DNA of 38,619 nucleotides from Woeseiaceae bacterium. Its GTDB lineage: Bacteria; Pseudomonadota; Gammaproteobacteria; Steroidobacterales; Woeseiaceae. The notes under the pieces were generated by a model, which saw nothing but the letters and a program-made list of their open reading frames with translations, was not told the origin of the DNA and did not search any database. Shown here one piece after another: positions 1-38,619 of the stretch (position 1 is the first letter of the stretch; the number at the start of each line of letters is the position of its first letter). The position numbers were made by a program, and so were the translations under genes. The stretch covers positions 1-38,619 of the forward strand of contig JAWWBD010000001.1 in assembly GCA_033721115.1 (NCBI GenBank), given 5' to 3'.

Positions 1-725
1 CGCGGGCAGGCACTCCGCAGGCCCGCCCCGCCACCGAAGAGGTCAAGGTCATCGGGCTGCGCCGCATCATCGCCGAGCGCATGGCCCAGGCGACGCGCGA
101 GATCCCGCACTTCACCTACGTCGAGGAAATCGACGTCACCGAGCTCGAGGCCCTGCGCCGCCACCTGAACGCGAAACAGGACGACGCCGACCGGCGCCTC
201 ACGCTGCTGCCGTTTCTCGGCCTCGCCCTGGTCCGGGCCTTGCGGGAGTTCCCGCAGTGCAATGCAACCTACGACAAGGACCGGAACGTGATCATCCGGC
301 ACGGGCCCGTGCACCTCGGCATCGCGACCCAGACCGGCGACGGCCTGAAAGTGCCCGTCGTGAAAGATGCGGACCAGTTGACCCTCGACGAACTCGCGGC
401 GGAGATCCGGCGCGTGTCGGCCGCCGCGCGCGACAACAGCATCCGGAAGAACGAACTGACGGGCTCGACGATCACGATCACCAGCCTCGGCAGGCTGGGC
501 GGCATCGTCTCGACGCCCGTGATCAACCTGCCCGAGGTCGGCATCATCGGCGTGAACCGGGCCGTGGAGCGGCCGGCCGTCATCGACGGCCAGGTCACGG
601 TGCGCCGGATGATGAACCTGTCGTCGTCATTCGACCATCGCTTCGTCGACGGCTACGACGCCGCCGCGATGATCCAGCGCATCAGGGAAATGCTGGAACA
701 CCCCGCGACAATATTCCTGCCCTGA
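1..725 (+). CDS. 2-oxoacid dehydrogenase E2 component (dihydrolipoamide acyltransferase), C-terminal catalytic domain; 5' end lies outside the window
   Basis: The frame is open from base 3 to the stop at 723-725. Translation reads ...VIGLRRIIAERMAQATREIPHFTYVEEIDVTEL... and carries the catalytic DHRxxDG motif (SSFDHRFVDGYDAA) of the acyltransferase family. The listed ORF start at 81 is an internal Met. Confidence 0.85.
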   Translation, partial: RAGTPQARPATEEVKVIGLRRIIAERMAQATREIPHFTYVEEIDVTELEALRRHLNAKQDDADRRLTLLPFLGLALVRALREFPQCNATYDKDRNVIIRHGPVHLGIATQTGDGLKVPVVKDADQLTLDELAAEIRRVSAAARDNSIRKNELTGSTITITSLGRLGGIVSTPVINLPEVGIIGVNRAVERPAVIDGQVTVRRMMNLSSSFDHRFVDGYDAAAMIQRIREMLEHPATIFLP

Positions 726-1674
726 CTGCGCCGACCTCGCCGGTCTCGAGGAACACCTGTACCGGGCACAGCGAATCGAGCCTGAGCTCGCGCGTGTTGC
801 GCAATCCGAGTTGCGCGTACTTTTCAATTAGCCGCTCCTCGTTCGCGATCGAGTAGAGCTCGGGCCGTTCCCAGTACTGCGGGCAGAACTCCAGCAATCG
901 CCGCCGCATGTGCGGGTACAGGAGCGCGTCGTAGTGATTGACGTTCAGCGCCTCGTCCCAGTACTCGTTGACGTGGTCAGCCCAGTCGAACGCGCGCTGG
1001 ACGACCCAGCCACCGCCCTCCCAGCGGAGTATTGCCGGCTTGCCCGGGACGATATCGTCCTCGAACAGGCTGCGGTAGAAGCGGTGGCCCTCGTAATTCG
1101 CGACGAGGTCCGCGTTCGAGTAGGCCCCCGTCGTCATGCGACCGAAGATCGCCCGCTCCGTGTAGGCGGAACGCTCGGCCGCCTTCGCCTCCGAACCGTA
1201 GCGCCGCCAGCGCTTGTAGAACTTGCGCCCCTGCGACAGGAAATGCCCGATCTTGTCCGAGCCGACGAATTGCCCGTTGAGCAGGATCGTATCGCCGACG
1301 CCGAAGAGCTTGGTCACGCGCGTCGCCCAGGGCGGGTGACCGGAGAGAATGCTGCCGTAGCGCGGCACGGGAAGCTTTTCCACCTCGTCCGAACGCATGG
1401 CCCAGCGCTCGAGCCTGTCGACCCAGTGGTGGCCGCCGATTTCGTGATAGATCGCGCTGACGAACGCCCATTCGTCACGGCCGCCCTCCCAGTCGGCGGC
1501 AATGCCCGCGATCGTCTCGTTGACCCGCGCGTTCAGCACGGCCGTCGAATCCGCGATGGGCACGCCGCGGTTGGTCACCTGGTCGGTCTCGTACGCCGCC
1601 CCGGGAATCGCGACGCACGCTGCGGCCGCCGCGACGGCGGCCCTGCGCATCAGCCTGGCAGTCCGCTCAATCAA
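682..1674 (-). CDS. exported hypothetical protein (no family recognised)
   Basis: 330-aa ORF with non-shadow amino-acid composition (W/Y/F/K-rich). It has a signal-like N-terminus, MRRAAVAAAAACVAIPGAAYE (alternative start at 1650). Its start overlaps the stop of the upstream barrel gene by 8 nt, which suggests an operon. Confidence 0.55.
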   Translation of the reverse strand: MIERTARLMRRAAVAAAAACVAIPGAAYETDQVTNRGVPIADSTAVLNARVNETIAGIAADWEGGRDEWAFVSAIYHEIGGHHWVDRLERWAMRSDEVEKLPVPRYGSILSGHPPWATRVTKLFGVGDTILLNGQFVGSDKIGHFLSQGRKFYKRWRRYGSEAKAAERSAYTERAIFGRMTTGAYSNADLVANYEGHRFYRSLFEDDIVPGKPAILRWEGGGWVVQRAFDWADHVNEYWDEALNVNHYDALLYPHMRRRLLEFCPQYWERPELYSIANEERLIEKYAQLGLRNTRELRLDSLCPVQVFLETGEVGAVRAGILSRGVPAFP

Positions 1675-2482
1675 AACGCCGCGTGATGTTGGCGAGCACG
1701 GTCCGGCGATCGCCGCCGCCGACCTCTACCGTGGTCTCCCAATTGCCCGCGAAAGTTGCGTGCATGCCGAAACTGAGATTGAAATCTTTCGCCTGCGACA
1801 GGTCGACCGCGAAGTCGAGCGGCACGGGGTTGGTCAGCGGCGGCGGCAACGGCACGAAGGGCCCCAGATCGAGCGCGATCGTGCCGCTGTGGGTTTCTTC
1901 CGCGTCGATGATGTAACCGCCGATCCAGAATTCCGTGTTGTCGCCGAAGCGCGCCCCGATGCGCGGCTGCAGCGTCGTGGCGTCGACGCTGGAGTCGAAC
2001 TGGCCGCCGAGATCGGTGTCGGTCACCGTGCCCGTAACCGAGGCGAACCAGCGCTCGCCGCCGATGGCGACCGTGATCCCGCCGCCGTACACGTCGCCGT
2101 CGTAGTCGACGGTCAGCGAATTGGCCTCCGGCGGCAGCGGCAGCCCGAGGACGCTGAGGTCGATGTGCGTCTCACCGTCGATGCGACCGTAGATCGCGAA
2201 CACGTTCAAAAACGGGAACACCCAGACGTCGAATTTGAGGTCCGTATGGCGAACGTCGTTCTCGATCGGCAGGATGCCGGGGTCGGTAATCGGCAGGACC
2301 GGCGGCGCGAAGCTCAGGAAGTCGAGCTGGTAGGGCTGGGACATCTCGAAATAGTCGAGCCCGATGCCCCAGGTCGCGGGCAGCACCCGGTCGCCGGCCA
2401 AGTCGTTGCCGAACAGCGCGTCCGCTTGCGCGACGGGCGCTGCAAAAGCGAGGCCGGCCGCAAGGATTTTGGTGATTCGCAT
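1667..2482 (-). CDS. putative outer-membrane beta-barrel protein
   Basis: I moved the start to ATG 2482 (MRITKILAAGLAFAAPVAQA signal peptide), preceded by GGGGGAGAA 4 nt upstream. The sequence shows an alternating beta-strand-like pattern with G/Y/F/D-rich turns and ends ...ANITRRFD. The N-terminal 46 aa of the listed ORF are Pro/Ala/Gly junk. Confidence 0.6.
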   Translation of the reverse strand: MRITKILAAGLAFAAPVAQADALFGNDLAGDRVLPATWGIGLDYFEMSQPYQLDFLSFAPPVLPITDPGILPIENDVRHTDLKFDVWVFPFLNVFAIYGRIDGETHIDLSVLGLPLPPEANSLTVDYDGDVYGGGITVAIGGERWFASVTGTVTDTDLGGQFDSSVDATTLQPRIGARFGDNTEFWIGGYIIDAEETHSGTIALDLGPFVPLPPPLTNPVPLDFAVDLSQAKDFNLSFGMHATFAGNWETTVEVGGGDRRTVLANITRRFD

Positions 2483-2658
2483 CGCGTTCTCCCCCGATAG
2501 TTCCCACGCGGCGCGGCTCGCAGGCGGCAGGAGCCGGGCCGGCCCCAATATACCACCGGCTGCCGGCGCGGACGGTGGCGAAACCGCAGAGCCGCTGCCA
2601 GCCGGCCCTTTATGTCGCATAATCCCCGCTCCAAGGCGTTGACGGGAGCATAGCGACG

Positions 2659-3687
2659 ATGACGGGCAATACGGTTCGGCTCGAAGCGCCCTACCTGCTG
2701 TTCATGGGTGCGGTCGCCGACGACGGGCACGGCAAGACCGGGCAGGGCATAGCCTACTGGCGACCCGAACTCTGCGCCGGCCAGATGCGCCTGCCGGGCT
2801 GCGAGGTGGACCTCGGCCTGCCGGAACTCGACGTCGAGGGCGCCGCCGCGGCGGGCGTCCGTACCGCCATCATCGGCATTGCGTCGACCGGGGGCGTGCT
2901 CCTCGATGAGTGGATGCCGGCGCTGACCGGCCTCGCCCGCGCCGGTATCGACATCGCCGCGGGCACGCACAAACGACTCTCCGATTCCCCCGAGCTCGTC
3001 GAAGCCGCGAAAGCGGGCGGCGCGCGGCTCGTCGACGTCCGCAACCCGCCGCGCAACCTGCCCGTCGGCAGCGGGGTCCGGCGCAGCGGCCGGCGCGTGC
3101 TCGCGGTCGGCACTGACTGCGCCGTCGGCAAGAAGTACACGGCGCTCGCGCTGCACCGGGAGCTCGAGGGGCGCGGCGTCGACGCGGACTTCCGGGCCAC
3201 GGGGCAGACCGGCATCATGATCGCCGGCCGCGGCATCCCGATCGACGCGGTCGTCGCCGACTTCGTCTCCGGCGCCGCCGAGGTTCTTTCGCCCGCGGCG
3301 GCGGACGATCACTGGGACGTGATCGAGGGCCAGGGCGCCATCCTGCACCCGAGCTACGCCGGCGTGACCCTCGGGCTCCTGCACGGCTCGCAGCCGGACG
3401 CACTCGTCCTGTGTCACGACGCGACGCGCGACAAGCTGAAAGGCATGGAAGCCGACTTCCCGATCCCGCCGCTCGACGAGCTCGCGAACCTGCTGCTCGC
3501 GCTCGCCCGCCCCGTGAATCCGGACTGCTTCTGGGCGGGGATCAGCGTCGACACCTCGGACTTCGACGATGCGAGGCGTGCGGATTACCTTGCCGGGCTG
3601 GAGGATCGCTACGGCGTGCCGGCCGGTGATCCCGTTGCCGGCAACATCGCGAACATCGTTGATCGCCTGCTGGAACAATGCCGATGA
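2659..3687 (+). CDS. dgcN: DUF1611-family protein, DgcN-like (putative D-glutamate N-acetyltransferase)
   Basis: 342 aa with the typical DUF1611 layout, including GTDCAVGKKYTALAL (P-loop-like) and GQGAILHPSYAGVTLGLLHGSQPD. It sits directly upstream of, and overlaps, an enolase-superfamily epimerase gene, as in the described dgcN-dgcA pair. Confidence 0.7.
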   Translation: MTGNTVRLEAPYLLFMGAVADDGHGKTGQGIAYWRPELCAGQMRLPGCEVDLGLPELDVEGAAAAGVRTAIIGIASTGGVLLDEWMPALTGLARAGIDIAAGTHKRLSDSPELVEAAKAGGARLVDVRNPPRNLPVGSGVRRSGRRVLAVGTDCAVGKKYTALALHRELEGRGVDADFRATGQTGIMIAGRGIPIDAVVADFVSGAAEVLSPAAADDHWDVIEGQGAILHPSYAGVTLGLLHGSQPDALVLCHDATRDKLKGMEADFPIPPLDELANLLLALARPVNPDCFWAGISVDTSDFDDARRADYLAGLEDRYGVPAGDPVAGNIANIVDRLLEQCR

Positions 3688-4691
3688 AACGCCGGGTCGC
3701 CAATCACATCGAGAACTGGCTCGCGCTGATCCCGTTCCGCATTTCGCGGCACACCTGGGATGACTTCCCCTGCGTCGTCTGCGAGATCGAACAGGATGGC
3801 TGCATCGGCCGCGGTGAGGCCCTCGGCGTCTACTACCTCGACGAGGATGACCGCAAGCTGCTCGCCCAGCTGGACGCGATTGCGCCGGAGTTGGCAAAGG
3901 GCGCCGGTCGCCGCGAACTGATGGACCTGCTGCCCCCGGGCGGCGCACGCGCGGCCGCCGACGCCGCGCTCTGGGATCTCGAGGCCCAGCTGTCGGGCGT
4001 ATCGGCCTGGGAGTCGGCGGGCGTGCGCCCCGACCCGGTCGAGACCGTGTTCACGATCGGCCTGGAGGCGGAGCCCGCGGCAATGGGCGCGCGTGCCGCG
4101 GCGGCGACCGATCTCGACCTGTTCAAGATCAAGCTCAACGACGATCGCCCCGTCGAACGCATCGCGGCGATACGCGAAGCGCGCCCCGACGCGCGGCTCG
4201 TCGTCGACGTGAACGAAGGCTGGGAGTTCGAACAACTGGCCGAGGTCGCGCCCGCGCTCGCCGGGTACGGCGTGAGCATGATCGAACAGCCGCTCAAGCG
4301 TGGCAACGATGCGGCGCTCGACGGCTTCGAGTATCCGCTGCCGCTCTGTGCGGACGAGTCCTGCCAGCACCTTGGCGAGCTCGACGAAATCGCGGGGCGC
4401 TACCAGATGATCAACATCAAGCTCGACAAGTGCGGCGGCCTGACGCACGGCCTCGAACTTGCCGCTGCCGCGCGCGAACGCGGCCTCGGGCTGATGGTCG
4501 GTTGCATGGGCGGCACTTCGCTGTGCATGGCGCCGATGCACGTGCTGGCACAGCTTGCCGACTTCGTCGACATCGACGGGCCGCTCCTTCTGAAGAACGA
4601 CCGCCCCGGCGGCTTCCGCTACGAGCGTGGCAAGGTATCGCTGCCGGCGCGGCGCTTCTGGGGTGTGGCGAGTTCCGGTGAAGATCGCTGA
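3678..4691 (+). CDS. dgcA: enolase-superfamily racemase/epimerase (dipeptide-epimerase-like), DgcA-like N-acetyl-D-glutamate racemase
   Basis: It carries a KxK motif (DLFKIKLN), metal-ligand motifs DVNEGW / MIEQP / CADES, and a second catalytic Lys (NIKLDKCGG). The start overlaps the dgcN stop, either at ATG 3678 or as an ATGA overlap at 3684. Confidence 0.7.
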   Translation: MPMKRRVANHIENWLALIPFRISRHTWDDFPCVVCEIEQDGCIGRGEALGVYYLDEDDRKLLAQLDAIAPELAKGAGRRELMDLLPPGGARAAADAALWDLEAQLSGVSAWESAGVRPDPVETVFTIGLEAEPAAMGARAAAATDLDLFKIKLNDDRPVERIAAIREARPDARLVVDVNEGWEFEQLAEVAPALAGYGVSMIEQPLKRGNDAALDGFEYPLPLCADESCQHLGELDEIAGRYQMINIKLDKCGGLTHGLELAAAARERGLGLMVGCMGGTSLCMAPMHVLAQLADFVDIDGPLLLKNDRPGGFRYERGKVSLPARRFWGVASSGEDR

Positions 4692-4780
4692 TCGCGGCCA
4701 TGGGCCGCTCCTACGATCTTCGGTACAGGCGACCCACGGCCGCGACCCAACCCGCCTGTAGGAGCGGCCCGTGGCCGCGA
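4692..4780. repeat. REP-like nested palindrome pair in a convergent intergenic gap; possible bidirectional terminator
   Basis: TCGCGGCCATGGGCCGCTCCTAC (4692-4714) and its reverse complement GTAGGAGCGGCCCGTGGCCGCGA (4758-4780) match at 22 of 23 positions. Each arm also contains its own small palindrome, GCGGCC-NNN-GGCCGC. The GCTCCTAC / GTAGGAGC tail resembles REP elements of Pseudomonas-like genomes. Confidence 0.5.
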
Positions 4781-4788
4781 CCGCCGCC

Positions 4789-5658
4789 TCAGCCGAACGT
4801 CTTCGAGACCAGCGGCTCCCGGTCGCTGACCGCGGCGCGTTTCATGCCGCCGGAGTTGTAGCGCATCACGACTTCGCCGTCGCGGCGCACGGCGATGACG
4901 CCGCCGTCGCCGCCGAGCCGGCGCACCTCCGCGAGCATTTCGTCCACGGCCATCGCGAGCGACGCACCTGCGCGGAGCCGGTATGCGACGGCGAGCGCTC
5001 CGCCGGCGCGGATGATCTGTTCGCCGACGCCGGTACAGGACACCGCGACGTCGTCATCAGCCCAGGTGCCGGCACCGACCAGTGGCGTGTCCCCGACCCG
5101 GCCCTCGAGCTTGCCGAAGGTGCCGCCGGTCGAGGTCGCTGCCGCCAGCGCACCCCGCCGGTCGCGTGCGACGGCGCCGACGGTACCGTGCCGACCGCGG
5201 GCCTCGTCGGCCCGGACACCGACCGGCAAGCGGTACCATGCGCGGGCATCTTCGACGAGTTCGAACCCTTCCGCCCGCGCGAACGCGAGTGCGCCGGCAC
5301 CGGCCAGCAGCACGTGCGGCGTGCGCTCCATGACCCCGCGCGCGACGCGGACCGGGCATGCGATGCCGCTGACGGCGGCCACCGCGCCCGCTGCCCGCGT
5401 CGCGCCCGCCATGATCGAAGCATCGAGTTCCACGTAGCCCGCCACGTTCGGTGCCGAACCGCGCCCGGCGACGTACAGCCCGCTCGTTTCCATTTCGGCA
5501 ACGACGTCCTCCACGACGTCGAGTGCATGCGCACCCCCGGCGAGACGCTGCCGCGCCGCCTCCGCCAGCCCGGCCAGGTGCTGTTCGGTTGCCGCGTAAT
5601 CCCTGCCCGCTATGGCGCCGGCACCGCCGTGAATCGCCAGGGCGTGGTGCTTGTCTAT
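4789..5658 (-). CDS. iaaA: isoaspartyl peptidase / L-asparaginase (Ntn hydrolase, plant-type asparaginase family)
   Basis: The translation reads ...HHALAIHGGAGAI...DASIMAG...GTVGAVARD (autoprocessing Thr)...TSTGG...GDTPLVGAG...CTGVGE. There is no ATG/GTG/TTG near the conserved N-terminus. The best candidate start is ATA at 5658-5656, 6 nt downstream of GGGGAGAA. The stop is firm; the start is uncertain. Confidence 0.8.
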   Translation of the reverse strand: MDKHHALAIHGGAGAIAGRDYAATEQHLAGLAEAARQRLAGGAHALDVVEDVVAEMETSGLYVAGRGSAPNVAGYVELDASIMAGATRAAGAVAAVSGIACPVRVARGVMERTPHVLLAGAGALAFARAEGFELVEDARAWYRLPVGVRADEARGRHGTVGAVARDRRGALAAATSTGGTFGKLEGRVGDTPLVGAGTWADDDVAVSCTGVGEQIIRAGGALAVAYRLRAGASLAMAVDEMLAEVRRLGGDGGVIAVRRDGEVVMRYNSGGMKRAAVSDREPLVSKTFG

Positions 5659-5757
5659 GGTCGGTTCTCCCCGTTCGGGCCCGCGCCGGAACTCGGCCCG
5701 GCGCGAGCGGTCTGTTGGATCATCATAAATCGAAAAACCAACCGGGGGCGCGACGCG

Positions 5758-7011
5758 ATGGGGATCCGTCCGATTCTCCTGAACCTGTTGCTGGCATCGG
5801 CATTTGCAGCTGCCGACGACGGCGTGCCGGAGTTTACCGACCGGGTCGGCACCCTGCCGCTCGATGCCGTGCTCGATTCGCGCGGCAACCTCGGCGGGAT
5901 GACCGTCGATCGCCTCGGCTTCGTCTACGTCGCGAATTTCCGCGATGCCGTCTGGCGCGTCGGGCCGGACGGCGACGTGAAGGAACTCAGCCGCTCGCTG
6001 TACGGCTCGTCGGGCAACGCGGTGGACAGCCGCGGCGATCTCTACCAGGCGAGCTTTTTCGGCAATACGATCACGCGCATTACTCGCGCAGGCGACGAGG
6101 CAATCATCATCGACAAGGGACTGGCGGGCCCCGTCGGGCTCGCGTTCGACGCCGGCGACACGCTCTACGTCTGCAACTGCAACGGCAATACGCTCGCGCG
6201 TGCCGGCACCGACGGCACGGCTTCCGTGTTTGCAGAAAGCGAACTGTTCGCATGCCCCAACGGCATCGCGCTGGCAAGCGACGGCAACCTGTACGTCACC
6301 AACTTCAACAGCACCAGGATCCTGCGCGTGACGCCCGAGGGCGACGTGTCGGTATTTGTCGACGTGCCGGGCGGCGCGGGCAATGCCCATCTCGTCTTCA
6401 GCAAGGGCTTTTTCTACGTCACGCGGATCATCGCCAACACGGTCGTGAAGATCAGCATGGACGGCGAGGTGCTGCCGGTCGCGGGAACGGGCCAGGTCGG
6501 CCACGACGACGGGCCGGGACCCGCCGCAACGCTCGCCCACCCCAACGGCATCACGGTCTCGCCGACCGGCGACCGGCTTTATCTCAACACGATCGTCGGC
6601 GCCTACGGCGAGCCGCAGCCGGCCGAACTCACGATCCGCACGATCGACGTCGTCACACTGACAGGCGTGCTCGACGAGGCCATGGTGACGGGCGGCCTCG
6701 AGGCGGCGCAACGCGCTTACGCGCGGTTCAAGGCGGACCCGGTCCGCGGGCGAGAGAATACGAGCGGCGAAATGGTTCGGTACGGCTACCGCTGGCTGCG
6801 CGATGTGCGCATTCCCGAGGCGCTGGTCTTTTTCCGGCTCAATGCCGAATCCTATCCGGACAACGCGATCGCCCAGTACCAGCTCGGCGAAGCGCTGCGC
6901 TACGCGGGCCAGGCCGACGCCGCGGCGGAACAGTACGAAAAAGCGCTCGCGCTCGATCCCGGGCATGCGCTCGCAAAGTCGCGGCTCGCCCAGCTCGGAA
7001 CCGGCTCGTGA
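5758..7011 (+). CDS. exported NHL/SMP-30-like beta-propeller protein with C-terminal TPR domain
   Basis: I moved the start to ATG 5758 (MGIRPILLNLLLASAFAAADD signal peptide). Repeated blades are visible (GFVYVANF, GDLYQASF, DTLYVCNC, GNLYVTNF, DRLYLNT). A TPR-like tail follows (AIAQYQLGEALRYAGQADAAAEQYEKALALDP). The upstream 329 codons of the listed ORF are antisense shadow of iaaA. Confidence 0.7.
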   Translation: MGIRPILLNLLLASAFAAADDGVPEFTDRVGTLPLDAVLDSRGNLGGMTVDRLGFVYVANFRDAVWRVGPDGDVKELSRSLYGSSGNAVDSRGDLYQASFFGNTITRITRAGDEAIIIDKGLAGPVGLAFDAGDTLYVCNCNGNTLARAGTDGTASVFAESELFACPNGIALASDGNLYVTNFNSTRILRVTPEGDVSVFVDVPGGAGNAHLVFSKGFFYVTRIIANTVVKISMDGEVLPVAGTGQVGHDDGPGPAATLAHPNGITVSPTGDRLYLNTIVGAYGEPQPAELTIRTIDVVTLTGVLDEAMVTGGLEAAQRAYARFKADPVRGRENTSGEMVRYGYRWLRDVRIPEALVFFRLNAESYPDNAIAQYQLGEALRYAGQADAAAEQYEKALALDPGHALAKSRLAQLGTGS

Positions 7012-7015
7012 ACGC

Positions 7016-8269
7016 CTAACGGGCTTCCGGTTTCAGGATCAGCATCTGCACATCGCCGAGCTCGCGCTCGGCGAAACCGCCCTCGCAAAAGCTCAGGTAG
7101 TAGTCCCACATCCGGATGAAATCTTCCGAGTAACCGAGCGTACGCACGGAATCGACCGCCGCGAAAAATCGTTCACGCCAGCAGCGGAGGGTCCGCGCAT
7201 AGTGCAGACCGATGTCCTCGAGGTGCACCAGCTGCATGTCGGTCTTCGCCGTCAGGATACGACACATATCCGTCACCGAGGTGAGGCAGCCGCCGGGGAA
7301 GATGTACTTGCGGATGAAGTCCGGTTCGTTCCGGTAGCTTGCGTAGCGCTGGTCCCGGATCGTGATGGCCTGCAGCAGCATTCGGCCGGCAGGCTTCAGC
7401 AAGGAGGCGCACTTGTCGAAGAATGTCTCGTGGTACTGGTGGCCGACGGCCTCGATCATCTCGATCGAGACGAGCTTGTCGAAGCGGCCCTCGAGATCGC
7501 GATAGTCCTGCTTGAGCAGCGTGATCCGCTCGCCGAGGCCCGCTTTCGCGATCGCCGCGCCGGCGTACTCGAACTGCTGGTCCGAGATCGTCGTCGTCGT
7601 GACCCGACAGCCGTAGTTCTCTGCGGCGTGGATCGCAAACCCGCCCCAGCCGCTGCCGATCTCAAGGACCGAGTCGCCGGGCCCGAGCTCGAGTTTCTCG
7701 CAAATGCGATCGAGCTTGAGCGTGGCCGCCTCGTCGAGCGGCATGTCCGGCGTCTCGAAGATCGCGCTCGAATACATCATCCGCTGGTCGAGCCAAAGCC
7801 GGTAGAAGTCGTTGCCAAGGTCGTAGTGCGCCGCGATGTTGCGCCGGCTGCCCTTGCGGGTATTCCGGTTGAGCCAGTGCATGACGCGCTGCAGCGGCAG
7901 GCCCAGCCTGGCGAGGCCCGAGTCGACGTTATCGAGCGCCTCGCGGTTGGCGAGCAGCAGGCGGACGAGGCGCGTGAGGTCGTTCGCGCTCCAGTATCCG
8001 CGGATGTAGGCCTCGCCGGCACCGATGGACCCGCCGAAAGCGACGTCGCCGAAGAAGCGCGGGTCCGCAACCCGGATTTCCACGGGCTCGGGGAAGCGCT
8101 CGGTTCGCGTGCCGAAACTCACCGACGCGTCCTGCTCCCGGATCGTAAGCTGCCCGTCGCGTATGCCGCGCAATCGCGTATGGACCAGGCGCCGGGCAAA
8201 CCGGTCGAAAGCCCCGGGGGCAGACGCCCCGGCCGGGAAGTCCGTCGATTCGAGCGGTTCCGCGCTCAT
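7016..8269 (-). CDS. cfa: cyclopropane-fatty-acyl-phospholipid synthase-like SAM-dependent methyltransferase
   Basis: It carries the CMAS-family motifs VLEIGSGWGGF, FDKLVSIEMIEAVGH and YYLSFCEGGF. I set the start at ATG 8269, which forms an ATGA overlap with the DUF1365 stop (8266-8268). Confidence 0.85.
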   Translation of the reverse strand: MSAEPLESTDFPAGASAPGAFDRFARRLVHTRLRGIRDGQLTIREQDASVSFGTRTERFPEPVEIRVADPRFFGDVAFGGSIGAGEAYIRGYWSANDLTRLVRLLLANREALDNVDSGLARLGLPLQRVMHWLNRNTRKGSRRNIAAHYDLGNDFYRLWLDQRMMYSSAIFETPDMPLDEAATLKLDRICEKLELGPGDSVLEIGSGWGGFAIHAAENYGCRVTTTTISDQQFEYAGAAIAKAGLGERITLLKQDYRDLEGRFDKLVSIEMIEAVGHQYHETFFDKCASLLKPAGRMLLQAITIRDQRYASYRNEPDFIRKYIFPGGCLTSVTDMCRILTAKTDMQLVHLEDIGLHYARTLRCWRERFFAAVDSVRTLGYSEDFIRMWDYYLSFCEGGFAERELGDVQMLILKPEAR

Positions 8270-9042
8270 TCGAAGCTCGCCGCGATTTCCTGTTTTTTCT
8301 TCGGATGGGTGTAGAAAGGCACACGCTTCAGCCACAACCTGAACGCCTGCCAGTATATCGCGGTGATCACCTTCATGGTCATGAGAGGAAACCGGAGCAA
8401 AACGCCGGCGAGGGCCGGCCCGGTAATCTCGGTGCGCGTCAGCGTCATGGCGGCATCGAAGAATCGCCTGCCGCCCTGCGAATTCGCCATGTAGACGGTC
8501 AGGCGTTCGGCCGGGTCGGCCAGCACCCAGTCGTATTCCACGTCCATCGGCATGAAGGGCGACACGTGCATTTTCTTCGCCGGCCGGAAGTGCCAGGCGC
8601 GCCGGGTCTCATGCGCGGCGTTGCAGGGCAGCACGTAGGTATCCTGCTCGCCCCAAGGCGTGTTGTTGACCTCGGCGACGATGGTCTCGACGGTTTCGCC
8701 GTCTTCCGCGAAACAGTAGTAGAAGCTGACCGGGTTGAAGCCGTAGCCGAAGTAGGAAAGGTTGGTCAGCAACCGGATCGGACCGCGGGGCCGGCGGCCC
8801 GTCTCGAGCGCGACGAGATCGCGCACGGCGTCGGCGAGCGGACGGTCGGGCGGCCCCAGGTGATCCTCCCGCCGAAACCGCGCGAGCGCGCGCCGTTCCG
8901 CCGACCAGAACCAGCGTCCCGCGAACAGCCCGGGCAGTTCATCGAGGTCGAGGTACATCATGAACAGCCGGTAGCTGAAGCTGTGCAGCGCCGGGCGCGT
9001 TCGCGTGTGCCTAACCCGCCCTTCGTAGATGCAGCTTTTCAT
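8266..9042 (-). CDS. DUF1365-family protein
   Basis: The N-terminus MKSCIYEGRVRHTRTRPALHSFSYRLFMMYLDLDEL is the characteristic DUF1365 signature. The gene sits between an FAD oxidoreductase and a cfa-like gene, as in conserved photolyase-linked clusters. Confidence 0.8.
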   Translation of the reverse strand: MKSCIYEGRVRHTRTRPALHSFSYRLFMMYLDLDELPGLFAGRWFWSAERRALARFRREDHLGPPDRPLADAVRDLVALETGRRPRGPIRLLTNLSYFGYGFNPVSFYYCFAEDGETVETIVAEVNNTPWGEQDTYVLPCNAAHETRRAWHFRPAKKMHVSPFMPMDVEYDWVLADPAERLTVYMANSQGGRRFFDAAMTLTRTEITGPALAGVLLRFPLMTMKVITAIYWQAFRLWLKRVPFYTHPKKKQEIAASFE

Positions 9043-10285
9043 TCTCGACTCGTTCCTCGAAGTGACGTACCGCCTCCAGGGCGCTCACGACGCCGTCTTC
9101 GTGGAAGCCGTTGCGCCAGTAGGCTCCACAATAGAACGTGCGGCCGCAGTTCAGTTCCGCCTGGCGGGCCTGCGCGCGAACCGCCTCGCTGGAGTAGACG
9201 GGGTGCTCGTAGCGCACGCGGCGGATGATCCGGTCGGGGCGGATCCGCTGATCGTTGTTGAGCGTCACGAGGTACTGCTCGCGCGCATCGAGCCCCTGCA
9301 GGATATTCATGTTGTAAGTCACGGCGACATGGCGCTGCGGGTTCGCCGGAATGTGGTAATTCCATGCCGCCCAGGCGCGGCGTTCGGCCGGCATCAGGCG
9401 CGTATCCGTGTGCAGGATCGCCTCGTTTTCCTGGTACGGGATGGCACCCAGCACCTCGCGTTCCGCGGCCGTCGGGTCGGCGAGCATTGCGAGTGCCTGG
9501 TCGCTGTGACAGGCGAGGAAAACGTAGTCGAACAGCTCCGCGCCCCCCGAGCGCGAACGGATCTCGACCTTGTCGTCGATGCGCCGAACCGACTGCACCG
9601 GGCTCGAGAGCCGGATCCGGTCGCGGTGCCCGCGGACCAGCTTGTCGACGTATTCCCGCGAACCGCCCTTGATCACGCGCCACACGGGCCGGTCGTTGAT
9701 CTGCAGGAGCCCGTGATTGGCGAAGAACCGGACCAGGAATCCGACCGGCATCTCGAGCACCGCCACCGGTTCGGCGGACCAGATTGCTGCAACCATTGGC
9801 ACGAGGTAATGGTCGAGGAACTCGCGACTGTAGCCGTGCCGGAGCAGGTAGGCGCCGACCGTCACGCTCTCCTCACCGCCGTCCAGTGCTCGCTCGGCCT
9901 CGCGATTGAAGCGCAGGATGTCGCGGATCATCCGGTAGAAAGGCGGGCGCAGAATGTTGCGCCGCTGAGCGAACAACGCATTGAGCGACGCCCCGTTGTA
10001 TTCGAGACCGGACGACTCGGCCTGCACGCTGAAGCTCATCTCGCTCGGCTGCCAGGCCTGGCCGATTTCCTCCAGCAGCGCATTGAACTGCGGATAGGTC
10101 CGGTCGTTGAACACGATGAAACCGGTATCGACGCCGATGCGGCGCCCGTCCTCGTAGACGTCGACCGTATTCGTGTGACCGCCGACGTAAGCCGCAGACT
10201 CGAACACGGTGATATCGTGCTCGTGCCTGAGTTTCCAGGCGGCGACGTTGCCCGCGATGCCCGTACCGACGATCGCGACCTTCAC
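9011..10285 (-). CDS. NAD(P)/FAD-dependent oxidoreductase (amine-oxidase / phytoene-desaturase-like)
   Basis: It has an N-terminal Rossmann motif, MKVAIVGTGIAGNVAAWKL...VFESAAYVGGHTNT. The GTG start at 10285 overlaps the lipocalin stop (GTGA), and the 3' end overlaps the DUF1365 start by 32 nt. Confidence 0.8.
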   Translation of the reverse strand: MKVAIVGTGIAGNVAAWKLRHEHDITVFESAAYVGGHTNTVDVYEDGRRIGVDTGFIVFNDRTYPQFNALLEEIGQAWQPSEMSFSVQAESSGLEYNGASLNALFAQRRNILRPPFYRMIRDILRFNREAERALDGGEESVTVGAYLLRHGYSREFLDHYLVPMVAAIWSAEPVAVLEMPVGFLVRFFANHGLLQINDRPVWRVIKGGSREYVDKLVRGHRDRIRLSSPVQSVRRIDDKVEIRSRSGGAELFDYVFLACHSDQALAMLADPTAAEREVLGAIPYQENEAILHTDTRLMPAERRAWAAWNYHIPANPQRHVAVTYNMNILQGLDAREQYLVTLNNDQRIRPDRIIRRVRYEHPVYSSEAVRAQARQAELNCGRTFYCGAYWRNGFHEDGVVSALEAVRHFEERVENEKLHLRRAG

Positions 10286-10839
10286 GAATCGGACTCCCGG
10301 TTTTCGGGCCAGCGCTGCGGGACAGGCTCGATCTTCGACGTGTCGTAGCCCAGTGACCCCGCGAATTCGACGAGGCGTCGGAAATCCGCTTCCGGGATCT
10401 CGGGCGTCCGTGCCATGATCCAGATGAAGTCGCGTTTCTTGCGACCGATGATCGTCTGCGTATAGCTCTCGTCGAGGTAGACGATCCGGTAGTCGCCCTT
10501 GATCGGCCAGATGAACTGCATGCCCCAGAGCGCGTTCGTCTCCTCGTCGCGGATGAAGCCTTTCGGGTTGTACTCCTTGACCTCGCCGTCGAAGCTGTCC
10601 TCCCGGAACCGGAAGGTCGTGGCAACCGTGCCGTCGGGATTCAGCTCGTAGGTCTCGACCGCGTTGTGGGCGCCTTTCTCGACGAAGGTCGGAATGTTCG
10701 CGATGACGTACCAGTCGCCCATGAAGCGCTCGAGGTCCACGTAGTCGACCGTGTCCATGGGCGGGTGCCTGGTTGCGCAGCCGGCGAGCGAGAACAGGGC
10801 GACGAAGAGCAGCGGCAGGCGCAGGTCAGGCCGGTACAT
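10282..10839 (-). CDS. blc: bacterial lipocalin (Blc-like outer-membrane lipoprotein)
   Basis: A lipobox (LFSLAGC) follows the signal peptide, and the lipocalin signature DLERFMGDWYVIANIP is present. Length is 185 aa. Confidence 0.8.
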   Translation of the reverse strand: MYRPDLRLPLLFVALFSLAGCATRHPPMDTVDYVDLERFMGDWYVIANIPTFVEKGAHNAVETYELNPDGTVATTFRFREDSFDGEVKEYNPKGFIRDEETNALWGMQFIWPIKGDYRIVYLDESYTQTIIGRKKRDFIWIMARTPEIPEADFRRLVEFAGSLGYDTSKIEPVPQRWPENRESDS

Positions 10840-11485
10840 ACTTGAGGACCTTGTCGCCGTCGGCGACCGACTCGAGACCGAGCCAGCGGCGGTCTTTTGC
10901 CGCGTACCAGACGGTCAGCTCCACGCCCTCGGCGGTGATCCGGTACGGCTGCGCGGGAATCTGCCTGCCCCGGATCTCGAACGGCTGATCCGGCAGCGCC
11001 TCGACCGTCACTTCCAGGTATTCGCCCGTCTGCGGGTTCAGGAGCCGCTGCTCTTTCAGGAAGTCGGGGTTCCAGTAGGCAAAAGACATCACGCAGGCAG
11101 GCAGTTCCTCCCTGCCGCCCGGCTTCACGACCTCGAAACCGTCGCCGGTCTTTTCGCCGGACGCGCGAATGCGCTCACCGTTGTCGTAAGTCTGTGCGTC
11201 GAACTCGAGCAGGCAATTGTCGGCCCAGCGCTCGGAATTCTCGTGCTCGTAGCGATAGGCCGGAATGAACAGCACCTTGTATACGAATTCCGCTTCGCTC
11301 CTCACGACTTTCTGCTCGCCACGTGCCGTCACCTCGAAAGTGTGACGGCCGAGCTTCTTGTCGCCGAGATAGACGTTGAAGTCGTAGCGCGCTACGGCAG
11401 CGCTGTCGCCGGTTGCGCCAGCGGTCGTGGCAAGCAGTGCCGCGAGGGCGGCGGCAGCCAGGCCGCGAAGAAATTTCCTGTTCAC
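10826..11485 (-). CDS. periplasmic hypothetical protein (DUF3108/DUF6134-like, tentative)
   Basis: I set the start at GTG 11485, with GGAGG 7 nt upstream. The start overlaps the stop of the upstream gene (GTGA). The signal peptide reads VNRKFLRGLAAAALAALLATTAGA, and the mature part is beta-rich. The listed 374-aa ORF extends upstream through shadow sequence. Confidence 0.6.
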   Translation of the reverse strand: MNRKFLRGLAAAALAALLATTAGATGDSAAVARYDFNVYLGDKKLGRHTFEVTARGEQKVVRSEAEFVYKVLFIPAYRYEHENSERWADNCLLEFDAQTYDNGERIRASGEKTGDGFEVVKPGGREELPACVMSFAYWNPDFLKEQRLLNPQTGEYLEVTVEALPDQPFEIRGRQIPAQPYRITAEGVELTVWYAAKDRRWLGLESVADGDKVLKYVPA

Positions 11486-12027
11486 GATCTCGCCTCCACA
11501 GTATTGGTTCGGGTGTGCGACATCCCGTCGAAGGTCTCTGAAAGCCTGAGCAGTACGGGCATGATGACGGCCCAGCCGATTGCCAGGGCGAGCAGTGCGG
11601 CCGTCTCGTTGACGAGCGAGATGCCGCCGAGTTTCTGCCCGGCAAGATAGGTCAGCGGGCCGCCGAAGAATCCGAAAGCGGCTGCCAGGGCGTCCCTGCC
11701 CCGCAGCCAGCGCAGCGACACGTTCAGCGTCGTTGCGAAAAGCATCCACATCGTGATGATCCAGTACGGCGCCAGCGACTCGCTGAAGAGACCCGACGAA
11801 TACTCGACCCAGCCGGACGAGACCAGCAGGCTGTCGAAAATGGCGCCGATCATCGCGCAGCTCACGATCAGCATCAGTTCCTGCATCGGGCGCCGCGCAT
11901 GGTAGAAGTGGATCGCGAGCGCTACGAGTGCCGCGAGGGGGCCGAGCCACGGCATCTCGCGGGCTGCGCCGATCACCGAGGAGAACCAGCCCAGCTGGAA
12001 GACGACGAAATTCAGGATCAAAAGCAT
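11482..12027 (-). CDS. DUF2878-like integral membrane protein
   Basis: I set the start at ATG 12027, 1 nt after the stop of the upstream methyltransferase gene. The 181-aa product has about 5 hydrophobic helices (MLLILNFVVFQLGWFSSVIGA...). It is a typical companion of cfa-like genes in this cluster type. Confidence 0.65.
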   Translation of the reverse strand: MLLILNFVVFQLGWFSSVIGAAREMPWLGPLAALVALAIHFYHARRPMQELMLIVSCAMIGAIFDSLLVSSGWVEYSSGLFSESLAPYWIITMWMLFATTLNVSLRWLRGRDALAAAFGFFGGPLTYLAGQKLGGISLVNETAALLALAIGWAVIMPVLLRLSETFDGMSHTRTNTVEARS

Positions 12028-12028
12028 G

Positions 12029-13078
12029 TCAATCACCGCGGGGTCCGAACAGGTAATGGCCGACGTACCACTCGCTGCCACCCTGGAAGTCGAAAAGTTC
12101 GGCACAGGCCATGAAGAAAATCCGCCAGCGCTGCCACCAGAGGGCGGCATTGTCTTCTCCGTAGCAATCCGCCAGCACCGGCATGATCCGGTCGCGGCCT
12201 GCATCCATCCTGTCCAGCCAGGCATTGCAGGTTCGCGCGTAATGGCGGCCGTTCCAGTGCCAGCGGCGCTCGATCGCGAGGTCGTCCGGAAACCGCAAGG
12301 GCAGGCCGGCGCTCGGCATGATGCCGCCGGAGAAGAAAAAGCGGCTCATCCAGTCGGTCGGCCCGCGGTCGATGAACTCGTACGGCGTGCTGCGGTGACA
12401 GAAGACGTGCATGAAAAAACGGCCATCGGGCTCGAGCCAGGTGCGGATGCGCCGGAACAGCTCACCGTAGTTGCGCATGTGCTCGAACATCTCGACAGAC
12501 ACGATCCGGTCGAATCGGCCGGGCGCCTCGAAGTCGTTCATGTCGCAGACCAGGACCTCGATGTTGTCGAGGCCGCGCTCCTCGGCGCGGGCCTCGATGA
12601 AGTCCCGCTGCGATCGCGAGTTTGAAACCGACACGACTTCGGAGCCGGGATAGCGCTCGGCGATCCACAGCGACAGGGATCCCCAGCCGCAGCCCATGTC
12701 GAGCACGCGCATCCCGTCCTCTATGCCGGCCCGCTCGCAAGTCGTGCCGAGCGCGGCACGCTCGGCCTCGCTCAGCGTCTCGACGCCTGCGGGCCAGAAA
12801 CAGCAGCTGTATTTCAGGTGGTCGCCCATGACTTCCCGAAAGAAGGCCGCGGGAACTTCGTAATGCTGTTCGTTGGCCAGCTCGGGCACCAGCGCGACCG
12901 GCGCTTCGTTCATCATTGCGACGAAATCGTTTTCGGTGCGCGCGGCTTGCTCGATGTCGCCGGCGCGGATCTCTCGGCGCTTCGATTCGAGCAGGCGGCG
13001 GATGCCGGCCCGGATCACCTTGTCCGGCACCAGCCCGGTTTCAGTCCAGCTCACTGCTTTTGCGGCTACGGCGCTCAT
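12029..13078 (-). CDS. second Cfa/CMAS-family SAM-dependent methyltransferase
   Basis: It carries the motifs VLDMGCGWGSL, FDRIVSVEMFEHM and FFMACAELF. I prefer the start at ATG 13078 because GGAGGGG lies 3 nt upstream. The listed start at 13096 is possible. Confidence 0.8.
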   Translation of the reverse strand: MSAVAAKAVSWTETGLVPDKVIRAGIRRLLESKRREIRAGDIEQAARTENDFVAMMNEAPVALVPELANEQHYEVPAAFFREVMGDHLKYSCCFWPAGVETLSEAERAALGTTCERAGIEDGMRVLDMGCGWGSLSLWIAERYPGSEVVSVSNSRSQRDFIEARAEERGLDNIEVLVCDMNDFEAPGRFDRIVSVEMFEHMRNYGELFRRIRTWLEPDGRFFMHVFCHRSTPYEFIDRGPTDWMSRFFFSGGIMPSAGLPLRFPDDLAIERRWHWNGRHYARTCNAWLDRMDAGRDRIMPVLADCYGEDNAALWWQRWRIFFMACAELFDFQGGSEWYVGHYLFGPRGD

Positions 13079-13225
13079 CAGCCCCTCCGAAATCATCTGG
13101 CGGCGACTCTATACAACGTCCGGGAGCCCAACAATGAAGCGGCAGGCCTTGTTACATTCCCTTACAACTCGTCGCATTTCGGGTGCCTAGAATGCGGGCG
13201 CTGAAACAATTTCGGGTCCGAATCC
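13079..13225. promoter_or_regulatory. divergent promoter region between the lipid-modification operon and the photolyase gene
   Basis: This is the only non-coding DNA between two divergent transcription units, and it is relatively A/T-rich. A candidate -10 for phr is TAGAAT at 13188-13193. A candidate -10 for the operon is TATAGA (reverse complement of 13108-13113). TACAAC occurs at 13112 and 13164, and TTACA occurs twice 10 bp apart (13152, 13162). Confidence 0.4.
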
Positions 13226-14590
13226 ATGTCTCCAATCATCGTCTGGCTGCGCCGGAATCTCCGCTTGCGCGACAATCCGGCCTTCGAGCGTGCTGCCGCG
13301 AGCGGCCGGCCGGTGATCCCGGTCTACGTGGCGGGCGACCCGGATACCGGCGGCGCGAGCCGCTGGTGGCTGCATCACAGCCTCGTGGCGCTCGACGAGT
13401 CCCTGTCGGCCCTCGGCGGCCGGCTGCTCGTGATCGAGGGCGATCCCGCCGTCGAACTTGCACGAATCGCCGCGGGCACGGGGGCGCGTGAACTCTGCTA
13501 CGTGAGGCGCTACGAGCCCGCCGCCCGGGCCGAGGAGGCGGCGGTCGAACGAGCACTGGACGAGCAGGTCAGCCTGCGGGCGTTCGACGACGCGCTCCTT
13601 CATCATCCCGACACGGTCCTGGCGGCGAGCGGTGCACCTTACCGCGTTTTCACGCCCTACTGGCGTCGTGCCACCGCACTCGGCGGCCCGGCGGCTCCGG
13701 CGACCGGCCTGCCGCGGGTCGATTTCGCCGCCCACGGCCTCGAGTCGGTGCCGATCGCGGCGCTCGGGCTCACACCGGCAGCACCGGACTGGGCCGGCGG
13801 CCTGCGGAAAACCTGGGCGCCGGGCGAAGCAAGCGCGCTGGCGCGCCTCGATGCGCTCGGCACCGTGGCGGAACACTATCGCGAAGATCGTGACCGGCCC
13901 GACCGCGACGCGACGACGCGGCTGTCGCCGCATCTTGCTTTCGGCGAGGTGAGCGTGCGGCAGGTCTGGGCCGCCGTCGCGGCGGCACGGCGCGACGGCA
14001 TGCCCGGCGCCAGTGCCGAAGCCGTGCTCCGGCAGCTCTACTGGCGGGACTTCAGCCACTACCTGCTCCATCACTTCCCGGCGCTGCCCGAACGACCGCT
14101 CCGGCCCGAATTCGAGCATTTCCCCTGGATCGACGACCCCGAGCTGCTCGCAACCTGGCAGCGTGGGCGGACCGGCTACCCAATCGTCGATGCGGGCATG
14201 CGCGAGCTGTGGCACACGGGGTGGATGCACAACCGCGTGCGCATGATCGTCGCCTCGTTCCTCGTGAAAGACCTGATGATCCCGTGGCAGCGAGGCGCCG
14301 AGTGGTTCCTCGATACGCTCGTCGACGCGAACCTCGCCAACAACTCGGCGAGCTGGCAGTGGGTCGCCGGCTGCGGCACCGACGCCGCGCCCTATTTCAG
14401 GATCTTCAACCCGGCGCGCCAGGCGGAGAAGTTCGACCCGGAAGGCCGCTACGTGCGCCGCTGGGTGCCCGAGGCAGGCACGGCCCGCTACCCGGCGCCG
14501 GTCGTGGACCACGCGCAGGCGCGCCGGCGCGCGCTCGAGGCCTACGAGATCATGCGCGGGACGGCCAGGGCCGGTCGCTCCCCCGACTGA
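13226..14590 (+). CDS. phrB: deoxyribodipyrimidine photolyase (class I CPD photolyase / cryptochrome family)
   Basis: The N-terminus is IVWLRRNLRLRDNPAF. FAD-binding domain motifs are present: TSRLSPHLAFGEVS, YWRDF, TGYPIVDAGMRELWHTGWMHNRVRMIVASFL, NNSASWQWVAGCG and PYFRIFNP. Confidence 0.9.
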   Translation: MSPIIVWLRRNLRLRDNPAFERAAASGRPVIPVYVAGDPDTGGASRWWLHHSLVALDESLSALGGRLLVIEGDPAVELARIAAGTGARELCYVRRYEPAARAEEAAVERALDEQVSLRAFDDALLHHPDTVLAASGAPYRVFTPYWRRATALGGPAAPATGLPRVDFAAHGLESVPIAALGLTPAAPDWAGGLRKTWAPGEASALARLDALGTVAEHYREDRDRPDRDATTRLSPHLAFGEVSVRQVWAAVAAARRDGMPGASAEAVLRQLYWRDFSHYLLHHFPALPERPLRPEFEHFPWIDDPELLATWQRGRTGYPIVDAGMRELWHTGWMHNRVRMIVASFLVKDLMIPWQRGAEWFLDTLVDANLANNSASWQWVAGCGTDAAPYFRIFNPARQAEKFDPEGRYVRRWVPEAGTARYPAPVVDHAQARRRALEAYEIMRGTARAGRSPD

Positions 14591-14617
14591 GCGCCGGCGC
14601 AGCGCATACGGCGCCGT

Positions 14618-15955
14618 TCAGCCGAGGGGGATCCGGACCTCGAAACACGCACCCGGCTCGTCGGTCTCGACGAGCGTCAGCGTGCCGTCATGGGCCCGCG
14701 CAACCAGGGTCGCCAGGTACAGGCCGAGCCCGGTACCGCCGGACTGCCGCGCGCGCGAGGGGTCGCCGCGATAGAAGGGTTCGCCGATCCGGCTCGCCTG
14801 TTCGGGCGGAATGCCCGGGCCGCGGTCGCGGACGCGGAACACGAGATCGCCGCCATCGCAGGCGTACTCGAGCTCCACCGGTCCGTCGCCGGCAGTGGAA
14901 TAGCGCAACGCATTGCTCAGCAGGTTTTTCAGGAGCAGCGTGATACGTGCTTCGTCGAGGCTCGCGACCAGCGGCTCGGGCGGGCCGCTGACCCGGATCC
15001 GGTCGCGTTCACGATCGAAGAAGTCGTCGATCAGCTCGGCGACGAGTTCACCCACCGTCACCCGGGTGCGAGCCAGCTGCGCATGACGCACATTGAGCCG
15101 CTCCGCTTCGAGCAGCGCGGCGACGATCTTCTCCATTTCGACGATTTCGGCCTTGAGCGCCTCGCGGTTTTCGTCGTCCTCGACGAATTCGAGCTGCAGC
15201 CGCATCCTGGACAGCGGGGTTCGGAGCTCGTGACTGATGCCGAGCAGGAGCGCGCGCTTGGCATCGAGCATCCGCTCGACGTCGCCGGCCAGCTCGTTGA
15301 TGTCCGTTGCGAGGTCCCCGAGCTGGTCGTGGCGGATCGCGGTGATGCGATGATCGAAATTGCCGCGGCCGATGTGCGCGGCGCCGACCCGGATCGCCTT
15401 GATGGGCTTGAACAGCCAGCGCACGGCCATGTAGGCGAGCAGCAGGAACGTCAGGCCCATGATGATGACCTGGTTGACGAGGTCCGGGCTGTCGTCGACG
15501 TCTGCGATGCGGGGCGTCGAAACGACGATGTCGTAATCGCCCTGCTGCATGCGCAGGAACGCGTGCGTGGCGCTGCGCGCGAAGTCGATGCCCCGGAGTT
15601 CGTCGACCCAGGCGCCCGGGTCATCGCTGAACAGCGGGCTGGGACCGAATTCGAGCTCCTCGACGCGCGGGAAATACGGGTCGGACGCCCAGTCGATGCT
15701 GGGACCGAGGATCCGGATGTCGACCGGTACGTTGCGCGTGATGCGCAGCGCCCGGTCGATGCGCGGCGGCGTGCCGATGTCTTCACGCACGTAATGCACG
15801 TGCAGCGACAGGTGGCCGCTTATCAGGCCGCGAATCTCGTCGCTGTTGTAGAACCGCTGGACCGCCTTGTAGGTGCCGAAGACGAACAGCGCGCCGAGGA
15901 GGAGGAAGATCGCCAGCAGCCGGAAGGAGAGCGACCGGGACAGCCGGCTAATCAT
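14618..15955 (-). CDS. sensor histidine kinase (two TM segments, HAMP, HisKA, HATPase_c)
   Basis: It has the H-box ISHELRTPLSRM, the N-box LLSNALRYS, and G-boxes VRDRGPGIP and GGTGLGLYL. A periplasmic loop lies between two hydrophobic segments. The start overlaps the response-regulator stop by 8 nt. Confidence 0.9.
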   Translation of the reverse strand: MISRLSRSLSFRLLAIFLLLGALFVFGTYKAVQRFYNSDEIRGLISGHLSLHVHYVREDIGTPPRIDRALRITRNVPVDIRILGPSIDWASDPYFPRVEELEFGPSPLFSDDPGAWVDELRGIDFARSATHAFLRMQQGDYDIVVSTPRIADVDDSPDLVNQVIIMGLTFLLLAYMAVRWLFKPIKAIRVGAAHIGRGNFDHRITAIRHDQLGDLATDINELAGDVERMLDAKRALLLGISHELRTPLSRMRLQLEFVEDDENREALKAEIVEMEKIVAALLEAERLNVRHAQLARTRVTVGELVAELIDDFFDRERDRIRVSGPPEPLVASLDEARITLLLKNLLSNALRYSTAGDGPVELEYACDGGDLVFRVRDRGPGIPPEQASRIGEPFYRGDPSRARQSGGTGLGLYLATLVARAHDGTLTLVETDEPGACFEVRIPLG

Positions 15956-16643
15956 CAGTCACGGGTACGCCTATGAACGAGTAGCCGCGGCCCCAGATGG
16001 TCTGGATGAACCGGGGCGGCTTGACCGAGTCGCCGAGTTTCTGCCGCAGCCGGCTGATCATGATGTCCACGGACCGGGTGAGGATTGCGGCATCGATGCC
16101 GCGCAGCTCGCTCAGGATGTCGTCCCGTGACAGCTTGCGCCCGTGACGCCGCGCGAGGATGAGGAGCAATTCGTATTCCATCGACGTAAGGTCGACCGGC
16201 TGGTCGTCGACGCTGACCGACCGCGTCTCGGTGTCGATCTCGAGTCCCTCGAACAGCATCTTGCCGGCGCTGGCCCCGGCCGTCTCGGCGCGGCGGAGGA
16301 TCGCCTGCACGCGGGCAACCAGTTCGCGCGGCTCGAAAGGCTTGCCGACGTAGTCGTCGGCGCCCAGCTCGAGACCCGATACGCGGTCGATGACGTCCCC
16401 GCGGGCGGTCAGCATGATGATCGGCAGGTTGCTGGTCTTGCGCACCTCCCGGCAGATCTCGAAGCCGTCCTTGCCCGGCAGCATCACGTCCAGCAGCAGG
16501 AGGTCGGGATCTTCACGGCGCAGCTTCTTCATGCCTTCCTTGGCATCGAGCGCGCACACGAGATTGATGCCGAAACGCTTGAAATAGGCCTGCAGCAGGT
16601 CGGAGTGCTTCTTGTCATCGTCGATGAGGAGAACCTTGGTCAT
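15948..16643 (-). CDS. OmpR/PhoB-family response regulator
   Basis: I moved the start to ATG 16643 (MTKVLLIDDD...). The receiver domain shows LLLDVMLPGKDG. The winged-helix output domain shows ...LTSMEYELLLIL...FIQTIWGRGYSF. Confidence 0.9.
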   Translation of the reverse strand: MTKVLLIDDDKKHSDLLQAYFKRFGINLVCALDAKEGMKKLRREDPDLLLLDVMLPGKDGFEICREVRKTSNLPIIMLTARGDVIDRVSGLELGADDYVGKPFEPRELVARVQAILRRAETAGASAGKMLFEGLEIDTETRSVSVDDQPVDLTSMEYELLLILARRHGRKLSRDDILSELRGIDAAILTRSVDIMISRLRQKLGDSVKPPRFIQTIWGRGYSFIGVPVTDD

Positions 16644-16695
16644 GGCGCCATGATACTCCCGGGAGCCGCCGCGCGCTCGCCTGCTCCAAACGCCC

Positions 16696-16732
16696 GAAAC
16701 AATTGGAAACATCCTGATACGGCGATGAAATC
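16696..16732. promoter_or_regulatory. phased direct repeats (GAAACA-N4-GAAACA plus a degenerate GAAATC); candidate response-regulator box
   Basis: GAAACA lies at 16696-16701 and again exactly 10 bp later at 16706-16711. GAAATC lies at 16727-16732, 21 bp (about two helical turns) after the second repeat. The repeats sit in the divergent region between the OmpR-type regulator and the DUF4397 gene. OmpR/PhoB regulators bind direct repeats with about 10-11 bp phasing. Confidence 0.3.
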
Positions 16733-16801
16733 CATCGTATCCGGGGGTCTGGGAGTATTTCGTTCGTCTTCAAAACACGCTTTCCGCAAGGAGCACGGAA
16801 C

Positions 16802-18163
16802 ATGAACTTTCGCTTGGCTTTCATCGCTGCAGGCGCTTTCGCCCTCGCAGCCTGCGATTCCGACAACAACAACCGGAACGCACCCGACCCGGTCGGCCTC
16901 GCCGCCATCCAGGTCATCCACGGATCGCCCGACGCGCCGGCGGTCAACGTGACGGCAAACGGCAACCCGGTACTGACCGATTTCGACTTCGGTGAAAGTT
17001 CGGGCCTGATCAACGTCGAAGCAGGCACGTACTCGATCGCCGTCGACGGCATCCTGCCGGGCGGCACGGCGACCGTCATCGGCCCGGTGGACCTCACGTT
17101 CGAAGCGGGGCAGGTCTACACGATCGCCGCGCTGAACAGCTGCGGCGACGCTGCCTGTTCTGGCATAGAGGCCTTCGTGTCGTCGGGCGTGGCGGACGTA
17201 CCGGTCTCGGCCGGCAGCGCGCGCCTCTACGTCGTGCACGGCGTACCGGGCGTCGCGGTCGACGTTTACGTGACCGACCCCGCGGCCGTGCTGGCCAACG
17301 AAGCCCCGACCGCGACGTTCAACTATCAGGACGTCATCGGTCCGGTCGAAGTTCCTGCCGACAATTACCGGATCCGCGTCACGCTGGCGGGCGACAGCGA
17401 AGCGGTTGTTTTCGACTCCGGTGAGATCGCGCTGGGCGACGGTACCGACCTGCGCCTCGCCGCCGTGCCGAACGTCTATGGCGGCCCGGGCGCGCTGTCA
17501 CTCATCGGCGTCAGCAACGCCGGCCCCGTGCAGCTCCTTGATGCCGGCACGCCCACTGCCGTCCGGATCGGGCACCTGTCGCCGGACACCGGCGCGGTCG
17601 ACGTCATCGTCGACGGCGACGTCCTGCTCGACGACGTGACCTTCCCGGCCGTCACCGGTTTCACGCCGCTCCCGCCGGCCACGTACAACGTTTCGGTGAC
17701 CGACGGCGACCAGACGATCGTCGCGATCGGCCCGGTCGACCTCACGTTCGAAGCAGCGACCTGGTACACGATTCTTGCCGTCGACGAGTTTGCAGCGATC
17801 GAGCCGCTGATCGCGACCGATGACCCGCGTCCGCTGGCGACCAGCGCCAAGGTGCGGATCATCCACGCCGCATCAGCCGATGCCGCCGATCCGGTCGACA
17901 TCTGGGTCACGGAGCCGGGCGCGGCGATCACCGACGTCGTCCCGACGCTCTCCGCGGTACCGTTCAAGGCGAATACGGGCTACCTGGCCCTGCCGGCCGG
18001 CACCTACGAGGTCAACGTGGCACCCGCGGGCACGACGAACGCGGTGATCACCGGGACCATCGAGATCGCGAACGGCGGCGTCTACACGGCGATCGCACGC
18101 GACCCCGAGCCCGAGTCGATGGAATTCGGCCTGATCGTACTCCCCGACGTGATCGACGACTGA
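16802..18163 (+). CDS. lipoprotein with four tandem DUF4397-like modules
   Basis: A lipobox (FALAAC) is present and AAGGAG lies 8 nt upstream of the ATG. Four modules of about 105 aa each open with a hydrophobic-x-hydrophobic-H motif: IQVIHGSPDAPAVNV, RLYVVHGVPGVAVDVYV, VRIGHLSPDTGAVDVIV, VRIIHAASADAADPVDIWV. Confidence 0.75.
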   Translation: MNFRLAFIAAGAFALAACDSDNNNRNAPDPVGLAAIQVIHGSPDAPAVNVTANGNPVLTDFDFGESSGLINVEAGTYSIAVDGILPGGTATVIGPVDLTFEAGQVYTIAALNSCGDAACSGIEAFVSSGVADVPVSAGSARLYVVHGVPGVAVDVYVTDPAAVLANEAPTATFNYQDVIGPVEVPADNYRIRVTLAGDSEAVVFDSGEIALGDGTDLRLAAVPNVYGGPGALSLIGVSNAGPVQLLDAGTPTAVRIGHLSPDTGAVDVIVDGDVLLDDVTFPAVTGFTPLPPATYNVSVTDGDQTIVAIGPVDLTFEAATWYTILAVDEFAAIEPLIATDDPRPLATSAKVRIIHAASADAADPVDIWVTEPGAAITDVVPTLSAVPFKANTGYLALPAGTYEVNVAPAGTTNAVITGTIEIANGGVYTAIARDPEPESMEFGLIVLPDVIDD

Positions 18164-18213
18164 ATCCTGAACGCATCCCCCCGAAACCAACTGGTTTCAT
18201 GCGTCCCCATTAT

Positions 18214-18240
18214 CCCCGCCTCGCGCGGGGATTTTTTTGT
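18214..18240 (+). terminator. rho-independent terminator downstream of the DUF4397 gene
   Basis: The stem is CCCCGC (18214-19) / GCGGGG (18225-30) with a 5-nt loop, followed by A plus a run of seven T (18232-18238). A second small hairpin, GAAACC-AACT-GGTTTC, lies at 18183-18198. Confidence 0.7.
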
Positions 18241-18271
18241 CCGGCGCGGATGTCGCATACTCCCTCGAGCG

Positions 18272-18994
18272 ATGAACACGACCGTGCCCACGATCTCTGC
18301 CGTCGGCCTGACGCTGACGTTCCTGCCCGCGATTCTCGCGCTCGCGATCATGCATCGCTGGCGGGCGGGGGCACAGACCGCGCTGTATGCAACGATCCGG
18401 ATGCTGGTGCAGCTGACGCTGATCGGCTACGTGCTCATCGCGATTTTCGAGGCCGATCACCTCGGCGTCATTGCCCTGGTGCTCGCGATCATGCTGGTGA
18501 TATCGAGCTGGATCGCGGTGCGCACGGTCCGGGCCGGCCGCCGCCGGGCCTACTGGCTCGCGCTGGCGGCTATCACCATCGCCGGGCTCGGGACACTGGG
18601 GCCCGTCACACAGTTCGTGATCGGCGTCGAGCCCTGGTTCAGCCCGCGGTTCGTCATCCCGCTCGCCGGGATGATCTTTGCGAGCTGCATGAACGCGGTG
18701 AGCCTCGCCGCGGAGCGATTCGAGGCCGAGACGGAGCGCGGCGTCGCTTATGGCCAGGCACGGCGCGCCGCGCTCGACACGGCGCTGATACCGGTCGTCA
18801 ATTCGCTGTTCGCCGTCGGCCTCGTTTCGCTGCCCGGCATGATGACCGGCCAGATCCTGTCCGGCGTGTCGCCACTGATTGCAGCCAAGTACCAGATCGT
18901 GGTCATGACGACGCTGTTCGGCGCCGCGGGTATCGCCGCAGCGATTTACCTGTACCTCGCCGGATCGCGGACCCGGCAGCCCGACCCGGTATAA
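18272..18994 (+). CDS. fetB: FetB/YbbM-family (UPF0014) ABC-type permease, no adjacent ATPase
   Basis: 240 aa with multiple TM helices. The family-typical segment is TIRMLVQLTLIGYVLIAIF, and the C-terminal half reads SLPGMMTGQILSG. No partner ATPase gene is encoded on either side. Confidence 0.6.
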   Translation: MNTTVPTISAVGLTLTFLPAILALAIMHRWRAGAQTALYATIRMLVQLTLIGYVLIAIFEADHLGVIALVLAIMLVISSWIAVRTVRAGRRRAYWLALAAITIAGLGTLGPVTQFVIGVEPWFSPRFVIPLAGMIFASCMNAVSLAAERFEAETERGVAYGQARRAALDTALIPVVNSLFAVGLVSLPGMMTGQILSGVSPLIAAKYQIVVMTTLFGAAGIAAAIYLYLAGSRTRQPDPV

Positions 18995-19042
18995 TCGCGC
19001 TTCCTGCGGGCCGGGCCCGCGCCGCATGCCGATCGCGTACCG

Positions 19043-19942
19043 ATGCTCGCAGACATCCGCAATTTCCTGGAGTTCTCTCTCGTGACCGCGCCGAGCGGCC
19101 AGCCGATTACGGTCGGGCAGATCCTGCTCGTCCTGCTGCTGCTGTTTTTGGGTTACCTGTTCAGCCGCCTCGTCGGCTTCCTGCTCGAACGGCGCCTGCA
19201 CTCGGCGAAACTGCGCCCCGACCTCATCCACACGCTCAAACGCATTACTTTCATCACGATCCTCGTGCTGGTCGTGCTGACTGCGCTGAGCCTGCTCGGC
19301 ATCCCGCTCACCGCGTTCGCGTTCGCGACGGGCGCGATCGCGATCGGCGTCGGCTTCGGGGCCCAGAACATCATCAACAACTTCATCAGCGGCTGGATCC
19401 TGATGGCGGAACGCCCGATCCGCATCGACGACACGATCGAGCTCGACGGCAACCTGGGAACGGTCGAGAACATCGGCACGCGCTCGACGCGGATCCGCCG
19501 GATGGACGGCGTGCACCTGCTGGTCCCGAACAGCCACCTCCTCGAACGCACGGTCATCAACCGCACGCTCGTCGACCTGCAGATGCGCACCCAGATCCGC
19601 GTGGGCGTCGCCTACGGCTCGCCGGTCAAGCGCGTTGCAGAACTCATCCTCCAGGCCGTCAGGGAGCAGCCGGAGGTCAAGAGCGACCCGGAACCGACCG
19701 TGATATTCGAGGACTTCGGCGACAACGCCCTGATCTTCGATGCCTACTTCTGGAGCGACCTCGGTGCCGAGCGGATGCTGCGCAGGATTCGAAGCTCGAT
19801 CCGGTTCCGGATCTCCGAGCTGTTCGAAGCCGAAGGCATCGTGATCGCATTCCCGCAGCGGGACGTGCACCTCGACGCCGCGGCGCCGCTCCCGGTGCAG
19901 GTCATTCGCACAGACCCGGCGCCGGACAAGGACCGCGGCTGA
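19043..19942 (+). CDS. small-conductance mechanosensitive channel (MscS family)
   Basis: Three N-terminal TM helices precede the MscS core: GFGAQNIINNFISGWILMAERPIRIDDTIELDGNLGTVENIGTRSTRIRRMDGVHLLVPNSHL. Confidence 0.85.
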   Translation: MLADIRNFLEFSLVTAPSGQPITVGQILLVLLLLFLGYLFSRLVGFLLERRLHSAKLRPDLIHTLKRITFITILVLVVLTALSLLGIPLTAFAFATGAIAIGVGFGAQNIINNFISGWILMAERPIRIDDTIELDGNLGTVENIGTRSTRIRRMDGVHLLVPNSHLLERTVINRTLVDLQMRTQIRVGVAYGSPVKRVAELILQAVREQPEVKSDPEPTVIFEDFGDNALIFDAYFWSDLGAERMLRRIRSSIRFRISELFEAEGIVIAFPQRDVHLDAAAPLPVQVIRTDPAPDKDRG

Positions 19943-20920
19943 TCAGCCCCCCGAGATCCGGGCGATCGCGTAGCAGGCGTAGGCCACGATGAACAGGGCG
20001 CCCGCCGGCCGGCCGAGACGCGCACTGCCGAGCAGGAAAACCGGCAGGATCGCTGCCGCCAGCAGCCAGGACACGACGAGGTCGCCGACGCCGCCGGCCG
20101 GCACCCGGATCGGCGCGATCAGGCCGCTGACGGGAAGGACGATGAGCGAATTGAAGATATTCGAGCCGATGACGTTGCCGAGCGCCAGGTCCGACTCGTC
20201 CTTGATCGCAGCGATGACCGACGTCACGAGCTCCGGCATGCTCGTCCCCACGGCGACGACGAAAAGCCCGACGATTGCCGGCGCCACGCCCAGCCGTTCC
20301 GACAGCGCAATGCCGTTCCTGATCGTGATCTCCCCGCCGAGGAACAGGAGTCCGCAGCCGCCGATGATGAGCAGCCATTGCCAGCGGCTCGCGCCGGGCG
20401 CCAGCACCTGCGTATGCCCGCCGATGTCGGCGAAGAGCTTGTCACCTTCGCGCATGCCCTTCAGGTCGAGCGCAACGAAATAGAGGAAGATGCAGAACAT
20501 CAGCATCAGCAGGATGGAATCGGACCGGCCGATCCGGGCCGGCTCGCCCTCGAGCGGGCCGTCGAGGGCCATGACGGCCATCATCGTCGTCGCGAGCAGG
20601 AACAGCGGCAGCTCCCGCCGTACCGCGTCGCCCTGGAGCGCAATCGGGGTCATCAGTGCCGCCGCCCCCAGGACGAGGCCGAGGTTGCTGATGTTCGAGC
20701 CGACGACGTTACCGAAAGCAAGGCCGGTTTCGCCTTCGAGCGCACCGATTATGTTGACCACGAGCTCCGGGGCGCTCGTCCCGAAACCGACGATTGTCAG
20801 TCCCACGATCATCGGCGAAATGCCGAGAGTTGTTGCGAGCTCCGAGGCGCCGCGTACGAGCAACGCGCCGCCCCCGATCAGCAGCACGAGCCCGAGTACG
20901 ATGCCGGCAAAGGCGAGCAT
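19943..20920 (-). CDS. calcium/cation antiporter (CaCA family, YrbG-like)
   Basis: Two alpha-repeat motifs are present: GTSAPELVVNIIGAL...GNVVGSNISNLGLVLG and GTSMPELVTSVIAAI...GNVIGSNIFNSLIVL. Length is 325 aa. Its stop abuts the MscS stop with zero spacer (TGATCA). Confidence 0.85.
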   Translation of the reverse strand: MLAFAGIVLGLVLLIGGGALLVRGASELATTLGISPMIVGLTIVGFGTSAPELVVNIIGALEGETGLAFGNVVGSNISNLGLVLGAAALMTPIALQGDAVRRELPLFLLATTMMAVMALDGPLEGEPARIGRSDSILLMLMFCIFLYFVALDLKGMREGDKLFADIGGHTQVLAPGASRWQWLLIIGGCGLLFLGGEITIRNGIALSERLGVAPAIVGLFVVAVGTSMPELVTSVIAAIKDESDLALGNVIGSNIFNSLIVLPVSGLIAPIRVPAGGVGDLVVSWLLAAAILPVFLLGSARLGRPAGALFIVAYACYAIARISGG

Positions 20921-21027
20921 GGCACGAGCTTACACTCTTTCCGGGGCCGGTTTGGTATAACAAACGCTGCCGAAAGGCCTCTAAGCACTGTGCGCAATAC
21001 AGCCAGGGAATCCCATTGACCCAGACC

Positions 21028-21993
21028 ATGCCAAACTTCCTGTTCAGCTGCCTGCTCGACGGTCCGCGCCGCGGCGAGGACCTCGACGTGGCCGCCATCC
21101 GCGGCTGGACGCCCGCCGACGGCAAACTGTGGCTGCACATCGACGTCCGCGACCAGCCCTCGCGGGACTGGCTCATCGACGAGAGCGGCTTGCCGGACGA
21201 GGCCGTGGACACGCTGCTCGCCGAGGAAACCCGGCCGCGCTCACACGTTATCGGGGACGGTGCGTTGCTCGTGCTGCGTGGCGTCAACACGAACCCGGGC
21301 CAGGATCCCGAGGACATGGTCTCGGTGCGGGTCTGGATCGACGGGGACCGCGTCATCAGTTCCCGCAGGCGCCGGCTGCTGTCGGTCATCGACGTCCACG
21401 ACGCGATTCGCGCAGGCGAGGGGCCGGAAACGCCGGGCGAGTTCCTCGCCGCGGTCATCGAGCGTCTCGCCGACCGGATCGGCGACTTCGTCGACTCGAT
21501 CGAGGACCGCATCGACGCCGCCGAAGACGCCATCGAGACCGAGTCGGCTGCGACCACGCGGCCGCAGCTTGCCGCACTCAGGCGACAGATTGCCTCCGTC
21601 CGGCGCTTCCTGGCGCCGCAGCGCGACGCCCTCGATCGATTGAACCGGCATCCCCCGGCCTGCCTCTCGGTGACGGATTCGCAGGCGTTGCGTGAAGAGG
21701 CCGACCGCATTACGCGTTACCTCGAAGACCTGGATCTCGCCCGTGAGCGCGCGATCGTCCTGCAGGAGGAACTGCTGAGCAAGGTGGCCCAGGAGCAGAA
21801 CTCGCGCATGTACGTGCTGTCCATCGTCGCTGCGCTCTTTCTGCCCCTGACCTTCGTCACCGGACTGCTCGGCATGAACGTGGGCGGACTGCCCGGCCTC
21901 GAGAATGCACGCGGATTCCTGAATTCGGTGCTCGTGATGGGCGTCGCGGCCGTGGTGCTGTTCGTTTTCTTCCGCTGGAAGAAGTGGCTGTAG
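21028..21993 (+). CDS. zntB: CorA-superfamily divalent cation transporter, ZntB-like
   Basis: I moved the start to ATG 21028 (MPNFLFSCLLDG...). The C-terminus has two TM helices with the GMN signature (FVTGLLGMNVGGLPG). Length is 321 aa. The upstream part of the listed ORF overlaps the divergent CaCA gene. Confidence 0.75.
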   Translation: MPNFLFSCLLDGPRRGEDLDVAAIRGWTPADGKLWLHIDVRDQPSRDWLIDESGLPDEAVDTLLAEETRPRSHVIGDGALLVLRGVNTNPGQDPEDMVSVRVWIDGDRVISSRRRRLLSVIDVHDAIRAGEGPETPGEFLAAVIERLADRIGDFVDSIEDRIDAAEDAIETESAATTRPQLAALRRQIASVRRFLAPQRDALDRLNRHPPACLSVTDSQALREEADRITRYLEDLDLARERAIVLQEELLSKVAQEQNSRMYVLSIVAALFLPLTFVTGLLGMNVGGLPGLENARGFLNSVLVMGVAAVVLFVFFRWKKWL

Positions 21994-21997
21994 GTCC

Positions 21998-23731
21998 TTG
22001 CGCCGCGACGACCTGATTCGCCCGCACGCGGGGCGACTGCTGGCCTGCCTGCTCTTGATACCAGGCGCGGCGGTCGCGGAGCTCCGCATTTCGGACATCG
22101 ACCGCGAACTCGAGCGCAACATCCGCACCTACGTGGCACTCGCAAGCGAGCCCTGCGACGCGGAAGCGTGGCGCATCCGGCGCCGTTTTCGCAACGTCGA
22201 AAAAGAAACGCGGGAGGCGCTCCAGCCCTTCGGATACTACTCGCCCGCCGTCTCGGCCACGCTCGAAATGCGCGACGAGTGCTGGCACGTAGACCTGGAC
22301 GTCGTGCCCGGCGAACCGGTCCGCCTGCGCGACATCGACATCGACATCCGCGGCGAAGCGGCAGAGGATCCCGCCTTCGCAGAGCTCGAACCGACGGGCC
22401 TCACGGCCGGCGCCCGCCTCAGGCACGCGGACTACGAACGCTACAAGCAGTCGATCCAGGTCCTCGCCGCGGATCGCGGATATATCGACGCCGAGTTCGT
22501 CCGGAGCCGGCTCGACGTCTGGCCGGACGAGCTGGCTGCCGACGTAACGCTCCACTTCGAGAGCGGTGCACGCTACCGGCTCGGCGACATCCGCCAGGAA
22601 CAGGACTTCCTCGACCCGGCCGTGGTGTCCGGCTACCTCGATCTCGAGGAAGACACGCCGTTCGACGGCCGCGAACTCGCGCGCGCCTACCGGGACCTGT
22701 CGGACAGCGGCTACTTCGGGCGTGTCGAGATCGTGCCGCTGCACGAACAGGCAGACGACGGCAGGATCCCCGTGCGCGTCACGCTGACGCCCGGAACCCG
22801 CATCGAGTACACGGTCGGCGTCGGCGCATCGACGGATACGGGGCCGCGCTTCCGCGCCGGGTTCCGCAACAACCGGCTGAACCCCGACGGGCACCGGCTC
22901 ATCACCGATCTGAACGTCTCGACGGCGCTCAAGGGCCTGTCCGGCGAGTACCGGATGCCACTGACGGACCCGCGCAGCGACTGGATGAGCTATACGGCTG
23001 CGCTGACCCGCGAGACGGTGGATACCTTCGACAACGATACGGCGCGCGTCGGTCTCAGGCGCTCGAAGCGTCTCAACCCGGCGTGGATCAGGACGCTGTC
23101 CTTCGACGTGACCTATGAAAGCTACACGGTGGCCACCGAGCGCGACAACAGCCTGCTCGTCCTGCCCGGCATCGCTTTCGACCACAAGTTCGCGAACCGC
23201 GACCTCTATCCCAACCGCGGCCGCCGCTTGGGGATCGAGCTGATCGGCACGAGCCGGGCGCTCGGTTCGGGGACGTCTTTCGCGCAGGTCAAGGCGTTCA
23301 CCCGCTGGGTACGGGGGCTCGGCGAGAACAGCCGGCTCATCGCGCGGGCCACGGCGGGCACGACGCTCAAATCGGAATTCGACGAGCTGCCACCGTCGGT
23401 ACGTTTTTTCGCGGGCGGCGACGAGTCGATCCGGGGCTTTGCGTATGAAAGTCTCGGTCCCGAAGACGACGAGGGCAACGTCATCGGGGGCAGCAATCTG
23501 CTCGTCGCCAGCATCGAAGTCGAACGCCGGATCCGCGGCAACTATTTCGGGGCCGTCTTCGCCGATGCAGGGAACGCCTTCGACGACGTCGACGTGGACC
23601 CGGCGGCCGGTGCCGGCTTCGGCATCAAGTGGCGCTCGCCACTCGGCCCGGTCCGCGTTTACGTCGGCTTCCCGCTGACCGGCGAGGAATCGGGTCCGCG
23701 GCTGCACATCCGGCTGGGGCCGGACCTGTGA
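21998..23731 (+). CDS. tamA: translocation and assembly module outer-membrane component TamA (Omp85 family)
   Basis: 577 aa. A signal peptide (...LLLIPGAAVA) is followed by POTRA-like repeats and an Omp85 barrel (FFAGGDESIRGFAYESLGP, ...GAGFGIKWRSPLGPVRVYVGFPL). It has a TTG start 4 nt after the zntB stop, with no in-frame ATG nearby. Confidence 0.85.
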   Translation: MRRDDLIRPHAGRLLACLLLIPGAAVAELRISDIDRELERNIRTYVALASEPCDAEAWRIRRRFRNVEKETREALQPFGYYSPAVSATLEMRDECWHVDLDVVPGEPVRLRDIDIDIRGEAAEDPAFAELEPTGLTAGARLRHADYERYKQSIQVLAADRGYIDAEFVRSRLDVWPDELAADVTLHFESGARYRLGDIRQEQDFLDPAVVSGYLDLEEDTPFDGRELARAYRDLSDSGYFGRVEIVPLHEQADDGRIPVRVTLTPGTRIEYTVGVGASTDTGPRFRAGFRNNRLNPDGHRLITDLNVSTALKGLSGEYRMPLTDPRSDWMSYTAALTRETVDTFDNDTARVGLRRSKRLNPAWIRTLSFDVTYESYTVATERDNSLLVLPGIAFDHKFANRDLYPNRGRRLGIELIGTSRALGSGTSFAQVKAFTRWVRGLGENSRLIARATAGTTLKSEFDELPPSVRFFAGGDESIRGFAYESLGPEDDEGNVIGGSNLLVASIEVERRIRGNYFGAVFADAGNAFDDVDVDPAAGAGFGIKWRSPLGPVRVYVGFPLTGEESGPRLHIRLGPDL

Positions 23732-26700
23732 GAGCCGTTCGCTGGTTCATACGAATCACGGCGACGATCATCCTGGTCGCGCTGCTGGGCATTGCCGCCG
23801 TCGGTATCGTCATCGGCACGGAGAAAGGTACGCGCTGGGCACTGGGCGTCGTCGCAGGGTATGCGCCCGGCGAACTGGTGCTCGCCGGGCCCTCGGGCTC
23901 GCTGCTCGGGGGCCTGACCCTCGAGCGGCTCGATTGGCAAAACGAAACCACGGCCATCAGCGCCGAACAGGTCCTGCTGAACATCGACCTTTTGCCGCTT
24001 CTCAGGCGCCGGCTCGACGTACACGCGCTCGCAATGGAACGCTTCGAATTGCGGCTCCCCGAACCTGACCCGGACGCAGAGGAAGGGGAACCGCTGGCCG
24101 TCGGGCTGCCGATCGACATCGGCATCGCCGATGCGAGAATCGCCGCCATCGCAATCCTGCGCGGCGAGTCGAGCTATGCGATCAGGGATACCGCTTTCGC
24201 CGCGACGCTGGAAGGTCCGCGACTCACCGCATCCCGGCTCACGGCCGCAGCTTTCGGGCTGGTTTTCGACATTGAAGGCCGGGTGCGCCTGGCCGGCGAA
24301 ATGCCGGTGCGCCTGAGCGGGCAATGGCGGCAGGCAGACGGCGCCGAGCCGGGTCTCGCCGGCTCGGCGCGACTTGCAGGGCAGGACAACGTCTTCACGG
24401 TTCAACACGATCTGTCCGCGCCGGTCGCCGTGGCCTCACAGGGATCACTCCGGGTTGCCGACGAGGGACTGGTCTTCGATGTCGTCAATACCTGGAACGA
24501 GATCCGGCGCGAGATCGGCGGCCGGGAACTGGTCACGCCCGGCGGCACGCTCGTCACCCGGGGCACGCTCGACGCGCTCGCGGTCGAACTGGAGACCCGC
24601 GCCCGGTACGGCGACTACCCCGCGACAGACATCCGGCTGGCGGGCGTGACGGACCTCGAATCGATTCGTATCGACAGCCTGCTCCTCGACAACGACCTGA
24701 CCCGCGCGGACATCGACGGCAGCGCATCACTCGTGCCCGACCCGAACGCCGACATCGCCTTTCGCCTGACCGGCCTCGACCCGGCCCGCCTCCGGCCCGG
24801 GGTCGAGGGCGAACTCGCCGCCGACGGCACGGCAGCGATCCGCCTGCCGGCGTCGGGGCTCGAGGTCGATCTCCGCATCGCGGCGCTCGACGGCACGTTC
24901 GAGGGCCACGCAGTCGCGGCCAACGGCAGCGTCGATATCCGGCCGGAGGGAATCGAGGTCCCTGCGGCCGAGCTCCGTCTCGGCGGGAACGCGGTCTCGG
25001 CGAGCGGCCGGCTCGACGAGCGCGTGAACCTGACCGCCCGGCTCGAGCTCGACGCCATCGGTGAGTTGCTCCCGGCGGCGGCCGGTTCCGCCGTCGTCGA
25101 CGTCGAGCTGGCGGGGCCGCGGGACGCCCCGGCCGGCGTGATCAGCGTTACCGGGACGGGACTCGGTTACGGGACCGCGGCCGTCGAGACGGCATCGGTG
25201 ACGGTCCGCGGTTCCCTCGCGAGCCACACGATCACGGGCACGCTCTACGCCTACGAGACCGACATCGAGGTCGAGGCAGCAGGTTCCCTCGAGGCGGGTG
25301 GCTGGGCGGGCGAGGCGCGGCGCCTGGCGCTGGCGCGAGACGGCCTGGGCCGCTGGACGACGAAGCAGCCGGCCGCCGTCAGCGTCGGGCCTGACGCGGT
25401 CCGGGTCGACGAACTCTGCTTCCTGCGGGACAGCGACGGAACCGAGTCCTGTGCCGACGTCGACTACCGCCGCGAAGGCCGCTCGGAATTCACGGCCTCG
25501 ATCGCCGGGCTGCCGGTGACGGCGCTGCCCTTCGTCGCACCCGCCGGCGTCACGGTCACGGGCACCATCGGCGCACAGGCGCGCGGCACGCTGGAAAACG
25601 GCCTCCTCAATGCCGCGGCGGAACTCACGGCTGCGGGTGCCTCTGTCAGCGCGAGCTACGAGGGCGAGGAGACCCGGGTCGCATTCGACGAGGTTGCGGC
25701 CACGGCCACGGTGACGGACAACCGGCTCGCGTCGTCGCTCTCGATCAGCCTCGGCGAAGACGCGGGCGGCCTGACCGGTGAACTGAACGTAGCGGACCTG
25801 GCGGCCGCCGACGCGCCGATCGACGGGCGCGCCAGCGTGTCGCTCCGCGACGCCGCCATATTCGATGTGTTCCTGCCGGCGATTGCGAATCCGCGCGGCA
25901 CCATCGGGGGCACGATCGAGTTTTCCGGCACGCGCGCCGCGCCCGAGTTCGTCGGCGACATCCGGCTGAGCGACGGCTCGTTTGCCGTGCGGCCGGCCGG
26001 GATCACGGTCACGGAGGTCACGCTGCGCGCGCAGCAGCTCGGGCCAGGCCGGCTCCGCGTGACGGGCGATGCGCGCTCCGGGGAGGGCCGTGTGTCCGTT
26101 ACGGCCAACACGATGTTTGCGACCGACACGGGAATGCGTTCGGAGGTACGCCTCGAGGGCGAAAACTTCGAGCTTTTGCGGCAGCCGGACTGGCGCGTGT
26201 CGGCGTCGCCGAGGATCGACATACTGTTCGATGAGCGGACGGCCATCGTCACGGGCAGCCTCGCGATCCCGCAGGCCGACATCCGGGTGCAGACCATCCC
26301 GGAGACCGCGGTGCGGCCGACACCCGACGCCGTCGTACATACGGCGGGCGAAATGGGCCAGCAGACCGGACGCCACATCGAAATCGACGTCGACACGACG
26401 CTCGGCAAGGACGTGCGCTTCGAAGGCTTCGGTCTCACGACCAACCTCGCGGGCGCCGTTCGCGTCCAGGGCGGCTCGCAGCAGCCGTACCTCGGTTTCG
26501 GCCAGGTCGACCTGGAGGGCGGCCGCTACGAAGCCTACGGCCAGGACCTGACGATCGAGCAGGGCCGCCTGATCTTCAACGGGCCCCTGGCGTCGCCGAC
26601 GCTCGATATCCGCGCGACCCGGCGCGTCGACAGCGTCGTCGCCGGTATCCACGTGACCGGTCGTCCCGCGCAGCTGCGCTCCACGGTCTTCAGCGAGCCT

Positions 26701-27075
26701 GCGATGAGTGATGCGGAAACGCTCTCCTACCTGCTGACCGGGCGACCGCTTTCCAGCGCGACGACCTCGGCGGAGGGCGATATCCTGAACACGGCCGCGT
26801 TCGCCCTGGGCATGTCGCAGGCGGGCTCCATCGCCGCCCAGATCGGCGGCGCGCTCGGCCTCGAGACCCTGAGCGTCGAAGGCGGCGCCGAGGACGGCAG
26901 GATCGTCGCCGGCAAGCGCATCGGCGGGCGCCTGTTCGTCGAATACGGCTACGGGCTCATCGACAAGCTCGGCACGCTGCTCTTGCGCTACCAGATCAAT
27001 AACCGCCTCATGCTCGAGTCGCGCACCGGTACGGTAAGCAACCTGGACATCGTGTACAGTGTGAAAAAACAATGA
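23728..27075 (+). CDS. tamB: translocation and assembly module inner-membrane component TamB (AsmA-like, DUF490 C-terminus)
   Basis: I set the start at GTG 23728, which overlaps the tamA stop (GTGA). An N-terminal TM anchor (VRAVRWFIRITATIILVALLGIAAVGIVIG) is followed by a long beta-rich region. The C-terminal DUF490-like segment reads ...LSYLLTGRP...GKRIGGRLFVEYGYGL...LLLRYQINNRLMLESRTG. Confidence 0.85.
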   Translation: MRAVRWFIRITATIILVALLGIAAVGIVIGTEKGTRWALGVVAGYAPGELVLAGPSGSLLGGLTLERLDWQNETTAISAEQVLLNIDLLPLLRRRLDVHALAMERFELRLPEPDPDAEEGEPLAVGLPIDIGIADARIAAIAILRGESSYAIRDTAFAATLEGPRLTASRLTAAAFGLVFDIEGRVRLAGEMPVRLSGQWRQADGAEPGLAGSARLAGQDNVFTVQHDLSAPVAVASQGSLRVADEGLVFDVVNTWNEIRREIGGRELVTPGGTLVTRGTLDALAVELETRARYGDYPATDIRLAGVTDLESIRIDSLLLDNDLTRADIDGSASLVPDPNADIAFRLTGLDPARLRPGVEGELAADGTAAIRLPASGLEVDLRIAALDGTFEGHAVAANGSVDIRPEGIEVPAAELRLGGNAVSASGRLDERVNLTARLELDAIGELLPAAAGSAVVDVELAGPRDAPAGVISVTGTGLGYGTAAVETASVTVRGSLASHTITGTLYAYETDIEVEAAGSLEAGGWAGEARRLALARDGLGRWTTKQPAAVSVGPDAVRVDELCFLRDSDGTESCADVDYRREGRSEFTASIAGLPVTALPFVAPAGVTVTGTIGAQARGTLENGLLNAAAELTAAGASVSASYEGEETRVAFDEVAATATVTDNRLASSLSISLGEDAGGLTGELNVADLAAADAPIDGRASVSLRDAAIFDVFLPAIANPRGTIGGTIEFSGTRAAPEFVGDIRLSDGSFAVRPAGITVTEVTLRAQQLGPGRLRVTGDARSGEGRVSVTANTMFATDTGMRSEVRLEGENFELLRQPDWRVSASPRIDILFDERTAIVTGSLAIPQADIRVQTIPETAVRPTPDAVVHTAGEMGQQTGRHIEIDVDTTLGKDVRFEGFGLTTNLAGAVRVQGGSQQPYLGFGQVDLEGGRYEAYGQDLTIEQGRLIFNGPLASPTLDIRATRRVDSVVAGIHVTGRPAQLRSTVFSEPAMSDAETLSYLLTGRPLSSATTSAEGDILNTAAFALGMSQAGSIAAQIGGALGLETLSVEGGAEDGRIVAGKRIGGRLFVEYGYGLIDKLGTLLLRYQINNRLMLESRTGTVSNLDIVYSVKKQ

Positions 27076-27085
27076 GGGAGGCCCC

Positions 27086-28390
27086 GTGGATCGCCTGACC
27101 GTACTGGCCCGCGAATACGGACAGCTCGTCGTGGACTTCGTCACCCGACCCGAGATCTGGATCCAGCTCGTCATCATCGCGGGAATCGTCGTCCCCGCGG
27201 TCCTGCTCGCCCGCCGCGTGGAACCGCGGCTCGAGGAGCGGGCGCGCCAGATCAGGAGAATGCCCGGGCTGCTCAGGATCATCATCGCGTTCCTGCGCCG
27301 GTTCGAGTGGATCTTCTTCGTGCTCTTCCTCGCGGTCGCCTACATCGCGACCGGGACGACCGGCTGGCCCGGCAGTAATTACCTGATCTATGCGGCCATG
27401 CTGCTCTCCGGTGCATGGCTCCTGATCTCGGTCGTATCGCACGCGGTCCGCAGCCGCATCCTGCGCAGGACATTCGCGATCGTGGCCTGGATCTACGTCG
27501 CGGCGAAGATCCTCGGCATCACGGACGACGTGGCGATCTTCCTCGACAGCGCAGGCTTCAACGTCGGCGACATGCGCTTCTCCCTGCTGACCCTGCTCAA
27601 GACCGGGCTGCTCCTGGGTCTCGCGCTCTGGGTGTCCTTCGCGTTCGGCAACTTCCTCGACCGCCGCATCCAGACCGTCGACGAGCTGACCCCGTCACTG
27701 CGCGTTCTGCTCGGCAAGATCATTCGCATCGGCCTCGTGGCCTTTGCCGGCATCATCGTCGTCTCCGGTCTCGGCATCGATCTCACGGCGCTGACCGTGC
27801 TGTCCGGTGCCGTCGGTGTCGGTATCGGCTTCGGCCTGCAGAAAGTCGTCTCGAATTTCATTTCCGGCATCATCATCCTGCTCGACCAGTCGATCAAACC
27901 CGGCGACACGATAACGCTGGGCGAGACCTTCGGCTGGATCCGCGAACTGCGTGCGCGCTTCGTGTCAGTGATCACCCGTGACGGAAGGGAATACCTGATA
28001 CCGAACGAGGATTTCATCACGCGCGAGGTCATCAACTGGTCGTTTTCCGACAAGTTCGTCCGCCTCGACGTCGATTTCGGCGTGTCGTACAGCGCCGACC
28101 CGCACGAGGTAATTCGCCGGGCGGGCGAGGCCGCTGCCGGCGTCGACCGCGTCCAGACCGACGCCAAGCAACCGGTCTGCTGGATGACCGAGTTCGGCGA
28201 TTCCTCGATCAATTTCAAGCTCCGGTTCTGGATAGACGATCCGCAGCAGGGCCTGACGAATATCCGTGGCCAGGTTCTGATTGCCCTGTGGGACACCTTC
28301 AAGGAGCACGGTATCGGCATTCCGTTCCCGCATCGCGAGGTCCTGTTCCGGACCCCGCTCAACATCGTCACCGACCAGCCGGGAACCTGA
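27086..28390 (+). CDS. mechanosensitive ion channel family protein (MscS-like with extended N-terminal membrane domain)
   Basis: The GTG start has GGGAGG 5 nt upstream and lies 10 nt after the tamB stop. The MscS core reads GVGIGFGLQKVVSNFISGIIILLDQSIKPGDTITLGETFGWIRELRARFVSVITRDGREYLIPNEDF. Confidence 0.85.
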   Translation: MDRLTVLAREYGQLVVDFVTRPEIWIQLVIIAGIVVPAVLLARRVEPRLEERARQIRRMPGLLRIIIAFLRRFEWIFFVLFLAVAYIATGTTGWPGSNYLIYAAMLLSGAWLLISVVSHAVRSRILRRTFAIVAWIYVAAKILGITDDVAIFLDSAGFNVGDMRFSLLTLLKTGLLLGLALWVSFAFGNFLDRRIQTVDELTPSLRVLLGKIIRIGLVAFAGIIVVSGLGIDLTALTVLSGAVGVGIGFGLQKVVSNFISGIIILLDQSIKPGDTITLGETFGWIRELRARFVSVITRDGREYLIPNEDFITREVINWSFSDKFVRLDVDFGVSYSADPHEVIRRAGEAAAGVDRVQTDAKQPVCWMTEFGDSSINFKLRFWIDDPQQGLTNIRGQVLIALWDTFKEHGIGIPFPHREVLFRTPLNIVTDQPGT

Positions 28391-28420
28391 GACGCGAGGC
28401 GCACTGGCGGGCCGGGACCA

Positions 28421-29314
28421 ATGGCACAAGAAGCAGACGACAGCCCGACGGTATCGCTCGTACTCGGCAGCGGCGGTGCGCGCGGGCATGCGCACATCGG
28501 CGTGATCCGCGCGATCGAGGAACGCGGCGTGCGAATCCGGAACATCGCGGGTACGTCGATGGGTTCCGTCATCGGCGGAATGCGTGCCGCGGGAGAGCTC
28601 GACACCTACGCGGACTGGGCGTTTGCGCTCAGCGGCAAGGACGTCGTCAGGCTGCTCGACTTTGCCTTTACCTGGACATCGATATTCAAGGGCGAACGGA
28701 TCTTCGGCGTACTCAAGGAGCTCGTCGGCGATCGCGACATCGAGGACCTCGATCTCGGGTTTACCGCGGTCGCGACGGCGATCGATGAACAGCGCGAAGT
28801 CTGGCTCAATCGCGGCTCCCTGTTTCGCGCGATCCGGGCATCGACGGCGGTGCCGGGCGTGTTCAGCCCGGTGGAGATCGGCGGCCGCACGCTCGTCGAC
28901 GGCGGCCTGATCAATCCGATCCCGATTGCGCCGACGCTGAACGATGCAACCGACATGACCATTGCGGTCAATCTCAACAGCCTGGCGGAATCCTACTCGC
29001 CGCCGGAAGGCGAAGCAGCGGAACCGCTGCCGGACGGCGCTTCGTACGCACAGAAGATTTCCCGTTTCATCCGCGAATTGATCGCAGACGACGACTCGGA
29101 ATCACCGGCGCCGGATGCGGCGGACCTGCTGACCCGTTCGATCGACGTGATGCAGGGAGCGATCGCCCGCCTGAAACTCGCCGCCTACAGTCCCGACAAA
29201 GTCATCGAGATTCCCCGCGATGCCTGTACGTTTTTCGAGTTTCACCGGGCGCGGGAAATGGCCGACCTGGGTTACGAAAAGACGATGGCCGCGCTCGACG
29301 ACATGGAACTCTAG
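28421..29314 (+). CDS. patatin-like phospholipase (RssA-like)
   Basis: It has the oxyanion motif LGSGGARG, the nucleophile elbow GTSMG (GxSxG), and the catalytic Asp motif LVDGGL. Length is 297 aa. Confidence 0.85.
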   Translation: MAQEADDSPTVSLVLGSGGARGHAHIGVIRAIEERGVRIRNIAGTSMGSVIGGMRAAGELDTYADWAFALSGKDVVRLLDFAFTWTSIFKGERIFGVLKELVGDRDIEDLDLGFTAVATAIDEQREVWLNRGSLFRAIRASTAVPGVFSPVEIGGRTLVDGGLINPIPIAPTLNDATDMTIAVNLNSLAESYSPPEGEAAEPLPDGASYAQKISRFIRELIADDDSESPAPDAADLLTRSIDVMQGAIARLKLAAYSPDKVIEIPRDACTFFEFHRAREMADLGYEKTMAALDDMEL

Positions 29315-29367
29315 CGCCCGATCCGTCACTGGCGCTGCCGCAGCCGGCGCCGGAACGGCTTGTGTTA

Positions 29368-29745
29368 TCACTCCGCGGACGCCCGCCGGCGTTTCGTGTC
29401 GCCCGTGAGGGACAGCCATTCGCGCATGAAGCGGCGGCCTTTGGCCGTCAGGAAAATCCGCTTGACCCGGAGGTTCAGCGGATCGACCCGGAGTTCGAGC
29501 AGACCCGGTCCCGGCGTCTTGCGCGTCGTGAGCGCAGAGAGGTCTGCGAGGTTGCGGGACAGGGCCGTGATCGACGTCGATTCGAGATGGGTCAGCAACT
29601 CGCGCTGGCTCAGCCCTTCGTGAAAATAGACCGCGATCAGGATCAGCAGACGCTGTGCCGTGATGTCGGGACTGAGCTTCGCGCGCGCATAGCGCAACGC
29701 GCGATCCAGCGCCATGAGGGTCTTTGCCTGCGCGTCTGCGGCCAT
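29368..29745 (-). CDS. MarR-like winged-helix transcriptional regulator
   Basis: I moved the start to ATG 29745 (MAADAQAKTLMALDRAL...). The 125-aa product has a wHTH-like core, LSQRELLTHLESTSITALSRNLADLSAL...RVDPLNLRVKRIFLTAKGRRF. The listed 293-aa ORF is an Arg/Pro/Ser-rich upstream extension. Confidence 0.6.
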   Translation of the reverse strand: MAADAQAKTLMALDRALRYARAKLSPDITAQRLLILIAVYFHEGLSQRELLTHLESTSITALSRNLADLSALTTRKTPGPGLLELRVDPLNLRVKRIFLTAKGRRFMREWLSLTGDTKRRRASAE

Positions 29746-29771
29746 GCTCGCCGACCGGTGCCGAAAAATCC

Positions 29772-29800
29772 ATGATAGGGCAATAGTTGCGGTATCGCAA
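29772..29800 (-). promoter_or_regulatory. shared promoter/operator module, copy 1 (upstream of the MarR-like gene)
   Basis: In gene sense it reads TTGCGA-N17-TATCAT. The plus strand carries CAATAGTTGCGGTATCGCAA at 29781-29800, containing the palindrome TTGCG-N4-CGCAA. The -10 ends 26 nt before ATG 29745. Confidence 0.5.
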
Positions 29801-29884
29801 CCATCTTCTGCCCGTTTGCAGGAACCCGGCGGGGTGTCGCGCAAAGCCGGCTCGTCACGCCATCGGCAGCGCGGGGTCGATGGT

Positions 29885-31705
29885 TCAGCCTTCCGCCGCG
29901 GCTGCCTCCTCTGTGGATCGCTCCCCTTCCGGCACCAGCGCGGTAACCCGGGACCCGGCCGGGACCCGCATTTCGTCGACGTCCACGGGGAACCGGATGC
30001 GGCCGTCCTGCTCGGTGACGAACAACACGATCCGGTCAGGGTGCTTGGCACGGTAGCTTTCGAAGGAAAACGTTTCCGTAATCTCGGTGGTCCGCGTGTC
30101 GATGTTGCCGCTGACGATGTCGAGCAGATCATCCATCGACCGGCGGCCGCCGAACAGGACACGCCCGCCCGTTTCGCCGGTGATCTGGTGTTTCTCGTGC
30201 ACGTCCGAGTTTTGCGGGACCGTATAGACCGATTCCCTGCCGAATTCATAGCGAAACCGCACGCAGGCGAGTTCGTTGAGGCCCGGCCGATGGGACAGTG
30301 CGAGCAGGTGGCCGAGGCCCATCACGTCGAGATGCCGGTCTGCATAGCCCGATACCGGGCTGCCGTAGTAGACCGGAAGTCCTTTCATCCGCGCCTTGCT
30401 GATCCCGTCCCAGCCCATCGACGCAACCAGGACCCGGTGCCCCGCCTCGTGCAGCGCCTCGGCGTAGGCCAGTGCGGCGGCGTTGGCGCCGACGACCAGC
30501 ACGCCCGTCGGATCAGGGTCCTTGACCCGGAGCCAGCGCGCGAGTAGCCCGCCCGTCAGGCTCTGGATCACGACGGTGCCGACGATGATGATGAATACCA
30601 TCGGCACGAGCAGGTCCGCGCCATCGACCGCGAGGTCCTCGAGCCGGAGCGCGAACAGCGCGGAAACGGCAGCGGCGACGATACCGCGCGGGAACAGCCA
30701 GCCGAGGTAGAGGCGCTCGCGCCAGTCGAGCTCGCTGCCGACGGAGCTGATCGCGGCGCGCAGCGGTCCGGCAATGAACTGCAACGCGAGCAGCACCGCG
30801 ATGGCGCCGGAACCCAGTGCCAGCAGCGCATCCAGGTCGATTCGCGCGGCCAGCACGATGAACAGTCCCGCGACCAGCACCAGCGTCAGGCTCTCCTTGA
30901 AGTCGAGGATGTCTTCGAGATCGACGCCCTTCATGTTCGCCTGCCAGACGCCCATCACGGTCACGGCAAGCAGGCCCGACTCGGATGCGACGGCTTCGGA
31001 CATCGCGAACACGGCGATGACGAGCGCGAGCGCCGCGTAGTCGCGCAGGTAGTCCGGGAGCCAGTGCCTGCGGAGCACGATGCCGAATGCCTGGCCGGCG
31101 ACGGCGCCGAGGCCGAGACCCGTGGCCACGATCAGCCCGAAGGTCGTGTAGAGCTGCATGGTCGTTGCGGCGGTCAGCTCGACGACGATGAAGTTGAAGA
31201 CCAGCACCGCGAGGATCGCGCCCAGCGGATCCACGAGGATGCCCTCCCAGCGAATGACGCTCGACAACGATCGCGTCGGGCGGATGGTGCGCAGGAGCGG
31301 CATGATCACGGTCGGGCCGCTGACCGTCACGATGGCACCGAAGAGGGCCGCGAGGTACCAGCTCCAGTCGAGGAAGTAGAGCGCCGTCAGCGTCGCAACC
31401 ACCCAGGTCGTCAGCACGCCGACCGAGACGAGATTGCGCACGACAGCACCATGACCCCGGATCTCGGAGAACCTGAGCGTGAGACTGCCCTCGTAGAGAA
31501 TGACGGCGACGGCGAGGGACACGAAGGACTGGAGCAGGTCGCCGAACATCGCGTCGGGCTCGAGCAGCCCGAGGACCGGCCCCGCGAGGATGCCGGTCAG
31601 CAACAGGAACAGTATCGACGGCAGCTTGACGCGCCACGCCAGCCACTGGCAGGCGAAGCCGGCGACGAGCACGGCGCTTAAGATAAACAGGTCATGGCCG
31701 TGCAT
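29885..31705 (-). CDS. CPA1-family Na+(K+)/H+ antiporter with C-terminal RCK/TrkA-like domain
   Basis: 606 aa. The N-terminal region of about 400 aa is polytopic (MHGHDLFILSAVLVAGFACQWLAWRVKLPSILFLLLTGILAGP...). A Rossmann-like segment, GVLVVGANAAALAYAEALHEAGHRVLVAS, and a TrkA-C-like tail follow. Confidence 0.8.
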   Translation of the reverse strand: MHGHDLFILSAVLVAGFACQWLAWRVKLPSILFLLLTGILAGPVLGLLEPDAMFGDLLQSFVSLAVAVILYEGSLTLRFSEIRGHGAVVRNLVSVGVLTTWVVATLTALYFLDWSWYLAALFGAIVTVSGPTVIMPLLRTIRPTRSLSSVIRWEGILVDPLGAILAVLVFNFIVVELTAATTMQLYTTFGLIVATGLGLGAVAGQAFGIVLRRHWLPDYLRDYAALALVIAVFAMSEAVASESGLLAVTVMGVWQANMKGVDLEDILDFKESLTLVLVAGLFIVLAARIDLDALLALGSGAIAVLLALQFIAGPLRAAISSVGSELDWRERLYLGWLFPRGIVAAAVSALFALRLEDLAVDGADLLVPMVFIIIVGTVVIQSLTGGLLARWLRVKDPDPTGVLVVGANAAALAYAEALHEAGHRVLVASMGWDGISKARMKGLPVYYGSPVSGYADRHLDVMGLGHLLALSHRPGLNELACVRFRYEFGRESVYTVPQNSDVHEKHQITGETGGRVLFGGRRSMDDLLDIVSGNIDTRTTEITETFSFESYRAKHPDRIVLFVTEQDGRIRFPVDVDEMRVPAGSRVTALVPEGERSTEEAAAAEG

Positions 31706-31823
31706 GCGTCGCGGTTTCCGCCTGGCGATTAATCGGTCATCCCGGTATCAGGAAGGGGCCATCCGGACAGTCCGGCCCGGGGAACAGCGGCGCCAGTTTA
31801 GCAGAACTGCGCGTTCGCGAGGA

Positions 31824-32111
31824 TCAGTGGAACCGGGCCCGGGCCGCTTTTCGCGCGATGGCGAGGCGCTGGCGCGCGTCGCGGAGACCGAGCTGGATGT
31901 CCGCCAGGTCCGGGTCATCTTCCGCGTCCATGGCCTCGAGTTTTTCGCCCACCTCGAGACAGCGTTTTTCGAGCAGGTCGAGATAGCGATCGAAACGGTC
32001 GTCGGTTTCCGGCCCTGCGGCGGCCGACTTTTCCTTCAGCCGATCGAGCTCGGCCCCGATGTCGCGAAGTTCGGCGCGTACATCCTGCTTGTCGATTGTT
32101 CCCGTCGTCAT
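31824..32111 (-). CDS. small (95 aa) acidic helical/coiled-coil hypothetical protein
   Basis: I moved the start to ATG 32111, with AGGAGG about 10 nt upstream. The sequence MTTGTIDKQDVRAELRDIGAELDRLKEKSAAAG...LDLLEKRCLEVGEKLEAMDAEDD...RQRLAIARKAARARFH is heptad-like. No family recognised. Confidence 0.5.
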   Translation of the reverse strand: MTTGTIDKQDVRAELRDIGAELDRLKEKSAAAGPETDDRFDRYLDLLEKRCLEVGEKLEAMDAEDDPDLADIQLGLRDARQRLAIARKAARARFH

Positions 32112-32287
32112 TGGATCGATCCTCCTGGATTTTTTTCCCGGCTTCCATCGGACGGCGGCCGGCCGGGCCGGGTGCGTGACCGTCATTTTTCCCGGGCCCC
32201 GGCACCGCACATGGCGTATGCTTCGTGCGCGCCAGCGTCCGGCGCTCCCGGTGGCCCGGCGTGTCGGGATGTCGCCGACCGCTTTTG

Positions 32288-32332
32288 AAGTTAACAGAAC
32301 AATTGCGTTATCGCAACTATTGCGTTTATGAG
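32288..32332. promoter_or_regulatory. shared promoter/operator module, copy 2, apparently bidirectional
   Basis: The plus strand reads TTGCGT (32303-08)-N17-TTATGA (32326-31), facing the NYN gene. The minus strand reads TTGCGA (reverse complement of 32311-16)-N17-TAACTT (reverse complement of 32288-93), facing the small coiled-coil gene. The minus strand also reads CAATAGTTGCGATAACGCAA. Confidence 0.5.
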
Positions 32333-32372
32333 CATCGCCCGGCATGATCCGCGCATGGCAAGGAACAACTCA

Positions 32373-33182
32373 ATGAACGAAGATCAGAATCTCGCGCTTT
32401 TTTGCGACTTCGAAAACATCGCGCTCGGCGTCCGCGACGCCAAGTATTCCAGGTTCGACATCGGGCCCGTACTCGAACGCCTGCTGCTGAAGGGCAGCAT
32501 CGTTGCAAAAAAGGCCTACTGCGACTGGGATCGCTACAAGCAGTACAAGCCGGCCATGCATGAAGCGGCATTCGAGCTCATCGAGATCCCGCATATCAAG
32601 CTGTCCGGCAAGAACTCAGCGGACATCCGGATGGTCGTCGATGCCCTCGATCTCTGCTATACGAAGGAGCACATCGATACGTTCGTCATCATATCGGGAG
32701 ACTCCGACTTCTCACCGCTGGTCAGCAAGCTGCGGGAGAACGCCAAGACGGTGATCGGCGTCGGCGTCAAGAACTCGACGTCCGACCTGCTGATCAGCAA
32801 CTGCGACGAATTCATTTTTTACGACGATCTCGTGCAACCGGACAGCACGGCCGAGGCGCCGGGCAAAAAGACGAAGAAAAAACGGTCCCGCAAGTCCGGC
32901 AGGAAAACAGCGCCGAAGAAGTCCGACCCGGCCCAGGAAGCGATCGACCTCGTCATCGAGACGACCGAGGCGCTCTACGCGGAGCGCGGCGACAAGACCA
33001 AGCTCTGGGGCTCGATGATCAAGCAGACCCTGAAGCGACGCAAGCCGGGCTTCAGTGAATCGGTCTACGGGTTCGGTTCATTCAGCGACCTGCTCGAGGA
33101 GGCCGCGCGGCGCAAGCAGCTGGAACTGGAGCGTGACGAGAAGTCCGGCGGCTACATCGTTCGCGGCGTACTAGCTTCCTAG
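32373..33182 (+). CDS. NYN (LabA/PIN-like) nuclease domain protein with C-terminal OST-HTH/LOTUS domain
   Basis: I prefer the start at ATG 32373 because AAGGAA lies 7 nt upstream, whereas the listed start at 32328 lies inside the predicted -10. NYN motifs are LALFCDFENI, GKNSADIRMVVDALDL and FVIISGDSDFSPLVSKLRENAKTVIGVG. A Lys-rich linker (GKKTKKKRSRKSGRKTAPKK) follows. The LOTUS-like end reads WGSMIKQTLKRRKPGFSESVYGFGSFSDLLEEA. Confidence 0.75.
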   Translation: MNEDQNLALFCDFENIALGVRDAKYSRFDIGPVLERLLLKGSIVAKKAYCDWDRYKQYKPAMHEAAFELIEIPHIKLSGKNSADIRMVVDALDLCYTKEHIDTFVIISGDSDFSPLVSKLRENAKTVIGVGVKNSTSDLLISNCDEFIFYDDLVQPDSTAEAPGKKTKKKRSRKSGRKTAPKKSDPAQEAIDLVIETTEALYAERGDKTKLWGSMIKQTLKRRKPGFSESVYGFGSFSDLLEEAARRKQLELERDEKSGGYIVRGVLAS

Positions 33183-33307
33183 CACGGCGAACGCGGCCAG
33201 GACGACGACAAGCGCCAGGGTGAAGGGCCAGAGGAACCGCCTCACACCCGGCTTCTTGACGATTTTTCTGAATGGCAGCGGCATGATGCCGGTCGCCTGA
33301 CGCCGCC

Positions 33308-33646
33308 TTACTGGCCGCTCTGGAGCTTGCTGGCGGCATCCTTGGCCTTGGACTCGAGGTCGGCGGCAGCATCCTTGGCCTTCTCGGTCATGTCACCCGC
33401 GGCTTCCTGCGCGGCATCCATGGCTTCCGAGGCCTCGCTCTCGACGCGCCCCATCGCGTCCTGGGCTTCGTCGCCGGCCTCTTCCATGGCGTCAGCGGCA
33501 TCATCGGTCATGTCCTCGGCGGCATCGCGTACATCTTCCACCGCGTTGTCCACGGCCTCGCCGGCCTCCTCAGCCGGACCGTCACTCTCGCAGGCGGCAA
33601 GCGCCAGCGTGCCGCAGACAAAAGCGATTTTCATCAGTGTTTTCAT
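33308..33646 (-). CDS. highly acidic lipoprotein composed of eight tandem 11-residue repeats (LEA/apolipoprotein-like periodicity)
   Basis: I moved the start to ATG 33646, with AAGGGAGAA 4 nt upstream. A signal peptide plus lipobox (TLALAAC) opens the protein. After ESDGP the remaining 88 residues divide exactly into 8 x 11-mers with Ala conserved at position 4 and acidic residues at positions 2 and 6. The DNA repeat GCATCCTTGGCCTT occurs at 33336 and again 33 nt later at 33369. Confidence 0.7.
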   Translation of the reverse strand: MKTLMKIAFVCGTLALAACESDGPAEEAGEAVDNAVEDVRDAAEDMTDDAADAMEEAGDEAQDAMGRVESEASEAMDAAQEAAGDMTEKAKDAAADLESKAKDAASKLQSGQ

Positions 33647-33677
33647 CGGTTCTCCCTTGGGTGTTGGAATTTTTGTC

Positions 33678-33706
33678 ACTATAAAGCAATAGTTGCGTAT
33701 CCGCAA
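33678..33706 (-). promoter_or_regulatory. shared promoter/operator module, copy 3 (upstream of the acidic lipoprotein gene)
   Basis: In gene sense it reads TTGCGG-N17-TATAGT. The plus strand carries CAATAGTTGCGTATCCGCAA at 33687-33706. The -10 ends 31 nt before ATG 33646. Confidence 0.5.
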
Positions 33707-33711
33707 TCTTT

Positions 33712-35226
33712 TCAGGCGACCTGCCCCGGCTGCTGCGCCGCGCGACCGAAAACGAGCACGCCGTCGGCGATGTCGGCAGCACGGAAACGTTTGCGGTCGG
33801 CGATGTAATCCTGCGGGTTGAGCCAGGGCTCCCGGTCTCCCTGCTTCGGCAGCCTGGCCACCACGCGCTGAATATAACCCGGCGAGAAGCCCGATACCCA
33901 GGGTCGCTGCGGCATCGCGCGATCTTCCGCCCTGAGCTCCGGCCTCGCCCAGTCGTAGCCGTGCTCGCCCGCGTAGTTGACGAGCCGGCAGAAATACTCG
34001 GCCACGAGGTCCGAGCGCAGCGTCCAGGAAGCATTGACGTAACCGAATGTCGAGACGAGGTTCGGCACGCCCGACAGCATGACGCCCTTGTAGGTGAATG
34101 CGTCGGCAGGATCGACCGGCGCGCCGTCGACGGTGAGCGCCATGCCCCCCAGGACGACGAGCTCGAGCCCCGTCGCCGTCACGATGATGTCCGCTTCGAG
34201 CACGGTGCCCGACGCGAGCGCAATACCGGTCTCGGTAAAGGACTCGATCCTGTCCGTGACGATCGACGCACTGCCATCGCGTAGCACCTCGAACAGGTCG
34301 CCGTTCGGCAACAGGCACAGCCGCTGGTCCCACGGGTCGTAAGTCGGCGTGAAGTGGCGCTCGACGTCGAACTCCGGGCCGAGTTCGTCGCGCACCCACT
34401 GCAAGAGCTTCCGCTTCACGCGCTCCGGGCGCCTCCGGGTCTGCCGGTACAGCCAGCGCTGCATCCGGATATTCTTCCAGCGCGTCAGCGCATAGGCCGC
34501 GCGATCGGGAAGCACCCTGCGCAGGGCATTGGCGATCGCGTCGCGGTCCGGCCAGGCGATGACCCAGGTCGGGGAACGCTGCAGCATGACGACGTGCCGT
34601 GCGCGACGGGCAAGTTGCGGGACCAGCGTCATCGCCGTCGCCCCCGAGCCGATCACGACGATCTTCCGGTCGGAACAGTCGAGGTCCTCTGGCCACTGTT
34701 GCGGATGGATAATCGTACCGCTAAATCGCTCGCGCCCCGTGAATTCGGGCAGGTGGCCCCGTTCGTAGGAATAATAGCCGGCGCAAACGAGCAGGAACCG
34801 GGCCTTCAGGCGTGCGGGCTCGCGATCGGGACCCTTTTCGACCTCCACCGTCCAGCGCGCCTCGCGGTCCGACCAGCTCGCGCCGGTCACGGCATGCCGG
34901 TAGCGGATATTTTGCCCGATCCCGAATTCGGCCGCGGTGTCGCGAATGTAGCCGAGGATCGCCGGGCCGTCGGCGATCGCCTGGGCCTCGCGCCAGGGAC
35001 GAAAACTGTAACCCAGCGTGTGCATGTCGCTGTCGGAACGGATGCCCGGGTAACGAAACAGGTCCCAGGTGCCACCCATGCGCTCGCGCCCCTCCAGCAC
35101 GACGTAACTCCTGCCGGCGCAGCGGCGCTCGATATGGCAGGCCGCGCCGACCCCGGAGAGACCGGCGCCCACGATAACGATGTCGAATGTTTCTGTTGCT
35201 ACGCTCATGGTGCTCGTACCGGACAT
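33712..35226 (-). CDS. flavin-dependent Baeyer-Villiger-type monooxygenase
   Basis: Two Rossmann motifs are present (FDIVIVGAGLSG and KIVVIGSGATA). The BVMO fingerprint FxGxxxHxxxW is present as FSGTIIHPQQWPED. Length is 504 aa. Confidence 0.85.
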   Translation of the reverse strand: MSGTSTMSVATETFDIVIVGAGLSGVGAACHIERRCAGRSYVVLEGRERMGGTWDLFRYPGIRSDSDMHTLGYSFRPWREAQAIADGPAILGYIRDTAAEFGIGQNIRYRHAVTGASWSDREARWTVEVEKGPDREPARLKARFLLVCAGYYSYERGHLPEFTGRERFSGTIIHPQQWPEDLDCSDRKIVVIGSGATAMTLVPQLARRARHVVMLQRSPTWVIAWPDRDAIANALRRVLPDRAAYALTRWKNIRMQRWLYRQTRRRPERVKRKLLQWVRDELGPEFDVERHFTPTYDPWDQRLCLLPNGDLFEVLRDGSASIVTDRIESFTETGIALASGTVLEADIIVTATGLELVVLGGMALTVDGAPVDPADAFTYKGVMLSGVPNLVSTFGYVNASWTLRSDLVAEYFCRLVNYAGEHGYDWARPELRAEDRAMPQRPWVSGFSPGYIQRVVARLPKQGDREPWLNPQDYIADRKRFRAADIADGVLVFGRAAQQPGQVA

Positions 35227-35260
35227 TGCCTTGCGACTCGGCCGGCACTATCGTAACGGC

Positions 35261-36049
35261 ATGAACACGCCGAAGGTCATCGAGAATCTCGACGCGGAGC
35301 ATCGCAAACTCCTGTTCCGCGTTGCCGCGAGGATAACAATTTACTACGTCGTGCTGGGCAGTCTCGTCGCGCTCGCCGTGGCACTCAATCCCCGCATCGT
35401 CGACGAGTTTCCGCTGGGCGGCGTCGGGGACATTGCGTACTACGGTGCATCGAACGTCCTGGAGCTCGAGGACGCATTCCTGAGCGCCGACGACGAAGAA
35501 CTCGAGAATATCGTGACGGAGACGCAGCGCGCGCAGCTCGAGCGCGGCCCGGTCTGGCTGCGCGGCGCGACCTCGCTCTTTTACGCGATGCTGTCGACGC
35601 TGCTCCTGATGCTGCCGGTATCCTGGGTCTACCGGTCCATCCATGCCGACAGCGTCTACGACCACTCCATCGATCCCACGACGCTCGTGCTCCCTGCCGT
35701 CGTCGCCGGCATCGTCACCGTCGTTCAGCACAGCCTCGCGCTCGCTTTCAGTCTTGCGGGCATCGTGGCCGGGGTACGCTTCCGGCGCGCGCTGAGCGAC
35801 ACTTTCGACACGCTGTTCATCCTCGCGTCCATCGGCGTCGGCATCGCGGCAGGTATCAAGTCGATAGAGATCGCCGTCATCCTGACGATTTTCTTCAACT
35901 ACGCGGCGCTCGCGGTGTGCGCTTTCGGCGACGGCCTCGAGTCGCAGCACGAGGTTCGCCGCAAGATCCGGCGCCGGCACCGCAAGCAGATGCAGGCGCA
36001 GGAAGCCGAGGCCAAGTCGGACCGGATCGACCCGATGTCTAGTCTGTAG
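35261..36049 (+). CDS. DUF4956-like membrane protein
   Basis: I moved the start to ATG 35261 (MNTPKVIENL...). The conserved core reads LALAFSLAGIVAGVRFRRALSDTFDTLFILASIGVGIAAGIKSIEIAVILTIFFNYAAL. No SD is visible, and only 34 bp separate it from the divergent monooxygenase start. Confidence 0.6.
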   Translation: MNTPKVIENLDAEHRKLLFRVAARITIYYVVLGSLVALAVALNPRIVDEFPLGGVGDIAYYGASNVLELEDAFLSADDEELENIVTETQRAQLERGPVWLRGATSLFYAMLSTLLLMLPVSWVYRSIHADSVYDHSIDPTTLVLPAVVAGIVTVVQHSLALAFSLAGIVAGVRFRRALSDTFDTLFILASIGVGIAAGIKSIEIAVILTIFFNYAALAVCAFGDGLESQHEVRRKIRRRHRKQMQAQEAEAKSDRIDPMSSL

Positions 36050-37121
36050 CGGCCTCGAGCATCCGTTCCAGGTGAGCGCTGCCGCGGCAGCGGGCCGTGA
36101 CTTCGCGGGCGAACCGGGCCGGGTTGTCGAGTATTGCGTAGAAGTCCTCGATATACCCGATCGACTTGGTCCGACTGCGGTCGTCGAGCTCCGCCGAGTT
36201 CTCGAATAGCGCAAGGATCTCCCCGCGCCTGGCGCGAATCTGCTCGACCGCATCCTCCACGACTTCGTCGGGCTGGCACAGCCCGTAGAAGTAGCGTTGC
36301 CGGACGTCCAGGATGGGTACCTGATCCGGGGGTGCCGCGTATGCCGCGTTGACGAGTCCGGACATGTCGAAGTCGAACGGGACGGGAATGACGCCGGTGG
36401 GCTCGTCGACGGAAGCCAGCACGTCGACGTTGTGGCAGCAGAAACCGTCATTCCCGGCGGCAATCACGGAGTAGTCGTTGTTGGCGATCATGAACTGGAA
36501 CAGCTGCACAATCGCCGTGCGCGAATGATCGAGCTCGTCGTAGTCGACGTCGAGCACGCGCAGCCGCTCGAAACCCAGCCGCCGCGCCATGTCCGCATCG
36601 TCCTCGATCACGAACACGAAATCCGTCCACGGCTTCAGTTTTTCGTCGCTGTCGAAGTAGGTCAGGCGAATGAGACGCGTACGGTAGCTGTCATCGGTCA
36701 GGAGCTGGAAGGCCCGGTACGCGAGGTACTCGAGAATCACGTACTGCTGGTAACGCGCCCCGTGGTTGCACGGCGCGACGAGCTTGAGCTTGTCCTGGCC
36801 GTGGAACAGCGTCCCCTTGACCTGCTTCTTCTTAAAGTTGAGCTGCAACGGGGGCAGATTGCAGTACTCGCGCCGGAAGTTCCCGCGCGTGCGTATCGAT
36901 ACCTCCAGCCGCCGGGTCTCGCCATTCTCATCGACGTAACTCCACTGCGCCGGCTGGTACAGGCGGACCTCCTGGCGCTTCTGGCCGTAGACCTGCCGGA
37001 GCGGCCCCGTCAGCACCGCGCGCAGCACCTCGTCGCTCTCGAAGAGCGGGTGCCCGTCGGCCAAGCTTGCGGGACTGGCCGGCAACAGGAGCAGCAGGGC
37101 CAGCGGCATCAGTCGCTTCAT
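36039..37121 (-). CDS. exported hypothetical protein, possibly CotH-like (tentative)
   Basis: A signal peptide is present (MKRLMPLALLLLLPASPASLA). The motif order resembles the CotH family: LEYLAYRAFQLL ... FVFVIEDDADMARRLG ... FMIANNDYS ... CHNVDVL ... VIPVPFDFDMSG. This is recognition by eye only. The 3' end overlaps the DUF4956 gene by 11 nt in convergent orientation. Confidence 0.55.
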   Translation of the reverse strand: MKRLMPLALLLLLPASPASLADGHPLFESDEVLRAVLTGPLRQVYGQKRQEVRLYQPAQWSYVDENGETRRLEVSIRTRGNFRREYCNLPPLQLNFKKKQVKGTLFHGQDKLKLVAPCNHGARYQQYVILEYLAYRAFQLLTDDSYRTRLIRLTYFDSDEKLKPWTDFVFVIEDDADMARRLGFERLRVLDVDYDELDHSRTAIVQLFQFMIANNDYSVIAAGNDGFCCHNVDVLASVDEPTGVIPVPFDFDMSGLVNAAYAAPPDQVPILDVRQRYFYGLCQPDEVVEDAVEQIRARRGEILALFENSAELDDRSRTKSIGYIEDFYAILDNPARFAREVTARCRGSAHLERMLEAATD

Positions 37122-37324
37122 CAGGGAATCGGTTCCGTCCGGTGTCTGTCCATGTTATACGCAAGGCGGCGGCGCACGTGATACGTAATATCCAAGACCC
37201 GCCTGGTCGACGCGCCTGCCGGGAACCCGGCGCACGCATCGGCTAAAGTAGGGCGGCTCCCGGGCCGGGCGCGCCCCGCGCGCCGGCGCCGGGGCCAGGC
37301 ACTGACTTCCGGACCACGACCTGA

Positions 37325-38619
37325 TTGAGCGCTGACCCGCAGAATGACGCCGGCTTCCTGACCCGCGCGCTGGGCACCTTCGCCTACAGCCGACGGGCGC
37401 TGGACCTCGTCTGGACGACCAGCCGGCCGCTGACCGTGATGCTCGCGGTTCTGACCGTCATGGCCGGCGTCCTGCCCGCCGCCATCGCCTGGGTCGGCAA
37501 GCTGATCGTGGACGCCGTCGTCGCCGCGATGGGGTCCGCCGACCCGGACGTCCGCGGCGTCATGCTGCTGATCGGGCTCGAGGCGGCGATCGTGGTCGTG
37601 CTCGCCGCCTGCCAGCGCGGCATCTCCGCCAGCCAGTCACTCCTGCGCGCGCTGCTCGGCCAGCGTGTCAACGTGATGATCCTCGAGAAGGCGCTGACCC
37701 TGCAGCTCACGCACTTCGAGGATTCCGAGTTCTACGACAAGTTGACGCAAGCCCGCCGCGAAGCGTCGAGCCGGCCGCTCAGTCTCGTCAACCGCACCTT
37801 CGGCCTGGCGCAAAACCTGCTGTCGCTCGCCAGCTACGCTGCCCTGCTCGTCGCGTTCTCGCCGTGGGCCGTGCTGATCCTCGTCGTCGCCGGCCTGCCG
37901 TCGTTCGTCGCCGAGGCGAAATTCTCGGGCGACGCATTCCGGCTGTTCCGCTGGCGCTCACCGGACACGCGCATGCAGATGTATCTCGAATCGGTGATTG
38001 CCCGCGAGGACGGCGTCAAGGAGGTCAAGCTGTTCCAGCTCGGGCCCCGCCTGCTCGACCGCTACCGGGAGATCTTCGCCAGGCTGTTCCGCGAAGACCG
38101 CCGGCTGACGCTGCGGCGCGACGGCTGGGGCTTCGTGCTCGGACTGATTTCGACGGCAGCGTTTTACGGTGCCTATGCCTGGATCGTCGTCGCCACCGTT
38201 TACAACCGCATCACGCTCGGGGACATGACGATGTACCTGATGCTGTTCCGGCAAGGACAGTCCGCCGTGACGGCCATCCTTTCGGCGATCAGCGGACTGT
38301 ACGAGGACAACCTCTACATTTCCAATCTCTACGAGTACCTGGAGCAACCCGTCATCAGCCGTTCCGGCGCCACTACGACGGGCCCGGAACCGGGCCGCGG
38401 CATCGAGCTCGAAGGCGTGTCGTTCCGGTATCCCGGCGCCGCCAGCGACGCGCTGTCAGACATCAGCCTCGCGATACGGCCCGGCCAGAGTCTTGCGCTC
38501 GTCGGTGAGAACGGTTCCGGAAAAACGACGCTGATCAAGCTCTTGACGCGGCTCTACGAACCGACGCAGGGCCGCATCCTGCTCGACGGGCTCGAGCTCC
38601 CGGAATGGGACGTCGAGGC
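37325..38619 (+). CDS. ABC exporter, fused permease/ATPase (MsbA/type-I exporter-like); 3' end outside the window
   Basis: This frame is not in the ORF track because it has no stop before the window edge. It is open from the TGA at 37322-24. The first possible start is TTG 37325, with no in-frame ATG near the N-terminus. The six-TM domain contains (...FEDSEFYDKLTQARREAS...) and is followed by Walker A, GENGSGKTTLIKLL, at about 38506-38547. Confidence 0.8.
   Translation, partial: MSADPQNDAGFLTRALGTFAYSRRALDLVWTTSRPLTVMLAVLTVMAGVLPAAIAWVGKLIVDAVVAAMGSADPDVRGVMLLIGLEAAIVVVLAACQRGISASQSLLRALLGQRVNVMILEKALTLQLTHFEDSEFYDKLTQARREASSRPLSLVNRTFGLAQNLLSLASYAALLVAFSPWAVLILVVAGLPSFVAEAKFSGDAFRLFRWRSPDTRMQMYLESVIAREDGVKEVKLFQLGPRLLDRYREIFARLFREDRRLTLRRDGWGFVLGLISTAAFYGAYAWIVVATVYNRITLGDMTMYLMLFRQGQSAVTAILSAISGLYEDNLYISNLYEYLEQPVISRSGATTTGPEPGRGIELEGVSFRYPGAASDALSDISLAIRPGQSLALVGENGSGKTTLIKLLTRLYEPTQGRILLDGLELPEWDVE

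Follow-up and report, generated by a model that had tools for sequence, protein, structure and literature searches.

Three near-identical promoter-like sites lie close together in the window (the whole 38.6-kb stretch of DNA analysed here), each upstream of a different gene. Which protein would read them, and what would they control? From comparative evidence we infer, with a probability of roughly 0.7, that all three are operators of the adjacent 125-aa protein, a short MarR-family repressor, and that they are placed inside sigma-70-type promoters, where the protein would bind and repress. Coordinates are given in Table 1.

Table 1. Sites, promoter elements and genes of the block.
Feature	Position	Strand	Details
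Site 1	29772..29800	-	core TTGCGATACCGCAA at 29800-29787; within the regulator's own promoter
Site 1 promoter		-	-35 TTGCGA 29800-29795; spacer 17 bp; -10 TATCAT 29777-29772
Site 2	32288..32331	both	aaCGCAAtagTTGCGATAACGCAAttgTTC read on the minus strand; core 32303-32316
Site 2 promoter, minus face		-	-35 TTGCGA 32316-32311; extended -10 TGtTAACTT 32296-32288; toward the sll1863-like and CPA genes
Site 2 promoter, plus face		+	-35 TTGCGT 32303-32308; weak -10 TTATGA 32326-32331; toward the NYN gene
Site 3	33678..33706	-	core TTGCGGATACGCAA at 33706-33693
Site 3 promoter		-	-35 TTGCGG 33706-33701; -10 TATAGT 33683-33678
Regulator (REG)	29368..29745	-	125 aa; predicted MarR-like winged helix; without cysteine
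Cation/proton antiporter (CPA)	29885..31705	-	606 aa; Pfam Na_H_Exchanger, E = 7e-32
sll1863-family stress protein	31824..32111	-	95 aa; NCBIfam NF052504, 36.9 bits against a cut-off of 35
NYN protein with weak LOTUS	32373..33182	+	divergent from site 2
Acidic repeat lipoprotein	33311..33646	-	lipobox LAAC; predicted target of site 3

Probable operator motif in the window

The three 29-nt sites lie where the initial annotation placed them. Direct reading of the sequence confirmed that they align without gaps, that 16 of the 20 core positions are invariant (the 11-mer CAATAGTTGCG and CGCAA being identical in all three), and that the perfect palindrome TTGCG-N4-CGCAA is present at 3/3 sites. Exact copies of CAATAGTTGCG-N4-CGCAA number three in the window, against 0.01 expected by chance. 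CAATAGTTGCGNNNNCGCAA was found at 0 mismatches only at 29781-29800 (+), 32303-32322 (-) and 33687-33706 (+), and no further copy appeared in the same window when up to 2 mismatches were allowed. The chance level for this sequence was set by dinucleotide shuffles (n = 100), which gave a mean of 0.01 matches, with 0/100 reaching 3. The 14-bp core has no exact copy outside the three sites in the whole window; matches with one mismatch are limited to 20297 and 32402, both without the flanking sequence. In the full consensus a longer palindrome, CGCAAtagTTGCG-N4-CGCAActaTTGCG, was found. CAATAG, which had been taken as a mark of orientation, is an inner part of it, present on both sides, and does not serve that purpose. 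Sites 2 and 3 have a G+C content of 0.45-0.49, lower than the background, which is about 0.65.

Sites 1 and 3 immediately follow same-strand genes (antiporter and FMO, respectively), possible hairpins of -20 and -12 kcal/mol can be drawn for them, and site 3 is flagged by a terminator scan, all of which would suit terminator or stabiliser hairpins acting at the RNA level, or REP/MITE-like repeats. The stems are short, however, and without a U-run directly after them, an Rfam search gave no match, and most sites in relatives are within divergent promoter regions rather than at 3' ends. One-mismatch variants are one-sided, not compensatory, and copies are few (3 per 38.6 kb; about 1.2 for each 20-kb locus) and invariably close to the starts of the same gene families. 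This highly improbable reading is already largely refuted.

Promoter frame and predicted target genes

A TAnnnT conserved at 17-bp spacing supports the first proposal, in which the palindrome occupies both the -35 and the spacer of a promoter of sigma-70 type. The frame is fixed: a -35 TTGCGN, a 17-bp spacer and a -10 TAnnnT, which in most cases is extended by TG. TAnnnT stands at exactly 17 bp at 56/57 superoxide dismutase (SOD) sites, 42/42 Dps sites and 12/12 lipoprotein sites. The family consensus is tatCgCAAtagTTGCGaTAtCGCAActaTTgtG.TAg..T, conservation extends beyond 14 bp to the outer half-sites and a central nTAn, and the core end precedes the start codon by a median of 38-58 nt. A generic promoter scan independently calls TTGCGA-17-TATCAT at site 1. 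Distances from -10 to ATG in the window are 26 (29745), 31 (33646) and 41 nt (32373), in agreement with the range of 26-41 nt given previously.

Site 2 is the most complete operator of the three. On the strand opposite to the NYN gene it reads TTGCGATAACGCAA-TTGTTCTG-T-TAACTT, and this TAACTT face fits the family consensus, extended -10 included, better than the NYN-facing TTATGA. This face, directed at the sll1863-like gene and antiporter, may be the main promoter of the site. The earlier assignment of site 2 to the NYN gene alone is thus too narrow: the minus face carries a promoter of textbook form that points at the sll1863-like gene and antiporter, two genes previously treated as bystanders. 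The sll1863-like gene is the first gene downstream of this promoter, with a predicted leader of about 170 nt, and we infer that the antiporter is the second gene of an operon running from site 2.

Gene identities were amended in part. The gene for a "small coiled-coil protein" was retained and reassigned to the sll1863 family (NF052504). Of the proposed CPA1-RCK antiporter, the Na+/H+ exchanger domain was recovered and the RCK part was undetected by Pfam. Of the proposed NYN-LOTUS protein, NYN was recovered (Pfam E = 1e-36) and LOTUS/OST-HTH stayed below threshold (20.5 bits). The acidic lipoprotein has weak matches to ApoLp-III, YtxH and Ag473 lipoprotein.

Conservation in relatives

About 100 genomes and metagenome contigs of related bacteria from marine sediment carry the pair of site and regulator gene, with sites upstream of stress genes such as superoxide dismutase and Dps. 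The genome set comprised 72 genomes, most of them Woeseiaceae, in which the 125-aa protein has an orthologue, and 1.19 Mb around the orthologues was covered. TTGCG-N4-CGCAA occurs there in 87 copies, against 1.3-1.4 expected. A site lies at most 3.5 kb from the regulator gene in 65/72 loci and at most 200 bp upstream of it in 44/72, a linkage that is partly by design in this set, its loci having been gathered via the regulator gene. A metagenome scan provided an independent sample of 120 loci, gathered with a pattern including a motif flank. Wherever a metagenome site had family-like flanks and its neighbour could be recognised, that neighbour was an SOD, Dps, REG, lipoprotein or Usp-like gene; at five sites with such flanks the neighbour was not identifiable.

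Linkage is kept across gene orders, namely SOD-sll1863-CPA-REG operons, divergent Dps/REG pairs and REG-CPA, and the order (SOD)-sll1863-CPA-REG on one strand recurs in many relatives. Four orthologues (P0128, P0130, P0137 and P0125) score far lower (E = 1e-17 to 1e-39). In the first three the palindrome lies between the regulator and a divergent ferritin/Dps gene, and the P0125 gene is also divergent from a ferritin/Dps gene. The oldest unit appears to consist of divergent Dps and regulator genes with a single operator between them in common. In 12 loci a site precedes a lipoprotein homologue, with the -10 intact in 12/12, and one locus (L117) repeats the layout at site 3 (FMO gene, site, lipoprotein gene). 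The NYN gene divergently adjoins a site in 5 loci. A close-range phylogenetic footprint was obtained from the closest relative (L193), whose CPA-REG spacer has diverged except for the -10 and a 26-bp operator block, the only well-conserved stretches.

The -35, extended -10 and -10 all fall within the conserved block, which might be a special promoter only, for sigma-S or another sigma factor, with no dedicated DNA-binding protein; NYN promoters of relatives carry TGTGnTAGCnT without a nearby core, as a promoter feature by itself. We consider this very unlikely. Two-fold symmetry is unnecessary for sigma factors, the spacer CGCAA and upstream CGCAAtag are conserved as strongly as the -35, and in the divergent Dps/REG pairs the core stands 13-15 nt before the regulator start codon and cannot be that gene's -35.

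The same 14-bp core could be read by another protein, and a CRP/FNR-type box is the main rival reading. The palindrome would then be a FixK/NnrR/Dnr-type box for an O2- or NO-responsive global regulator, and the MarR-like gene merely a member of its regulon. FixK2/NnrR boxes of the form TTGCG-N4-CGCAA have been documented, as at Bradyrhizobium norE, nnrR and hemN2 (PMC6710368), and oxygen-dependent control of SOD and Dps would be physiologically sensible in sediment bacteria. By the conserved -10, however, the palindrome is centred at -28.5, whereas a class II activator would sit at -41.5, no -10 is conserved at class II distance, and, the core and start codon being a median of 42 nt apart, a class II promoter would have almost no leader. 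The conserved outer half-sites and central nTAn are atypical of FNR boxes, and no typical FNR target was found among family-like sites. The sites also stay linked to the MarR-like gene despite several rearrangements and deep divergence, which is the behaviour of a local regulator. A CRP/FNR-type box is therefore unlikely.

The regulator

Searches of the regulator against Pfam and NCBIfam gave no match; it has 654 close homologues. The AlphaFold2 model (pLDDT 63.5, moderate confidence) has top Foldseek matches in the PDB that are all of the MarR family (MepR, MarR, MexR; 4lll, 3eco, 3bpv, 4zzl). Using hhalign, the regulator was linked at 99.8% probability to relatives passing the MarR_2 threshold, a transitive link. 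The model and these comparisons point to a MarR-like fold. The recognition helix TSITALSRNLADLS is nearly invariant in the regulator family, matching the invariant half-site, and no cysteine was found in any of 18 aligned members. Canonical MarR genes on unrelated high-GC contigs have an identical palindrome 22-23 nt before the start. The initial annotation named the adjacent winged-helix protein as an autoregulated binder; co-occurrence in 72 genomes, the footprint and the predicted MarR fold support this computationally, and binding is probable on these grounds.

SlyA and RovA are MarR-family proteins that activate transcription, and the regulator could likewise bind the sites as an activator or dual regulator, for instance as a silencer antagonist. 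In relatives the NYN promoter is about 45 bp from the core, with the operator upstream of the promoter and not over it, as such a role would allow. However, at site 1 and at the SOD, Dps and lipoprotein sites the operator takes up the -35 and 17-bp spacer of a promoter that is well formed in other respects, the classic geometry of repression by occlusion, and a spacer of 17 bp is already optimal, so that MerR-like remodelling of the DNA would be unneeded. An activating or dual role seems quite unlikely.

Proposed regulon

Under repression by the MarR-like protein, the left half-site TTGCGN would serve as the -35, the right half-site CGCAA would lie within the 17-bp spacer, and TAnnnT or TGnTAnnnT would come next, which puts the centre of the palindrome near -28.5. 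A dimer bound there would stand in the way of RNA polymerase, and outer half-sites (CGCAA-N3 / N3-TTGCG), where present, could take more than one dimer. Site 1 would control the repressor's own gene, site 2 both the divergent NYN gene and the operon of the sll1863-like gene and antiporter, with transcription of the operon continuing into the regulator gene, and site 3 the acidic lipoprotein. In relatives the operator would also control Fe/Mn superoxide dismutase, Dps, Usp-like and MgtC genes. Release of the repressor by a signal would turn on a compact stress set; the signal would not be cysteine oxidation, because the regulator has no cysteine.

SOD and Dps form the core regulon of the family, and neither is encoded in the window. 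As core targets they indicate general or oxidative rather than specifically osmotic stress, and the module has the look of a set for general or oxidative stress. The original guess of a stress module is kept in that form rather than as a specifically osmotic or envelope one, SOD and Dps being the main targets in relatives. Literature searches found no published description of the regulon, consistent with the earlier statement that none with such an operator had been described. We take the regulon to be real, so far undescribed and mechanistically ordinary.

Comparison with known systems

The predicted winged-helix fold is common to the regulator and to E. coli MarR (marO), S. aureus MepR and P. 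aeruginosa MexR. Shared with classical MarR repressors are also the wing motif DPxNxRxKxxxLTxxG and a palindromic operator over the -35/-10 of the regulator's own and neighbouring target promoters; the half-site TTGCG resembles TTGCC of marO. Unlike the classical repressors, the regulator has 125 aa rather than about 140-150, and a (K)KxPGPG insertion between recognition helix and wing, and it is matched directly by neither Pfam nor NCBIfam. It also differs in its 5-4-5 palindrome, to which outer half-sites may be added, and its predicted targets are stress-protection proteins rather than efflux pumps. OhrR, MgrA and SarZ are likewise MarR-type with oxidative-stress genes as targets, but sense via a conserved reactive cysteine that is absent from the 18 aligned members here; among the genes adjoining sites, none was identified as ohr.

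Dps and superoxide dismutase genes are under OxyR, PerR, Fur and sigma-S in model bacteria. These have the same output genes as the regulon proposed here, but come from entirely separate families (LysR, Fur, sigma factors) and recognise other DNA motifs. FixK2/NnrR boxes have a 14-bp core identical in form, from which the present sites differ in a centre at about -28.5 inside the promoter (repressor geometry), in conserved flanks and in an associated MarR-like rather than CRP/FNR gene. CosR/EctR of Vibrio and methanotrophs are reported to be MarR-type repressors that keep a stress-protection regulon off until stress (bioRxiv 10.1101/845297). Their targets are genes for compatible-solute synthesis and uptake, none of which was seen here. 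CosR/EctR could be a functional analogue of the present regulator if the signal is ionic, likened to it by function and not by sequence or membership.

Three candidate operators in the window

The window (38,619 bp) was scanned with the pattern CAATAGTTGCGNNNNCGCAA, yielding three copies without mismatch and no further copy at up to two mismatches; shuffled sequence gave 0.01 matches on average. On direct reading of the sequence, the 29-nt stretches of the three sites were aligned without gaps, with an 11-mer and 16 of 20 positions invariant and the palindrome TTGCG-N4-CGCAA (the core) perfect at each. The bare 14-bp core had no extra exact copy in the window, and its two one-mismatch matches both lacked the flanks. 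The -10-like hexamers stop short of ATG 29745, ATG 33646 and ATG 32373 by 26, 31 and 41 nt, respectively. G+C content at sites 2 and 3 was 0.45-0.49, against about 0.65 in the surroundings.

Features of the window around the three sites (SOD, superoxide dismutase)
Feature	Position	Strand	Remarks
MscS paralogue, second	19043-19942
CorA (Mg2+ transporter), TamA (Omp85/POTRA), TamB (1148 aa)	20794-27075		upstream of the stress block
Patatin-like lipase and MscS-type mechanosensitive channel	27086-29314		adjoin the regulator
Regulator	29368-29745	-	125 aa; no Pfam or NCBIfam match
Site 1	29772-29800		CAATAGTTGCGNNNNCGCAA at 29781-29800 (+)
Cation/proton antiporter	29885-31705	-	Na_H_Exchanger, E = 7e-32
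sll1863-family stress protein	31824-32111	-	NF052504, exceeds cut-off
G+C-rich stretch in place of SOD	32112-32290		about 170-190 nt
Site 2	32288-32331		CAATAGTTGCGNNNNCGCAA at 32303-32322 (-)
NYN protein	32373-33182	+	NYN domain, E = 1e-36; LOTUS domain sub-threshold
Hydrophobic ORF	33171-33284	-	37 codons
Acidic lipoprotein	33311-33646	-	weak ApoLp-III and YtxH-like matches
Site 3	33678-33706		CAATAGTTGCGNNNNCGCAA at 33687-33706 (+)
Flavin monooxygenase (FMO)	33712-35226	-	

Site 1, where TTGCGA-17-TATCAT was picked up by a generic promoter scan, is the putative promoter of the regulator itself with a predicted operator. Site 3 is the corresponding putative promoter and operator of the lipoprotein gene; its layout (FMO-site-lipoprotein) is also found in one related locus (L117). 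Site 2 is the most complete of the three predicted operators and has two faces. Its minus strand, which faces the sll1863 and antiporter genes, reads aaCGCAAtagTTGCGATAACGCAAttgTTCTGtTAACTT and fits the family promoter in full, TGnTAnnnT included. The -10 that faces NYN on the plus strand (TTATGA) is weak; its distance to the NYN start equals that of the NYN -10 in relatives, where the NYN promoters read TGTGnTAGCnT with no adjoining core. The site 2 core is only 57 nt away from the NYN start, so that any promoter of NYN would be affected by protein bound there. The initial annotation had described three near-identical sites linking the regulator, NYN and lipoprotein genes. The sites were recovered and the three-gene link stands, with the sll1863-antiporter pair to be added as a target, probably the main one.

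In relatives, a Fe/Mn superoxide dismutase (SOD) gene lies between the operator and the sll1863-like gene, where the window has a leader of ~170 nt. No SOD remnant was detected by tblastn between site 2 and sll1863, and neither a SOD nor a Dps gene occurs anywhere in the window. It looks as if the SOD gene was lost from this operon or relocated. Folding of the 170-nt leader gave no significant RNA structure (z = -0.6), and an Rfam search of 29000-34000 gave no match to RNA families.

The lipase and MscS genes adjoin the regulator on the side opposite the operators. This neighbourhood is kept in many relatives (L005, L007, L017, L022-L024, L027), as synteny without a site. The CorA-TamA-TamB block consists of ordinary envelope-assembly genes, and the motif is absent from it.

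Conservation of site and regulator across genomes

Species-representative genomes were searched for regulator orthologues, yielding 72 loci (1.19 Mb), mostly from Woeseiaceae and otherwise from Azotimanducaceae/OM182, 'Chromatiales', Lysobacterales and the cultured Elongatibacter sediminis CH-27 (L039). TTGCG-N4-CGCAA was found 87 times in these sequences, against 1.3-1.4 copies expected. The site was present in 66/72 loci and lay within 3.5 kb of the regulator in 65/72; in 44/72 genomes it was located at most 200 bp upstream of the regulator, and in others it headed the regulator's operon. It accompanies the regulator although the neighbouring genes vary by lineage. Arrangements included a SOD-(sll1863)-antiporter-regulator operon with one site at its head, a divergent Dps/regulator pair with one common site, and a regulator-antiporter pair; in some the lipoprotein gene was close by. 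A dispersed repeat (REP/MITE) was refuted by copy number and position: the three copies in 38.6 kb are all promoter-placed, and nearly all copies in the 1.19 Mb precede the same few gene families. The mark by which the initial annotation would have known such a repeat, many copies irrespective of gene starts, was thus seen neither in the window nor in the related loci.

The closest relative (L193, regulator 95% identical) was used for footprinting of the antiporter-regulator spacer, which has diverged by substitutions and indels; the parts spared are a 26-bp block over the operator, and the -10. This footprint and the enrichment of the core near the regulator are the outcomes of two comparisons that the initial annotation had proposed, and both bear out its motif.

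Four distant orthologues from a profile search (P0125, P0128, P0130, P0137; E = 1e-17 to 1e-39, with far lower scores) were again divergent from a ferritin/Dps gene, and an exact or one-mismatch palindrome was found in the intervening spacer wherever DNA could be obtained. From these sequences, the oldest unit therefore looks like Dps, the regulator and one operator.

Promoter geometry and probable mode of action

Sites were oriented toward the downstream gene before consensus building. The consensus of 53 unique SOD sites was tatCgCAAtagTTGCGaTAtCGCAActaTTgtG.TAg..T, and Dps and lipoprotein sites were alike. TAnnnT lay exactly 17 bp past TTGCGN in 56/57 SOD sites, 42/42 Dps sites and 12/12 lipoprotein sites, and was usually preceded by TGn (extended -10). 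The median distance from core to start codon was 38-58 nt. With the -10 placed 17 bp past the left half-site, the palindrome is centred at about -28.5, inside the promoter, a predicted geometry of repression by occlusion.

This position also bears on whether the palindrome is a CRP/FNR box read by a class II activator of the FixK2/NnrR type. The core fits the 14-bp form TTGNN-N4-NNCAA of FixK2/NnrR boxes, and TTGCG-N4-CGCAA itself is listed for B. diazoefficiens targets. A class II box is expected near -41.5, however, and no conservation was found where its -10 would lie. The extended conservation, short leaders and persistent linkage to a MarR-like gene also count against such an activator, and none of the family-like metagenome sites adjoins respiratory or denitrification genes. 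The class II reading was rejected on geometry; an FNR-type protein may instead act as a repressor at the palindrome. A PhaR/AniA paper has similar pentamers in its target list only, and its motif differs.

A special promoter that functions without a regulator would leave unexplained both the two-fold symmetry and the cores found 13-15 nt before the regulator start codon in Dps/regulator pairs. RNA hairpins or intrinsic terminators were considered for sites 1 and 3, which come after same-strand genes and can fold, and site 3 was flagged by a terminator scan. Its stem is 5 bp long. Against this reading stand the weak stems, the location of most family sites in divergent promoter regions, and site variants that carry one-sided rather than compensatory changes.

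We favour protein-binding operators embedded in promoters, at a probability of roughly 0.85. Binding and repression are probably the work of the adjacent MarR-like protein. By a conventional mechanism, this local MarR-type repressor would occlude the promoter. At many sites the palindrome is extended to four half-sites (CGCAA-N3-TTGCG-N4-CGCAA-N3-TTG(C/T)G), so that binding of more than one dimer may be possible; the right flank is in part the extended -10. The palindrome at the regulator's own promoter, a computational footprint, points to autoregulation.

Putative regulon members

The genome loci were pooled with an independent metagenome scan for TTGCGNTANCGCAANTATTG (120 loci), and SOD, Dps (as ferritin) and MgtC genes were assigned with Pfam. 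Genes adjoining a site were Fe/Mn SOD (57 loci), the regulator (54), Dps (42), the acidic lipoprotein (12) and Usp-like proteins (3). NYN-LOTUS genes divergent from SOD or sll1863 were found in 5 loci, and a conserved ~100-aa protein without Pfam match, divergent from SOD, in 9. Metagenome sites were scored with a matrix derived solely from the flanks. Wherever the gene beside a high-scoring site could be recognised, it belonged to these families; for five high-scoring sites no neighbour was identifiable. Some 60% of the 120 metagenome loci had none of the listed genes nearby, and most of those were without family-like flanks and look like chance matches or come from other lineages.

The ~100-aa protein (e.g. 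MTDSGARNMPAEVAEIAECGYAIWARDD...) is divergent from the operator-bearing SOD promoter in L008, L014, L020, L021, L033, L096, L142, L146 and L160, and could be a further member or partner of the system. In four of the relatives the lipoprotein gene is followed by an MgtC-family gene, in place of the 37-codon ORF of the window (MPLPFRKIVKKPGVRRFLWPFTLALVVVLAAFAVLGS). This ORF starts 26 nt past the lipoprotein stop codon and may encode a small membrane peptide or be a chance ORF.

Four metagenome contigs of G+C 0.65-0.69 (L073, L129, L151, L171) carry TTGCGnTAnCGCAAttattgc 22-23 nt upstream of canonical MarR starts. These MarR genes (about 160 aa, Pfam MarR E = 3e-17) belong to an unrelated high-GC lineage, so the same palindrome recurs at promoters of other MarR proteins. 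Two other recurrent high-GC metagenome families contain the same 20-mer (e.g. ...catactTTGCGTTAACGCAActattgcgac...), one set in L092, L098, L172, L186, L149 and L177 and the other in L097, L135, L165 and L170. These lie in other gene contexts, with genes for a membrane cytochrome-like protein plus a short-chain dehydrogenase, or for an aldose-epimerase-like protein. Both may be operators of other regulators.

The regulator protein

The regulator has 654 close homologues, nearly all metagenomic, with very strong conservation; the recognition-helix region TSITALSRNLADLS is nearly invariant among 18 aligned members. No Pfam match was obtained even at E <= 10, MarR and MarR_2 (PF01047 / PF12802) failing directly at the gathering threshold; no NCBIfam model covers the subfamily, and a PDB sequence search was empty. 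Placement was achieved by fold search and profile-to-profile comparison only. An AlphaFold2 model of moderate confidence only (pLDDT 63.5) had the order H-H-H-H-E-E-H (four helices, hairpin, helix), a winged helix-turn-helix fold with N- and C-terminal helices as in MarR proteins. All 50 top Foldseek matches in the PDB were MarR-family (MepR, MarR, MexR, HosA, SlyA), with TM 0.4-0.6 and probability 0.98-1.00.

Among 1.8 billion representative proteins, a profile search recovered no more than 10 clusters at E <= 1e-30, rising to 680 at E <= 1e-3. Three distant relatives (P0210, P0240, P0267) pass the Pfam MarR_2 gathering score. The regulator family was aligned with hhalign to six distant relatives, these three among them, at 99.8% probability (E = 3e-29), which gives homology to MarR via intermediate sequences. 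The distant MarR_2-passing members have the same unusual (K)KxPGPG insertion before the wing. The MarR-like fold, the MarR_2-passing relatives, the hhalign score and the common insertion place the regulator within the MarR superfamily, in a branch of short, divergent and uncurated proteins. A few JGI records name family members 'MarR-family', and one NCBI member is 'hypothetical'.

P0136 (E = 2e-18), distantly paralogous to the regulator, is encoded at 3001-3372 of L194 (JGI Ga0620594_0001444). Its locus is phage-like: a phage integrase gene follows immediately, and phage-type RNA polymerase and SprT-like genes are close by. About 210 nt upstream of it there is an inverted repeat, GTGGGACAtTTGCgacaatGCAAgTGTCCCAC. 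Mobile elements, too, may therefore draw repressors from this short MarR subfamily.

Significance and comparison with known systems

The feature is real and strongly conserved, and the specific family and gene set are new. Searches of the literature for MarR regulators of sod/dps, Woeseia regulators, the motif and divergent dps/MarR pairs found no published description of regulator, operator or regulon, in agreement with the initial annotation, which knew of no described regulon with this operator or gene set. A recent comparative Woeseiaceae study mentions none of these genes. The operator is linked to a protein family that is largely unnamed in public records, and the small, testable regulon joins SOD and Dps to the Sll1863 family, NYN-LOTUS, the acidic lipoprotein and the conserved ~100-aa protein. 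Precise predictions follow for promoters and transcription starts, and experiments are feasible because the cultured E. sediminis CH-27 carries the system.

To our knowledge, essentially nothing is known of gene regulation in Woeseiales. In marine sediments, members of this order contribute 1-22% of the 16S rRNA gene sequences recovered (PMC7082342). Sll1863 ranks first among the salt-induced general stress proteins of Synechocystis (PMC8670252). A broader and rather doubtful proposal is a hitherto unrecognised, lineage-wide stress switch of these dominant marine-sediment Gammaproteobacteria (Woeseiaceae and neighbours), in which a minimal, cysteine-free MarR-type repressor would answer to a non-thiol signal (candidates are ionic strength, a metal or a metabolite) and keep a compact and portable set of survival genes under a single operator. 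The set would comprise SOD, Dps, a Sll1863-like protein, the cation/proton antiporter, a LEA-like lipoprotein, MgtC, a Usp-like protein and an NYN-LOTUS RNA-binding nuclease. If true, the switch would at least partly stand in for OxyR, SoxR and sigma-S as known from model bacteria; the Sll1863 and bacterial NYN-LOTUS families would also gain their first functional context.

Thiol peroxide sensing as in OhrR or MgrA was ruled out, since the window regulator and all 18 aligned homologues are without cysteine and hence without the reactive residue. In model bacteria the same output genes are controlled by OxyR, PerR, Fur and sigma-S. CosR/EctR, MarR-type repressors of osmotic-stress genes, may offer a functional parallel, as a lead only. 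MarR, MepR and MexR are classical autoregulated repressors, and the system predicted here would work likewise.
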